NCBI GenBank assembly: GCA_025451455.1
Contig: JANWKI010000047.1
Coordinates: 1 to 52,681 of the forward strand
DNA: 52,681 nucleotides
Reading direction: 5' to 3'
Origin: Ignavibacteria bacterium
GTDB taxonomy: Bacteria; Bacteroidota; Ignavibacteria; Tepidaquicellales; OLB5
In this document: positions 1-52,681 of the stretch, piece after piece
Layout: every line of letters begins with the position of its first letter
Numbering within the stretch: position 1 is the stretch's first letter
Made by a program: the position numbers and the translations under genes
Notes under the pieces: generated by a model
The model's database searches: none
The model's input: only the letters and a program-made list of their open reading frames with translations
What the model was told of the DNA's origin: nothing

Positions 1-2066
1 ATATACCCGTTTATCATAGCCCTGTCTGATCTTAAAGAAACCAGATTTGTATTATCTACCGCCTCTACTTTATAGGAAAGACTTCTGAACAGCCCCGCAC
101 AGCCGACAGGACCGCCTCCATATGGGAATAATGATATTGACTGATCGGTAAATTCATGCGTACCTGCCGGAACCGATTGCAGGAATTCGTATGATGGTTC
201 GAGATCAGGGCTGCAAACCAAAGAAATACCGCGGTAAATGTTATAAAGCCCGGGAGCCGATGAAGAGCCGTTGAAATCAGGCTCTGAGTTCAGATCCCAG
301 CTCAGCTTCGGGTGGAATTCCCCTGTTACAGGAGAAATAACAGATTTGACAGCTTTCAGATTCTTTGGTTTTGATGGGGGCAGCTCCTGAAGAGCAAGAT
401 TATCCCTAAAGTACACTTTAATTGTAATGCTCCCCGAAGTAGAATCTTTGCTCAATAGCTTAACTGATAATCCGGTATAGCTTTCATCACAGGCATCCGA
501 ACGCGGATTACTATATGGTGTAAACTGTTCATCATAGCCGATATTGTACGCATCAAGCCCGTCACCAAGCCAGTCATAAGCAACAAAATAATCATTAGGA
601 TTATCGGAGCAGGGATTATCATTTACTTCCTGCTGTGACCCCCAAACTGTATCAAGGGGCTGGTGATATTCACCCTTGCCATTGGGATTCCCGGCAGTTC
701 TTTCAAAGAGCGGGATTACAAAATTGTACTCCGGTATGAAATAAGGCACGTACCTATCGATATACCAGTTATAATTGCCGTCAGCCTGCTCGATAATGAT
801 TGGTTTATAAAAATTGCATTCTGCAGCGGGCATTTCATGAAATATAAATAATCCCTTTCCATAAGGGCAGTAAGGATCCTGCTGTACTCGGTTTATATCC
901 CAGCACTGCTTGCTGCCTCTTGAAATACCGTCATACTTAGATGCTTTCTGCTGGTTGGTTATAATAAAATCTTCCTCCTGATTTCGCAGCCTGAAAAGGA
1001 GCATATCGCCGGTTGCTGTAAAATCTCCAAGGGTATACACCGCAGAGCCGGAAGGAAAAGGATAATTCAGTGTTTGCGGTGTGACATAACCTATATCGAT
1101 CCGTTCACGGGGACTGAACGCAAAGCTGGAATGCTCAGCTCCCGTCATTAATCCTAATTCGTTATGGCCAAAAAAATACCGGTGGCACATTTCATGCAGC
1201 AGGATCATACTCATCCTCGAAAAGTTTTTCATCAGGTTAAGGCAGGTTACTCCGGCTTGTGAGTAGAGCAAAGTTCCGTCGAGGTAAAAATTCTCTATTA
1301 ATCCAAGATCTGAAATCCCTGAAGCAGGAATACCGACATTAATGAACCACAGATTTTCGGGGTAGCCGGGCACACGCCTGTAATCCATAACGATCATGTC
1401 AACGGCATGATCTCCGCCGCCGGGTTCCCACTGCCAGCCGGTACCATCTGAAGTCCAGTTATTGTATAGTGAAAAATCAATATTGTAAATTGAATCTGCC
1501 ATCTTAATTGCCTGGGAATTGATCTGTGCGCAGCTATATCCTAAAGCGCGGTACTGGTCAGATGTTAAAGGTAAAGTAATGGAATATTCATCACCTATAA
1601 CATCAAATTTCCCCATCGACATTTCGGAAAAGTAATCTGAAATAGTGTACTCCCTGTATTTTGTCATAAATGGAAGGGAAGTATCCCGTTCAGTTTGGTC
1701 TATAAATTTATTATCAGCTGTATAAGGGTTCTTTGGTTTATCCCATGCCGGGTTCCACCAAACTGCTGCCCCGTTCATTTGATCGCCGGCGAGATTGTCG
1801 TCAGGAAATCTTACATATAAAATAAGTATCCTTAAATACTGGCCTGGCTCCGGAGTAAACGATACCATCTCACTTTGAACGCTTTGCGGTCTGAGATTTG
1901 TTCCGCAATACATTTCCTTCTCAGAATTGTTTGTGCCAATAGAGTGATTTCCAATCAATCCCCGGGTAAAAACCTGGCTATTTGAGTAATTATCATTATA
2001 AGATTGCTGTGCAACACATAAGGTGCAAAACAACGGCAAAATAAACAGCCCCAAAACATTTCTCAT
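1..2066 (-). CDS. Secreted zinc-metalloprotease-like protein (metzincin-like HExxH...H); N-terminus complete, C-terminus runs off the window start
   Basis: Absent from the ORF track because it has no in-window stop. The reverse complement from 2066 reads ATG AGA AAT GTT TTG GGG.. = MRNVLGLFILPLFCTLCVAQQ, a signal peptide. Hand translation at 2000-2066, 1140-1240 and 1-60 stays open in that frame. HEMCHRYFFGH (HExxH plus His at +10) is encoded at 1164-1196. The C-terminal part (..LSWDLNSEPDFNG..YNIYRG..) looks FN3-like. Confidence 0.7.
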   Translation of the reverse strand, partial: MRNVLGLFILPLFCTLCVAQQSYNDNYSNSQVFTRGLIGNHSIGTNNSEKEMYCGTNLRPQSVQSEMVSFTPEPGQYLRILILYVRFPDDNLAGDQMNGAAVWWNPAWDKPKNPYTADNKFIDQTERDTSLPFMTKYREYTISDYFSEMSMGKFDVIGDEYSITLPLTSDQYRALGYSCAQINSQAIKMADSIYNIDFSLYNNWTSDGTGWQWEPGGGDHAVDMIVMDYRRVPGYPENLWFINVGIPASGISDLGLIENFYLDGTLLYSQAGVTCLNLMKNFSRMSMILLHEMCHRYFFGHNELGLMTGAEHSSFAFSPRERIDIGYVTPQTLNYPFPSGSAVYTLGDFTATGDMLLFRLRNQEEDFIITNQQKASKYDGISRGSKQCWDINRVQQDPYCPYGKGLFIFHEMPAAECNFYKPIIIEQADGNYNWYIDRYVPYFIPEYNFVIPLFERTAGNPNGKGEYHQPLDTVWGSQQEVNDNPCSDNPNDYFVAYDWLGDGLDAYNIGYDEQFTPYSNPRSDACDESYTGLSVKLLSKDSTSGSITIKVYFRDNLALQELPPSKPKNLKAVKSVISPVTGEFHPKLSWDLNSEPDFNGSSSAPGLYNIYRGISLVCSPDLEPSYEFLQSVPAGTHEFTDQSISLFPYGGGPVGCAGLFRSLSYKVEAVDNTNLVSLRSDRAMINGY

Positions 2067-2337
2067 ATAATATTCCCTTTAAAAATCGGAGTAAGATAAA
2101 CAATCGCTTCGAAAATAAACACATCAAAAAACTAAGTATTCCTAACTGTTTTGGTGAGTATTTTGTATTTATATCGTCATTCAGGGTTGCCTTAAATACC
2201 CTGCACGATGAGCCGAATACTGCTGTTTAGATGGGTGTCATTGGCTTACAATTTCACTTCAAAACAATTCATTCCATTAACTTAATGTACTAATTAATGT
2301 CATTTTTATATGAAATCGCTTTATCTATGTTAACCGG

Positions 2338-4014
2338 ATGTTTTTATATTTAAGAACAAATTTAAAATTAATCCTGATTTCTTCGGTTTTCTGGATCCTG
2401 CTTTCCCCGTATTTATTTTCGCAGGTAAGCCGTGAATGGGTCAACCGTTTTAACGGTTCCGATAACAGGTTCGATATAGCTTGTTCCATAAAACTGGATG
2501 CCGGTTCAAATATATTTCTTTCGGGCACAACAGCTTCCGCGGGTACATCAACAGATATACTGGCGCTTAAATACAGCCCCACGGGTGCAGTATTATGGAC
2601 AAATGTTTTCAATGGTTTTTCAAATTCCGTTGACCAGGCAAACAGCTCTTACCTGGATGCATTGGGAAATTTTTATATTACAGGCTTTACCTCGGATACA
2701 AGTGATGTACTTAAGATCATTACGATAAAATATTCTTCCGGAGGAGCTATTTTATGGCACAGGGTTTTTTTACCTCCGGCATACAATCAGGGAATGGGAC
2801 AGGCTGTACTTACCGATAATAATTCGAATGTTTATTCCTGCGGGTATATCAGAAGAGCAAACGGCTCGCATACATTAGTTTTATTAAAATATTCACCTGC
2901 CGGAGCTTTGCTGGATACGGCACGGTTCAATATAACAAATTCAAGCAGCGAAATACCTGTATCATTTTGTTCTGATCCAGGCGGCAATATATATATTCTC
3001 GCTTCCACAAACGCTATAAGCGGATCAAATGATATATTGATGTTAAAATATAACCAGGCATTAGATCTTCTCTGGCAGAACACTTTCAGCGGCACTGCAT
3101 CAGGCGGTGATATTCCTGTCCAAATGCTTTTAAGCAATGATAACAAACTTGTGGTATCGGCTTCTGTCTATAATTCAGCCGGCGGGCTTGATTACGGCAC
3201 TTACCGGTTTGATACAAATTCGGTGCTTATCATGCAGTATTTTTACAACGGTACCGGAAATAACCAGGATATACCTTACTCAATTGCTGCGGATGCTGCA
3301 AATAATATCTATGTTACAGGAAGCTCAAGAAATGCAGATACACTTGGCTCGGAAGATATTCTTACTTTAAAGATTGATCCGACCGGGCTGTTGCTCTGGC
3401 AAAGAAGGTATAACGGCACCGGAAGAGGAATGGATTACGGAACTTCAGTTGCTGTTGATAATTCAGGGAACGTATTTGTAGGAGGAACTACCGATAAACA
3501 CGATATTCACCTTGCATATGCTCTTTTGAAATACGGTCCTACAGGCGACCTGTTCTGGCTTGAAGAATACAGCAGGCAGGAAAGATCTGAGGATTTTGTT
3601 TATACAGTTGCAGTTGATAATAATCATAATATATTTGTTACCGGTATAAGTTTTGACAGTACAAGCGATTATGACATTGCTACTATAAAATATTCCGAGC
3701 CAATCGGCATTATTCCTGTTTCAACAGAAGAGCCCCGGAATTTTATGCTCTATCAGAATTATCCAAATCCTTTTAATCCTGAAACGAAGATAAAGTTTGA
3801 TATAGCATTAAACATAGATCGTGTAATTTCAATTGTGAAACTGGCAGTTTATGACTGCACTGGAAGAGTAGTAGCAACACTATTAAATGGGGAGTTGCGG
3901 GCAGGAAGTTATGAATATACATGGAATGCCTTGGATTACCCGAGCGGGATATATTTTTGCGTCCTGAATTCCGGAGGATATACGGAAATTAACAGGATGG
4001 TACTTGTCAAATAG
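2338..4014 (+). CDS. Secreted beta-propeller repeat protein (SBBP-like repeats) with T9SS C-terminal sorting domain
   Basis: N-terminal signal peptide. Repeated ~50-aa units of the type ..ILALKYSPTGAVLW.., ..ITIKYSSGGAILW.., ..VLLKYSPAGALL.., ..ALLKYGPTGDLFW... C-terminus ..YQNYPNPFNPETKIKFDI...GIYFCVL...RMVLVK is a T9SS CTD. Confidence 0.85.
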   Translation: MFLYLRTNLKLILISSVFWILLSPYLFSQVSREWVNRFNGSDNRFDIACSIKLDAGSNIFLSGTTASAGTSTDILALKYSPTGAVLWTNVFNGFSNSVDQANSSYLDALGNFYITGFTSDTSDVLKIITIKYSSGGAILWHRVFLPPAYNQGMGQAVLTDNNSNVYSCGYIRRANGSHTLVLLKYSPAGALLDTARFNITNSSSEIPVSFCSDPGGNIYILASTNAISGSNDILMLKYNQALDLLWQNTFSGTASGGDIPVQMLLSNDNKLVVSASVYNSAGGLDYGTYRFDTNSVLIMQYFYNGTGNNQDIPYSIAADAANNIYVTGSSRNADTLGSEDILTLKIDPTGLLLWQRRYNGTGRGMDYGTSVAVDNSGNVFVGGTTDKHDIHLAYALLKYGPTGDLFWLEEYSRQERSEDFVYTVAVDNNHNIFVTGISFDSTSDYDIATIKYSEPIGIIPVSTEEPRNFMLYQNYPNPFNPETKIKFDIALNIDRVISIVKLAVYDCTGRVVATLLNGELRAGSYEYTWNALDYPSGIYFCVLNSGGYTEINRMVLVK

Positions 4015-4199
4015 CAGTTTCAAATCACCGCCTGTTTATCAAAAACCTTAATTTTTGCCTGAAATCAGTACTATGGGACAAATGTCATTCTTTTATTAGA
4101 CTTGAAATTTTAATGAAAATAAATTAGTTTTAGCAATACAAAATCCGGAAAAAATTAAAAAAATTTTAATTCTTAAATAAAAGAGAGAGGAAACAAAAA

Positions 4200-5240
4200 A
4201 TGAAAAAGCATTTACTTATTGTAATTGCGCTCATTACTCTTGTTGGTTCATTATACTCACAGGCGCAAAGATTAGCTCATTTTGAAAACTGGACAAGTTC
4301 AACATGCGGTCCATGTGCATCAAATAATCCTGCTTTAAAGGTATGGATACAGTCACACTGGAATGCATTGACTGCAGTATCATATCATGTTGGCTGGCCT
4401 TCACCGGGCAATGACCCGATGTATCTTCTTAATCCTTCGGAATCATATGACAGAAGATATTATTATGGTGTAAACGCTGTTCCGGAAGGAATCCTGCAGG
4501 GGACACAGATATACATTGGAAGTCCGTTTAACTGGACAAGTTTGAGCGCATTTTATGATTATTATACCGGAAGCGGTGCGGCATCATCAGTACAGGTTGT
4601 AGATACAAGAATTGCCGGTGATTCTATAAAATGTAATGTTACAGTTACTAATTTGTCAACTTTACCGGCCGGAACATACATCATGAGAACGATGGTTGTT
4701 GAAAGATGGGTTGTATACACTACACCTCCTGGAACAAACGGCGAGACAATTTTCGGAAACGTTTTCAGAAAATCACTGCCAAGTGTTGCAGGCACACCTA
4801 TTTCAACAGCACCTGGAACTTATAATTTTGAGTTCAGGTATAAAGTAGTTGCTCCGTGGAATGACTCTTCAATTTATACTATGGCTTTCATACAGAACGA
4901 TGTTGACAAGATGGTTCTTAATTCAGGACGTCCGGGAATGTTAGTTGGAATAGAGCCGTATATCAACAATACACCGGCAAGTTTTTCACTCAGCCAGAAC
5001 TATCCTAATCCGTTCAACCCAACAACCAACATTAAATTTACTTTGCCGAAAGAAAGCAATGTAACTTTAAAGGTTTATGATATGCTGGGCAGCGAAGTCA
5101 GGACACTTGTTGACGGAAATCAAAGAGCCGGAAGCTATAACATTTACTTTGATGCAGCAAATCTTTCAAGCGGAATTTATTTCTATACCTTAAAAACAAA
5201 TGAATTTGCCGATACAAGAAAAATGATCTTAGTGAAGTAA
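4200..5240 (+). CDS. T9SS-exported thioredoxin-fold-like protein (CGPC motif), paralog 1
   Basis: Signal peptide. FENWTSSTCGPCASNNPALK resembles the thioredoxin WCGPC active site. YYGVNAVPEGIL resembles the Trx cis-Pro loop (YGIRGIPT). C-terminus SLSQNYPNPFNPTTNIKF...GIYFYTL...RKMILVK is a T9SS CTD. RBS-like GAGAGAGG lies upstream. Confidence 0.8.
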   Translation: MKKHLLIVIALITLVGSLYSQAQRLAHFENWTSSTCGPCASNNPALKVWIQSHWNALTAVSYHVGWPSPGNDPMYLLNPSESYDRRYYYGVNAVPEGILQGTQIYIGSPFNWTSLSAFYDYYTGSGAASSVQVVDTRIAGDSIKCNVTVTNLSTLPAGTYIMRTMVVERWVVYTTPPGTNGETIFGNVFRKSLPSVAGTPISTAPGTYNFEFRYKVVAPWNDSSIYTMAFIQNDVDKMVLNSGRPGMLVGIEPYINNTPASFSLSQNYPNPFNPTTNIKFTLPKESNVTLKVYDMLGSEVRTLVDGNQRAGSYNIYFDAANLSSGIYFYTLKTNEFADTRKMILVK

Positions 5241-5273
5241 TAACTTAGAAACATTTTTTAGAATCAGCTTTTA

Positions 5274-5304
5274 CAGAACAAGGGGTTTAATACCCCTTGT
5301 TCTG
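5274..5304 (+). terminator. Hairpin terminator after Trx-like paralog 1
   Basis: Perfect 12-bp stem CAGAACAAGGGG / CCCCTTGTTCTG with a 7-nt loop. The trailing sequence is TA-rich rather than a clean U-run. Confidence 0.6.
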
Positions 5305-5349
5305 TATATAATAATCATCATCAAAATATTTTCAAATATTATTAATAAT

Positions 5350-6393
5350 ATGAAAAGAACTTACATTATATTTTCAATTTTAGCGCTAGTGCTTTCCTTT
5401 AATTCTGCAAAAGCTCAGTTTGTCAGGAAGGTGTTGTTTGAAGAAGCAACCAATGCTTCCTGCGGACCCTGCGCTGCAAACAACCCGGCATTAAAAGCAT
5501 ATATTGATTCCAAAGGTGATTCTATTATTGCGATCATGTATCACGCAAGTTTTCCGGGTACTGATGCAATGTACCTTCACAATCCTTCACAGAACTCCGA
5601 AAGGTATGCTGCATATTACGGAATGAATGCAATGCCATGGCTGAATGTAGACGGAATAATCAATGATGTGTGGCCATTTTCACTTGCAAACCTCAACAAT
5701 GCATACTTCGGCAGGCTTGCCATTCAGGCGCCGCTTACTATAACAGTTGTTGACCAGAGAATTGCAGGTGACTCCATCAGGGCAACAGTTACCGTGAACC
5801 TTCCTTCAAGCCTCCCTGCCGGTAATTACAAGCTGAGGATAATGGCAATTGAAAAATGGGTGATTAACCCTGTACCACCGGGCAACAACGGCGAAACACA
5901 GTTTGAACACGTTTTCAGAAGGGCATTTCCAAATACTGCAGGTACAACATTTCCCGGGATTTCAGGAAATCATATTTATACATTTACCTATAAGCGCGAT
6001 CCGGTTTGGAATGATTCATCAATAATAACAGTTGCATTCATACAGAATGACAACAATAAGGAAGTGCTCAATGTCGGCAAGGGTTCTGTTATCCCGACGG
6101 GCATAAATAATACAAATTCTGAAGTGCCGGGTTCTTTTTCTCTTTCACAGAATTATCCGAACCCGTTCAACCCCGTGACAAATATTACATTCGGGCTTCC
6201 GGTTTCATCTCATGTTACGCTGAGGGTGTTTGATATTCTTGGCAGGGAATCTGAAGTTCTTGCAAACGGTGATTTCAGCGCCGGGAAATATAATGTTGAT
6301 TTTGATGCTTCAAGTTTAAGCAGCGGTTTATATTTTTACACATTAGAAGCCGGTGATTTCAGAGAAACCAGAAAGATGTTGTTGATAAAGTAA
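5350..6393 (+). CDS. T9SS-exported thioredoxin-fold-like protein (CGPC motif), paralog 2
   Basis: Collinear with 4200-5240 over the full length: SCGPCAANNPALK, YYGMNAMP, VVDQRIAGDSI, PPGNNGET, WNDSSI..AFIQND, SLSQNYPNPFNPVTNI. Confidence 0.8.
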   Translation: MKRTYIIFSILALVLSFNSAKAQFVRKVLFEEATNASCGPCAANNPALKAYIDSKGDSIIAIMYHASFPGTDAMYLHNPSQNSERYAAYYGMNAMPWLNVDGIINDVWPFSLANLNNAYFGRLAIQAPLTITVVDQRIAGDSIRATVTVNLPSSLPAGNYKLRIMAIEKWVINPVPPGNNGETQFEHVFRRAFPNTAGTTFPGISGNHIYTFTYKRDPVWNDSSIITVAFIQNDNNKEVLNVGKGSVIPTGINNTNSEVPGSFSLSQNYPNPFNPVTNITFGLPVSSHVTLRVFDILGRESEVLANGDFSAGKYNVDFDASSLSSGLYFYTLEAGDFRETRKMLLIK

Positions 6394-6465
6394 TGAATTA
6401 CTTTTGAAATCATCATATGGTGGATTGATAAAATAACAATGCTCAATACAAATTTGGCATTTCCA

Positions 6466-6503
6466 AACCTGACAGGCTTTTTTAAATCCCGTCAGGTTTT
6501 TTG
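6466..6503 (+). terminator. Intrinsic terminator after Trx-like paralog 2
   Basis: AACCTGAC(AGG)...(CCC)GTCAGGTT stem followed by TTTTTG. Confidence 0.7.
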
Positions 6504-6679
6504 TTGACCTAGTCCAATTCCGGAAATAGCGGCATACTTCTTGTTTTAACAGTGTTATTTAAGTTTGTTTTCCTGTAGAATAAACTTTGATATATTTCTC
6601 TGATTAATTATTGTTCTAATGGGCAATTATAGCCGTGTAACTATTAATAATTTTCTTTTATATTGAAAGAATTTCTGTC

Positions 6680-7393
6680 GTGAATAAAATAAACCAGATC
6701 ATATCCCTGCTTAAAAAGGAATTCCCGGGGCCTGACCCCCAACCAAGCAGGTCAGATCCTTTGGATGTGTTAATAGCAACGATGCTTTCTCAGAATACAA
6801 CTGATAAGACAAGTTACAGGGCGTTTGAAAATCTGAAGAAAGATTTCAAAGACTGGAATGATGTAATGAATTCCGCTCCGGCTAAGATCAAAAGAGCTAT
6901 ACGGGTTTGCGGCCTTACAAATCAGAAGTCCGGAAGCATTCAGTCCATGCTGAAGAAACTGAAAAAAACCCGGGGTGAATTGAGCCTTAATTATATCAAA
7001 AAGATGACAAGTGATGATATCTATGATGATTTACTGCAATATGGCGGAGTTGGCGTGAAAACCATTTCATGTGTTCTGGCATTTGGGCTTGGGAGAGATG
7101 TTTTTCCTGTTGATACTCATGTTCACAGGCTGGCTAACAGGCTTGGAATTGCCTGCACAAAAACACCCGATAAAACTTTTGCAGCACTAAAGGATAAGAT
7201 ACCCGAAGGGAAAAGATTTTTATTGCACACTCTTCTTATCAGGTTTGGCAGGAAAGTTTGCAGGTCCGCCAGCCCCATTTGCGGTGAATGCAGATTGTAT
7301 GATATTTGCGAGTTCAAAGATAAGGAACTCTATGCAATGAAGAACGAATCTGTACCCAGGGAGAACAATTTTATAATTTTAGAGCACGTCTGA
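6680..7393 (+). CDS. nth: Endonuclease III family DNA glycosylase (HhH-GPD with 4Fe-4S cluster loop)
   Basis: GTG start. Helix-hairpin-helix GVGVKTISCVLAFGLGRDVFPVDTHVHRLANRLG, with Lys and Asp at the expected catalytic positions. C-terminal C-x6-C-x2-C-x5-C (CRSASPICGECRLYDIC). Confidence 0.8.
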   Translation: MNKINQIISLLKKEFPGPDPQPSRSDPLDVLIATMLSQNTTDKTSYRAFENLKKDFKDWNDVMNSAPAKIKRAIRVCGLTNQKSGSIQSMLKKLKKTRGELSLNYIKKMTSDDIYDDLLQYGGVGVKTISCVLAFGLGRDVFPVDTHVHRLANRLGIACTKTPDKTFAALKDKIPEGKRFLLHTLLIRFGRKVCRSASPICGECRLYDICEFKDKELYAMKNESVPRENNFIILEHV

Positions 7394-7398
7394 AAAAA

Positions 7399-8421
7399 GT
7401 GAATTTCGACAAAAATAAGGTACATAAAATACTGGTGATCAAGCCAATGGCTATCGGAGATGTGCTGCTTGCAACTCCGGTTATCGAGAACTTAAGGCAT
7501 AACTTTCCTGATGCAGTTATAAATTTTTTGACTCAGGATTTCTGCAGAGAAGTGCTTGTTGATAATCCCTTTCTGACCAGGGTATTAACATATGATATTA
7601 AGAAAGGGGATAGTTCATACTGTCTTATCAGGAATGTTCACAACCAGGATTATGATCTGATCATAGATCTCTTCGGCAATCCAAGGACCGCTATTTTGGT
7701 GCTGAACAGCGAAGCAAAGTATAAAGTTGGCTACAAGTTCGGCTGGAGAAGATTTGCTTACAATATTAAGATAAAACCCAGAAGCAGCGAAGTGCATAAT
7801 ATTGAGTTTAACCTTGATAGTTTGAGGACACTTGGACTTGAGATTATTACAAGCAAGCCAAAGTTCTATTTAAATTCAGTTCACAGGGAATTTGCTGACA
7901 GGTTTTTTGTTCAGCACGGTTTATCTGATAATGTGATCGGGATAAATCCAAGCGGCACATGGCCTACAAAAATATGGCCCCTTGAAAAGTTCACAGAACT
8001 TGCAAAAAGACTCAGCAGCGAATATAAGATATTAATGTTCTGGGGTTATCAAAATGAAAAAGAAGATGCATTAAAGATCAAAAATGCCGTCGGAGAAAAT
8101 GCAATCATTATTCCAGAAGTAAACCTTAAGTATACAGGAGCGCTCCTTGAAAAATGCAGATTGCTTATCACCAACGATACCGGGCCGATGCATATTGCAT
8201 GGTGCCTGGGGGTCAGCACGTCAGTAATATTCGGACCGACAAATTCGCATTTACAGGGACCCTTGAGCACTAACTCAATTGTGATTAAAAATGAATCGCT
8301 CTCGTGTCTGGGATGTAACCTGACCGAGATAGCAGATTGCCCGAATCAGCATAAATGCATGCAGGATCTAAGTGTTGATGAGGTTTACAGTAAAATAATT
8401 AATTTCATGAATTTAAACTGA
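7399..8421 (+). CDS. Glycosyltransferase family 9 (LPS heptosyltransferase-like)
   Basis: N-terminus KILVIKPMAIGDVLLATPVIENLR and C-terminal ..LLITNDTGPMHIA.. are typical GT9 signatures. Confidence 0.85.
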   Translation: MNFDKNKVHKILVIKPMAIGDVLLATPVIENLRHNFPDAVINFLTQDFCREVLVDNPFLTRVLTYDIKKGDSSYCLIRNVHNQDYDLIIDLFGNPRTAILVLNSEAKYKVGYKFGWRRFAYNIKIKPRSSEVHNIEFNLDSLRTLGLEIITSKPKFYLNSVHREFADRFFVQHGLSDNVIGINPSGTWPTKIWPLEKFTELAKRLSSEYKILMFWGYQNEKEDALKIKNAVGENAIIIPEVNLKYTGALLEKCRLLITNDTGPMHIAWCLGVSTSVIFGPTNSHLQGPLSTNSIVIKNESLSCLGCNLTEIADCPNQHKCMQDLSVDEVYSKIINFMNLN

Positions 8422-8484
8422 CTCCACCGGAACTAATGGTTAGAAGTTCAGGTTTTTAATTTCGAACACTATAATAGAAGTTAA

Positions 8485-8982
8485 ATGAAAAATAATTTAA
8501 AACTTTCATATTTTCTGTTCCTGGCAGCACTTGCAGGCTTAAATAATATTGTATATTCACAATTGAGTTTTGAAGAAGCCCTGGCAAAGGCAAAAACTGA
8601 TAACAAAAGAGTGATAGTTGATATATATACTGACTGGTGCGGATGGTGTAAAAAAATGGATAAAGATGTTTACGGTAATTCTGAAATAAAGAAGATCGTA
8701 AAAAAGAGCTTCGTATTTGTGAAACTTGATGCCGAGAGCCTGGGATTAATCAGTTATAAAGGAAAAAAATACACAGGCGCTGAACTGGCTGAGTATTTCG
8801 AAGCGACCGGTTATCCAACAACAATTTTTCTTGAACCGGACGGCAGTGTCATAAAATTTACATATGATTCATCAACTATGAAGAACATTCCGGGGTATTT
8901 TAAAAAAGATGACTTCAAAAAGATTCTGATCTTTTTTAGGGATGGAAAGTATAAAGATTCTGACCTGAGCAAGGAAGTATGA
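8485..8982 (+). CDS. Periplasmic thioredoxin-fold protein (CxxC)
   Basis: Signal peptide. DIYTDWCGWCKKMD CxxC motif. cis-Pro region ATGYPTTIFLEPDG. Confidence 0.8.
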   Translation: MKNNLKLSYFLFLAALAGLNNIVYSQLSFEEALAKAKTDNKRVIVDIYTDWCGWCKKMDKDVYGNSEIKKIVKKSFVFVKLDAESLGLISYKGKKYTGAELAEYFEATGYPTTIFLEPDGSVIKFTYDSSTMKNIPGYFKKDDFKKILIFFRDGKYKDSDLSKEV

Positions 8983-9023
8983 TATAATAGAAAATTCATT
9001 AAGTTACTGTTTCCAAGGCATAG

Positions 9024-9046
9024 AGGCGGTCACAGACCGCCTTTTC
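9024..9046 (+). terminator. Intrinsic terminator after the thioredoxin-fold gene
   Basis: AGGCGGTC-ACA-GACCGCCT followed by TTTTC. Confidence 0.7.
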
Positions 9047-9241
9047 AATTGTTAAGAAATCCAGGAACATGATGTTAGATTCCGGAAGTATTTGTTAAAA
9101 CCGCATTAAGACATTCTGTTTTTTGCCCATTTTCGGGAATTACCCTTAATATTGTCCAAATAATACGTTCACACGTTGTTAATTTTATTTGATGATCTTT
9201 GTATATACATAGATGAAAAAATTAAAATTAAACTGATTAAA

Positions 9242-12019
9242 ATGAAGAGCATATTACTAATAATTTTTTTATTATTCTCCTTTGCTGTAAATGTTTATTC
9301 TCAGGACGGTAAAATAGTAGGCAAGATCTATGACGGTTCAAGCGGAAGCACACTTCCTGACGCAGTTGTGAAGATTGAAAATGTAACAAAGGGAGCTGCA
9401 TCCGATATGGACGGAAGATATGTGCTGGAGAACGTAAAGGCCGGTGAACATACCATAAAAGCATCTTACGTGGGTTATGTGTCTCAGTCAATGAGCGTGA
9501 AGGTGAAACCCGGCGAAGTAGTAACTGCAGATGTAGTTTTACAGCCGGAAGGAGCAACGACTGACACTGTAACTATCGAGGCTACAAGAATACAAAACAA
9601 TGAAGCTTCAATGCTGCTGCTGCAGAAAAATGCGGATAATATCCGTGATGGAATTTCAAGCCAGCAGATAAAAAGAACTTCCGATGCAACAAGCTCTGAT
9701 GTTCTGAAAAGAATAGTGGGCGTATCGATAGTAGATAATAAATTCGTATTTGTAAGAGGAACAAATGAAAGATACAGCGCCACAACACTGAACGGAGTTG
9801 TTATGCCAAGCACTGACCCGGATAAGAAAGCATTTTCTTTTGATCTTTTTCCCTCGAACCTTCTTGATAATATTGTTATTTCAAAATCTTATACCCCTGA
9901 TCTTATAGGTAATTTCTCAGGGGGTTTGGTACAGGTTACTACAAAGGATTTTCCCGAACAGTTTTCCTTTAGCCTCAATATGTCAACTTCGTATAATAAC
10001 ATAACAACCGGAGATAATTTTTTGACATATAATGCCGGTGAAACAAAAATTCTTTTTTTCAATTCAGGCAGAGATGATGGTTCAAGGCAGCTTCCGGAAA
10101 TTATCCCTGACCAGACAGTCCTGTCATCAAATTACAATGTTCAGGAGCTAAAGAGCTTCAGCAGGTCTTTTACGAATAACTGGAAAATGGAGAATTCAAC
10201 TGCCCCTGTTAACGGAGGGTTCCAGTTATCTCTCGGAAATAATTATTTGCTTGGCAGATCAAACAGCCTTGGATTCTTTGCTGCTTACACTTACACTAAT
10301 AACTTTAATTCAAAACAGATCGATAGACAAAGCTATTCGGCTGATGACCTCTTAGAATCTAAATATTCCGGTTCTCAGTCAGAATATGCAGTATTACATG
10401 GCGGCTTGCTTAATTTAAGCTTCAGGGCAGGGGAAAATAACAAATTCAGCTTCAAAAATACTTATGTATTTAACTCTGAAGATGAAACTGATTTCAATGA
10501 GGGCTATTATAGTCCTCAAACCCAGGATAGATTGCTGTATTCTACAAAGTTTGTTGAAAGGGATATGCTTTCTTCACAGCTCTCCGGTGAACACTATATC
10601 AGCAATCTTGGAAAATTAAGAATAACATGGCGTGGTGCATATTCTGAATCCGATAGAGATGAACCCGATTATAAGACTTTAAGGTACCAGAGAGATCAAG
10701 GAACCACAGGGAGGTATTTTGCATCGCTTAGTACGGGCGAACCAAACTCGGTTGGCGGGGGCAGATTTTATTCCAATTTGAAAGATTTTAACCGCTCATT
10801 AGAATCAAATTTCGAATTTGCATTCAAGCCAGGCAAGAAAATTGAGGCGAAATCGAAATTCGGTGTATTTTATAATAAAAGCACTAGGGATTTTTCGGCA
10901 AGGCTCTTTGGTCCCAAAATTGTTGATGCGAACAATTTCTTGTTGATATATCAGTCACCCGACTCTTTATTCAGGCAGGAGAATATCGATACGAACCTGA
11001 TACTATACTACGAGATAACAAGACCCTCTGATACATATACTGCAAGCGAAGAACTTTCTGCAGGTTACTTAATGTTTGATATCCCGATTGGAAGGATAAG
11101 AACGGTGATTGGAGCCAGACTTGAATCTGATAACAACCGGCTTAATTCAATTGACCAGATAGGGGAGCCTATAAACAGGAATATCAACAAGAATAATGTT
11201 TTACCTTCGTTAAACCTCACTTATTCACTGAATGAACAGGTAAACCTCAGGGCAGGCTATTATCAGTCTGTTTCCCGGCCTGAATTCAGGGAAATTGCGC
11301 CGTTTAGTTTTTATGATTTTGCCGAACAAACATTTACGATCGGTAACCCGGAGATCGAAAGTAATCTCATAAGAAATTACGACCTGAGATTTGAGTATTT
11401 CCCCCAGGCAGGAGAAATACTTTCCTTAAGCCTCTTCTATAAGAAATTTGATTCACCAATCGAAGAAGTATTTATACCTAATTCAGGCGGAGATAACAGG
11501 GTCAAAACATTTCAGAATGCAAAGAGCGGAGCAACTAATTACGGGGTTGAACTCGAGCTCAGAAAGAACCTGTCATTTATAGGAAAAGTATTCAGTGATT
11601 TTTCATTGAACGCAAATGTTTCATTAATAAATTCTACAGTTGATCTTACCGGGCTGGGCACCAGTGCAACAAACCTTGAAAGAAGAATGCAGGGCCAGTC
11701 TCCATTCACAATAAACACAGGCCTGTACTACGATAATCCGAATATAGGAACAAGCGTAAATTTGTCCTATAACCGCTTCGGGAAAAGGATCTCGGAAGTC
11801 GGGCTGGATGGTCTTTCTGATATAGAAGAAAACGGAAGGGATGTTTTGGATCTTTCTGTCATACAGAGGTTATTTAAGAATTTTGAAATTAAGTTAAGCA
11901 TTAAAGACCTGCTTTCTCAGGATTTTCTGTTCACACAAAAAGTTAACGGAAAAGATGAAATGTTCAAAAAAATTGATGCCGGAACTGCTTTTGCTCTCAG
12001 TCTTTCATTCAAATATTAA
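9242..12019 (+). CDS. TonB-dependent receptor with N-terminal CarboxypepD_reg-like domain
   Basis: The track ORF starts at TTG 9176, but ATG 9242 (MKSILLIIFLLFSFAVNVYSQ) gives a clean signal peptide. GKIVGKIYD..DAVVKIEN..DMDGRYVLENVKAGEHTIKASYVGY is a CarboxypepD_reg domain. A plug region (..FVFVRGTNERYSATTLNGV..) and a long beta-barrel ending ..ALSLSFKY follow. Confidence 0.9.
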   Translation: MKSILLIIFLLFSFAVNVYSQDGKIVGKIYDGSSGSTLPDAVVKIENVTKGAASDMDGRYVLENVKAGEHTIKASYVGYVSQSMSVKVKPGEVVTADVVLQPEGATTDTVTIEATRIQNNEASMLLLQKNADNIRDGISSQQIKRTSDATSSDVLKRIVGVSIVDNKFVFVRGTNERYSATTLNGVVMPSTDPDKKAFSFDLFPSNLLDNIVISKSYTPDLIGNFSGGLVQVTTKDFPEQFSFSLNMSTSYNNITTGDNFLTYNAGETKILFFNSGRDDGSRQLPEIIPDQTVLSSNYNVQELKSFSRSFTNNWKMENSTAPVNGGFQLSLGNNYLLGRSNSLGFFAAYTYTNNFNSKQIDRQSYSADDLLESKYSGSQSEYAVLHGGLLNLSFRAGENNKFSFKNTYVFNSEDETDFNEGYYSPQTQDRLLYSTKFVERDMLSSQLSGEHYISNLGKLRITWRGAYSESDRDEPDYKTLRYQRDQGTTGRYFASLSTGEPNSVGGGRFYSNLKDFNRSLESNFEFAFKPGKKIEAKSKFGVFYNKSTRDFSARLFGPKIVDANNFLLIYQSPDSLFRQENIDTNLILYYEITRPSDTYTASEELSAGYLMFDIPIGRIRTVIGARLESDNNRLNSIDQIGEPINRNINKNNVLPSLNLTYSLNEQVNLRAGYYQSVSRPEFREIAPFSFYDFAEQTFTIGNPEIESNLIRNYDLRFEYFPQAGEILSLSLFYKKFDSPIEEVFIPNSGGDNRVKTFQNAKSGATNYGVELELRKNLSFIGKVFSDFSLNANVSLINSTVDLTGLGTSATNLERRMQGQSPFTINTGLYYDNPNIGTSVNLSYNRFGKRISEVGLDGLSDIEENGRDVLDLSVIQRLFKNFEIKLSIKDLLSQDFLFTQKVNGKDEMFKKIDAGTAFALSLSFKY

Positions 12020-12041
12020 GATTTAGTTAAATGTAAATTCA

Positions 12042-12074
12042 AAATCCCGCTCATAATGCGGGATTTTTATTTTC
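12042..12074 (+). terminator. Intrinsic terminator after the TonB-dependent receptor
   Basis: AAATCCCGC...GCGGGATTT stem followed by TTATTTTC. Confidence 0.75.
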
Positions 12075-12135
12075 CGGCAACAACAATCTCATAATACATT
12101 AACATTTCCTTATCAATGGTCTAACACTATTGCAT

Positions 12136-12143
12136 TAAATTTG
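12136..12143 (+). promoter_or_regulatory. TAnnTTTG (Bacteroidota-type -7 box-like) motif upstream of 12178
   Basis: TAAATTTG lies 34 nt before ATG 12178. Confidence 0.3.
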
Positions 12144-12177
12144 TTAACTAATCATTCTAAAATCATTAATACAAATC

Positions 12178-13848
12178 ATGAAAGGAAGAACAATGTATAA
12201 ACAATTTCTGCTTGCAATTACGGCAGTACTGTTAATGTGGTCTTCGGTATTTTCAGCCGCATGGACAGATACTTTACAGGGAAACATTACTACAACAGTC
12301 ACGCTTCAAAACACAAAAAGATACCTGATGCTGGGAACAATTTTTGTTAAGCCGGGAGGCGACCTAGTGATTCCCGCTGGTACGGTGCTTTTTGGAGATA
12401 AGCCATCAAAAGCAGCAATAGTTGTTGAAAGGGGCGGTTTGATACATGCTAACGGTTCAGCAGGAGCGCCGGTCATATTTACAAGCTCCCAGAATATCGG
12501 AAACAAAAGCGCCGGAGACTGGGGCGGGATCATTTTACTTGGCAAGGCTAGAATAAACACGGCATCGGGCGCTGATACAGCCGTAATAGAAGGTATTACT
12601 CCCGCTGTTTATTTCGGAGGACAAAATGATGCAGATAACTCCGGCGTAATGAGATACTGCAGGATTGAATATTCAGGTATTGCACTCTCTCCAAACAATG
12701 AAATCAACGGTTTAACAATGGGCGGAGTTGGTTCCGGTACTGTTATTGAATATATCCAGGTAAGCTGGAACGGCGATGATTCATTTGAATGGTTTGGAGG
12801 AACAGTGAATTGCAAATATTTGGTTTCTTACATTCCTGTTGACGATGAATTGGATACTGATTTTGGCTTCAGAGGCAAAATTCAATTCGTTTTGGCGGTC
12901 AGAAAACCCTCAGTTGCAGATATCAGCGGCTCAACATGTATGGAGTCAGATAATAACAATGGTCCAAATTACAATAGCCCAAGAACACAGCCTCATATTT
13001 CCAATGTTACTTCAATCGGGCCGAAGCAATACGATACCAGTGTTGTGAACCCAAACTTCACAAGGGGTGCGCATATCAGAAGAAATACGCTTGCAAGCTT
13101 TTATAATAGTGTAATTATGGGGTGGCCTCAAGGCATTCTATACGATGGAACTGGAGTTCATTGCGCTATTCAAAATGATTCTTCAAGAGTAAAAGCAAAC
13201 ATATTCGCAGGATGCTATACAGGTTTCAGTGCTGTGCCAACACCTACAGGCTGCGGATTTGATGCAACTGCTTATACTACCGCAAACAACACTATTTTAC
13301 CAACGACGGTTGCTGCAATGTTGAGCAATCCTTATGGTAATGTGTCAACAGGCAGCTATTCAACTGGAAATTTCTATCCTTCGGCAGGTTCACCTGCTTT
13401 ATCAGGTGCTAATTTTACATATCCCGGGATAAACGATCCGTGGTTTACTGTAACAACTTACAGAGGAGCGTTTGACCAGAACAGCACCTGGGCAAACGGA
13501 TGGACGAATTTCAGGCCGGATTCGGTAGATTATTCTATAATAGGCATTGAGCCGATCAGCAATATTGTTCCGAAGCAGTATAGTCTGCAGCAGAATTACC
13601 CGAATCCTTTTAACCCGACAACAAATATTAAGTTTGATGTTGCCCAGACGGGATTTGCTAAGCTTGCAGTATTTGATGTTTTAGGAAGAGAAGTAACTAC
13701 AATAGTAAGCGAAATCTTAAGATCAGGCCAGTACCAGGTAAGCTACAATGCATCTAATTTACCTAGCGGTGTTTACTTCTATCGTTTAACGGTCACAAAT
13801 GAGAGTACAACATGGTCAGCAACTAAAAAACTGATGCTGGTAAAATAA
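12178..13848 (+). CDS. Uncharacterized secreted protein with T9SS C-terminal sorting domain, partner of the upstream TonB-dependent receptor
   Basis: Signal peptide; the start may be ATG 12193 (MYKQF..). Conserved-looking motifs DWGGIILLG, DDSFEWFGG, DDELDTDFGFRG. C-terminus SLQQNYPNPFNPTTNIKFDV...GVYFYRL...KKLMLVK. Confidence 0.8.
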   Translation: MKGRTMYKQFLLAITAVLLMWSSVFSAAWTDTLQGNITTTVTLQNTKRYLMLGTIFVKPGGDLVIPAGTVLFGDKPSKAAIVVERGGLIHANGSAGAPVIFTSSQNIGNKSAGDWGGIILLGKARINTASGADTAVIEGITPAVYFGGQNDADNSGVMRYCRIEYSGIALSPNNEINGLTMGGVGSGTVIEYIQVSWNGDDSFEWFGGTVNCKYLVSYIPVDDELDTDFGFRGKIQFVLAVRKPSVADISGSTCMESDNNNGPNYNSPRTQPHISNVTSIGPKQYDTSVVNPNFTRGAHIRRNTLASFYNSVIMGWPQGILYDGTGVHCAIQNDSSRVKANIFAGCYTGFSAVPTPTGCGFDATAYTTANNTILPTTVAAMLSNPYGNVSTGSYSTGNFYPSAGSPALSGANFTYPGINDPWFTVTTYRGAFDQNSTWANGWTNFRPDSVDYSIIGIEPISNIVPKQYSLQQNYPNPFNPTTNIKFDVAQTGFAKLAVFDVLGREVTTIVSEILRSGQYQVSYNASNLPSGVYFYRLTVTNESTTWSATKKLMLVK

Positions 13849-13872
13849 CTGATTTCTTCATTATCTTTTCTT

Positions 13873-13905
13873 AAAAAACCCCGTAAAATCGGGGTTTTTT
13901 CTTTT
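13873..13905 (+). terminator. Intrinsic terminator after 12178-13848
   Basis: AAAAAACCCCG-TAAAAT-CGGGGTTTTTT followed by CTTTT. Confidence 0.8.
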
Positions 13906-14021
13906 AACCAGCTTGTAACTAATATATAATTGTCCCGAAATTTACACGGGTTAATTTTGTATTGTTAAGTTATTCCGGTCGTTCTAACTTAGAATATTAA
14001 TTACAAGAAAGGATTTTAGCT

Positions 14022-14450
14022 ATGAAAGTTTTCAATCAGGCAGCAATGAAATTTATTTTTATTTGCTTATTATGCTGCTTTAATTTTTTGTTTGCTCAAA
14101 ATTTCCACCTGGTATCGCAATATGATGTTAATAATTATGATCAAGGTATCAAAGTAAATCCGGCGGATGTTGTTGAGGTTGCTCCTGTATGCACAAACCT
14201 TGGGCAGGTGAAAAGCTCGGTGAAATACCCTGAAAATGCCGTTGAGACAGGCCTGGAGGGCAATGTAACCGTTAAAGTTCTGGTTGGTCCGGTGGGAGAT
14301 GTACTGAAAATCAGTTCTGTTTCAGGACCTGATGCATTCCATAAAGAGGTCAGGGATAAAGCAAAAAAACTGAAATTTTTACCGGCATTAGAGAATAATA
14401 AGCCTGTAAAAGTATGGGTTACAGTCCGCTTCAGTTTCAGGCTCAAATAG
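14022..14450 (+). CDS. Short TonB C-terminal-domain protein
   Basis: N-terminal hydrophobic anchor. C-terminal ..YPENAVETGLEGNVTVKVLVGPVGDVLKISSVSGPDAFHKEVRDKAKKLKFLPALENNKPVKVWVTVRFSFRL matches the TonB_C pattern. No Pro-rich linker. Confidence 0.7.
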   Translation: MKVFNQAAMKFIFICLLCCFNFLFAQNFHLVSQYDVNNYDQGIKVNPADVVEVAPVCTNLGQVKSSVKYPENAVETGLEGNVTVKVLVGPVGDVLKISSVSGPDAFHKEVRDKAKKLKFLPALENNKPVKVWVTVRFSFRLK

Positions 14451-14619
14451 CAGTATACTCCTCCAATTAAGATCATAAATATATGGAACAATAATTTTGT
14501 TTAAGTTTTTTTGCCTGTACATGGCAACATTCGAATTCTGATAAATTCGTGCCGAGAATATGCCCTGAATGCCAATGAAGGAAAAAATGGTGAAATTTTA
14601 CCATATTTATAATTTTTAG

Positions 14620-14648
14620 AACCCCGTGAATTCGGGGTTTTTAATTTG
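14620..14648 (+). terminator. Intrinsic terminator about 170 nt downstream of the nearest stop codon
   Basis: AACCCCG-TGAATT-CGGGGTT followed by TTTAATTT. Confidence 0.7.
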
Positions 14649-14760
14649 CTGTTTTAACGCTCTTTAAATTTGATTTTCTATAAATTTTCTCGTAATTTCG
14701 TACTTATGGAGATATAAATATCAACACGTATATTTAAATAACTTAAGGGGAGAAAAACAA

Positions 14761-15621
14761 ATGAAATTCACAAAGTTTACAATTCTGATTCTTTTGTTCT
14801 CGTTCTTGGCTGTAAATACCCTGGACTCTCAGGTAAAGACAAAATCCAAGAATTGGAAATCACCGACTTTTACTATTGATATAGTTGGATCATATGCGAT
14901 ACCGCTTCAGGAATCCAAAGGTGCCACTATCGGAGAGTTCTTTACTTTTGAGAATTACGGAATGAAATTCGGGTGGGGCGGCGGTTTTAATTTCAAATTT
15001 GGGCTCGGACCTCAGGGACAGTACAGACCTACAGTAACATTAGGATACACACAACTGCAAAACAAAGATGATGCATTTGCTTATATTAATACCAACTTTA
15101 TTGATAACGGATATCCGCTGGAAAATAACCAGCTTTATACACCTGTATCAGGCGGAACTTCTGAAATATTTTTAAGAATTCCGTACTTTGGAGCAGGGTT
15201 TGAATATGCAGTTACAGGGGTTGACAAGAAGAAGAGAGCATGGTATCCGTTCTTCGGAGTTGAGTTCCTCATGTCAGTTATTGCCGGAACTTACAGGCAG
15301 ACTTTGCCAACCAGCGTTGCAGGTATACCGGCAGGCGAAGAAGTATCTTTTACAGTAAAAAGTGATGTCAGACTTGGCATCGGTGGCGGATTAGGAGCTG
15401 CTTTCAGATTCGGCAAATATGCAGGTATTACTTTTGGCGGAAAATATAAAATTGCCAATTTAATCGGGAAAAAATCTGACTTTTTACGCGAAGAGAACAA
15501 AATGAATTTGCTTGATAAGGCTGCAACAGACCTGAATTCACATCTTTCCAAAGACAGAAACATGGGATTTATCGAGCTATATCTTGGAGCAACAATATAT
15601 CTGGGTAAAACTAAAAAATAA
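14761..15621 (+). CDS. Hypothetical outer-membrane beta-barrel-like protein
   Basis: Signal peptide. Gly/aromatic-rich alternating segments. RBS-like AAGGGGAG upstream. An intrinsic terminator follows. Confidence 0.6.
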   Translation: MKFTKFTILILLFSFLAVNTLDSQVKTKSKNWKSPTFTIDIVGSYAIPLQESKGATIGEFFTFENYGMKFGWGGGFNFKFGLGPQGQYRPTVTLGYTQLQNKDDAFAYINTNFIDNGYPLENNQLYTPVSGGTSEIFLRIPYFGAGFEYAVTGVDKKKRAWYPFFGVEFLMSVIAGTYRQTLPTSVAGIPAGEEVSFTVKSDVRLGIGGGLGAAFRFGKYAGITFGGKYKIANLIGKKSDFLREENKMNLLDKAATDLNSHLSKDRNMGFIELYLGATIYLGKTKK

Positions 15622-15644
15622 GATAAATTAATAGAATTTGTATT

Positions 15645-16904
15645 TCAAACCCCGCTATTTAAAGCGGGGTTTTTATTTTCTTCCGTTACTTTGCCCAATA
15701 AAAAATACCCTGCAATAAAAAATATAAGAATTGATACTACTGCATATCTTTGATTACCTGTTAGCCACGAAACTAGCCCGAAAGTTAAAGGACCCAGTAT
15801 TGTTGAGGTTTTTTCGAAAAGGCTGTAGAACCCGAAGAATTCGGTTTTCTTTTCATCCGGAGTCAGTTTTCCCATGAAACTTCTTGAAAGAGCCTGAGAA
15901 GAACCAAGAAAGATTCCGGCAAATGCACCAATTATCAGGAATGTTGTTTTAGTATCCGCAAAAAAAACAAGAAGAGTTAAAACCGACCAGCATAAAATTA
16001 TAAACGAAATGGTTCTTTTTGTGCCTGTTTTATCTGCTATCCACCCAAAGAGAAATGAACCGGCCAGCGCAGTTACCTGCACAATAACAAAAAACATTAT
16101 TAACTCAGGGATCTCAAAATTCAATGTGGTCTGGGCGTAATTTGCAGAGAAAAATATTATTGTATTTACGCCGTCAATATAAAGGAAATAGGAAAGCAAA
16201 AAAAACTTTAAATTTCTGTACTGGTTAATATGCTTCAGGGTTTCAGCTGTTCTTTTGAGCCCGATAACCAGAAAATTCGGGTTATTTGCCTCACCGGTTC
16301 TGTCTGTTTTTTTTTCTTTTACAAAAAAGAACATCGGGAGCGAGAAGACAAAGAACATCCCGGCACAGGCCAGGAACGTTAGTCTTGGTGAATCCTGTAA
16401 AACAATTACGGCAGCCAGTGAAGCAAGAGAGCCAAGATAACCAACAGCATAACCAAGTGAAGATACCCTGTTGTAGTTCCCTGGTTCTGATATTTCTTTT
16501 ATAAAAGCATCATAGAAACCAAGACCTGCCTGGAAACCGATGTTTGCTATAATGAAAAGGAACATTCCCCACATAACTTTTCCTTCGGTAACAAAATAAA
16601 GCAGGGCTGTTGCAGTTATGCAGAGGAAAGTAAAAAATATTAAATATTTCTTTTTGCTGCTGTAATAATCAGAGGCAGCGCCCAGAACAGGGCTTAAGAA
16701 TGCAACTACCAGCATTGAAATATTTATCGATGCAGACCAGTAAAGATCTGCAACCGGCTCATTGCCGGCAACCACCTTTTTGAAATAGATCGCATAAACA
16801 AATGCAACAACGATAGTTGCAAATGTAGAATTTGCAAAATCGAATAAAGACCAGTTAAAAACCTGTTTAGAAAACCAACTGTTTACTTTTGTTTCTTTTG
16901 CCAT
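15645..16904 (-). CDS. MFS transporter (UMF1/Atg22-like family)
   Basis: About 12 hydrophobic segments. N-terminal WSLFDFANSTFATIV motif is typical of the UMF1/Atg22-like MFS group. Confidence 0.85.
   Translation of the reverse strand: MAKETKVNSWFSKQVFNWSLFDFANSTFATIVVAFVYAIYFKKVVAGNEPVADLYWSASINISMLVVAFLSPVLGAASDYYSSKKKYLIFFTFLCITATALLYFVTEGKVMWGMFLFIIANIGFQAGLGFYDAFIKEISEPGNYNRVSSLGYAVGYLGSLASLAAVIVLQDSPRLTFLACAGMFFVFSLPMFFFVKEKKTDRTGEANNPNFLVIGLKRTAETLKHINQYRNLKFFLLSYFLYIDGVNTIIFFSANYAQTTLNFEIPELIMFFVIVQVTALAGSFLFGWIADKTGTKRTISFIILCWSVLTLLVFFADTKTTFLIIGAFAGIFLGSSQALSRSFMGKLTPDEKKTEFFGFYSLFEKTSTILGPLTFGLVSWLTGNQRYAVVSILIFFIAGYFLLGKVTEENKNPALNSGV
15647..15680 (+). terminator. Intrinsic terminator after 14761-15621 (overlaps the last codons of the convergent MFS gene)
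   Basis: AAACCCCGC...GCGGGGTTT stem followed by TTATTTTC. Confidence 0.75.
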
Positions 16905-16965
16905 TTAAAATTATTTTTTTGCAGTAGAAAGGGTGCAGGTTCAGGGTTGATACAGAATATTCATA

Positions 16966-17442
16966 TCAGACCGGTTTGGCCGAAGTATGCTTTCTTCCTC
17001 CAACCAGTCCTTTACCCCTTTTTATTATTTTATTTTCTTTATCAAGTTTTTCAAGTATTGCATCAAGTACTCCGTTCACAAATTTGCCTGAATTCCGAGT
17101 GCTGAAATCCTTTGCTATATCAATTGATTCATTAATTGATACTTTTGGAGGTATATCCTCAAAATGGAAAAACTCCGTAAGGCACATTTTAATTATTATA
17201 GAATCGATAAGAGCAATCCGTTCCATATCCCAGTTATCCACTATTTTAGTGATTATTTCTTCGTAGTATGAATCATTATCAATTGTTAACCTAATAAGCT
17301 CTTCACAGAATTTTCTGTCGTCTTTTTTATCCAGATCATCAAGCTGCTGAACTTTTATCTGGTCTATCGGGTCTTCAGTAAGCTTGAAGGCGTACAGCAC
17401 CTGCAATGCTTTTTCTCTTAAGTGACGTCTGGTTAATGACAT
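16966..17442 (-). CDS. nusB: Transcription antitermination factor NusB
   Basis: RRHLREKALQVLYAFKL.. N-terminus and ..DIAKDFSTRNSGKFVNGVLDAI.. are NusB signatures. Confidence 0.9.
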   Translation of the reverse strand: MSLTRRHLREKALQVLYAFKLTEDPIDQIKVQQLDDLDKKDDRKFCEELIRLTIDNDSYYEEIITKIVDNWDMERIALIDSIIIKMCLTEFFHFEDIPPKVSINESIDIAKDFSTRNSGKFVNGVLDAILEKLDKENKIIKRGKGLVGGRKHTSAKPV

Positions 17443-17456
17443 GTTACAAAGATAAT

Positions 17457-18542
17457 TTATCCAATTCCAAATAGCCAGAACAAAATCACAGCAAAACTTT
17501 CTTTAATGCAGAAATTAAAGGTTGATTCTGTGGATAAGGGTGTATCAGAGGCAACGGTATAAGCGTTTATGCCGAAAAATTTGCATATCTGCTTTGTCCT
17601 CAGTAAGTGGAAATTATCGCTGATTATAACGATTTCCTTCCAGTTATTCTTTTTGTAAAGGTTAGTATTGAGAAAATAGATCTGTTCCAGAGTTGAACTG
17701 GATTTATTCTCAACGAATACATTTCTTTCTTCGACCCCCTTTTTCAGGAGTTCCTTCTTTGAAACCTCAGCTTCAGTCATCTCTCCTGGTGCGCCGCCGC
17801 CCGTCAAAATTATCACTTTGATTATGCCAAATGAATACAATTCATATCCTTTGTTTATGCGCTCACGCAGTACAGGCGACGGCCTGTTTCCGCCCCAAAC
17901 TGCAGCTCCGAGGATCGTACCGGCATCCACTGTTTTTTTGTTATCAATGAGCAATTTATAGTCGTCTTTATAATTATATGCAAAGAAGAAAACAACGGCG
18001 TAACCTGTTAATAAAAGAAGTATTGTTATCCAGATACTTCTGAATATGTAGTATTTCATTAAGACCGAAAATGAAATCACACAAGCTGATATAGCAATAA
18101 AAAGATGAAGGACAGCAAAGGATGACAGGCTTATTGTCTGGATGCCTTTTTGAGAAAGAGAAACAAGATTCTCGTAGAATGATTCTCTTGGAATCCTGCC
18201 CAGCGAAAAAGCGAAAGTAATTAATATGATTGATACAACAGTAAGAATTACCAGCACTCTAAGGGCTGTTTTATTGACCCTGCCAAGCTGAAAGGAAATA
18301 TTAATTATAGCTATGATCGAAATTAAACATATTGTAACCCAAAACAGATTGCCGGTGTAAAGCAAATTGTAGCTCTTAACAAAGCCTGATAAAAAACTGC
18401 GCGATAGAGGTGATGGATATGAAGAGTTAAGCCAATACTTGTAAGCAGACATGACGAAAAGGATAAGAAATTCATATCCAACAAGCCATAAGACTACAAG
18501 TTTTGAGGAAGCAGAAGATTTTGATTTACTATTTACCTGCAC
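17457..18542 (-). CDS. Membrane protein with C-terminal DUF218/YdcF (ElyC/SanA-like) domain
   Basis: Multi-TM N-terminal half. C-terminal ..ILGAAVWGGNRPSPVLRERINKGYELY....ILTGGG..E.. pattern of DUF218. Confidence 0.8.
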   Translation of the reverse strand: MQVNSKSKSSASSKLVVLWLVGYEFLILFVMSAYKYWLNSSYPSPLSRSFLSGFVKSYNLLYTGNLFWVTICLISIIAIINISFQLGRVNKTALRVLVILTVVSIILITFAFSLGRIPRESFYENLVSLSQKGIQTISLSSFAVLHLFIAISACVISFSVLMKYYIFRSIWITILLLLTGYAVVFFFAYNYKDDYKLLIDNKKTVDAGTILGAAVWGGNRPSPVLRERINKGYELYSFGIIKVIILTGGGAPGEMTEAEVSKKELLKKGVEERNVFVENKSSSTLEQIYFLNTNLYKKNNWKEIVIISDNFHLLRTKQICKFFGINAYTVASDTPLSTESTFNFCIKESFAVILFWLFGIG

Positions 18543-18603
18543 TTTTCTGTAAGTCCAAAAATAAACGGCAAAATAATTATTTCACTGATCATTAATCTTT
18601 CAA

Positions 18604-19578
18604 TTACCATCCAAGCAGCCACCCGAATATTAACGGGGCAACTATTGTTGCGTCGCTTTCAACAATAAACTTCGGAGTATTAATATCAAGCTTGCCCCAG
18701 GTGATCTTTTCATTTGGCACCGCACCTGAATATGAACCATAGCTTGTTGTCGAGTCTGAAATCTGGCAGAAATAACTCCAGAAAGGAACGTCGTGCCAGC
18801 CTAAATCCTGGTACATCATTGGTACAACGCAAATAGGGAAATCACCTGCAATACCGCCGCCGATCTGAAAGAACCCGACTCCCTTGCCCGAAGAATTTTC
18901 CCTGTACCATTCACTCAGCCTGACCATATATTCAATCCCTGATTTCATGGTCGAGGGCTTCAGTTCTTTTTTAATGCAGTAGCTTGCAAATATATTACCC
19001 ATAGTTGAATCTTCCCATCCGGGGACGATTATAGGCAGGTTTTTTTCTGCAGCAGCTATCATCCATGAATTCTTCGGGTCAATTTCATAATATTGTTTTA
19101 AAACACCGCTTAAGATCATTTTGTACATAAATTCATGCGGGAAGTATCTTTCGCCCTTTGAGTCTGCGTCCTTCCATAGTTCATAGATATGCTTCTGCAG
19201 TCTCCGGAAAGCTTCTTCCTCGGGAATGCAGGTATCAGTCACCCTGTTCAGCCCCTTTTCCATCAGCGCCCATTCTTCTTTTGGTGTCAAATCACGGTAA
19301 TTTGGTACCCTTTTATAATGCGAATGAGCAACTAGATTCATTAAGTCCTCTTCCAGGTTTGCACCTGTGCAGGAAATGATCTGAACTTTATCCTGCCTTA
19401 TCATCTCTGCCAGTGAAATGCCAAGCTCTCCTGTACTCATTGCTCCAGCAAGAGTTATCATCATCTTGCCGCCTTCATTCATATGCACTTCGTATGCTTT
19501 TGCCGCATCCATCATAGCTGCTGAATTGAAGTGAAGATAATGCTTCTCCATAAATTGCGAAATCGGGCCTCTTGTCAT
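18604..19578 (-). CDS. Deoxyhypusine synthase family protein
   Basis: ..MMITLAGAMSTGELG.., ..IISCTGANLEEDL.., ..GGGIAGDFP.. resemble deoxyhypusine/homospermidine synthase-like proteins. Confidence 0.8.
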   Translation of the reverse strand: MTRGPISQFMEKHYLHFNSAAMMDAAKAYEVHMNEGGKMMITLAGAMSTGELGISLAEMIRQDKVQIISCTGANLEEDLMNLVAHSHYKRVPNYRDLTPKEEWALMEKGLNRVTDTCIPEEEAFRRLQKHIYELWKDADSKGERYFPHEFMYKMILSGVLKQYYEIDPKNSWMIAAAEKNLPIIVPGWEDSTMGNIFASYCIKKELKPSTMKSGIEYMVRLSEWYRENSSGKGVGFFQIGGGIAGDFPICVVPMMYQDLGWHDVPFWSYFCQISDSTTSYGSYSGAVPNEKITWGKLDINTPKFIVESDATIVAPLIFGWLLGW

Positions 19579-19587
19579 AAACTTATT

Positions 19588-20325
19588 TTATAATTTTAAT
19601 TTTTTGAATATGATTTCAGGAATTGATTTAACTATTTTCATTATATACCACCAGAAAAAAGGAGTATATTTAATACTCTTGCCATTTATCATGGCTTTAT
19701 AAATATCCCTGCCAACTTTTTGCGGAGATGCAACAAGAATTCCGGGAAGCTTCATTCCATACGTCATTGGTGTATCAACAAAACCGGGTTTAACAGTAAG
19801 CACATTTACCCCGGACTTGAATAACCTGCTCCTGAGACCCTGTAAATATACACTCAGCCCGCCTTTGGCAGAGCCATACATATAATTACTTTGCCTGCCT
19901 CTATCACCTGCAACCGAAGAAATTACTGCAATGTTACCCTTTTTCTTTGATTCAAATTCTGCTGCAATAATTTCGCAAATCGATACTACCCCGGTATAAT
20001 TCAGGTCAATTACCCTGTGAGCTTCTGAAAAATCGATCTGAGCACTTTCCTGAGTTCCAAGGTATCCAAAAGTTATCAAAACATATTGCAGATCAGGAAT
20101 TAATGCAAGGCAGTCTTCAACTGCTTTTTTGTGGCCCGAAAAATCCAAAGCATCAAACTGCACAGAATAGCAATTCACCTTATGCCTTATCTTAAAATCT
20201 TCCGCAATTTTCGAAAGTTCATCTTTATTCCGTTCGGCAAAAATGATTTCATGGCCTGCCTGCGCGAAGTTTGCTGCTGCCGCCTGTGCTATCAAAGAAT
20301 TAGCGCCAAGTACTAGGAGGGACAT
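19588..20325 (-). CDS. SDR-family reductase, DprE2-like (decaprenylphospho-2-keto-ribose reductase-like)
   Basis: Collinear by eye with mycobacterial DprE2 as I recall it: FDALD..GH, FGYLG, LNYTG.VS, SSVAGDRGRQSNYMYGSAKGGL, C-terminal IPEIIFKKLKL. Overlaps the upstream FAD oxidase gene by 13 nt. Confidence 0.8.
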   Translation of the reverse strand: MSLLVLGANSLIAQAAAANFAQAGHEIIFAERNKDELSKIAEDFKIRHKVNCYSVQFDALDFSGHKKAVEDCLALIPDLQYVLITFGYLGTQESAQIDFSEAHRVIDLNYTGVVSICEIIAAEFESKKKGNIAVISSVAGDRGRQSNYMYGSAKGGLSVYLQGLRSRLFKSGVNVLTVKPGFVDTPMTYGMKLPGILVASPQKVGRDIYKAMINGKSIKYTPFFWWYIMKIVKSIPEIIFKKLKL

Positions 20326-21695
20326 AAGCCTATCCTCCTTCCAAGGCTTGAAGTGAACTTGTTCTCCGGGTCATACTTGATCTTGATATCCATCCATTTT
20401 TCCCATAGTCCTTTATACATTTTCTTAAAAGTTACCTCGTCTAAGATCGAATCCTTTGTAAGATAGGTTCTGCCGCCGTAATCAAGTACAATTTCATCAA
20501 GCTTCCTGCACATTTCAATTGTTCCTTTCTTAACCGGAAAATCCATTGAAAGTGTGTATCCCCTGAAAGGAAATGAGAGAATTCCTTCCTGGTCTCCCAT
20601 TTTCTTCAGTACTGCAAGGAACGAGCCACCGCCAAATGATACAACTTTATGAAGCAGCTTATCAACTGCTTCCTTTCCCCTGTCTTCGGGAATGTTAAGC
20701 TGATATTGAATAAGTCCGCTTTTACTGTATATATGATTCCAGTTCAGTATTGAATCAAGCGGGTAGAAATACTTATCATAGTGCTCGAAATTTTCTTTAT
20801 TTTTTGAAGTCATATAGATCATGGAATTGAAAAGGCTGATAGTTACTTTGTTCAGAGTGCTGAAAGGTATTTCAAACGGAACGGATATCTTCTTTTCAAT
20901 GTGCTTTTCTTTTGATCTTAGTTTAAGCTTTTCAGGAAGCTCATCTAATTTTGAGTGGTTACCGAGGAAAAGTACATTCCTCCCATAGCTGCTTCCTTTA
21001 GCTACAATATCCATCCATGCGACTGAATAATGGTAATCTGCATCATATTCTTCAAACTTGTCAAAGAGTGCATTAAGATTGCCAAGCTTAACAGCCTTAC
21101 TTTCTATGTATGGTGACTCGATCTTCCTGAGCTTAATTTCACAGTCAAGTATAAATCCTGTAAGCCCCATTCCCCCAACCGTTGCCCAGAACAGATCGGA
21201 GTTCTCTTCTCTTGAACATTTCATGACTTTGCCCGACGCTGTCAAAATATTAAAGCTTAATACAAAGCTTGATATTGAGCCTGCTTTGTGGTGATTTTTA
21301 CCGTGAACATCACTTGCTATTGCCCCGCCCATGGTTACATATTTTGTTCCCGGTGTAACCGGAGGAAACCATCCTCGCAAAACAAAGGTATCAAGCAAAT
21401 TTTCATATGTCACCCCGGCTTCGCATCTTAATATTCCTGTTGATTCATCAAATGCAAGGAATCTGTTCATGTGAATTGATTCTGCTACAAATCCGCCTTT
21501 ATTTATCGCAGCATCTCCGTAACTTCGTCCAAGTCCCCGCCCTACCATAGGGCCTTCTTTAAGGTATTCTTTTAAATCTTCAATACCCGTGGGTCTTGTA
21601 ACCTTGCATTTAGCCTTGGGGTATTTACCAAAACCCGAAAGCTCCATTTCTTCAAATTTCATTGAATTCTGTGTTTTGAAAGCCCGTTCCTCCAT
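20313..21695 (-). CDS. FAD-binding oxidoreductase, DprE1-like (decaprenylphosphoryl-ribose 2'-oxidase-like)
   Basis: GRGLGRSYGDAAIN, PGTKYVTMGGAIASDVHGKNHHKAGS, LFWATVGGMGLTGFI, GLIQYQLNIP and GGRTYLTKDS match blocks I recall from M. tuberculosis DprE1. Confidence 0.85.
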   Translation of the reverse strand: MEERAFKTQNSMKFEEMELSGFGKYPKAKCKVTRPTGIEDLKEYLKEGPMVGRGLGRSYGDAAINKGGFVAESIHMNRFLAFDESTGILRCEAGVTYENLLDTFVLRGWFPPVTPGTKYVTMGGAIASDVHGKNHHKAGSISSFVLSFNILTASGKVMKCSREENSDLFWATVGGMGLTGFILDCEIKLRKIESPYIESKAVKLGNLNALFDKFEEYDADYHYSVAWMDIVAKGSSYGRNVLFLGNHSKLDELPEKLKLRSKEKHIEKKISVPFEIPFSTLNKVTISLFNSMIYMTSKNKENFEHYDKYFYPLDSILNWNHIYSKSGLIQYQLNIPEDRGKEAVDKLLHKVVSFGGGSFLAVLKKMGDQEGILSFPFRGYTLSMDFPVKKGTIEMCRKLDEIVLDYGGRTYLTKDSILDEVTFKKMYKGLWEKWMDIKIKYDPENKFTSSLGRRIGLCPS

Positions 21696-21967
21696 GAGAT
21701 AAGCACAATATCGTGATTTCTAATATGATAAGAAATTTAGAAATTCAGTATTATGTTACGGGAAGCGGTACATTTGCATCACACCTGTTAAAAAAGCAAA
21801 AGATCCAGCCACAAATTCCACAAATTATCACCAGGAAGAATGTATATAATTTTCAAAAAATGTAAAACTTTGAACAATATAACAGAACACTAATTGGTTT
21901 TTCAATTTAGAATAAAATTGTTATTATTGTTCATAAGGCTCTTTGTAATAATCCGGCTTTGCCGGAT

Positions 21968-22140
21968 AGGATATTTTCGGTTCACTTTAATAACTGTGAT
22001 CAAAAGGGAACCGGGTTCAATGCCCGGGCTGTCCCCGCAACTGTAATAAAGAAGAACGGTCATCTTAAGTCACTGTCAGGTTTTTTTGACGGGAAGGCTG
22101 ACCGTGAATTGCTTTAAAGCCAGGAGACCTGCCGGAAATA
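21968..22140 (+). promoter_or_regulatory. Cobalamin (B12) riboswitch aptamer
   Basis: Core AAAAGGGAACCGGGTTCAATGCCCGGGCTGTCCCCGCAACTGTAA, then AAGTCACTG....GACGGGAAGGCTG, then B12 box AGCCAGGAGACCTGCC (22119-22134). A putative P1 pairs about 21972-21980 with 22132-22140. It sits upstream of a BtuB-like receptor locus. Confidence 0.88.
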
Positions 22141-22193
22141 AAATTAATCTGTAATCTTCGTGGGCAAAGATAAACAGGATAGTTTTTCAAGGT

Positions 22194-22262
22194 ACTCCCT
22201 GTATCTTCATGATCCTGTATTTATGCACACAGGTTTAAGAAGATTCAGGGAGTTTTTATTTT
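22194..22262 (+). terminator. Riboswitch expression-platform intrinsic terminator
   Basis: ACTCCCTG (22194-22201) pairs perfectly with CAGGGAGT (22246-22253). An inner CCTGT/ACAGG stem is present, and TTTTATTTT follows immediately. Confidence 0.7.
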
Positions 22263-22305
22263 AATTAACGTTTTTTCTAACTAAACTTTTTTCATCGGGA
22301 GAAAT

Positions 22306-23361
22306 ATGAAAAAGTTAAATGCAATTCCTTTTGTATTCGTATCGGTTTTTGTTTTAACACAATTTAATGGTTGTGGTGATGAGGATATTGTTAACCCTGT
22401 TTTTGTTCAGGTTACTGATGGTGCATATATTCTTTCTGAAGGAACAAACCCGACTAACAGTGCTCTTTCATTTTATTCAGTGGATAGGGATTCCTTTTAT
22501 CAGGATATTTATAGTGGTGATCTTGCTTATACAGACGGAATCGAAATGTGGGGAGGCGATGTGTTTATTGTTGAGCAAGGAAATTTTGGGGGTTCGGGCA
22601 GGTTATACCAGCTTGATTCTAACGGAGGATTAAAACGATCTTCAGACCCTTTCGGCACAAATCCATTTTCAATCGCTATTGCCGGACAAAGAGCTTATAT
22701 TACAAATGGACCCGCAAGCAAAGTTTCTGTAATTGATTTAAATAATTTATCTTTTATGCAGGATATTACTGTTGGTGTTTATCCCCAGGAGATTCTTTTT
22801 TGCAATGGAACTATTTATGTATGTAATACCAGTGCCTTTGGAGGTTCGGCTGATTCAACAGTTTCAGTAATTGATCCAAATTCAAATACAGTCGTTTCAA
22901 CTATCGTTCTGAGAAAAGACCCCACGTCAGTTAAATGTGTTGAGCAGGGCAATGGCCTGGTGATATATGCAGGTTGTCAGGGGGGAGGCGGTATGATATA
23001 TAAAATAGAAGTTAACACTAATAATATACTTGATTCATTCAGTGTGCCAAACGGCTTTGATAAAGATCTGATATATGCAGATGGTTCGGTATATTTTATT
23101 TCCGGTTCAAATAATATAGATAGACTCGATCTTGCTGCAAGGACAGTCAATACTTTTATTGTAAACCCCGGTTCTCCGGCATATTTCTACGGATATAATT
23201 ATGATAATGTTAACAAAAAACATTATGTACTGGATGCTAAAACATTTACATTAGATGGAAACCTGTATATATACAACGAGGCAGGCATTCAGGAAAGAAG
23301 CTATACTGCTGGAGTAGGACCGAGGAGAGTATATTTTAAAAATCATATAAATCAGCATTAA
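22306..23361 (+). CDS. Probable surface lipoprotein, YVTN/YncE-like beta-propeller (BtuG-like candidate)
   Basis: Signal peptide ending ..LTQFNGC, followed by the acidic stretch GDED. Repeated ..YITNGPASKVSVIDLNN.., ..IYVCNTS...STVSVIDPNSNTVV.. blade-like units. First gene after the B12 riboswitch, 18 nt before the BtuB-like receptor. Confidence 0.75.
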   Translation: MKKLNAIPFVFVSVFVLTQFNGCGDEDIVNPVFVQVTDGAYILSEGTNPTNSALSFYSVDRDSFYQDIYSGDLAYTDGIEMWGGDVFIVEQGNFGGSGRLYQLDSNGGLKRSSDPFGTNPFSIAIAGQRAYITNGPASKVSVIDLNNLSFMQDITVGVYPQEILFCNGTIYVCNTSAFGGSADSTVSVIDPNSNTVVSTIVLRKDPTSVKCVEQGNGLVIYAGCQGGGGMIYKIEVNTNNILDSFSVPNGFDKDLIYADGSVYFISGSNNIDRLDLAARTVNTFIVNPGSPAYFYGYNYDNVNKKHYVLDAKTFTLDGNLYIYNEAGIQERSYTAGVGPRRVYFKNHINQH

Positions 23362-23379
23362 CCCTTTATTAAGATAAGA

Positions 23380-25377
23380 TTGAATATTTTATATAAAATA
23401 TTATTTATTCACGTGTTTTTTACAGGGGTTATCTTTGCCCAGGGAATTATTTCCTCCGGCAGGGATAGTGTTTTTACAGATGAGATCCTGGTTGAAACCA
23501 ACAGGCTGAAGATGACGAATTCTAACGCGCCGAATAAGATACAGGTACTTGACGAACAGTTTATATTATCAATTAACGGAAACGGCCTGCCCGACGCCCT
23601 GCAGCTAAGTGATGCAGTGTATATTAAAGATTACGGCTTTAACTCAGGCTCGAAGACCATCTCACTTAACGCAACACAAAGCGAACATACGCTGATACTT
23701 TTGAACGGTGTAAAGCTTAACAGCAGCCAGAATGCACAGGTTGATCTTTCATTATATAATCTGGATAATGTATCCAGGATTGAATTATCCAAAGGCGGCT
23801 CTTCTGCACTCTACGGAAGCGGTGCAATAGGCGGAGTAATAAATATTATTACAAAGGATTTTATTTCCCCGAAGCCCGTTGGATTTTATTTAACAGCGGG
23901 TGCAGGTTCTTACGGTCAAAGGAAGTTCTTCGGAAGATTTTCACAAAACATTGATTTTAACCATTTTAATAATGTAAATTACAGCCTTTCATATACAGAT
24001 GAGCGGGCAACGAATAATTTCGAGTATTATTTTAAAAACGGTACTGCTGAAATATTAAAGGAAAGGGAAAATTCGGATTTCAATAAACAGGCATTTAATC
24101 TTGATCTCAGATATACTGATGAAAATAAATCAGCACTTAAGATCTTTGCAAATTATTCACATTTTGAAAGAGGAGTACCGGGGGTTGATCTTGGTTATTC
24201 ATCAGGTACAGCAAGGCAGATAGATTATGATTTAATAACCAGCGCTGAATACAGCAATGAAGTTAAAGAAAAGCTTTTTCTGAAAACAGATATCAGCTAT
24301 AAAAATGCTCTTCAGAAATATTTTGATCCCGCAACGTTCAATCTATCTTCTGAAATTAACAGCTACTACAGGCTCAGCAGTTTTACAGCATCCAGTACTT
24401 TGAGCTATATTCAATCAGATTATTTCAATCTTGAGTCAGGCGGTGAGCTCTCATTCAGTAAGATAGTAAGCAATGAAACAGAAGAAGGCAAACAATTTCA
24501 GGCAGCGGTATTTGCACTGTCTAAAATCGGGTTAAATCTGAAAAATACTTCGGATATCATTTTTTATCCTTCTCTAAGGTATGATTATTTTTCAAATATT
24601 TCAGAACATAATGTTGTTACCGGGAAACTTGGAATTAACATTAAGCCCCTCAGTAAAACTGATTTGAATCTCAAATCCTCGATTGGAAATAACTTCAGTG
24701 CGCCTACTTTTAATGAGCTGTATTGGAATGATTTGGGAAATAAGGATCTTAGACCGGAAAAATCCATTAGCTTTGATGCAGGAGTATATTATAAATTCAA
24801 AGCATTAAGCATAAATGAACTTGAATTTTCTTACTTTAATATCAATACAACTGATAGAATTGTATGGACACCAATTTCGGGTGTTATATGGAGACCGATT
24901 AATGTTGGTAAAGTAAAGTCTGAAGGTATAGATATAAGCCTCAGATCAGACATTTCATTCAGTAAACAATTAAATGCAGGGACATCGCTAAATTATACAT
25001 ACAGCACCTCTATTAAGAAAAACAAGGATTTTGAAGATGATCCAACTTACAATAAACAACTCATTTATATCCCAATAGAGATGGTAAAAGCTTCAATTAT
25101 GATGAATTATTTGACTACAAGTAAATTATTAAAATTTGTATCTTTTAACCTGTTCTATATATTCTCAACAAGAAGGTATACAAACTTCGAAAATACTGAT
25201 TTTGTGCCGAGATATGATGTTCTTGACGCAAATGTTTCAATTGGTTTCAATATTATGAATATGGAAACAGCCTTAAAATTCATAGTTAACAATATGTTAA
25301 ATGAAAAATACCAGGTGATTTCCGCTTACCCTATGTCGCTTCGGAATTTTAAACTGGAAATTAGTCTTAAATATTAA
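23380..25377 (+). CDS. btuB: TonB-dependent receptor, BtuB-like (vitamin B12 uptake)
   Basis: TTG start and signal peptide. TonB-box-like DEILVET. Plug motifs (..LLNGVKLN.., ..IELSKGGSSALYGSGAIGGVINIIT..). About 22-strand barrel length, ending ..FKLEISLKY. Riboswitch-controlled context. Confidence 0.85.
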   Translation: MNILYKILFIHVFFTGVIFAQGIISSGRDSVFTDEILVETNRLKMTNSNAPNKIQVLDEQFILSINGNGLPDALQLSDAVYIKDYGFNSGSKTISLNATQSEHTLILLNGVKLNSSQNAQVDLSLYNLDNVSRIELSKGGSSALYGSGAIGGVINIITKDFISPKPVGFYLTAGAGSYGQRKFFGRFSQNIDFNHFNNVNYSLSYTDERATNNFEYYFKNGTAEILKERENSDFNKQAFNLDLRYTDENKSALKIFANYSHFERGVPGVDLGYSSGTARQIDYDLITSAEYSNEVKEKLFLKTDISYKNALQKYFDPATFNLSSEINSYYRLSSFTASSTLSYIQSDYFNLESGGELSFSKIVSNETEEGKQFQAAVFALSKIGLNLKNTSDIIFYPSLRYDYFSNISEHNVVTGKLGINIKPLSKTDLNLKSSIGNNFSAPTFNELYWNDLGNKDLRPEKSISFDAGVYYKFKALSINELEFSYFNINTTDRIVWTPISGVIWRPINVGKVKSEGIDISLRSDISFSKQLNAGTSLNYTYSTSIKKNKDFEDDPTYNKQLIYIPIEMVKASIMMNYLTTSKLLKFVSFNLFYIFSTRRYTNFENTDFVPRYDVLDANVSIGFNIMNMETALKFIVNNMLNEKYQVISAYPMSLRNFKLEISLKY

Positions 25378-25396
25378 ATATAGGAGAATCAACAAA

Positions 25397-25939
25397 ATGG
25401 TAAATTTTATAATTGCAGTTGTATTAATATTATTTGCAGCATTCTCACGTCTTCTTCCACATCCGATGAATTTTGCACCGGTCGCTGCAATTGCACTTTT
25501 TTCCGGTGTATATTTAAACAGGAAATATGCATTCATTATTCCGTTTGCAGCACTTGTACTCAGTGATATTTTTCTTGGGTTCTATACATATATTTATTGG
25601 GTATACGGAACATTCTTTTTAGTTGCCCTGATCGGTCTTTGGCTTAAATCAAGGGTCGAAAATTCAAACGGAGGAAAAAAAGCAGCATACATTTTCGGAA
25701 CGACTCTGGCTGCATCAATTATCTTTTTCCTTGTTACTAACTTTGGAGTATGGACTAGCGGAATGTATTATGAAATGAATTTTGGCGGGCTTATACAGTG
25801 TTACACTATGGCAATTCCGTTTTTCAGAAACTCACTCGGCGGTGATCTGTTCTATGTAACGGCAATGTTCGGAATTTATGAACTTGCAGCAAGGATCATA
25901 AAGCAAGGTGAGCTGAAAGAAGCCGGGGCGAAGAAGTAA
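25397..25939 (+). CDS. Small polytopic membrane protein (about 5-6 TM), candidate inner-membrane corrinoid transporter
   Basis: Strongly hydrophobic. N-terminus ..[22 protein letters not shown]... RBS-like AGGAGA upstream. Wedged between the btuB-like gene and metH with gaps of 19 and 10 nt. Confidence 0.75.
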
Positions 25940-25949
25940 TTACTATTAT

Positions 25950-28900
25950 ATGATAGAACGATTAAAAGAAGAGTTAGCCAAAAGAATAGTCATATTAGAT
26001 GGACCAAGAGGAACTATGATCCAGAAGCGAAAGCTGACGGAAGAAGAGTTCCGCGGAGAAAGGCTGAGAGATCATCATTCGGACCTAAGAGGCAACAATG
26101 ACATACTTAACCTTACCCAGCCGGAAATTGTTTCGGAAATTTATGAACAGTACCTTGATGCAGGTTCAGATATTATTGGCACCAATACTTTCAACTCTTC
26201 ATCTATATCGCAGGCTGATTACGGGACAGAGAAGTACGTTTACGGGATAAATTTTGAATCGGCAAGGCTCGCAAGGCTTGCAGCCGATAAATTTACAGCC
26301 AAGACGCCAGATAAACCGCGCTATGTTGCCGGTGCTATAGGCCCGATGAATAAAACTCTTTCTATGTCACCCGATGTTAATGATCCGGGCTTCAGGGCAG
26401 TTACCTTTGACCAGATAAAAGATTCATACCGCGAGGCTGCCAAAGGTCTTATTGATGGCGGTGTAGATATTCTTCTTGTGGAAACAGTTTTTGATACCCT
26501 GAACTGTAAAGCTGCGCTGTATGCCATTAACGAATATTTCGATGAGACAGGAAAAAAACTGCCCATCATGTTATCCGGTACAATTGTTGATCTCAGCGGC
26601 AGAACTTTATCGGGTCAGACACTTGAAGGATTCCTGAATTCCGTAAAACATGCGGGATTGTTCAGTATCGGGCTGAACTGCTCACTGGGGGCAAAGGAAA
26701 TGCGCCCTTATATAGAAGAGCTCTCAGAAAAAGCGGATATTTATCTAAGCTGTTACCCCAATGCGGGTTTGCCAAATGCATTTGGCGGGTATGATGAGCT
26801 CCCCGAAGAAACTGCAAATTATTTAAGAGATTTTGGAAACAGCGGTTTTTTGAACCTGGTTGGCGGATGCTGCGGAACCACACCCGACCATATCAGAATG
26901 ATCGCCGAATTTGTAAAAGATATTCCCCCCAGGAAGATCCCCGTTGTTGAGCCTTACTTAAGGCTTAGCGGACTTGAACCGCTGAACATTACCCCTCAGA
27001 CTAACTTTGTGAACATAGGCGAGAGAACCAATATTACCGGTTCTGCAAAATTTGCTAAACTTATAAGGGACGAGAATTATGAAGAGGCATTAAGTGTTGC
27101 ACTCCAGCAGGTAGAAAGCGGCGCGCAGGTGATAGATATTAATATGGATGAGGGAATGATAGACGGCGTTGCCGCAATGGAAAAATTCCTTAAGCTCTCC
27201 GCTGTTGAGCCTGATATTGCGCGTGTGCCCGTAATGCTTGATTCATCCAGATGGGAAATTATCGAAGCGGGACTGAAATGCCTGCAGGGCAAGGGAATAG
27301 TTAACTCCATCAGCTTAAAAGAAGGGGAAGAGAAGTTTATTGCCCATGCGCGAAAAGTAAAAATGTACGGTGCTGCAGTAATTGTCATGGCTTTTGATGA
27401 AAAAGGTCAGGCTGATAGTTTTGAAAGAAAGATTGAGGTCTGCAAACGTTCATATGACATATTGACTCAAAAAGTCGGATTCCCTCCCCAGGATATTATT
27501 TTTGATCCGAATATATTAACTGTTGCTACCGGAATTGAAGAGCATAACAATTATGCGGTTGATTATATCAACGCAACGAGATGGGTTAAGGAAAATCTTC
27601 CTCATGCAAAGATAAGCGGGGGAGTAAGCAATATCTCGTTCTCATTCCGTGGCAATAATTTCGTACGCGAGGCAATGCATTCGGCATTTTTATATCATGC
27701 TATAAAAGCAGGGATGGATATGGGTATTGTAAATGCGGGAATGATAGAGGTTTACGATGAAATTCCCAAAGACTTGCTTGAGCTTGTTGAAGATGTACTC
27801 CTGAACAGAAGGCCCGATGCTACTGAAAGGCTTGTTGATTTTGCCGAGAAAGTGAAATCAAAAGGGAAGGTTATTGAACGTGATGACGCGTGGAGAAATG
27901 AACCGGTTGAAGTGCGGCTTAAACATGCTTTGATAAAAGGTATTGTTGAATATATTGATGAAGATACCGAAGAGGCGAGGAAGAAATATCCAAAACCGCT
28001 TGATGTTATCGAAGGGCCGTTAATGGACGGAATGAATGTTGTTGGGGACCTCTTTGGTTCAGGCAAAATGTTCCTGCCGCAGGTTGTTAAGAGCGCAAGG
28101 GTTATGAAAAAATCCGTGGCTTACTTAACACCTTTTATAGAAAAGGAAAAAGCTGCCGGTGCTTCAAAAACAAACGGAAAAATTCTGCTTGCAACGGTTA
28201 AGGGAGATGTGCACGATATAGGTAAAAATATTGTTGGCGTTGTGCTTGGATGCAATAATTATGAGATAATTGATCTTGGTGTAATGGTCTCAGCCGAAAA
28301 GATACTTCAGACTGCAAAAGAGAAGAATGTCGATATCATAGGGTTAAGCGGACTCATAACTCCCTCGCTTGATGAAATGGTTCATGTTGCAAAAGAGATG
28401 GAGCGCCAGGGATTCAAGGTTCCGCTTCTAATCGGCGGAGCGACTACTTCAAAAATTCATGCCGCTGTTAAAATTGCTCCGAATTATTCCAATCCAACAG
28501 TTCATGTACTTGATGCTTCAAGAAGTGTTACCGTTGCAGGAAGCCTGATGAACAAAGATAACCGTGATAATTTCATCGGTTCAGTGAGGCAGGAATATGA
28601 CAGGATGCGGATAACACACAAAGGGAAAAAAGACGAAAAGAAATTCCTGAAAATTGAAGATGCCCGCCAAAAAGGGCATAAGATAGACTGGTCAAAAGCT
28701 GAAATAACAAAACCAACTTTCACAGGTAATAAAGTATTTGATGATTTCCCGCTTGCAAAGATAAGAGAAAAAATTGACTGGACGCCGTTTTTCCTCACAT
28801 GGGAACTCAAAGGCAAATTTCCGAAGATATTCGATGACCCGAATTATGGCAGTGAAGCAAAAAAGCTTTTCGATGACGCAAACAAATTGCTCGATGAGGT

Positions 28901-29642
28901 TGTAAAGGGAAAATTATTAACTGCAAAAGCAGTCATTGGCCTGTACCCTGCAAACTCTGTTGGTGATGATATAGAAGTATACTCAAATGAAAAGAGAAAC
29001 GAAGTGCTGCATACTTTCCATACCTTAAGGCAGCAGGTACAGAAAACCACCAGCCAGCCATACATCGGGCTATCGGATTTCATCGCGCCGAAATCATCCG
29101 GTGTGAAGGATTATATCGGCAGCTTTGCAGTTACAACCGGAATTGGAATTGAATCAATTCTTGAAAGATTCAAAAAAGAACATGATGATTATAACAGTAT
29201 TATGATAAAGGCACTTGCAGACAGGCTTGCCGAAGCTTTTGCCGAGCTGATGCATGAAATGGTTAGGAAAGAATTATGGGGATATTCAAAGGATGAAAAG
29301 CTATCTAACGAAGATCTTATCGCGGAAAAATATGCAGGCATCAGGCCTGCACCAGGTTACCCGGCACAGCCCGATCATACTGAAAAACAAATTATTTTTG
29401 ATGTTCTTGATGCTGAGGAAAGTACCGGCATAATACTCACGGAAAGCTTTGCAATGTATCCGGCATCATCTGTCAGCGGGCTGTATTTCTCGCATCCTGA
29501 ATCGAAATACTTTAATGTGGGTAAGATTAACAGAGATCAGGTTGAGGATTATGCAAGAAGAAAGAACATGTCATTGGAAGTAATTGAAAGGTGGCTGGCA
29601 CCCATATTGGCTTATGAACCTGTTGAAATTATCGAAGGGTAG
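25950..29642 (+). CDS. metH: Cobalamin-dependent methionine synthase
   Basis: Full five-module architecture over 1230 aa: Hcy-binding (..[11 protein letters not shown]..), pterin-binding, B12 cap plus DxHxxG ([11 protein letters not shown]), ..SGLITPSL.., ..GGA.., and the C-terminal AdoMet activation domain (..[12 protein letters not shown]..). Confidence 0.97.
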
Positions 29643-29651
29643 GTTAATTAT

Positions 29652-29864
29652 ATGGTAGATAGATGCATATGTTTTGACAAGAAATTTTCTGATCTGAAAA
29701 TTCTGATTGATAAACATAAGTTAAAGAATATTGATGACCTTAGAAGATATTTTCTCTTTGGTGAAAACTGCAAAACGTGCATTCCTTATATAGAAATGAT
29801 ATTTGATACGGGAAGAACAGAGTTCAAGCCTGTATTTAATGATAATGACAGGGAAACAGCGTGA
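29652..29864 (+). CDS. BFD-like [2Fe-2S]-binding small protein
   Basis: Cys pattern C5-x-C7 ... C40-x2-C43 (CICF....ENCKTCIPYIE) with the spacing of the BFD-like 2Fe-2S domain. 9 nt after metH. Its stop overlaps the GTG start of the next gene (GTGA). Confidence 0.7.
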   Translation: MVDRCICFDKKFSDLKILIDKHKLKNIDDLRRYFLFGENCKTCIPYIEMIFDTGRTEFKPVFNDNDRETA

Positions 29865-30394
29865 ATAAGATAATTGCCGTTATCGGGATGTGCGGCTCGG
29901 GTAAGAGTGAGGCTGTAAAATATTTCACCGATCATGGCTATAAAAGAGTGTATTTCGGTGAAGTCGTGATGAATGAAATGAAAAGGCTTGGGCTTGAGGT
30001 TAATGAGCAGAACGAAAGAAAGACACGTGAAGATCTGCGCAAAGAATACGGTATGGGCGCAATGGCTGTAAAGAGTCTGCCGATAATTGATGAGTTTATT
30101 AAGCATAATAGCGTTGTTGTTGAAAGCCTTTATTCATGGGAAGAGTTCAAAATATTAAAGGAAAAGTTTGGTGATTCATTTAAACTTTTAACAATATACA
30201 CAACAAAAGATCTGCGTTACGAAAGGCTATCACACCGCAATATAAGGCCGCTGACAAATGAAGAATCCAGATCACGGGATATCAGCGAGATCGAAAAGCT
30301 TGATAAAGGCGGTCCAATAGCGTATACTGATTACCTTATAATGAATGATGGAACGCTTGAAGAAATGAATACGGGACTAAAGAAGTATTTATAA
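29861..30394 (+). CDS. P-loop nucleotide/nucleoside kinase-like protein (dephospho-CoA kinase/UPF0200-like)
   Basis: Walker A VIGMCGSGKSE at the N-terminus. About 177 aa, the size and layout of small nucleotide kinases. Confidence 0.7.
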   Translation: MNKIIAVIGMCGSGKSEAVKYFTDHGYKRVYFGEVVMNEMKRLGLEVNEQNERKTREDLRKEYGMGAMAVKSLPIIDEFIKHNSVVVESLYSWEEFKILKEKFGDSFKLLTIYTTKDLRYERLSHRNIRPLTNEESRSRDISEIEKLDKGGPIAYTDYLIMNDGTLEEMNTGLKKYL

Positions 30395-30403
30395 TCATTT
30401 GGT

Positions 30404-30465
30404 GGCACAGACATTCTTGTCTGTGTGTAATTAATAATGACAGGCAGGAATGCCTGTGCTGCCAT
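30404..30465. repeat. Inverted pair of related hairpin elements (GGCA-CAGRCATTCYTGYCTGT type)
   Basis: CACAGACA-TTCT-TGTCTGTG (30406-30425) and ACAGGCA-GGAA-TGCCTGT (30440-30457). The reverse complement of the second unit (ATGGCAGCACAGGCATTCCTGCCTGTC) resembles the first (GGTGGCACAGACATTCTTGTCTGTG). Confidence 0.85.
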
Positions 30466-30474
30466 TAAAGAAAA

Positions 30475-30996
30475 ATGAAAAGAAAAGATTACATATCGTG
30501 GGACGAATATTTTATGGGGATTGCGCTTCTTTCAGCGAAAAGAAGCAAAGACCCCAGTACCCAGGTTGGTGCCTGTATCGTGAATCAATACAATAAGATA
30601 GTCGGTATCGGGTATAATGGCTTCCCTATCGGATGCAGTGATGATGAACTGCCCTGGGTGCGGACAAGCGACCCTATTGTTACTGAAGACCAGGTCGTTC
30701 ATTCCAATGTGAACGAGACTAAATATCCTTATGTGGTTCATGCAGAAGCTAATGCTATACTCAATTCCACCAAGGATCTTCATGGATCAAGGATATATGT
30801 TGCCCTGTTTCCCTGCAATGAATGTACTAAACTGATAATACAATCAGGCGTGAAAGAAATTATTTATCTCTCGGATAAATACAGCGAGACAGAAAGCGTA
30901 AAGGCTTCGAAGAGAATGCTTAAGATGGCGGGCGTGAGCACAAGGCAGCTTGAGCTTGGTGATAAGAAAATCGAAATAGATTTTACTGTTAAGTAA
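30475..30996 (+). CDS. dCMP deaminase (ComEB/DCTD-type zinc deaminase)
   Basis: [28 protein letters not shown].., HAEANAI and [14 protein letters not shown] zinc-binding motifs. Confidence 0.9.
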
Positions 30997-30997
30997 A

Positions 30998-31684
30998 ATG
31001 AGCGGCAAAACGAAACCCCCCGGAAAATCCGTCACTATTGAAGAAGCCAAAAAAGCCGGCGGTAAAAAATACAGGGAAAAAGTCAGAAGGGTCATTGAAG
31101 AGTATGAGAAGCTCCCTGATGAGAAAAAACACCAGATACATTTATATTATGGCTATGGTAAAGGCAAGACTACAGCTGCAATCGGCTTAAGTACCAGAAT
31201 GCTTGGAGCCGGCAAAAGAGTTGCTATTGTTGAGTTTGATAAAGGATTTGACCAATCGAAAGAACATTACTTCGAGCGCAGGGTATTTTTTAAGCTCAAA
31301 GAACTGGGCTATCCTGTAGAGATATATTCAACCGGATGCGAAAGGATGAATGAAGACGGGACCTTCCGTTTTAAGAATGCAGATGAGGATCTGCTGGAAG
31401 CTAAGCGAGCTCTCGGGATCGTGAAGGAACTTATCAAAAACGGGAAACAGGACCTGCTTGTGCTTGATGAATTTGTTGCGGCTGTCAACTATCACCTGAT
31501 ATCCGAAAAGGATTTTTTTGATATCATAGATCTGTACAATAAGAAGCGCAGATTTGAGCTTGTTATTACAGGGCATAAATTATTTGAGGGTCTCGAAGAA
31601 AAAGTTGACCTGATTACTGAAATGCGGAAAGTTAAGCATTATTTTGATAAGGGCATTCAGGCAAGAAAAGGCATTGAATACTAA
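30998..31684 (+). CDS. cobO: ATP:cob(I)alamin adenosyltransferase (CobA/CobO/BtuR type)
   Basis: ..HLYYGYGKGKTTAAIGLSTRMLGAGKRVAIVEFDKG.. P-loop variant and ..LLVLDEF..A......I.. are typical of CobA-type adenosyltransferases. Lys-rich N-terminal extension of about 45 aa. Confidence 0.88.
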   Translation: MSGKTKPPGKSVTIEEAKKAGGKKYREKVRRVIEEYEKLPDEKKHQIHLYYGYGKGKTTAAIGLSTRMLGAGKRVAIVEFDKGFDQSKEHYFERRVFFKLKELGYPVEIYSTGCERMNEDGTFRFKNADEDLLEAKRALGIVKELIKNGKQDLLVLDEFVAAVNYHLISEKDFFDIIDLYNKKRRFELVITGHKLFEGLEEKVDLITEMRKVKHYFDKGIQARKGIEY

Positions 31685-31745
31685 AAGTGAAAAGTCAAAA
31701 GTCAAAAGTGAAAAGTGAAAAGTGAAAAGTGAAAAGTGAAAAGTC
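31683..31745. repeat. Heptanucleotide tandem repeat (AAAAGTS)x9
   Basis: Nine perfect-period heptads: AAAAGTG, AAAAGTC x2, AAAAGTG x5, AAAAGTC. They begin inside the cobO stop codon and end 28 nt before the stop of the convergent gene at 31773. Confidence 0.95.
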
Positions 31746-31772
31746 AAAATGCATCCTGGCTAAGTACTTTTT

Positions 31773-32663
31773 TTACGAAACAGACGTTCGGTTCCTGAAA
31801 ATATAGTTTGCAAGAAGTATTGTAAAAGCACAAACAACTAACCCTCCCAGAATATCCACAAAATAGTGATACCTTAAATATATCGTTGCGGCTGCCATAC
31901 AGAAAAAGTAGGGCAGGTAAAAATAAAACGACTTTGAGCGGACCCGCCATGAAATGTACATGATAAGGAAAGCTGTAATTGTATGCAGGCTTGGCATTGC
32001 ATCACGCTGCACATAATCCTGCGGATTACTTACTCCCGGGGGAATTGACTCGCCGAAATTCAGAAATGACCGGATGTGTTCTGTCAGGAAGAGTCCCGGT
32101 AATTCACGGGAGATCGCAAAGAAATCATGCAGATGAAACCTGGGACCGTTTGCAGGGAAGAACAAATACAAAATGTAACTGAGATAGAAACTGAAAAATA
32201 CTATGAATATAGTGTATTTGTATTCTGCATACCGGTGTCTTAAATATAATTGCAGCCCGATCACGATTATCATAGGGTAGTAATATACATACACTATTTG
32301 CAGGAATTCAGTAAGCAGGGGATTCTCAAACCTGAATGTCCACTGAGTTGGGTTTAACCCGAAGAGAATAAAATCCATTTTGATAAACAGCAGGTCCCAG
32401 TCAGCAGGCTTCAGCGAATTTATTATAACATATACCTGCTTAAAAATATACACAATGGCAGCAACTCCATACCAATACCTGATGAGTTTGAGCAAAGAAA
32501 AGTTCTTCCCCTCAACTGGGCCTGAAGAAATTACCTTTGCTTCATAAATGTTAACGATTTTGTAAATAGAAAATATCAAAATGATATTAACCGGGATAAA
32601 TACATACCAGTACCGTACATTTGAATTATGATAAATAAGTATGAGTGTAAGAATAAGCAGCAT
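31773..32663 (-). CDS. PAP2-superfamily integral membrane protein (PAP2_3 / Aur1-Ipt1-like)
   Basis: Polytopic. ..DAMPSLHTITAF.. (PSLH in place of the PSGH motif) and ..YLRYHYFVDILGG (H-x3-D) match the C2/C3 acid-phosphatase motifs of the PAP2_3 branch. Confidence 0.7.
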   Translation of the reverse strand: MLLILTLILIYHNSNVRYWYVFIPVNIILIFSIYKIVNIYEAKVISSGPVEGKNFSLLKLIRYWYGVAAIVYIFKQVYVIINSLKPADWDLLFIKMDFILFGLNPTQWTFRFENPLLTEFLQIVYVYYYPMIIVIGLQLYLRHRYAEYKYTIFIVFFSFYLSYILYLFFPANGPRFHLHDFFAISRELPGLFLTEHIRSFLNFGESIPPGVSNPQDYVQRDAMPSLHTITAFLIMYISWRVRSKSFYFYLPYFFCMAAATIYLRYHYFVDILGGLVVCAFTILLANYIFRNRTSVS

Positions 32664-32734
32664 ACACTGTGTAACAATATCAGCGGGTGAAAGATATTTG
32701 TATGTTTTATTTCTTATTGCAGTTCAAAGTTGGT

Positions 32735-34120
32735 TTACAGAAGCCATTTCATCAGAAAAGTTGCAAGAGAAAGAAAGATAGTAATGCCCACTACATCCTG
32801 AAAGGCAGTTTCAAACGGGCCGGCAGTAAGCGCGGGATCGAAACCCAGCTTTTTTGATAACATGGGGACTGAAGCGCCTACGAATCCGGAAATATTTATT
32901 GATATGAACATAGAGAAACCAACAAGAACACCAAAGAGAAACTTACCTCCCCAAAAGCCCGCAATTGTCCCGATCACTGCTCCGCATGCAGCCCCGATTA
33001 TTATACTGGTTTGAACTGATCGCTTTACCGGTACCCACCAGGTACTCAGTGAAGCGTGACCTGTCGCCAGGGCTCTTACTGTGATTGCCGCCGCTTGCAA
33101 TCCCGTATTCCCGGAAATTGCAGATATTATCGGCATAAAAGACGCAAGTAAAATTACTTTAGTCAGTGTTTCGTCATAATAGCTGATTACAATCCCTGCG
33201 CAAAATTCAATCCCAAGCGTTATCAATACCCATGGCAGCCTGAGCCATGCTATCTGGAACGGGGACTTGCTTTCCAGCTCTTCAGCATCAGAACCTACTA
33301 TTTTTGCAACATCTTCTGAGAACTCTTCTTCCATAATATCGGCAATATCATCAAATGAAATTTTCCCGACTACACGCTCATTTGCATCCACCACGGGTAT
33401 CGATACAAGATCATATTTCCGCATTATAGAAGCCACTTCTTCCTGGTCAGTATAGGTATCAACAGATATAACTTCGGTTGACATAATATCCGCCATTATT
33501 ACTGCGGGAGTATCAAGGGCTACAATTATTTTTTTAAGCGATACAATTCCGACAAGCTTCCCCGACTCATCTGTAACCCATACATGGTATAAATGTTCAT
33601 TATCGGGTGCTTCCTCACGGATTATCAAAACGGCTTTTGCAATTGAATCGGTAATTTTAACGATGACAAACTCTTTCTGCATGATACCGCCTGCAGTGTT
33701 CTCATCAAAATTTAAGAGCTCTTTGACCTCGCTTGAGTCTTCATCCTCCATTTTCTCAAGCACATCCATAGCCTTATCCTGCTCAAGATCGCCGATAATA
33801 TCGGTTGCATCATCGGAATCCATTTCACCGACAATTTCACTGAGCTCCAGTGACGAAAGGTGTTCTAATATATAATCTCTGTGATAGTCGCCAAGCTCAG
33901 GAAGTACTTCCGGTGATGTTTCTTCATCCAGAAGCTGGAACAAGTGAAGTCCTTCGTCTTCTGTAAGGTTATCAATTATCAGCGCAATATCGGCCGGATA
34001 GATATCTGCAAGAATATTTTTCAGCAGGTTATCCGATTTGTCCTGAATGAGCTCGGATATATCGCCAAGCAGCTGGGCGTCAATATCTATTACAGCACGG
34101 TTTTGTTTGTTATGAGGCAT
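32735..34120 (-). CDS. mgtE: Magnesium transporter MgtE
   Basis: Acidic MgtE_N domain, CBS pair (..GGIMQKEFVIV.. / ..DIMSTEVISV..) and a C-terminal 5-TM MgtE channel domain. Confidence 0.95.
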   Translation of the reverse strand: MPHNKQNRAVIDIDAQLLGDISELIQDKSDNLLKNILADIYPADIALIIDNLTEDEGLHLFQLLDEETSPEVLPELGDYHRDYILEHLSSLELSEIVGEMDSDDATDIIGDLEQDKAMDVLEKMEDEDSSEVKELLNFDENTAGGIMQKEFVIVKITDSIAKAVLIIREEAPDNEHLYHVWVTDESGKLVGIVSLKKIIVALDTPAVIMADIMSTEVISVDTYTDQEEVASIMRKYDLVSIPVVDANERVVGKISFDDIADIMEEEFSEDVAKIVGSDAEELESKSPFQIAWLRLPWVLITLGIEFCAGIVISYYDETLTKVILLASFMPIISAISGNTGLQAAAITVRALATGHASLSTWWVPVKRSVQTSIIIGAACGAVIGTIAGFWGGKFLFGVLVGFSMFISINISGFVGASVPMLSKKLGFDPALTAGPFETAFQDVVGITIFLSLATFLMKWLL

Positions 34121-34157
34121 CAGTTGGTATTATTACTGTTACTAAAATCCGGAAGTA

Positions 34158-34165
34158 CAAAGATA
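34158..34165 (-). promoter_or_regulatory. TAnnTTTG motif upstream of mgtE
   Basis: Plus-strand CAAAGATA equals minus-strand TATCTTTG, 37 nt before the mgtE ATG (34120). Confidence 0.3.
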
Positions 34166-34227
34166 ATAAATGCTGAGTTAATTTATAAGTGTTTATGCTT
34201 TATTATGAGGATGAAATAACGAAATGT

Positions 34228-35244
34228 TCAGTATTCAAATCTCGCAAATGCATTTTCAAACAGATCCTTTCCGGAGCTCCCGATGGATGTGTTTTTGAAT
34301 TTCAAATAAGCTGTATAACCTATCATCGCTGCGTTATCAGTGGAATATATTTTCTGCGGGAAAAAGATCCGGTAGCCCTCATTTGTATATTTCATAAACT
34401 CGCTTCTCAGTTTTGAGTTTGCAGAAACACCGCCTGAAACTGCAATGCTTTTGATCCCAAGTTTTTTTGATGCCAGAATGGTTTTTTCAACAAGTGAAGC
34501 AACTACAGCCCTCTGGTAAGATGCACAAATATCATTTAAAGGCAGTGCATCTGCAGCCGCTTCGCCAAATTCCTTCCTGAGAAAATAAAGCAGTGATGTT
34601 TTGATCCCGCTGAAGGAAAAATCATAAATATTTTCTTTGAGAGAAGAAACAGGGAACCTGTGATAGTTCTCATTCCCGGTTTTTGAAAGTTCATCTATCA
34701 GAGGACCACCCGGGTAATCAAGCCCCAGCATCTTAGCTGCTTTATCAAATGCTTCCCCGGCAGCATCATCCTGTGTTCTTCCAAGCACAGTATGGCTCTC
34801 ATATCCTTTAACATGAAAAAGTATTGTGTGGCCGCCGGATACAACAAGTGCAATGAAGGGAAACTCAACTTCTTCATTCCCGATGAAACACGAAAACAAG
34901 TGTGACTCAATATGATTTATTGCAGCAAAAGGTTTTTTCATTGCTATAGAAAAAGATCTTGCGTAATTATACCCAACAAGAAGTGAACCTATCAATCCGG
35001 GTCCCTGAGTGGCTGCTACGAGATTCACTTCAGTTGTATCTATCTTTGCCTCGCTGAATGCCTTTCTGACGATCATATCGATCGATTTAATATGCGCTCT
35101 GGATGCAAGTTCAGGCACGATACCCCCGTAATCTTTATGAAATAATTGTGATGAAATAATATTCGAAAGGACATTATTATCTTTCAGTATTGCAGCAGAG
35201 GTCTCGTCACAGGAAGTTTCTATTGCCAGTGTAGTCAGATTCAT
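34228..35244 (-). CDS. tsaD: tRNA N6-adenosine threonylcarbamoyltransferase TsaD
   Basis: LAIETSCDETSAAI.., ..GGIVPELASRAH.., ..VVSGGHT.., ..VSGGVSAN.. Confidence 0.95.
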   Translation of the reverse strand: MNLTTLAIETSCDETSAAILKDNNVLSNIISSQLFHKDYGGIVPELASRAHIKSIDMIVRKAFSEAKIDTTEVNLVAATQGPGLIGSLLVGYNYARSFSIAMKKPFAAINHIESHLFSCFIGNEEVEFPFIALVVSGGHTILFHVKGYESHTVLGRTQDDAAGEAFDKAAKMLGLDYPGGPLIDELSKTGNENYHRFPVSSLKENIYDFSFSGIKTSLLYFLRKEFGEAAADALPLNDICASYQRAVVASLVEKTILASKKLGIKSIAVSGGVSANSKLRSEFMKYTNEGYRIFFPQKIYSTDNAAMIGYTAYLKFKNTSIGSSGKDLFENAFARFEY

Positions 35245-35510
35245 CTACAAAAATATCATTTTTTGGGCTATTTTGCAATTGTTTCTATATAAGCACATCA
35301 AAATCTAACCGGAATCGTTATTTATACCGTAGTAGAGGTATTGGAAAAGGTAGCTTATGGGACTAATTTAGTACTTCCAAAAGTATTGTTATTGGATAAT
35401 TGAGAAATTTTGCTTATAATTGTGATTGGGGGAACAAGTGATATTAATGGCACTTACAGCTATTTTATAAGATACTTTTTAAGTCAAGTATTGTATTATT
35501 ACGAATATAA

Positions 35511-36827
35511 ATGAAAGATATGCTCAAAAGATTACTCCCGCTTTTCCTGCTTTTTATCTTACTCTTTACATCTAAGGTTTTTTCACAATCCTTAGCAGTT
35601 TCCGGGTATTATTCCCCAAAGATCGTTTTAAAGGAAAAAGCTGCAGAATTCTTCGGAAGTAACGTATATTCTAATTCCGATCAGGTCAGGTTTGATTTAG
35701 CATATTTATATACGGATATGAAACAGCTCACCAAAGCAAGGGGGCAGTTTGAATATGTAAACAGGAATCCAACAAGCGAGAAGAAAATTCAGCAGTCAAA
35801 AGAGTCCTATACAGATAACCAGTTAAATCCTAATAATAGTAATCAAACTACTCCGATATACAGTCCTGGGGTTACTTATTCTGATTCCGGATATTACTAT
35901 TTAAACCAGGGGAATAAAACCAAAGCCGCGCAGTTTTTTGAGCTTCAACTGAAGGATAACCCCAATGATTACAAGGTTAGATTGCAGCTGGGATATATTT
36001 ATTATGACCTCAAAAAACTTAACAGTGCTTTAACTCATTTCGATTATGTAGGAAAACACTCTGATAATGAACAGGACGCTGAGACTGCCCGTTCATCGGC
36101 TTATGTAATAAGGGAAGAACTAGCATTAACGGCACCGAGATCGCTTGACCTGTACTTCTATAATTACTATGATTCATACCAGAAAAACTACATTGCCAAC
36201 CTTGTAATGCATGTGAACTTTAAAATAGCAGATAATTTTTATGGCGGCCCTTATCTGGATCTATACACCGATACACGCTCAAGCCCGGCTTTAATATATA
36301 ACGACAGGTTTTTTGAACTCGGCGGATTCATGAGGTACAGTATCCTGAGGAACTTATTTATCGAGTTCAGGATAGGATATACCCGCCAGATAGATCTTGA
36401 TACAAGCAGGATCAATATAAAGCCGATGATAATTTATTTTACCAGGTTCGGCGATGCAAAAGTGTATTCAGCCGGCAAGTCTTCTTCAAAGATAAGCCTG
36501 TACATGGATTTTTATTCCGCTGCAATGTATGACTATAAATATGACAATGCATTCCTGCAGGCAACAATGCAGCAGGTTCTCCGCTTCAGCACCGGGGGAT
36601 ATTCATACATTGAGCCTTATCTTGTTGAATCAGCACAGTTTGACAGCCGCAGGCTTGATTACAATAATTATTCCGAGCTCGGCGGCGGTTTAAGGTTCAA
36701 ACCCAATGTGATGTTCTTTCCGGTTATCTTTGTTGAGCCGACTTACAAAGTTTATTTTTACGGAAACAGAGAAAATTCTTTCCAGGTAAAAGCAGGATTC
36801 ATGTTTAACTTCAGAACTAAATTATAA
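35511..36827 (+). CDS. Outer-membrane protein with N-terminal TPR-like repeats and C-terminal beta-barrel-like half (NfrA/PgaA-type secretin candidate)
   Basis: Signal peptide. Two TPR-like units (..FDLAYLYTDMKQLTKARGQFEYV.., ..LQLGYIYYDLKKLNSALTHFDYV..). The C-terminal half is rich in alternating aromatic residues and ends ..VKAGFMFNFRTKL. 9 nt upstream of the NfrB-like synthase. Confidence 0.6.
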   Translation: MKDMLKRLLPLFLLFILLFTSKVFSQSLAVSGYYSPKIVLKEKAAEFFGSNVYSNSDQVRFDLAYLYTDMKQLTKARGQFEYVNRNPTSEKKIQQSKESYTDNQLNPNNSNQTTPIYSPGVTYSDSGYYYLNQGNKTKAAQFFELQLKDNPNDYKVRLQLGYIYYDLKKLNSALTHFDYVGKHSDNEQDAETARSSAYVIREELALTAPRSLDLYFYNYYDSYQKNYIANLVMHVNFKIADNFYGGPYLDLYTDTRSSPALIYNDRFFELGGFMRYSILRNLFIEFRIGYTRQIDLDTSRINIKPMIIYFTRFGDAKVYSAGKSSSKISLYMDFYSAAMYDYKYDNAFLQATMQQVLRFSTGGYSYIEPYLVESAQFDSRRLDYNNYSELGGGLRFKPNVMFFPVIFVEPTYKVYFYGNRENSFQVKAGFMFNFRTKL

Positions 36828-36836
36828 AATAACCGT

Positions 36837-38171
36837 ATGCAGGAAGTTTTCACAATATTACTATGGATCTGTTCGGTACTGCTGATTGTCAGCGGAATAG
36901 ACGACGTGCTGGTTGACATGCTTTACTGGTTCAACAGGTGGAAGTATATACGAAGCCTTCCGCAAATGGATGATGTGCTTGCTGCCGATGAAAACAAAAT
37001 TGCGCTTGTTATCTGCGCATGGCGAGAGTATAAGGTCATAGGAAGGACCCTGACCTACGCGCTCAGCAAGATGAGATACAATAATTTTACTATTTTCGTG
37101 GGTATTTACCCCAATGATACAAAGACGCTTGAAGTTGTAAAAAGAATTGCACAGAAGAACAACAAAGTTGTGATATGTGTTAACTCTCACGACGGTCCGA
37201 CCACCAAAGCCGATAACCTGAATAATGTTTATGCATCTGTCAAACGGTTTGAAAATGATAACGCAACACAGTTCAGGATTATATCCATCCATGATTCGGA
37301 GGATTTTATTCACCCCTTAACATTAAAGCTTGATAATTATTTAATCTGCCACCAGGGTGTTGATGCCGTCCAGGTGCCCGTGGTTCCTATAAAAGATGAC
37401 AGAGGCAAGTTCATTCACCGCACTTACTGCGATGCATTTGCTGAAGTGCATTCAAAAGACCTCATTGTACGGCAGGCGCTCAAGGTTTTTATACCGTTTG
37501 CCGGAACAGGTATGTCTTTCAGGCGCGGTATTTTTACTGACCTAGAATCGCACTATACACATGTATTTAACGAGGCTAACCTGACTGAAGATTACGAGCT
37601 CGGCTTAAGGCTCTTTAAAATGGGCTATAAAACCGCCTATGTTAACTTACTTATCGATAAGAAAAATCCCAATTCAAGGGTTGCTACAGGTGAGTATTTC
37701 CCGAACACCTTCTGGGCGGCTGTAAAACAGCGTTCAAGATGGACTGCAGGGATATGTTTCCAGAACTGGAAAATTCACAAGTGGGCAGGAAGCTTTAGGA
37801 CCAAGTATTTCCTGATGAGAGACAGGAAAACGATATTCAGCAATTTTATGGTTCTGCTTTCAAATGTTGTGTTTGCAATGTTCCTGTTATACATGCTCGG
37901 CTTCGGTCTTGGTGTCAGGGTATTCGATTCCGCAGTTGAGCAGAACTCTGCCCTGTGGTTCTTCCTGTGGACATGCTTCTTCCTGATGGTTTGGAGGCTG
38001 CTGCACCGCTTTATATTTACTTACAGCTGGTACGGGCTTAAATACGCTGTTTTCAGTTTAATAAGACTGAACTTCGATAACCTGATTAATTTCTTCGCAA
38101 CTTTCCGCGCTCTGAAAGTTTTTGTGGGAATGAGAAATAAAGTTGTGTGGGAATCAACTGAGCATTATTGA
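36837..38171 (+). CDS. NfrB-family membrane glycosyltransferase (GT2 exopolysaccharide synthase), short form without C-terminal receptor domain
   Basis: Blocks matching E. coli NfrB as I recall it: SGIDDVLVDMLYW, FVGIYPND, TTKADNLNNV, IHDSEDFIHP, LTEDYELGLRL, EYFPNTFWAAVKQRSRWTAGICFQNWKIHKW, YFLMRDRK, NLINFFATFRALK, WESTEH. The protein ends at 444 aa. Confidence 0.85.
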   Translation: MQEVFTILLWICSVLLIVSGIDDVLVDMLYWFNRWKYIRSLPQMDDVLAADENKIALVICAWREYKVIGRTLTYALSKMRYNNFTIFVGIYPNDTKTLEVVKRIAQKNNKVVICVNSHDGPTTKADNLNNVYASVKRFENDNATQFRIISIHDSEDFIHPLTLKLDNYLICHQGVDAVQVPVVPIKDDRGKFIHRTYCDAFAEVHSKDLIVRQALKVFIPFAGTGMSFRRGIFTDLESHYTHVFNEANLTEDYELGLRLFKMGYKTAYVNLLIDKKNPNSRVATGEYFPNTFWAAVKQRSRWTAGICFQNWKIHKWAGSFRTKYFLMRDRKTIFSNFMVLLSNVVFAMFLLYMLGFGLGVRVFDSAVEQNSALWFFLWTCFFLMVWRLLHRFIFTYSWYGLKYAVFSLIRLNFDNLINFFATFRALKVFVGMRNKVVWESTEHY

Positions 38172-38194
38172 TTTTTCATATTTAATTTAAGTTT

Positions 38195-38228
38195 GGGGGA
38201 TAGCCTGTAAAAGACTTTCCCCTTTTTT
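38195..38228 (+). terminator. Possible weak intrinsic terminator after the NfrB-like gene
   Basis: GGGGGA...TTCCCC short stem with a long loop, followed by TTTTTT. Confidence 0.35.
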
Positions 38229-38298
38229 ATAACATAGTTACAGCAATACTCACACATAAACGGTGTATTTGTGCGTTTATTCTTAAATTGCATATAAT

Positions 38299-38306
38299 TA
38301 TCTTTG
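38299..38306 (+). promoter_or_regulatory. TAnnTTTG motif upstream of wecB
   Basis: TATCTTTG lies 25 nt before ATG 38332, after a terminator-like hairpin. Confidence 0.3.
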
Positions 38307-38331
38307 TTATTGACTTGGGAAAACATACTAA

Positions 38332-39513
38332 ATGGGTTTAGATAGTATCAACGCAGGGCTTAGACCGGAAGAGCTTAAAGGAAAGAAAGTAATTGTATTC
38401 TTTTTTGGCACACGCCCTGAAATAATAAAATTGTTTGTTTTATACAGAATTCTGAAGAGGTCTGAAGAATTTTATCCCTTGTTATATAATACCGCACAGC
38501 AAAAGATCTCCGGCGATATCCTCTCCAATATCGGCATTCATCCCGATATTACAGCAACCGAAAAACCTAACCGGTCTTCTGACTTAAACGAGCTTATAGC
38601 ACACCTGCTCAACGACTTCAACGAAAAGTTCGGCGAAAAGTCACCCGTTAGAAAAGAACACATCCACGGCATAATTGTTCAGGGTGATACGGCTTCAGCA
38701 TTTGCCGGCGCGCTGTGGGGCTTCCTGAACCAGATACCGGTATTTCACGCCGAGGCCGGGCTCAGAACACTCGATAAGATGAATCCCTTCCCCGAAGAGT
38801 TCATGCGCGAATCAGTTGCCCGTATGGCAACATGGCATTTTGCACCGAAGGGCATTAACCGCGATAACCTGATAAACGAAGGCATAAAACACGATAAGAT
38901 ATTTGTTATTGGCAATACAATTAATGACGCAATTTTTACTCTGATAAAAGAAAAGAAGATAAAAGAACCCAAACAAAAGAATTATATATTAAGCACTTTC
39001 CACAGGCGCGAAAACTGGAATAATGTATCGGCATATGCCAAAATACTGAATTCTTTAATGAATGATATTAAGGGCTATACTGAAATACTTCACCTGATGC
39101 ACCCGAACCCGCTTATCCAGAGGGCTTTTGATGAAGTTACCAACGGGAACGGGCATAAGAAGCTCGTGATAATGAAACCAATTCACGATTATTTCGAAAT
39201 GCTGGGATATGTAAAAAATGCGGGATGTATCCTGACGGATTCCGGCGGCCTGCAGGAAGAATCACTCTTCTTCAATGTTCCCTGCGGTGTCCTGAGGAAA
39301 ACTACCGAGCGCCCCGAAGTTCTGAAAAAAAACGCAAAGCTTCTGCCGATTGAGTGCGGTGAAATTACAACTTTCTTAACCGAGGCTGTGCATTACAGGC
39401 AGGTTCACCTGGACAAATACAACTATACTTACGGCTTTGGTGATTCAAGCTATCTTATCTATGAACTCCTGAAGAAATTCTACGGCATCGAAACTGAGTT
39501 CTCTTTCCTGTAA
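38332..39513 (+). CDS. wecB: UDP-N-acetylglucosamine 2-epimerase (non-hydrolysing)
   Basis: ..FFFGTRPEIIKL.., ..HAEAGLRT.., ..DSGGLQEE.. signatures. Confidence 0.9.
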   Translation: MGLDSINAGLRPEELKGKKVIVFFFGTRPEIIKLFVLYRILKRSEEFYPLLYNTAQQKISGDILSNIGIHPDITATEKPNRSSDLNELIAHLLNDFNEKFGEKSPVRKEHIHGIIVQGDTASAFAGALWGFLNQIPVFHAEAGLRTLDKMNPFPEEFMRESVARMATWHFAPKGINRDNLINEGIKHDKIFVIGNTINDAIFTLIKEKKIKEPKQKNYILSTFHRRENWNNVSAYAKILNSLMNDIKGYTEILHLMHPNPLIQRAFDEVTNGNGHKKLVIMKPIHDYFEMLGYVKNAGCILTDSGGLQEESLFFNVPCGVLRKTTERPEVLKKNAKLLPIECGEITTFLTEAVHYRQVHLDKYNYTYGFGDSSYLIYELLKKFYGIETEFSFL

Positions 39514-39669
39514 ATTTTCGTTACAACATTCAATTTTTCTCTTTATTGCAATTAAATGTCACATAAATTCATGACGTATAGCCGTGAATTTAAATGCTTG
39601 ATTATTCAATCAAAAGTTATCATTTTGTAGAAATCAGAAGTTTTTCTTTGAGAAATAATATTCTTAACC

Positions 39670-40299
39670 ATGATAAAACTGGTTATGAAATATGTTCTTC
39701 TTTCTGCTGCGTTCATAAGTCTATCCTACTGCCAGGATCCTGATGTTACAAACAGGTCAGGTCAGCTGGAAGCAGGCAATTCCCTTTTGAATAATTCATC
39801 TAAAAATGTTAGTTTATCCAGAGAAGAAAACCCGGATGCAAAGATTATACCCGTGCTTTACAGATATTCAACAGAAGATCTGAAAGCGGAGAGGATGGCT
39901 AAAGAAGAGCGCTCGTTTAACATTGTATCTTCATTCAGGGGAAATATAAGGTTCGGGGGCTTTTGGGATAAATATGCGATCATAAATTTTACTCCCGTAA
40001 TGTATATTAAGCCTTTTGAATTTCTGAGCATTTATGCAAACCATAACCTGAGTTATTTTGTCCCGGTAAAAGCTGCAGCTGAACACTTTAAGCTCATGGC
40101 AATTCAAAGCACTGCAGTGCTTGCAATTGATAATTTTGTAAAGCATCTTCTTCCGGCAAGCTCCATTGTAAAATCTATCTGTTCATTTGCATTAAAGAAT
40201 CTTGTGATATTCTGCATGAAGAAGCCTGTAATTGAAGGCGGAAGTGATCATATACTGGAATTTGACCAGCTGTATTACTCGCTCAGTGTAAACTTTTAA
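39670..40299 (+). CDS. Hypothetical exported or lipoprotein-like protein
   Basis: Signal sequence ..AAFISLSYCQDPD. No recognisable domain. Same strand as, and downstream of, the Nfr-like module. Confidence 0.55.
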   Translation: MIKLVMKYVLLSAAFISLSYCQDPDVTNRSGQLEAGNSLLNNSSKNVSLSREENPDAKIIPVLYRYSTEDLKAERMAKEERSFNIVSSFRGNIRFGGFWDKYAIINFTPVMYIKPFEFLSIYANHNLSYFVPVKAAAEHFKLMAIQSTAVLAIDNFVKHLLPASSIVKSICSFALKNLVIFCMKKPVIEGGSDHILEFDQLYYSLSVNF

Positions 40300-40306
40300 A
40301 TGGATA

Positions 40307-40360
40307 CTTGTAGCCGCAACACTCATAAGTATGCTTGTAGCCGCAACCTTCAGGCTGCGT
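40307..40360. repeat. 14-nt direct repeat (CTTGTAGCCGCAAC x2, period 27); the second copy forms an imperfect hairpin
   Basis: Identical copies at 40307-40320 and 40334-40347. The second continues CTTCAGGCTGCG, giving an imperfect CGCAACC/GGCTGCG stem. Confidence 0.85.
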
Positions 40361-40400
40361 GTTTAAGTTTCCCTCTTTTTCCACAGAAATAGAAGTTCCG

Positions 40401-40435
40401 GCCAAACAAAAAAGGCAGGTAAAAATACCTGCCTT
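40401..40435 (-). terminator. Intrinsic terminator for the minus-strand hydrolase gene
   Basis: AAGGCAGGT (40412-40420) and ACCTGCCTT (40427-40435) form a perfect 9-bp stem. On the minus strand it is followed by TTTTTTGTTTGG. Confidence 0.75.
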
Positions 40436-40461
40436 CTAAATGAATAAATACCCTTATATCA

Positions 40462-42402
40462 CTACTTCACAAGTATCATCTTTTTTATCCATGTAAAATT
40501 ACCATTTGAATTCCCGGCACTGCCTACTGTCATTTTGCAGAAATACACACCCGATGAATATGCCGATGCGTTCCACTCTGCCTCATAAATCCCCGGGGAA
40601 AAATTCTTATCTGCAAGTACTGTCAGTTCTCTTCCGGTAACATCATATACAGCGATCTTAACATAATTATTTCTTCCCGTCGAGGGTACTTCAAACCGTA
40701 TCTTTGTAACCGGATTGAACGGGTTAGGATAATTCTGCTGCAGACTGAACTCTTTTGGTATTTCCGCGGATATCTGGTTTATTCCGATCGCAAAATTAAT
40801 GAGCGGCAGCTCGATGTAAGATTTTGCATTTCCGCTGATAAATATCTTATTTGTACCCTGCTTCAATACCGGAAGCATGAATGGATTTGTCCTCAGGAAA
40901 GGATCTGTCTGGTAGCCGTTTGTATAGTATGGCACGTTATCCAGGTTAGTAACCTTTACCCTTATTTTGCTGCCCTGTGAAAAGACATGGCTATATGACT
41001 GGCCGTTTACATATTTTTCCTTTGACTGGTTCGCAGTATAATACCTGTCAGTCCAGTTTATTCTTGTAACAAGCTTTTCCTGCCCGTTTGGCCTTACCTC
41101 CCAAATCTGCATGTTGTACTGGCACAGCCCGTTTGCGCTGGATGAGTAATATAAATAAGCATACGGAGTTCCCGCAAGCGTTGCGTTCTGCAGAAGCCCG
41201 GGCGTATCAAAAACAGTTTCATTCTTTCTGAATTTTGCATCAAAGAGCGCACCGCGGAATTCTGTGTTGACAAGGTAATCCATTGTAACATTGGGGTCAA
41301 GTATATCATTGTTAAAGCTTACATCTGTTTGCGTGCCTCCGTAACTGTTAGGCAGTATCTGCCCGCCGGGGTGAAAATACAGTTTGGTATTCTGCACTCC
41401 CGAAGGAGGCCATGTTGGTGTCTGCTGCCTTGCCCAGCTCCACGTGCTGTCTGCAATGGGGAACCTGCTTGAAGCATAAGTAAATTTTTCATTAACGTTC
41501 ATCACGTTATTAGAAATTCCCTTCAGATGATAATCCGTCCAGTCGGAAAAAACATTCTCTTTAAATAGTTCTTCTGCATAAACATAGTCGCTTCCATGTC
41601 CGTCTGTTGTTCCGTAATACATCCTGTAATTATTGTAGGGCAGAATATATGCGCTTCTTATCATGCCAAGCGTATTGAAGAATTTATCCTGCCAGCAATT
41701 AACAATGAGTATCGGTATCTGGCAATTAGCAGCCTGGCTGATAAAATCCCGGTTAATAGGCAGGTAATATGCAAGGCTGTCCCATTTATCCGGCTGGCTT
41801 GAAAGCGCCCATATCCTGAAGCGGCTGACAAGCGGATTATACCTTACTATATTTGACGCATAACTTACCGTCCAGAGGAATGTCATTTTTATGCCGCCGT
41901 TCTCTATCCAGCTGCTTCCCTGTTCAGGAGAAGCCATATCAGGCATAATTGTTTTTACCTGCATTCCGGTGCAGACCGCCATGAATGGGATTACCCCGCC
42001 CTGTGACCCGCCATGAATTCCTATCCTGTTATCGTTTGTGTTAGCATCATTTTTGATGTAAGTCACAACCTGTTTAAGATCATTGGCTTCGATTGTGCTT
42101 ATGAAGTTCGACTGCCCCTCGGAAATACCCTGCCCGCGCATGCTGTAAACGAAAGAGTAATACCCGTAAGAAGCATGGTCTTCCGCTTCTTCCATTTCCG
42201 AATATTTTGATAGCCCGTAACCGTGAGTAACAATAATGCAGGGCCACCCGCCGGATGGCGGCGTTCCGTTTGGAATATACTTTGTACAGTCAAGCTTAAT
42301 GCCGTCAGTTAGAGTGAGCATGAAATCTACACGCGTAAACGAGAGGGAAACAATATTTATCAGTGAGAAAGCAATAAAACAAATGAATAACAGTGTTTTC
42401 AT
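40462..42402 (-). CDS. Alpha/beta hydrolase of the CocE/NonD (peptidase S15-like) type with T9SS C-terminal sorting domain
   Basis: Signal peptide. ..DGIKLDCTKYIP....PCIIVTHGYG.., ..YSMRGQGISEG.., nucleophile elbow IGIHGGSQGG. C-terminus SLQQNYPNPFNPVTKIRFEV...GVYFCKM...KKMILVK. Confidence 0.8.
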   Translation of the reverse strand: MKTLLFICFIAFSLINIVSLSFTRVDFMLTLTDGIKLDCTKYIPNGTPPSGGWPCIIVTHGYGLSKYSEMEEAEDHASYGYYSFVYSMRGQGISEGQSNFISTIEANDLKQVVTYIKNDANTNDNRIGIHGGSQGGVIPFMAVCTGMQVKTIMPDMASPEQGSSWIENGGIKMTFLWTVSYASNIVRYNPLVSRFRIWALSSQPDKWDSLAYYLPINRDFISQAANCQIPILIVNCWQDKFFNTLGMIRSAYILPYNNYRMYYGTTDGHGSDYVYAEELFKENVFSDWTDYHLKGISNNVMNVNEKFTYASSRFPIADSTWSWARQQTPTWPPSGVQNTKLYFHPGGQILPNSYGGTQTDVSFNNDILDPNVTMDYLVNTEFRGALFDAKFRKNETVFDTPGLLQNATLAGTPYAYLYYSSSANGLCQYNMQIWEVRPNGQEKLVTRINWTDRYYTANQSKEKYVNGQSYSHVFSQGSKIRVKVTNLDNVPYYTNGYQTDPFLRTNPFMLPVLKQGTNKIFISGNAKSYIELPLINFAIGINQISAEIPKEFSLQQNYPNPFNPVTKIRFEVPSTGRNNYVKIAVYDVTGRELTVLADKNFSPGIYEAEWNASAYSSGVYFCKMTVGSAGNSNGNFTWIKKMILVK

Positions 42403-42624
42403 AAGTTTTTTCCGTTTTTAGAGATGTATCACACTAATTTACCCCATATATTCTAATAATTCAATGCTCTGATTTTTCATAAACTTATTCGGGATATTAG
42501 TGCAATTGTCTGCAAACATTCGAGACTCCTGCGGGGTAAGTTGCTCCTGTCATTATCGGAATATATTAATATTATTATTGAAAACGAGGAAAATTTCGGC
42601 TAAAAATAACTATTGAAAAATTGC

Positions 42625-42632
42625 TATATTTG
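42625..42632 (+). promoter_or_regulatory. TAnnTTTG motif upstream of the BNR-repeat gene
   Basis: TATATTTG lies 94 nt before ATG 42727. Confidence 0.3.
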
Positions 42633-42726
42633 TGAATACAGCAGGTAAATACCTTATTAATTTGAGATAGCTTTCAGCCAAGTTGACAAATATAGCGGTA
42701 ATTCAAAAATATAAAATAAAACTTTC

Positions 42727-44982
42727 ATGAAATACATTTTTATATTCCTGATTATTTCAGTTAGTATATATTCACAAACTGTTCAGAAGGTGGATTTTGA
42801 AGCAGGCGGGTTTGTTCTTGCGCAGCTGCCAAACAAAGACGGTTCCACGATCTACGCGCGAACGGATGTAGGCGGTGTTTACAAAAAATCAGGCAGCAGC
42901 AACTGGCAGTTTATAGGCCAGTTTGCCGAAACACCGGCCGCCCTGATGGTGCAGGCAATAAACATTAATCCAAATAACCAGCAGGAGATAATAGTGGCAG
43001 TTGGAATGGATTATCTTAAAGAGGATATTGGCAGGGGATTATGGAAATCGAGTGATGAGGGAGCTTCATGGCGGCATATTCTCGGTCCCAACACCGGAAA
43101 TCCGGAAGTAAATTTCGGCGGCAATGTGTTCCGTGTTAAGCTCGGCGGTCCTTGCGCAAGATGGCATCCAACTGTGCCTAACAGGATTATCTGCGGCGGG
43201 CTTGCCGGCACTTCAGGTATGGCCAATATTTATTTAAGCGATGATAACGGCGAGAGCTGGCGGGTTATCAGTTCATCCGGCTCAATTACGGGTAATGTTG
43301 TGTGCATACAGATTCACCCGAAATTCCCCGATGAAATTTGGGTCGGGACTGACCAGGGACTTTGGATAACTCGCGATAACGGCGCCAGCTGGAGCAGTAA
43401 AATTTTCCCGGGTGAGATCAGCGGTGTCTACCAGATGATCCTTAAAGATGACGGCAAGGGCGGCTTAACAGGATTTGTAACAACGGGAAGGCTGTACAAG
43501 ATCGGGAATAATGCATCTTCAATAAAAGACTTAACATCTGCCTTCGGAACCTATTACGGTTACGGCACGGAAATGATAGGATTACAGTTTATGGATGGTC
43601 TTGAATCAAAATTTGTATGCATTATGATGGGATATCCGGCTAAAGTTACAACTAACGAAGGAGAAAGCTGGAGCGATCTGGTGAACTTCTCGCTTGAAAA
43701 ACAGTATAACCCAAAGCATACGCTTGCTACTGAAGATAAAATTTATTCATCCAACGTAATTGCATACCAGAACCCGACGAATTTTAATGTGTGGTATCTA
43801 AGCGGGGGGTCAGGACCGTTTATTTCCACCAACAAAGGAAAATCATGGAGATATAACGGCAACGGTATAGATATGACTGTGGTTTATGACGTTTCATTTT
43901 CATCAAACGGTGATATTTACATTTCAATTTCTGACTGGGGAATGGCGGTAACCAGGGAAGAACTGCTTCCAAAGATTGGAAATTACTCGAGACAATATAC
44001 GCTTAACCCTCCTCCGCCTGAAAAAAACGGTGATTCGTATATACCTAATGTTTGCAGAACTCTTGTATCAAAAGTTAATCCGAACCGTTTATTTTTAATC
44101 GGGGGCAGTGTGTTTACATATTATCCTGTGATTACCAAATCCGAAAACAGGGGAGAGCCGAATTCTTATCAAATTATGAACCCCCAGGGAATGATTTCCT
44201 ATCCGACAACCGGTCCCGGCAGTGATGCGATTATTTGCGACGGTTCAATGACAACAGACGGTGTAAATGATTACATGATATTATTAATGGGCGGGGGACT
44301 GTATGACCATAAGGTTTATGATGCAGGCAATCCGGGCGCATACTGGTATGGTGTTTATTTCAGCTCAAACGGCGGAGCCAGCTTCGAAAAATCTGTTTTT
44401 CCCGGCAGCTCGGATGAAATTTACAGGCATTCAATAGTCGGGGGAATATTTACTCCGCTTGATTATACCGGTGTTGACCCGGTAGACCCTGCAAGAGTTT
44501 ACGTATACCTTGAAGGCGGAAACGACGGTGGTGTTATGGCTGGCGGATTATTTATAAGCAATGATTACGGCAAAACATTCACGCATAAAAGTTATGTTAT
44601 CAACAACCCTGCAATAGACTACCGCAATAAAGGAGCAATTGAAATCGACCCGACTGGAAGCGGCGTTTTATGGGCAGGCATAATGAATTACGGTTTATTC
44701 AGATCTCCAAACAGGGGTGAGTCATTTGAACAAATACCGGGCTGGAGATCCGTGAGCACTCTTGATTCAAAGGGCAATGACGTTGTTGTTTTCGGAATGA
44801 GGAATTCCGATGAGTTTAACAAGATATATTTATCCAGAGACGGCGGCTCATCATGGGAGCATATTTATTTAAGCGGTTATGGTGTAATACCCTCGGTGAG
44901 AAAACTTGATTTCAGTGATATCAAGGACGGTGAACTATGGATTTCAACAGGCGGTCAGGGATTATTTATATATAAATTTTAA
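42727..44982 (+). CDS. BNR/Asp-box repeat protein (sialidase/GH74-like beta-propeller)
   Basis: Signal peptide. At least seven Asp-box motifs (SxDxGxSW/TF): SSDEGASW, SDDNGESW, TRDNGASW, TTNEGESW, STNKGKSW, SNDYGKTF, SRDGGSSW. No T9SS CTD. Confidence 0.85.
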   Translation: MKYIFIFLIISVSIYSQTVQKVDFEAGGFVLAQLPNKDGSTIYARTDVGGVYKKSGSSNWQFIGQFAETPAALMVQAININPNNQQEIIVAVGMDYLKEDIGRGLWKSSDEGASWRHILGPNTGNPEVNFGGNVFRVKLGGPCARWHPTVPNRIICGGLAGTSGMANIYLSDDNGESWRVISSSGSITGNVVCIQIHPKFPDEIWVGTDQGLWITRDNGASWSSKIFPGEISGVYQMILKDDGKGGLTGFVTTGRLYKIGNNASSIKDLTSAFGTYYGYGTEMIGLQFMDGLESKFVCIMMGYPAKVTTNEGESWSDLVNFSLEKQYNPKHTLATEDKIYSSNVIAYQNPTNFNVWYLSGGSGPFISTNKGKSWRYNGNGIDMTVVYDVSFSSNGDIYISISDWGMAVTREELLPKIGNYSRQYTLNPPPPEKNGDSYIPNVCRTLVSKVNPNRLFLIGGSVFTYYPVITKSENRGEPNSYQIMNPQGMISYPTTGPGSDAIICDGSMTTDGVNDYMILLMGGGLYDHKVYDAGNPGAYWYGVYFSSNGGASFEKSVFPGSSDEIYRHSIVGGIFTPLDYTGVDPVDPARVYVYLEGGNDGGVMAGGLFISNDYGKTFTHKSYVINNPAIDYRNKGAIEIDPTGSGVLWAGIMNYGLFRSPNRGESFEQIPGWRSVSTLDSKGNDVVVFGMRNSDEFNKIYLSRDGGSSWEHIYLSGYGVIPSVRKLDFSDIKDGELWISTGGQGLFIYKF

Positions 44983-45003
44983 CGGGTTTAATATTTTCCC
45001 GCC

Positions 45004-45101
45004 GTCGTTGGTCTACGACTCTTCGAGTCGAAGACTCGTAGAAGTGTTTCCTCCCGGTTTACAACCCGGCTTTGACGGGCTCTGACGTGGTCACCAACGA
45101 C
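45004..45101. repeat. Structured GC-rich element: 9-bp closing stem enclosing a 29-nt near-perfect palindrome
   Basis: GTCGTTGGT (45004-45012) is the exact reverse complement of ACCAACGAC (45093-45101). CTACGACTCTTCGAGTCGAAGACTCGTAG (45013-45041) folds into 12 bp with one C-C mismatch and a triloop. Confidence 0.85.
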
Positions 45102-45140
45102 ACTGGAGAACGAATTGCATTAACTTTGTGCTTTGTGTTT

Positions 45141-45201
45141 GTCATGCTGAGCGAAGTCGAAGCATGAAGGCTGACGCCCTTCGTCTCCGCTCAGGGCGAC
45201 A
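45141..45201. repeat. Inverted pair of GTCA-stem-GAGCGAAG-type hairpin elements
   Basis: GTCATGCTGAGCGAAGTCGAAGCATGA (stem TCATGCT/AGCATGA) is followed by the related element on the opposite strand; the reverse complement of 45172-45201 reads GTCGCCCTGAGCGGAGACGAAGGGCG... Confidence 0.85.
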
Positions 45202-45364
45202 AGGTGAGGCAGTAACATACCAGCATTTCTCCCTTGCATATTCCACTAGCATTTATATCTTGTAGTATTATATGCCTATGGCATATAACCTTATTTGTCA
45301 GGCAGATTCTCCGCAGGGGACTCTCAAGTCACTAACAACTACAGAGAAAGGAGGAATTTAAGTT

Positions 45365-45550
45365 GTCCGGCTGTTGCACCATAAAACGAATCACTGGAAA
45401 ATGAATATTTTGTTTAATTTTAAGCTCAATTCAATGTCCAGCTGTTGCACCATAAAACGAATCACCGGAAAGATGAGAAAATTGTTCAATTGTGACCCAA
45501 ATTTACAGTCCGGCTGTTGGCGGATGAAAATCACTCGAACCGCTGGACGA
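45365..45550 (+). repeat. Tandem triplication of a 72-nt unit (36-nt conserved core plus 35-36-nt diverged half); CRISPR-like in layout only
   Basis: Core copies GTCCGGCTGTTGCACCATAAAACGAATCACTGGAAA (45365-45400) and GTCCAGCTGTTGCACCATAAAACGAATCACCGGAAA (45436-45471) match at 34/36. A degenerate third copy, GTCCGGCTGTTGGCGGATGAAAATCACTCGAACCGCTGGACGA, starts at 45508. The intervening segments align without gaps at 22/35 positions by hand count. Confidence 0.9.
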
Positions 45551-45637
45551 CCGTTTATTCCAGTATCAGAAAATACGGAGAAAAGCGCGTTCAGGTTGTA
45601 ATAGCCAAAATTTTGTGAAAATGAGCTCCTGCAAAGC

Positions 45638-45819
45638 TTGTCACACCAGCGAAGGCTGGTGTCTAGACTGTAAAACCTGATTAATAAATAATTGATACCT
45701 GCACGATAAATGAAAACAGAGCTATTAAAGTTCTTCTCATTTCGTACATCTTCGCAGATCACTAAAAATATTTCTCTAGATGACCCAGAGGGTACCCCCA
45801 GCCTTCGCTGGTATGACAA
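45638..45819. repeat. 22-nt inverted repeat pair (TTGTCAYACCAGCGAAGGCTGG) flanking a ~140-bp AT-rich segment
   Basis: 45638-45659 TTGTCACACCAGCGAAGGCTGG matches the reverse complement of 45798-45819 (TTGTCATACCAGCGAAGGCTGG) at 21/22. The first copy also forms a local 8-bp hairpin, ACACCAGC-GAAG-GCTGGTGT. Confidence 0.9.
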
Positions 45820-45912
45820 ACAAATATTGACTGTTTTCATAATCCACTCCCGTTTTTATTTTTTCAGTTAGTGTATTTCGGGGATAGCACTTTTTTAATT
45901 ATATTTGTAAAT

Positions 45913-46872
45913 ATGGAACCACTCGTAATATCAACATGGAAACACGGAATACCAGCCAATGAAAAAGCGTATGAGATACTATCCAGCGGAGGTAACTCCC
46001 TTGATGCCGTTGAACATGGCGTAAGGGTTGCCGAAGATGACCCGGCAGTCCTGAGCGTGGGTTATGGCGGCTTGCCCGATGCAGAAGGGCGCTTAACGCT
46101 TGATGCGGCAATCATGGACTGGAATGCGCGGATTGGGTCAGTAATCTGTATGGAACATATCAAGAACCCGGTTTCTGTTGCAAGGCTGATACTGGAAAAG
46201 ACCGAACATGTCTCCCTTGCAGGTGAAGGAGCATATAACTTTGCTATCACAAACGGTTTCCAGCCCGATATTCTGCACACTGATACATCTATCAAAAAGT
46301 ATATAGAATGGAAAAAGGGGCAGTACGGAAGGTCACAGGAATTCCACACAGATGAATACAGGGTCAAAACTGGTAACGGACTCGGCATCAATGAAGACGG
46401 CAATCATGATACAATAGGGATGGTAGCAATTGATAAAGAGGGTCATATATCAGCATCCTGCACAACAAGCGGTACTGCATGGAAGCTTCACGGCAGAGTT
46501 GGCGATACCCCTATAATTGGCGCGGGACTGTATGTTGAGGGTGATGTTGGCGGCGCAGTATCAACCGGGCGCGGGGAAGAATGCGTAAGGGCATGCGGAA
46601 GTTTCCTTGTTGTTGAAATGATGGGCAGGGGAATGTCACCGCAGGAAGCATGTGAATATGCATCAAAACGGGTTATTAAGCTAAATCTGCTCTCTCATAA
46701 AAACCGCGACCATGATTACCAGGTAGGTTTCATTGCGGTCAATATAAAGGGTGAATATGGAGCAGCAAGCGTCAGAGAAGGGTTTGAATATGCTGTTTTT
46801 GATAAAGGTATTAACACCCTTAATAAAAGCAAATATATTATGAACGAAAAATACGAGATAACAGACCTTTGA
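45913..46872 (+). CDS. Glycosylasparaginase / isoaspartyl peptidase-type Ntn hydrolase (peptidase T2 family)
   Basis: The track ORF begins at GTG 45871. ATG 45913 (MEPLVISTWKHG..) fits the family N-terminus better. Autoprocessing site ..GNHDTIGMVAIDKEGH.. with the nucleophile Thr after HD. ..HGRVGDTPIIGAGLY.. and ..STGRGEE.. are also present. Confidence 0.85.
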   Translation: MEPLVISTWKHGIPANEKAYEILSSGGNSLDAVEHGVRVAEDDPAVLSVGYGGLPDAEGRLTLDAAIMDWNARIGSVICMEHIKNPVSVARLILEKTEHVSLAGEGAYNFAITNGFQPDILHTDTSIKKYIEWKKGQYGRSQEFHTDEYRVKTGNGLGINEDGNHDTIGMVAIDKEGHISASCTTSGTAWKLHGRVGDTPIIGAGLYVEGDVGGAVSTGRGEECVRACGSFLVVEMMGRGMSPQEACEYASKRVIKLNLLSHKNRDHDYQVGFIAVNIKGEYGAASVREGFEYAVFDKGINTLNKSKYIMNEKYEITDL

Positions 46873-48641
46873 TAATTCTAAAAAATGCATACGTTGTAAC
46901 TTTCAATAAGAATAATGATTTCGGAAGATATTCAATTCTCATTGACGGAAGCAGGATAAGCGATATAGCCGATTCTTCTCCTAAAGGAATCAGCAAGGTA
47001 GATAAATGGATCGAGCAGCATTCCGCCGACAGCGAAGTAATTGACTGCTCAAAGAAGATATTAATGCCCCCGATCGTTAATTCCTGCAGCAGAGCCGAAG
47101 GCTCACTTCTTCATTACCTTTTGAAGCGGCGGCATTATGAAAAGGTTGAGGAAGACCTTTGCACTGATCTTATCTTCAACTACATATTCCAGGAACTTCC
47201 CGGGGATACTGCCCGGCAGGATCTGGTAAATATCTATGATTACTCATTGAACCGTGAATTGAAGTCCGGAATACTTTACCTGAATGAGTTTTCGCTCAGA
47301 AAAGATACAAATCATCTTGCCCCTGTAACAAATGCATTAAAAACCACCGGCCAGAAGATATCAATATGCTATCCGATAAAGCAGGATGTTAATACCCTGC
47401 GTGACTTTAAGTATTTGAACCCTTCGTACTATTTAACACAGGAGCATCTTCTGACTGTTTATGATATTTCAAGCTTAACTGAACTTAAGAGCCACAACCT
47501 GAAGAATCTTTTTCTGGAGGTGGCAGTTAACAAAGAAATTACTGAAAAATTCAGGCAGACCTTCCACAAATCTGTTATTTCACTGCTTGATGAATACGGG
47601 CTTATAGACGAGAATACATCGCTTATCAATCCGCTTTATCTTGATTACAATGACCTGAAAATAATTACGGATAAGAAAGCTAATATTATAATCTGCCCAC
47701 GTGATCTGCATTTCTTCACAGAAAGATATTTCCCGATAGATGATTATATCGGGCATGGTATCAGGTTCAGCATAGGTACCGGCTGGCTTGGCGAAGATGT
47801 ATTAAAGGAAGTGCGTTTGTTCAGGAATAAGTATAAAGAGCTTAATCTTTCTAATGTTGAACTTTTATATTCAGTAACTAAAGTACCATACCAGCTGTTT
47901 TTCAGCAGCGAGAGCTACGCAGATTCTTCTTACTGCATCGATATTAACAAACCGGCCGAAATGATCTTTATCGATCTCTCAGATACAAGGTTCCAGTTCT
48001 TCCCTGAAGACCAGAGTTTTGAAAGTGTTTGCGATTTCCTTGTGGATAATCTTGTTTCCCATAATATCTCCGATGTAATGACCGGCGGCATCTTCAAATT
48101 AAGAAACAACTCTTCTGCCGTAGGCAATGAAGAAGAACTTATCACAAATATTAACGAAACAAGGAACAGGCTTTATAAGATTGGGAAATATGATGAACTG
48201 AAGAAACGAAAGGAAACGAAACAGAGCATCAGCAAGCTTGATATGGGCGGAAGGTCAGATGAAGAGATAAAAATGTTTTCGGATAATCCCGTTGAAACGG
48301 AGGAAAGAGAAGACAGGGAAGAATTCCGTGTAAAGGCAAGAATACCGGTATTCAGGCCCAAAGCCATACCCGGGCAGAGAAGCCTGTTTGAACAGGCGGA
48401 ACAAAGCAGTATCTTCCAGACAGATGAGTTTCAGGAAACTCCGGAATTGAACCTGCTCTTGACAGACAGCGGGGCAAGCAAATCAGTTGAGGAAGACCTT
48501 GTACAGGTCAGCTCGGTTGATGAAACGATATTTAAGCGCCTTGTTGCAGAAAGAAAAGCCGAAACTGCTCCCAAGCCAGTTAACCAGGAAAGCAAAGTAG
48601 AGCTTCCCAAAAATGTAAAGCTTAAATTCGGTGACGATTGA
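46869..48641 (+). CDS. Amidohydrolase-fold-like protein with substituted metal ligands and an acidic low-complexity C-terminal tail
   Basis: TTG start overlapping the upstream stop (TTGA). The N-terminus ILKNAYVVT....ILIDGSRISDI....VIDCSKKILMPPIVNSCSRAEGSL is collinear with the amidohydrolase beta-sandwich plus HxH strand, but reads NSCSR where N-T-H-T-H is expected. The last ~150 aa are E/K/S-rich. Confidence 0.7.
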   Translation: MIILKNAYVVTFNKNNDFGRYSILIDGSRISDIADSSPKGISKVDKWIEQHSADSEVIDCSKKILMPPIVNSCSRAEGSLLHYLLKRRHYEKVEEDLCTDLIFNYIFQELPGDTARQDLVNIYDYSLNRELKSGILYLNEFSLRKDTNHLAPVTNALKTTGQKISICYPIKQDVNTLRDFKYLNPSYYLTQEHLLTVYDISSLTELKSHNLKNLFLEVAVNKEITEKFRQTFHKSVISLLDEYGLIDENTSLINPLYLDYNDLKIITDKKANIIICPRDLHFFTERYFPIDDYIGHGIRFSIGTGWLGEDVLKEVRLFRNKYKELNLSNVELLYSVTKVPYQLFFSSESYADSSYCIDINKPAEMIFIDLSDTRFQFFPEDQSFESVCDFLVDNLVSHNISDVMTGGIFKLRNNSSAVGNEEELITNINETRNRLYKIGKYDELKKRKETKQSISKLDMGGRSDEEIKMFSDNPVETEEREDREEFRVKARIPVFRPKAIPGQRSLFEQAEQSSIFQTDEFQETPELNLLLTDSGASKSVEEDLVQVSSVDETIFKRLVAERKAETAPKPVNQESKVELPKNVKLKFGDD

Positions 48642-48683
48642 ATTTTTCAAACCCTGCAAATCTGAAAACTAAATACCGGAAGA

Positions 48684-49061
48684 TTGTATAAGAAATTCAT
48701 AATTGTATTAGCATTTGTCTTGCTTGCATTACTGGCTGATAGGTTCATATTTACTACCAGCGGGATAAGTGTAGATATTAAACCCCCCGTACTTAGGGCA
48801 GCCATTTCTTCAGAATTGCGGATTGAAGTTTACAGGGAGAATCTGCTTGGTTTCAAAGTACCCTTCAGCAGTGCAGAGGTTCGCTTTGTAATTGAAGAAG
48901 GCTCAAATATTATTGAACTGGAAGGGGATTCAACTCCGGGTACTGTGAAGGTCCGTTCAAAAGGTGTTGAGGGAGAAGCTTCCGTTGGTATTTATTCAAT
49001 CAGGTCAGGGTTACAATTAAAGAAAGTATTTATAAAGATACTTCCTGCGGGTGCAGTATAA
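48684..49061 (+). CDS. Hypothetical small membrane-anchored protein
   Basis: TTG start. N-terminal TM or signal anchor (FIIVLAFVLLALLA) and a beta-rich ~90-aa domain. No recognisable motif. Confidence 0.5.
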   Translation: MYKKFIIVLAFVLLALLADRFIFTTSGISVDIKPPVLRAAISSELRIEVYRENLLGFKVPFSSAEVRFVIEEGSNIIELEGDSTPGTVKVRSKGVEGEASVGIYSIRSGLQLKKVFIKILPAGAV

Positions 49062-49084
49062 GCGGTAAAATGAACTGAATAATA

Positions 49085-49375
49085 TTACACCGTTACTGCC
49101 TTTTTCCTGCTGCTGAAATAGAATTTATAGAAAAATGATTCAAGAATTGTCAGCAAGGCAAGAGAAAAGGCAGCCTTTGTAAGTATTCTGGTAAACCCGG
49201 CATCGGGGACGAAGAACCCGATAACAAAAGCAGAAAACGTCCAGCCGACGGAAAAAATAACTATGACGAAGATCAAACTTAAAAATGCGCTTGTAAATTT
49301 CTCTTCAACGAAATTTTTCGCAAACAGGTAAGTAAAAAAAACAACATGAGCATAGAACAGGATCACTTCTATCAT
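49085..49375 (-). CDS. Hypothetical small 3-TM membrane protein
   Basis: Three hydrophobic segments. Starts 2 nt after the stop of the priming glycosyltransferase on the same strand. Confidence 0.55.
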   Translation of the reverse strand: MIEVILFYAHVVFFTYLFAKNFVEEKFTSAFLSLIFVIVIFSVGWTFSAFVIGFFVPDAGFTRILTKAAFSLALLTILESFFYKFYFSSRKKAVTV

Positions 49376-49377
49376 AA

Positions 49378-50826
49378 TTAAAACGCCGCCTTGGAGAAGA
49401 ACATCTCCTTTATAGTTTTGATGATTATTTTAAGATCAAAAATTATTGACCAGTGTTCAATATAATAAATATCATATTCGATCCTTTTTTCAATGGAAGA
49501 ATCACTTCCCCTGAGCCCGTTTACCTGTGCCCAGCCTGTGATTCCGCATTTCACCCTGTGACGGTCAAGATATTTGGGGATCTTGTTTTTGAACATATTG
49601 ATAAAATGTTCCCTTTCGGGGCGGGGGCCAACAATGCTCATTTCTCCTTTGAGTACATTAAGGAATTGGGGAAGTTCATCCAGGGAATACTTGCGGAGAA
49701 ATTCTCCAATTGAGGTATATCTCGAATCTCCTTTTTTTACATAGACTGCACCTGTGCTTTTTTCGGCATTATCGTGCATCGAACGGAATTTGATCATATA
49801 GAATTTCTTTCCCGTCATGCTCAGCCGTTCCTGTTTATAAAAAACAGGTCCCTTTGAGGATAGTTTTACCAGTAGCGAGAGCATAATAAATAGAGGCGAA
49901 GAAACCAGCATCACGCTGAGCGCAAACAAAAAATCAAAAGCTCTTTTTAATATTCTGTTCCATATGTTCATCGGGATGCTTTTGATCTTAAGGAAAGGGA
50001 TACCGTCAATTTCCTGTACCCTGACGGAAGACGTTATTACTTCAAGGAAATCAGGGACCATGAGGAACTCAACATTTTCGCCTTCACAAGCCTTCATTAA
50101 ATCAAGCAGTTTATCATGCTCGTGAGAGGGAATCGTTACAAGGACCGTTTCGATATTATGCTCCTGAATCAGTTCAACGATATTTGAATAACTGCCAAGC
50201 CGGGCATTGTCAGGCATAAAGCCGGTTCCACTGAAATTATCATCTTCAATAAAGCCGGCAATTTTAAAACCCGCATATTTATGATTCTGAAAATTATTAT
50301 AAATATCTAAAGCAGTTTGTGTGTTGCCAACAATCAAAGCATCTTTAAAGCTCTTGCCCTTATTGTAAAGGTTTTTTTCATATTTAAGCACTGCATACCT
50401 TCCCAGTGTGATCAGGATAATGGAGATCATCCATATTAATAAAAATACCAGTCGTGAATACGGGAATACTCTGTAGAAAAAGATCAGGCCGAAAGAAAAT
50501 ATTATACCGAAAGTAGCAAGTCTGCCAATTAAGAAGAACTCATCAAAAATGAAGACAACTCTCTTTGTCCTGTACATTTTCCTTGCCTGAAATACAAGTA
50601 TCCATACAGGAATGACCATTAATGAAAGCTGAATATATCCCTGTAAAGGAGGTATCTCTCCGGCAAAAGGGAAGATATCAACAAGCGGCGTAAAATAGAA
50701 TCTCAGCCAGTATGCCAGCAAAAATGATGCTTCAATGGCAACTATATCTGATATAATGTTGAATAAAGGAACTAAAAACTCACCTTTTTGCGATTTTTTG
50801 TTAAATTTCTGCTCTATATAGTTCAT
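49378..50826 (-). CDS. Polyprenyl-phosphate hexose-1-phosphate transferase (exopolysaccharide priming 'bacterial sugar transferase', WcaJ/EpsL-like)
   Basis: N-terminal TM bundle, central Rossmann-like region, C-terminal KRAFDFLFAL....SSPLF........GPVFYKQERL...GK.F...KFRSM........DELPQFLNVLKGEMSIVGPRP. Confidence 0.9.
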   Translation of the reverse strand: MNYIEQKFNKKSQKGEFLVPLFNIISDIVAIEASFLLAYWLRFYFTPLVDIFPFAGEIPPLQGYIQLSLMVIPVWILVFQARKMYRTKRVVFIFDEFFLIGRLATFGIIFSFGLIFFYRVFPYSRLVFLLIWMISIILITLGRYAVLKYEKNLYNKGKSFKDALIVGNTQTALDIYNNFQNHKYAGFKIAGFIEDDNFSGTGFMPDNARLGSYSNIVELIQEHNIETVLVTIPSHEHDKLLDLMKACEGENVEFLMVPDFLEVITSSVRVQEIDGIPFLKIKSIPMNIWNRILKRAFDFLFALSVMLVSSPLFIMLSLLVKLSSKGPVFYKQERLSMTGKKFYMIKFRSMHDNAEKSTGAVYVKKGDSRYTSIGEFLRKYSLDELPQFLNVLKGEMSIVGPRPEREHFINMFKNKIPKYLDRHRVKCGITGWAQVNGLRGSDSSIEKRIEYDIYYIEHWSIIFDLKIIIKTIKEMFFSKAAF

Positions 50827-50836
50827 TTTAAACGTT

Positions 50837-50844
50837 CAAATATA
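50837..50844 (-). promoter_or_regulatory. TAnnTTTG motif upstream of the priming sugar transferase
   Basis: Plus-strand CAAATATA equals minus-strand TATATTTG, 10 nt before the ATG at 50826. Confidence 0.3.
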
Positions 50845-50908
50845 TATAATACAAATAACAATATATATGATTGAAATTATCATTAATTGAGGATAATTTG
50901 CATAATAT

Positions 50909-52024
50909 ATGTCTGGATTAAACATACTTTTACTTAATTCCTCATCGATTTTCGGAGGGGGAGAATATTTTGTTTGGAAACTTTCCATAAATCTTAAAAA
51001 AAAAGGACATAATGTAACTGTTGGCTGCAGGGATTCGGGTATGTTATATAGTAAATGCTGCGAAAACGGAATTAACGTTAAGCACTTTAACTTTCCACCG
51101 GGCGGTACACGAGGGTTGAGAAAAAATATCAGAGATATAAAAAAATTTATAAAAGAAAACAACATAGATATAATTCATACAAATACAAATTATGACAGGA
51201 CTGCAGGCGCATTTGCATCAATGGGTTTAAAAGCAAATCATGTTACTTCATGTCATAGCCTGGAATCCATTGAGCATAACATCACTCATTTTGTACGCAA
51301 CAGATTTTTAACCAAGCATTTTATTTGTGATGGAAGCACTATCCAAAACCTGATAATTGCAAAGAATCATATACCTGCAGTTAATACAACTATTGTACAT
51401 AACGGAATTGATCCCGATGAAATGAAACGGGAACCTGAATTGAGAAAAAAAATAAGAAAAGAATTCGGGATCGCTGATAATGAAATTCTTATCGGAAACA
51501 CCGGACGGATGGTCAGGTTCAAAGGGCAGAGGCTCCTTATCTCAGCTTTCAGGAGTGTGGCAGACCACAAGGATAATGTTAAACTCATGATTGTAGGCGA
51601 TGGAGAACTAAAGCTCGAGCTGATTGAATACTCCAGAATTCTGAAGCTTGATGACAGGATCATCTTTGCCGGATTCAGAGAGGATCTAAAGGCAGTTTAT
51701 TCTGCATTTGATATTTATTCTCACACATCAATTGAAGGAGGCGGAGAGCTGTTCCCGTTTTCAGTGTTATATGCCCTGGCACAAGGACTCCCCGTAGTTG
51801 CGACCGGAACAGGAGATCTGCCAGTTATGGTTGTGGATGAAATAAATGGATTTGTTATTGATGATGAATCACCTGTTAAGATCTCCAGTAAATTGTCAGA
51901 GTTAATTGAAAATGACAACTTAAGGAAAGAATTTGGTACTGCTGGATTAAAACTTTTAAGCTCAAATTTTACTATTGAAAAGATGACTGAATCAATTAAG
52001 AAAATATATAAAAGCTCAGTCTAA
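50909..52024 (+). CDS. Glycosyltransferase family 4
   Basis: ..GGGEYFV.. N-terminal motif. C-terminal ..SIEGGGELFPFSVLYALAQGLPVVATGTGDLPVMV.. (EX7E-like region). Confidence 0.88.
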   Translation: MSGLNILLLNSSSIFGGGEYFVWKLSINLKKKGHNVTVGCRDSGMLYSKCCENGINVKHFNFPPGGTRGLRKNIRDIKKFIKENNIDIIHTNTNYDRTAGAFASMGLKANHVTSCHSLESIEHNITHFVRNRFLTKHFICDGSTIQNLIIAKNHIPAVNTTIVHNGIDPDEMKREPELRKKIRKEFGIADNEILIGNTGRMVRFKGQRLLISAFRSVADHKDNVKLMIVGDGELKLELIEYSRILKLDDRIIFAGFREDLKAVYSAFDIYSHTSIEGGGELFPFSVLYALAQGLPVVATGTGDLPVMVVDEINGFVIDDESPVKISSKLSELIENDNLRKEFGTAGLKLLSSNFTIEKMTESIKKIYKSSV

Positions 52025-52129
52025 ACACATAAGTTATATTAATTATTTGTTCTGTTTTGAAACATTTTTTTATTAAATTTGTATAAGAATCGTTGAGAAA
52101 TTCCATAAAAATATATAGAAAGGGTCAAA

Positions 52130-52534
52130 ATGTTTAAATTTAAGTTGTTTTTTGGGTTTTTGGCTTTAGTTGTCATGATTGGTTTCACCTCCGGCATTAA
52201 AGCTCAAAACGGACCGGTGCTTTATTTCTGCGAATCATACGGTTCGGGCGGTGAACAATCAATCAGTGACAGGTTCTATACCGGCAAAGTTACTGTGATG
52301 GCAAAATGTGACTATGCTTTAGGCTTAAGAGATTGCGCAATCCAGCTTGATAAGTATAACGGTTACGGGTTTGACTATTACAAGAAAGTTGATTTTGATG
52401 TATCACCCGATATGAAATATATTTATTTCGAGTCAAATGATCTTAGGGTTGATTCACCCGGCATTTACAGGTGTTTCCTTCTTGACGGCAAGAAAAACAC
52501 TATCGCCAGCGCTTTAATAGAATTCATAAGATAA
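52130..52534 (+). CDS. Hypothetical secreted protein
   Basis: Signal peptide (..MIGFTSGIKAQ). Followed by a strong terminator. No recognisable domain. Confidence 0.6.
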   Translation: MFKFKLFFGFLALVVMIGFTSGIKAQNGPVLYFCESYGSGGEQSISDRFYTGKVTVMAKCDYALGLRDCAIQLDKYNGYGFDYYKKVDFDVSPDMKYIYFESNDLRVDSPGIYRCFLLDGKKNTIASALIEFIR

Positions 52535-52558
52535 AATCAAATTAAGTTGTATATAAAA

Positions 52559-52590
52559 GGGACACTTAATCAGTGTCCCTTTTATTATTT
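52559..52590 (+). terminator. Intrinsic terminator after 52130-52534
   Basis: GGGACACT-TAATC-AGTGTCCC followed by TTTTATTATTT. Confidence 0.8.
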
Positions 52591-52681
52591 GATAAGAAAC
52601 TGATGTAAAATTATTCTCACTTACACTATCTAACCGGAAGCAAAACAAATATTGTCAAATCCCATAAAGCATGGGAAATCA

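Follow-up and report, generated by a model that had tools for sequence, protein, structure and literature searches.

Organisation of the locus

The window, i.e. the whole stretch of DNA that was analysed, is a contig of 52,681 bp from an uncultured Ignavibacteria bacterium, in which the following genes and features were located.

35245-35510, no strand assigned: spacer between the divergent tsaD and porin genes, non-coding DNA of unusual conservation
35511-36827, plus strand: gene 1 (438 aa), a TPR plus barrel porin, i.e. an outer-membrane protein with a Sec signal peptide, TPR and a predicted 12-strand beta-barrel; proposed polymer exit pore
36837-38171, plus strand: gene 2 (444 aa), a GT2 synthase of the NfrB family with an N-terminal TM helix, a cytoplasmic GT-A domain and C-terminal TM helices, without MshEN
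38195-38229, plus strand: terminator-like hairpin and U-run right behind the stop codon of the synthase gene; the window copy is imperfect
38258-38278, plus strand: candidate operator, inverted repeat AAACG-N11-CGTTT
38299-38306, plus strand: promoter-like -7 box of the Bacteroidetes type TAnnTTTG (TATCTTTG), 25 nt before the wecB ATG
38332-39513, plus strand: gene 3 (393 aa), wecB, a non-hydrolysing UDP-GlcNAc 2-epimerase of the WecB/NfrC type; proposed UDP-ManNAc supplier
39670-40299, plus strand: gene 4 (209 aa), an Ignavibacteria-restricted secreted protein, an accessory neighbour and not part of the core module

All four open reading frames, as well as the 9-nt gap between the porin and synthase genes, were found on the plus strand where the original prediction had placed them. 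That prediction had described a module of the NfrA/NfrB/WecB kind in a non-proteobacterial context, and the context stands, because all the nearest relatives were Ignavibacteria MAGs.

The synthase

The product of gene 2 aligned with E. coli NfrB by BLASTP (37% identity, aa 13-443 against 23-475, E 2e-89) and matched the NfrB model NF008411 with 323 bits (E 5e-96, profile positions 11-470 of 723; cut-off 1170) and NF011305 with 392 bits over profile positions 1-453 of 486, just under the equivalog cut-off of 409. The Pfam model Glyco_tranf_2_3 was matched at E 4e-39 and CelA with 17 bits (E 1e-3), and none of the PNAG and hyaluronan synthase models matched in the family scan, in agreement with the proposal that this enzyme was NfrB-like and not of the cellulose, PNAG or hyaluronan type. 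Its Ignavibacteria orthologues are named 'phage adsorption protein NrfB' or 'adsorption protein B' by NCBI and JGI. The motifs HDSED, TED and QRSRW (QxxRW) were present; QxxRW and TED are typical of processive synthases, and from its sequence the enzyme would be processive. In E. coli NfrB the residues D169, D267 and W330 are essential as shown by mutation (PMC8669469), and D153, D252 and W302 are their counterparts here.

The hydrophobic segments were two overlapping windows within aa 3-32 and one segment each at aa 337-355 and 371-389, a placement that fits the profile of E. coli NfrB; a search for solved structures related in sequence to the synthase found none. The protein stops at aa 444, which aligned to residue 475 of NfrB, and no MshEN was matched by Pfam. 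Neither this nor any other c-di-GMP receptor domain (PilZ, PelD, PgaCD-type) was detected in the four proteins by Pfam and NCBIfam scans. A 299-aa protein with a C-terminal F, encoded upstream of paralogous synthase copies, was considered as an outer-membrane protein and rejected, its Pfam assignment being PAP2.

The porin

Gene 1 encodes a protein with a single hydrophobic segment (aa 8-26), followed by a TPR part of two modules of about 90 aa (aa ~40-207, about four TPR-like hairpins), in which TPR models were the only ones to match in the Pfam and NCBIfam scan (aa 122-202). The AF2 model had a pLDDT of 84.5, the barrel being mostly above 90 with two 10-residue blocks at 78-80, and DSSP on this one model gave a predicted barrel of 12 strands (aa 210-437). 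The claim that the upstream protein was an outer-membrane barrel was thus borne out, TPR and a beta-barrel being predicted with high confidence. When the barrel was searched with Foldseek, the 12-strand barrels BrkA (3qq2), NanC (2wjq), VhGalP (8xua), invasin (4e1t) and EstA (3kvn) were found, and the matches of the full-length protein included BcsC (9b8a) and PelB (9h80_M).

The designation 'NfrA-like' held only in part. The layout is that of NfrA (signal peptide, TPR, C-terminal predicted barrel, a gene adjoining nfrB), and TPR with a C-terminal barrel is the defining layout of synthase-dependent porins. Membership of the NfrA family did not hold: NfrA_C (PF13283) gave no match at E <= 0.1, hhalign of the porin family profile against E. 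coli NfrA aligned the TPR stretch alone (probability 6.6%), phmmer with NfrA as query matched TPR parts alone, and 12 strands were predicted against 16. The porin was therefore rejected as a sequence homologue of NfrA, and no sequence homology was detectable with the barrels of NfrA, PgaA, BcsC or PelB; among solved structures, TPR proteins alone were related to it in sequence. At 438 against 990 aa (44%) it is less than half as long as E. coli NfrA, as had been stated. A distant relative of the porin (P0375) matched NfrA_C weakly and below threshold (22.6 bits, threshold 25), and did so in another stretch. Slam proteins combine TPR with a 14-strand DUF560 barrel in a lipoprotein translocon; the porin matched TPR_Slam with 17 bits against a cut-off of 35.2, and DUF560 was unmatched.

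Proteins distantly related to the barrel (E 1e-10 to 1e-5) were encoded beside NfrB homologues on contigs of 38-63% GC, i.e. in other lineages, indicating that, to judge by sequence, the porin is a short protein that recurs as partner of NfrB synthases. One of these loci, outside the phylum, comprised, in this order, wecB, a porin of 549 aa and a 688-aa NfrB with MshEN.

The epimerase and gene 4

The product of gene 3 matched Pfam Epimerase_2 (E 1e-66) and TIGR00236 with 230 bits, above the cut-off of 210, which confirmed its assignment as WecB. It was 31% identical to E. coli WecB from end to end and kept the equivalents of the catalytic residues K15, D95, E117, E131 and H213. The E. coli wecB gene does lie elsewhere, as had been stated, in the ECA cluster and far from nfrBA. 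In the literature, UDP-ManNAc as substrate is argued from the linkage of nfrB and wecB (PMC8669469, PMC8669472), and the same linkage here supports a UDP-ManNAc-dependent surface glycan as the presumptive product.

Gene 4 belonged to a family of 85 proteins, all in Ignavibacteria-type MAGs, and was found at 11 of 28 orthologous loci. A Pfam scan gave no match, the AF2 model had a pLDDT of 66 and a fold search with it was without match; the C-terminus carried a conserved YY-x-[VL]-S-[IV]-R-F motif. Its description as lipoprotein-like had to be abandoned, because only the window protein and the two relatives closest to it have the cysteine; in most other aligned homologues an S/T/A-Q-D motif occupies this position. 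An analogue of YbcH was also rejected (no similarity, E 0.14; no fold match; not conserved in the module). When E. coli YbcH was used as query against six remote loci, only one of them (L056) matched, and neither a periplasmic scaffold of the YbcH kind nor a polymer-modifying enzyme was found.

Conservation of the neighbourhood

The porin gene lay immediately 5' of the synthase gene in 25 of the 27 assessable orthologous Ignavibacteria loci, and wecB was adjacent to the synthase gene in 21 of 26; the corresponding figures for the deeper Ignavibacterium clade were 7/7 and 8/8. The proposal that the three genes are conserved as neighbours was thus upheld across Ignavibacteriota. The two genes separated by 9 nt in the window overlap by 1-4 nt in relatives, and their pairing persists in other phyla as well as in three deep clades of Ignavibacteria. 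Exceptions were the absence of wecB beside the synthase gene (4/26 orthologous loci and 4/8 loci of the split-synthase clade), its location 3.9 kb away in one locus, and two species (L021 and L033) with synthase and wecB and the porin missing at the locus. Outside Ignavibacteriota, linkage of the type wecB-porin-nfrB or nfrB-wecB was also found on unrelated contigs (L060/L061, L056 and L055).

The surrounding tsaD, mgtE, PAP2 and S15 peptidase genes were largely syntenic too, so adjacency alone is weak evidence inside the phylum. Median conservation was 88.5% for the GT (range 77-91%), 85% for WecB and 64% for TsaD, and the very high values of the synthase and the epimerase suggest a core envelope role in Ignavibacteriota.

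Non-coding elements and transcriptional organisation

Aligned across 10 species (about 280 nt), the spacer between tsaD and the porin gene had a mean column identity of 78%, compared with only about 60-68% for the porins of these species, and it held a conserved ATACC-N8-GGTAT inverted repeat. Nothing was found in the spacer with Rfam, and a structured leader RNA was rejected because none of the 13 pairs proposed by RNAalifold showed a compensatory change; the spacer was therefore treated as promoter/operator DNA, probably serving both genes. A c-di-GMP riboswitch, or another known RNA, in place of MshEN was sought with Rfam at permissive thresholds over positions 35100-40600 and none was found. 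The sole match in this interval was a sub-threshold sRNA, which corresponded to the terminator hairpin of the neighbouring peptidase gene.

The hairpin that follows the synthase gene had a free energy of -12.4 kcal/mol (z -0.95) in the window. At the same position relatives had stems of 12-15 bp, different in sequence and each followed by a U-run, with whole-segment MFE values of -15.8 to -23.2 kcal/mol. The AAACG-N11-CGTTT repeat and the -7 box were conserved in 8-10 of 12 aligned species, and the box would act as a promoter according to the known Bacteroidetes sigma-A consensus. Because the terminator-like hairpin and the promoter-like box lie between the porin-synthase pair and wecB, the three genes probably form two transcription units and not one operon. 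Control would be transcriptional, through these promoter regions, the terminator and the candidate operators, and not allosteric via c-di-GMP.

Proposed function and alternatives

These results support the Nfr-type interpretation of the original prediction, and we consider it likely that the locus is a minimal Nfr-type synthase-dependent exopolysaccharide system. WecB would turn UDP-GlcNAc into UDP-ManNAc in the cytoplasm, the NfrB-like GT2 of the inner membrane would polymerise a ManNAc-containing chain and thread it across the inner membrane during synthesis, and the small TPR-plus-barrel protein encoded just upstream would be the exit of the chain from the cell. Two parts of this scheme, namely UDP-ManNAc as the donor substrate of the synthase and the modelled barrel as the actual export pore, are put forward as presumptive.

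The identity of the polymer bears on the first of these. The synthase and the porin could export a polymer without ManNAc (GlcNAc or mixed), wecB being a syntenic neighbour that serves an LPS or capsule-like glycan. The promoter-like box of wecB and the terminator-like hairpin before it fit such an arrangement, as do the loci in which wecB is distant from or not beside the synthase gene and the wide synteny that makes adjacency weak within the phylum. This is nevertheless rather unlikely, given that the linkage of wecB and nfrB recurs outside Ignavibacteriota and is reported across proteobacteria (PMC8669469), and that the GT and WecB are similarly and unusually conserved in comparison with TsaD.

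As to the barrel protein, a role other than that of a glycan pore seems quite improbable, be it as a factor of outer-membrane assembly or transport, Slam-like or otherwise, or as a NanC/KdgM-type channel for small solutes. In that case the polymer would remain periplasmic or cell-associated, or exit by another route. The weak TPR_Slam matches (the 17 bits given above, 'faint' in relatives), the top barrel fold matches, which are 12-strand autotransporter and KdgM/NanC barrels and not 16-strand exopolysaccharide porins, and the absence of the barrel protein from the loci of L021 and L033 are on the side of such a role. Against it, the gene is tightly coupled to that of the synthase (9 nt apart or overlapping), in a pairing preserved in three deep clades and other phyla, the DUF560/Slam barrel is unmatched and the TPR_Slam score far below 35.2 bits, and the layout is that of a synthase-dependent porin, with BcsC and PelB among the full-length fold matches. 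To our knowledge, all established porins for polysaccharide export have more strands than 12 (16-18), and we know of no 12-strand exporter of a long polymer.

A non-processive GT2 that glycosylates a lipid or another membrane acceptor, like HpnI-like or lipid-modifying GT2 enzymes, is highly improbable: a weak HpnI match (E 0.028), the small number of TM helices (about 3-4) and the 77-91% conservation expected of a core envelope function are outweighed by the conserved QRSRW and TED motifs of processive synthases, by the partnership with a predicted outer-membrane barrel and by the end-to-end alignment with NfrB, whose GT activity is required for the N4 receptor glycan (PMC8669469).

If the locus is a minimal Nfr-type system, the Nfr pathway extends into the FCB group, beyond the proteobacteria and rare Gram-positives where it has been described, in a natural version reduced to synthase, small porin and epimerase, without a second-messenger domain. 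Such a version could be a simpler system for studying the chemistry of the Nfr polymer and the coupling of NfrB-type synthases to an outer-membrane pore. The 12-strand prediction, if true, would lower the known size limit of polysaccharide export barrels, and the high conservation of synthase and epimerase marks a likely phage receptor in Ignavibacteriota. It is conceivable, if doubtful, that the short TPR plus 12-strand barrels are a distinct polysaccharide porin family, unrecognised by Pfam and NCBIfam and the smallest known, which accompanies NfrB-type synthases in several phyla, whether or not these carry MshEN, with the porin gene first, and that in Ignavibacteriota they serve a constitutive, c-di-GMP-independent core envelope glycan, the counterpart of a 'common antigen' as opposed to a facultative biofilm matrix. 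A constitutive core glycan, if true, would explain why synthase and epimerase are conserved above the universal enzyme TsaD.

Comparison with known systems

The best structural matches of the modelled barrel are KdgM/NanC channels and autotransporter/invasin translocators, which share the predicted 12 strands; they have no sequence similarity to it, and lack the N-terminal TPR and a paired glycan synthase. With PgaCD/PgaA (PNAG), BcsA/BcsC (cellulose), PelF/PelB (Pel) and Alg8/AlgE-AlgK (alginate) the window system shares the path from an inner-membrane GT2 to an outer-membrane TPR/beta-barrel porin. However, the 16-18 strands and long TPR domains of those porins were not found here, nor were the c-di-GMP activation and periplasmic modifying enzymes of those systems, and the synthase is only remotely similar in sequence (CelA, E 1e-3).

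The closest comparison is with NfrB-NfrA-YbcH and WecB (NfrC) of E. coli, which constitute the N4 glycan receptor (NGR) pathway (Junkermeier & Hengge 2021, PMC8669469; Sellner et al. 2021, PMC8669472). The searchable literature gave nothing on Nfr systems in Ignavibacteria or Bacteroidetes, and no functional study of any MshEN-less NfrB member or of any member in FCB bacteria; wecB in cis to nfrB and MshEN-less NfrB homologues had already been reported in 2021 (PMC8669469). The window synthase differs from E. coli NfrB in its length (444 against 745 aa) and in having no MshEN c-di-GMP receptor domain, and the porin from NfrA in being 438 and not 990 aa long, without an NfrA_C match and with 12 predicted strands against the 16 with which the NfrA barrel was modelled (PMC8669472). 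The gene order is porin then synthase, in contrast to synthase, porin and ybcH in E. coli; no YbcH homologue was identified (gene 4 was tested), wecB is in cis, and the host belongs to the Ignavibacteria (FCB group). In length and domain content the synthase resembles the MshEN-less group 'PRK14716 / bacteriophage N4 adsorption protein B' (NF011305-NF011307). Shared with the E. coli pathway are a homologous synthase (essential residues kept, and 37% identity across the GT and TM module), a WecB-type epimerase as presumed substrate supplier, and an outer-membrane partner with signal peptide, TPR and C-terminal barrel whose gene lies beside that of the synthase.

Organisation of the locus

The four adjacent genes of the original prediction were confirmed on the forward strand, and they were bounded by tsaD on the left and by a peptidase gene on the right.

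34228-35244, reverse strand: tsaD, divergent left boundary
35245-35510: tsaD-porin spacer
35511-36827, forward strand: gene 1, outer-membrane protein (porin), 438 aa
36837-38171, forward strand: gene 2, synthase, 444 aa, starting 9 nt past gene 1
38172-38331: synthase-wecB spacer
38195-38229: imperfect terminator-like hairpin, −12.4 kcal/mol, z −0.95
38258-38278: inverted repeat AAACG-N11-CGTTT
38299-38306: TATCTTTG, Bacteroidetes-type -7 box (TAnnTTTG), about 25 nt ahead of the wecB ATG
38332-39513, forward strand: gene 3, epimerase (wecB), 393 aa
39670-40299, forward strand: gene 4, 209 aa
40437-40410: strong intrinsic terminator of the S15 peptidase gene
40462-42402, reverse strand: S15-family peptidase with a type IX secretion (T9SS) sorting tail, convergent right boundary

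All close relatives of these proteins came from Ignavibacteria or Ignavibacteriota MAGs, which places the window in that phylum and agrees with the proposed non-proteobacterial setting. Rfam gave a sub-threshold match to the Salmonella sRNA STnc390 (40402-40453, reverse strand; 36 bits, gathering score 50), which coincided with the S15 peptidase terminator; almost certainly it is no more than the hairpin of that terminator.

The S15/PepX-type alpha/beta hydrolase with its T9SS tail was a neighbour of the module in three clades of Ignavibacteria and also in L055, a distant locus (equivalents in L004, L035-L041, L044, L048 and L050-L055); in the deeper clades it lay directly after wecB and in the same direction. 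This adjacency may be plain synteny, or the secreted enzyme may act on the polymer. Four further T9SS C-terminal sorting domains were found in the window (3583-4011, 4944-5237, 6100-6390 and 13540-13845), with 39-49% identity to the peptidase tail, which fits a lineage rich in T9SS secretome.

The synthase and the epimerase

The identification of gene 2 as an NfrB-like GT2 synthase was well supported. It matched Pfam Glyco_tranf_2_3 (E 4e-39) and the NfrB group of NCBIfam models (NF011305, 392 bits with a cut-off of 409; NF012033, 349 bits; NF008411 'NfrB', 323 bits), whereas the CelA model gave 17 bits. In BLASTP it was 37% identical to E. coli K-12 NfrB (E 2e-89, query 13-443, NfrB 23-475). 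Mutants of E. coli NfrB show that N4 infection requires D169, D267 and W330 (PMC8669469); these residues aligned with D153 (HDSED), D252 (TED) and W302 (QRSRW) of the synthase. The protein ended at the point where the NfrB linker and MshEN, the c-di-GMP-binding domain, would start, and its NF008411 match spanned profile positions 11-470 of 723. By hydropathy, its hydrophobic segments (aa 3-32, as two overlapping windows, 337-355 and 371-389) resembled those of NfrB. No solved structure related to it by sequence was found. In NCBI and JGI annotation, orthologues from Ignavibacteria already appear as 'phage adsorption protein NrfB' or 'adsorption protein B'.

Gene 3 proved to be a WecB-type epimerase, as proposed: it scored 230 bits with the wecB equivalog model TIGR00236 (cut-off 210) and only 58 bits with NeuC, and was 31% identical to E. 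coli WecB from end to end. It kept the equivalents of K15, D95, E117, E131 and H213 of E. coli WecB, of which K15 is essential (PMC8669472).

The outer-membrane protein

Family models recognised in gene 1 the TPR part alone (about aa 122-202). NfrA_C, the Pfam model for NfrA (PF13283), had no match in Pfam and NCBIfam scans, and a profile of the porin family (35 sequences) aligned with E. coli NfrA over the TPR stretch alone, with a probability of 6.6%. The AlphaFold2 model built on the 35-sequence family alignment (pLDDT 84.5) began with a signal helix, followed by a pair of helical TPR modules at aa ~40-105 and 123-207 and then by 12 beta-strands (aa 210-437), the latter with pLDDT mostly above 90 and two 10-residue blocks at 78-80. 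Foldseek searches of the PDB with the barrel returned 12-strand barrels (BrkA, NanC, the KdgM-type VhGalP, invasin and EstA), and those with the full-length model returned BcsC (9b8a) and PelB (9h80_M), both porins with TPR plus barrel, although TM-scores were modest. The predicted architecture is that of a synthase-dependent porin. The description 'NfrA-like' was thus borne out for the TPR-plus-barrel layout but not for membership of the NfrA family, from which the protein differed in both defining traits, the sequence match and the number of strands (12 predicted, against the 16 described for NfrA, PgaA and BcsC; PMC8669472).

A word-indexed search found 137 relatives of the porin, all Ignavibacteria-type, with lengths of about 324-340, 435-445 or 550 aa, because they carry one, two or three TPR modules (short forms in L007, L008, L011, L012, L017, L019 and L020; long forms in L004 and L044-L053). 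The barrel was constant across the family while the number of TPR modules varied. Only ~60 aa were left between the signal peptide and the barrel in the shortest porins, so that their TPR part is hardly long enough to reach across the periplasm.

When a barrel-only profile was compared with 1.84 billion representative proteins, only 61 matches were obtained at E <= 1e-3; the weak ones (E 1e-10 to 1e-3) again combined TPR with a barrel and were about 390-600 aa long. For five weak matches the genomic context was examined, and an NfrB homologue was located directly downstream of the distant porin in all three loci with informative context. In L057, a 405-aa porin overlapped a 472-aa GT with 38% identity to E. 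coli NfrB; in L059, a 431-aa porin was followed by a GT with 42% identity; and in L060/L061 an Epimerase_2 gene was followed by a 549-aa porin and then by a 688-aa GT, which carried Pfam MshEN and shared 36% identity with residues 8-716 of E. coli NfrB. The L058 contig was too short for its context to be read. L056 (1-8304, 57% GC) held a different cluster, in which a divergent wecB was accompanied by two unknown genes, a 418-aa GT2 that did not resemble NfrB, an unknown protein of 636 aa and a 432-aa protein distantly related to the window porin; a YbcH-like protein (E 1e-6 with E. coli YbcH) was encoded on the opposite strand. The contigs bearing distant porins ranged from 36 to 63% GC and therefore represent several lineages. 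NfrB-type synthases thus have the short TPR-barrel protein as a recurrent partner, in porin-first order.

Conservation in Ignavibacteriota

The synthase was used to retrieve fifty loci from GTDB species representatives, which were scored by tblastn; 28 of them, with a GT at least 77% identical to that of the window, were taken as orthologous. Conservation of the trio as neighbours held for the porin and the synthase, the porin being immediately upstream in 25 of the 27 assessable loci and absent from the locus in L021 and L033, as the ORF listing confirmed. The wecB gene was within 500 nt of the synthase in 21/26, displaced by 3.9 kb in one, where two T9SS-tail genes were inserted, and absent in four. 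In Ignavibacterium/Tepidiaquacella (GT 47-50% identical), the porin was upstream in 7/7 loci and wecB adjacent in 8/8; a cultured member, Ignavibacterium album (label of locus L040), has all three genes.

Among the orthologous loci, median identity to the window proteins was highest for the GT (88.5%) and WecB (85%) and lower for the S15 peptidase (69%), TsaD (64%) and the porin (61%). Synthase and epimerase are therefore more constrained than TsaD, a universal tRNA-modification enzyme, and their strong conservation (window 36837-39513 against L006-L033) hints at a core envelope role of the product.

A sister clade within Ignavibacteria had its NfrB-like synthase divided between neighbouring ORFs, with the break just ahead of the TED motif (L004 9647-12928; L048 6992-10138; also L044, L046 and L049-L053); for this clade the porin was scored as upstream in 8/8 loci and wecB as adjacent in 4/8. 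The first ORF contained a TM helix, Glyco_tranf_2_3 positions 2-175 of 230 and a tail with weak likeness to SPOR (peptidoglycan-binding), and the second about 360 acidic residues followed by positions 181-230 and TM helices, with an additional DUF772 transposase-like match in L004. L049 had two tandem copies, each split. The same break point was found in at least nine loci, which argues for a working split enzyme and against decay.

Several of the same genomes had a second NfrB-like synthase, 56-61% identical to that of the window (L030, L032, L034 and L043, in the last at 7001-8335), with neither porin nor wecB nearby. It followed an SLT lytic transglycosylase in L030, L032 and L043, not in L034; in the same three loci a possible ECF sigma/anti-sigma pair was seen by eye upstream, and a PAP2 phosphatase gene also preceded it in L032 and L043.

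Gene 4 is a real and fast-evolving gene. It had 85 homologues, all from Ignavibacteria and none with a Pfam match, occurred in 11/28 orthologous loci, and was 43-68% identical to the window protein where the GT was 86-91% identical. Its signal peptide and variable linker precede a conserved ~130-aa C-terminal domain, which ends in YY-x-[VL]-S-[IV]-R-F. The cysteine of the putative lipobox was not conserved among homologues, so that 'lipoprotein-like' could not be upheld. Neither similarity to YbcH nor a fold match of its moderate-quality AlphaFold2 model (pLDDT 66) was found, and we treat it as an accessory neighbour.

Spacers and transcription

Alignment of the synthase-wecB spacers revealed a terminator-like hairpin with a U-run right after the synthase stop, conserved in position; its stems of 12-15 bp differed in sequence among species, and the whole-segment MFE ranged from −15.8 to −23.2 kcal/mol in four relatives. 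An inverted repeat, AAAACG-N12-14-CGTTTT, was conserved downstream of it. Together with the TAnnTTTG box, these elements suggest that porin and synthase probably form one bicistronic unit and that wecB has its own, possibly regulated, promoter.

The tsaD-porin spacer was 78% identical over ~280 nt in ten species whose porins were only ~60-68% identical, with conserved blocks including an ATACC-N8-GGTAT inverted repeat. Neither covarying RNA structure nor an Rfam match was found in it, and the spacer is probably densely packed with promoter and operator elements. The module contained no c-di-GMP receptor of any kind that we could find; we infer that it is controlled by transcription.

Comparison with known Nfr systems

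In the known system, NfrB is a GT2 plus MshEN and NfrA a TPR plus 16-strand barrel protein (PMC8669469, PMC8669472; Junkermeier & Hengge, Sellner et al.); YbcH and WecB are further parts of the c-di-GMP-activated pathway for a presumed ManNAc polymer, nfrB occurs in cis with wecB in species lacking another wecB, MshEN is missing in 136 of 1,841 homologues, and the known range covers proteobacteria plus rare Gram-positives (PMC8669469, PMC8669472). Our literature search found no report of Nfr systems in Ignavibacteria or the FCB group. The interpretation of the locus as an Nfr-type exopolysaccharide module was supported, with the caveats described for genes 1 and 4 and for the probably separate transcription of wecB, and given that nfrB-wecB linkage and homologues lacking MshEN were already on record. 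In contrast to E. coli, the synthase lacks MshEN, and the porin comes first, whereas the E. coli order is nfrB-nfrA-ybcH. New are the phylum harbouring an Nfr-type system and its minimal composition; the very strong conservation of synthase and epimerase; and the recognition that, in several lineages, NfrB synthases are partnered by short porins of a family distinct in sequence, for which a 12-strand barrel is predicted.

Follow-up and report, generated by a model that had tools for sequence, protein, structure and literature searches.

CRISPR arrays are among the described systems closest to the locus reported here. According to the authors of CRISPRCasFinder, bona fide arrays are expected to show very low similarity between spacers, candidates with one to three spacers hold the lowest level of evidence, and terminal repeats are often degenerate at their 3' end (PMC6030898). 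As the criterion for an array we used at least two near-identical direct repeats of ~23-50 nt placed at regular intervals. A first-pass annotation of the window, by which we mean the whole 52,681-nt stretch of DNA that was analysed, had drawn attention to a short intergenic array of this kind and had read it as a repeat of 24 codons that encodes a pair of small Cys-Cys peptides. We find instead that the array is probably a real, lineage-restricted, non-coding imperfect tandem repeat that arose in a hypervariable, repeat-rich gap by local duplication of an older element of ~45-50 nt. Most likely it is neither a functioning CRISPR nor a peptide gene; that is, it neither stores foreign spacers nor is translated.

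A repeat search of the window recovered two direct copies of 37 nt that are 35/37 identical (95%) and start 71 nt apart (Table 1). These copies are equivalent to the pair of 36-nt cores, identical at 34/36 positions, that had been placed at 45365-45400 and 45436-45471. The 25-nt exact core, GCTGTTGCACCATAAAACGAATCAC, is present twice in the window and gave no matches in 100 shuffles. The degenerate third unit that had been proposed at 45508, with spacings of 71 and 72 nt, was confirmed: it starts at 45507/45508, 72 nt past unit 2, and is diverged. Units 1 and 3 have GTCCGGCTGTTG exactly in common; beyond this, all that unit 3 has kept is AATCAC and CTGGA, which flank an indel. With its minimum score set to 30, Tandem Repeats Finder missed the array. 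The same region is present in an independent assembly of the species (L001, GCA_044448925.1) with 2 differences in 4321 nt, none of which falls within the repeat, and an assembly artefact is thereby excluded.

The segments between the cores are of similar length, 34 and 35 nt, and align to each other without gaps at 22/34 positions, a value matched by 1/5000 and 0/5000 composition-preserving shuffles in two runs. The two would-be spacers are therefore paralogous, as had been suspected, and their homology supports the view that the true unit is a diverged tandem duplication of ~72 nt. The similarity reaches into the bases that stand just before the three cores, AATTTAAGT, AATTCAATG and AATTTACAG. 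Divergence across the unit is uneven, as shown by a comparison of the identity of the cores with that of the linkers (Fisher p = 0.002). Thus, while the array has the repeat dimensions of a CRISPR array, with two 37-nt repeats at regular spacing and a third, degenerate unit, its spacers are not mutually unrelated.

Table 1. Features in and around the tandem repeat, in window coordinates.
Feature	Position	Strand	Observation
Lineage-restricted intergenic stretch holding the repeat, ~860 nt	44994-45853	.	no alignment to most relatives
Element X, ~100 nt, structured	45005-45100		just after BNR gene; fold -34.8 kcal/mol
Hairpin module with GTCATGCTGAGCGAAGTCGAAGCATG	45138-45203		fold -31.3 kcal/mol
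Hairpin	45268-45288		
AAAGGAGG, Shine-Dalgarno-like motif, judged incidental	45347-45354	+	strong Shine-Dalgarno motif before ~1/36 genes
ORF1, TTG start, 13 codons, MSGCCTIKRITGK, coding not supported	45363-45404	+	log-likelihood -0.40 per codon
Unit 1 core, TGTCCGGCTGTTGCACCATAAAACGAATCACTGGAAA	45364-45400	.	repeat search; 25-nt core present twice; nhmmer E = 7.6e-11
Antisense ORF, 149 aa, over units 2 and 3; orphan, no coding sign	45391-45840	-	self hit only
Linker 1 ('spacer 1')	45401-45434	.	homologous to linker 2, 22/34 ungapped
ORF2, 66 aa, coding not supported	45401-45601	+	codon usage; no homologs; frame lost in L201
Unit 2 core	45435-45471	.	35/37 identical to unit 1
Linker 2 ('spacer 2')	45472-45506	.	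last bases, TTACAG, also in sister-species locus L201
Unit 3: GTCCGGCTGTTG, then AATCAC, then CTGGAC	45507-45549	.	sole unit with an ortholog found (L201:2-48)
22-nt inverted repeat, 95% complementary, flanking 138 nt	45638-45659 and 45798-45819		element fold -61.7 kcal/mol
TATATTTG, Bacteroidetes-type -7 box	45900-45907	+	5 nt before asparaginase ATG 45913

The window is a contig of an uncultured Ignavibacteria bacterium, and the best matches to its asparaginase are Ignavibacteria MAGs at no more than 88% identity. Its larger ORFs are ordinary chromosomal genes that encode T9SS-sorted proteins, TonB-dependent receptors, NusB, TsaD, glycosyltransferases and MetH, the last of these behind a cobalamin riboswitch. 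The riboswitch (21961-22150; Rfam RF00174, 115.5 bits) precedes an unannotated 351-aa ORF and genes for a TonB-dependent receptor, a DUF6580 protein and the B12-dependent methionine synthase. Elsewhere on the contig, a 7-nt tandem repeat, AAAAGTG, extends over 9.6 copies (31683-31749, 95% matches) from the stop codon of a corrinoid adenosyltransferase gene.

The repeat lies in a gap of 930 nt between a BNR/sortilin-like gene (42727-44982) and an asparaginase-family/amidohydrolase-like operon. Within the lineage-restricted stretch only the right part, from 45661, could be aligned, to a single relative (L202) whose contig begins there; the flank of the sister-species locus L201 aligns to the window from 45854 on. 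On the other side, homology between the window and three BNR loci (L200, L204 and L063) stops at 44980-44993, just past the stop codon, and in these and two further loci (L064 and L065) the relatives of the BNR gene have a different downstream context. Most relatives have the asparaginase gene and an S15 peptidase gene as direct divergent neighbours ~145 nt apart; in the window the distance is 3.5 kb (42403-45912), taken up by the BNR gene and the 930 nt. At this same gap, L003 and L206 carry an ORF of 473-478 aa along with small ORFs; such different insertions at one spot in other lineages identify it as a hot spot for rearrangement and insertion. The repeat occupies a synteny breakpoint, with a translocated BNR/sortilin gene on one side and the asparaginase operon on the other. 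The contigs of the three closest asparaginase relatives end within the gap: that of L201 at the unit, that of L202 (JGI 3300045478) immediately past the left arm of the 22-nt inverted repeat and that of L203 (SRR17234075) inside element X, which fits repeated sequence that breaks assemblies. A further contig, L205, starts 37 nt upstream of the asparaginase gene.

Upstream of the asparaginase gene, TTTTAATTATATTTGTA (45893-45915), which includes a TAnnTTTG -7 box, is conserved in many Ignavibacteria (L002-L012 and L201-L207). The proximity of this box to the start codon implies a near-leaderless mRNA for the asparaginase/amidohydrolase operon. Since the promoter abuts the ATG and the repeat is more than 300 nt upstream, the repeat is not part of the 5' UTR of that gene.

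Evidence on the age of the repeat comes from L201, a contig from Logan run SRR33230374 that represents a sister species and starts inside the array. The asparaginase of L201 shares 93% protein and 84% DNA identity with that of the window, and four-fold degenerate sites are 45% identical. The start of the contig, ATTACAGTGCAGCTGTTGGCAAATGAAAAAACAGCCCAATCACTGGACAG, aligns to the tail of linker 2 and unit 3 with 36/46 identity and a 1-nt gap, and the local alignment score of 37 compares with a maximum of 31 in 300 shuffles. The element therefore predates the split of the window and L201 lineages and has stayed beside the asparaginase operon. Conservation of unit 3 exceeds the value of 0.454 at four-fold degenerate sites (binomial p ~1e-5), so that some constraint or a non-vertical history is likely; conservation of the core could also come from gene conversion or mobility of the unit instead of function. 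The parts best kept in all four units, counting that of L201, are a 5' block, (T)CCRGCTGTTG, and a 3' block, AAYCRCYGGA. With a profile built from the four units, copies were recovered from the window, L001 and L201 and from nothing else in the sequence searched, which was mostly Ignavibacteria loci. None of 61 asparaginase loci from GTDB species representatives carried the repeat at up to 9 mismatches or by nhmmer, and L206 and L207 have a different insertion and no unit.

Local duplication, the reading we favour, would account for these features as follows. An ancestral element of ~45-50 nt, consisting of the 5' and 3' blocks around an A-rich middle, stood upstream of the asparaginase operon before the window and L201 lineages separated, as the L201 ortholog shows. 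Slipped-strand mispairing or unequal recombination may then have copied the element together with its flank, giving rise to the 71/72-nt period and the homologous linkers. Thereafter the core remained similar and the linkers diverged to ~63% identity, a difference that we would put down to purifying selection on the core, to gene conversion over short tracts, or to the two together. Of the units, the two with a length of 71-72 nt would be well preserved, and the diverged one would be older.

Within this reading, and since the identity of the core between species well exceeds that of four-fold degenerate sites, we give about even odds that the core is a cis-acting module at the DNA or RNA level, for instance a site bound by a protein or a portion of a small transcript; otherwise it would be neutral junk homogenised by conversion. 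A bolder reading, which we regard as unlikely, holds that the ~45-nt core would be a new non-coding element under selective constraint, belonging to one Ignavibacteria clade and amplified in tandem at this locus, with a predicted role as a protein-binding site or small-RNA module. It draws on the excess of unit 3 identity over that of four-fold degenerate sites and on the much better preservation of the core, relative to the linkers, in every unit. In a variant, the array would be CRISPR-derived and 'frozen', retained for some role outside immunity.

Searches for an RNA or DNA function brought out nothing specific. Rfam 15 returned no family at its gathering score, the best sub-threshold match over the repeat reaching 17 bits against a gathering score of 73, and no tRNA or tmRNA relics were found. 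Folds of the whole region were not significant on either strand (z = -1.8 and +0.65), a single unit folds weakly, and RNAalifold on the four units yielded 8 pairs with no compensatory change. At three junctions the terminal CYGGA of one unit can pair perfectly with the TCCRG that opens the following unit, but this pairing is not kept in L201 and, of the three hairpins, just one is more stable than shuffled sequence (z = -2.6); we consider the complementarity suggestive only. Scans with promoter and terminator consensuses gave matches at chance level, and a Bacteroidetes-type TAAATTTG on the minus strand (45505-45498) belongs to a motif that occurs 73 times in the window. Comparison by eye with parS, IHF, sigma-54 and attC consensuses found none that fits.

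The gap contains several further small elements that fold strongly. A homologous copy of element X is found in L203 (1-110), directly before the asparaginase promoter, and the L203 contig starts inside it; X looks like a small mobile or recombining repeat. A fragment of the GTCATGCTGAGCGAAGTCGAAGCATG module recurs in L063 (8839-8869), upstream of the BNR ortholog. The 22-nt inverted-repeat element, located ~95 nt ahead of the ATG of the asparaginase gene, is consistent with a MITE-like element or, possibly, with a segment that inverts and thereby disrupts assembly. Finally, CTAGATGACCCAGAGGGTACCC (45776-45797) is common to the window and L201 (66-88, 21/22); it directly follows the unit in L201, lies 225 nt downstream of unit 3 in the window, and is probably another small hairpin element.

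Such surroundings raise the question of whether the array is itself a mobile-element fragment or a cluster of binding sites (MITE, REP-like or transposon ends) that landed in the gap along with the neighbouring hairpin elements. We consider this improbable. The gap is full of such elements (X, the 45138-45203 module and the inverted-repeat element at 45638-45819), X and the GATGACCCAGAGGGTACCC motif occupy different relative positions in L203 and L201, and the contig of L201 comes to an end right at the unit, as would be expected if the unit were repeated in that genome. However, neither the 52.7-kb contig nor the other sequence searched, mostly Ignavibacteria loci, yielded a further copy of the unit, and the copies present are direct repeats arranged head to tail instead of being scattered. 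The fold of the unit is weak where those of its neighbours are strong, and the contig carries no transposase.

To a similar degree improbable is a fossil or orphan mini-CRISPR, with two old spacers of which one was duplicated from the other, a degenerate terminal repeat, and cas genes that are or formerly were elsewhere. Repeats of 37 nt with spacers of 34-35 nt at regular spacing are as such a relic would have them, as are a last unit that keeps its 5' 12 nt and decays toward its 3' end, the weak complementarity of the repeat ends (TCCGG with CTGGA), the breakage of three relatives' contigs within this intergenic region, and the conservation of the terminal unit in the sister species. Nevertheless, the spacers are homologous to each other, unlike those of bona fide arrays, and their homology runs on into the bases right before each core. 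An unselected array would not hold its cores at 95% identity while its spacers drop to 63%. Neither cas nor defence genes were identified in the 45 kb upstream or the 7 kb downstream; Pfam and PADLOC scans of ORFs on the 52.7-kb contig detected no cas, transposase, integrase or PADLOC defence proteins. With its homologous spacers and a contig lacking cas genes, the array is thus most likely not a genuine CRISPR, and on this point we agree with the doubts of the first-pass annotation.

The 25-mer core had no exact match in viral, GTDB-representative genome or JGI metagenome collections, three shorter or variant core patterns had none in viral contigs, and the array region found nothing beyond chance (E = 3) in phage and plasmid collections, which hold few or no Ignavibacteria phages or plasmids. 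A relaxed tandem pattern, GTCCRGCTGTTG followed after a gap of 45-75 nt by GTCCRGCTGTTG, gave more than 120 metagenome and at least 14 viral loci among the matches listed, all of them unrelated. About half of the matches listed have a period of 69 nt (23 codons) and the remainder are other unrelated coding repeats; those of 69 nt we take, by eye, to be MORN-type protein repeats (GPAVE...WYLNGKLH). The reverse complement of the repeat (GTGATTCG...AACAGC) may resemble Bacteroidetes type II-C repeats; with no cas9 on the contig, this is a lead only.

Least tenable is the reading of the first-pass annotation, a translationally coupled pair of small ORFs that encode basic Cys-Cys repeat peptides, a uORF and a second ORF coupled to it, which we judge very improbable given that codon usage, a six-frame search and an indel in L201 all speak against it. 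The sequence features on which it was built are present as described: AAAGGAGG lies 8 nt before TTG 45363, ORF1, which translates as (M/L)SGCCTIKRITGK, ends in a TGA that overlaps the ATG of the 66-aa ORF2 (ATGA, 45401-45404), and units 2 and 3 are in one frame. A strong Shine-Dalgarno motif precedes only ~1/36 of the genes in the window, where AGGAGG occurs 10 times on both strands; such sites are rare in this genome and the motif therefore carries little weight. Units 1 and 2, in contrast, are out of frame with each other because of their 71-nt spacing. Two of the three core differences are indeed synonymous in the proposed frame, whereas ~10/11 linker differences are non-synonymous by hand count. 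The claim that unit 3 differs from unit 1 by indels in multiples of three stood up, as the MAFFT alignment contains a 6-nt indel, and this favours the coding reading.

Coding potential was assessed with a codon-usage model derived from 34 long ORFs in the window, and 199 segments of 66 codons from real genes served as the reference. The log-likelihood per codon of ORF2 was -0.19, with ORF1 lower still (Table 1), compared with 0.284 +/- 0.091 for the real-gene segments, of which 0/199 scored as low. The values of both ORFs were inside the off-frame distribution or lower still. When the six frames of 45340-45620 were translated and concatenated, the query matched nothing at E <= 10 among 5.8 billion predicted proteins, and a set of 1.84 billion representative proteins contained no match to the 149-aa antisense ORF other than itself. 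The ORFs at the repeat had no family match in Pfam or NCBIfam, the gene caller of the collection called no gene there in L001, and no RiPP-type or other partner enzymes are encoded nearby.

Comparison with L201, a single partial ortholog, argues further against the 66-aa ORF. The first-pass annotation had itself stated that a frame broken at an orthologous locus while the nucleotide repeat is retained would count against a coding role, and L201 has a 1-nt indel and shows no third-position bias. In the conserved 28-nt block shared by L201 and unit 3, 4/4 substitutions change the amino acid in the proposed frame. The C-terminal part of ORF2 is not conserved in L201, where the sequence downstream of the unit is unrelated.

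The value of this locus is that of a worked negative: a two-spacer 'array' with a Shine-Dalgarno motif and overlapping ORFs that is yet, most likely, neither a CRISPR nor a peptide gene. The deciding tests were cheap, consisting of spacer-spacer similarity, Shine-Dalgarno usage in the same genome, a codon-usage likelihood and one ortholog. The sole unexpected point is the above-neutral conservation of the core. Should this conservation reflect function, the core would mark a cis element or sRNA, small and particular to one clade, of an uncultured lineage, which would be of local interest only.

Several known systems share features with the locus. Pairs of leader peptides or uORFs with translational coupling are alike in having a Shine-Dalgarno-like motif, a short ORF and an ATGA stop-start overlap; unlike them, the array is more than 300 nt upstream of a promoter that itself abuts the downstream ATG, has no coding signature, and does not conserve its frame. 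REP/BIME sequences and MITEs share the long intergenic setting near hairpin-forming short repeats, some of which are mobile among relatives, but the units here are direct tandem copies that are weakly structured and are not dispersed in the sequence searched. There are also the CRISPRCasFinder candidates of evidence level 1, among them tandem repeats misread as arrays, which the array resembles in its regular, near-identical direct repeats, diverged last repeat, two 'spacers' and lack of nearby cas genes, and for which similarity between spacers is a flag of a false array (PMC6030898). Many false positives at that level sit inside repeat-protein genes, whereas the array here is intergenic and carries no coding signal. 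Genuine orphan CRISPR arrays are alike in the dimensions of repeat and spacer, in the degenerate terminal repeat and in a terminal unit that persists across related species. The array differs from them in that its repeat has no matching repeat in the collections searched and no protospacer match, and, while genuine orphan arrays acquire their spacers independently, the spacers here are paralogous.
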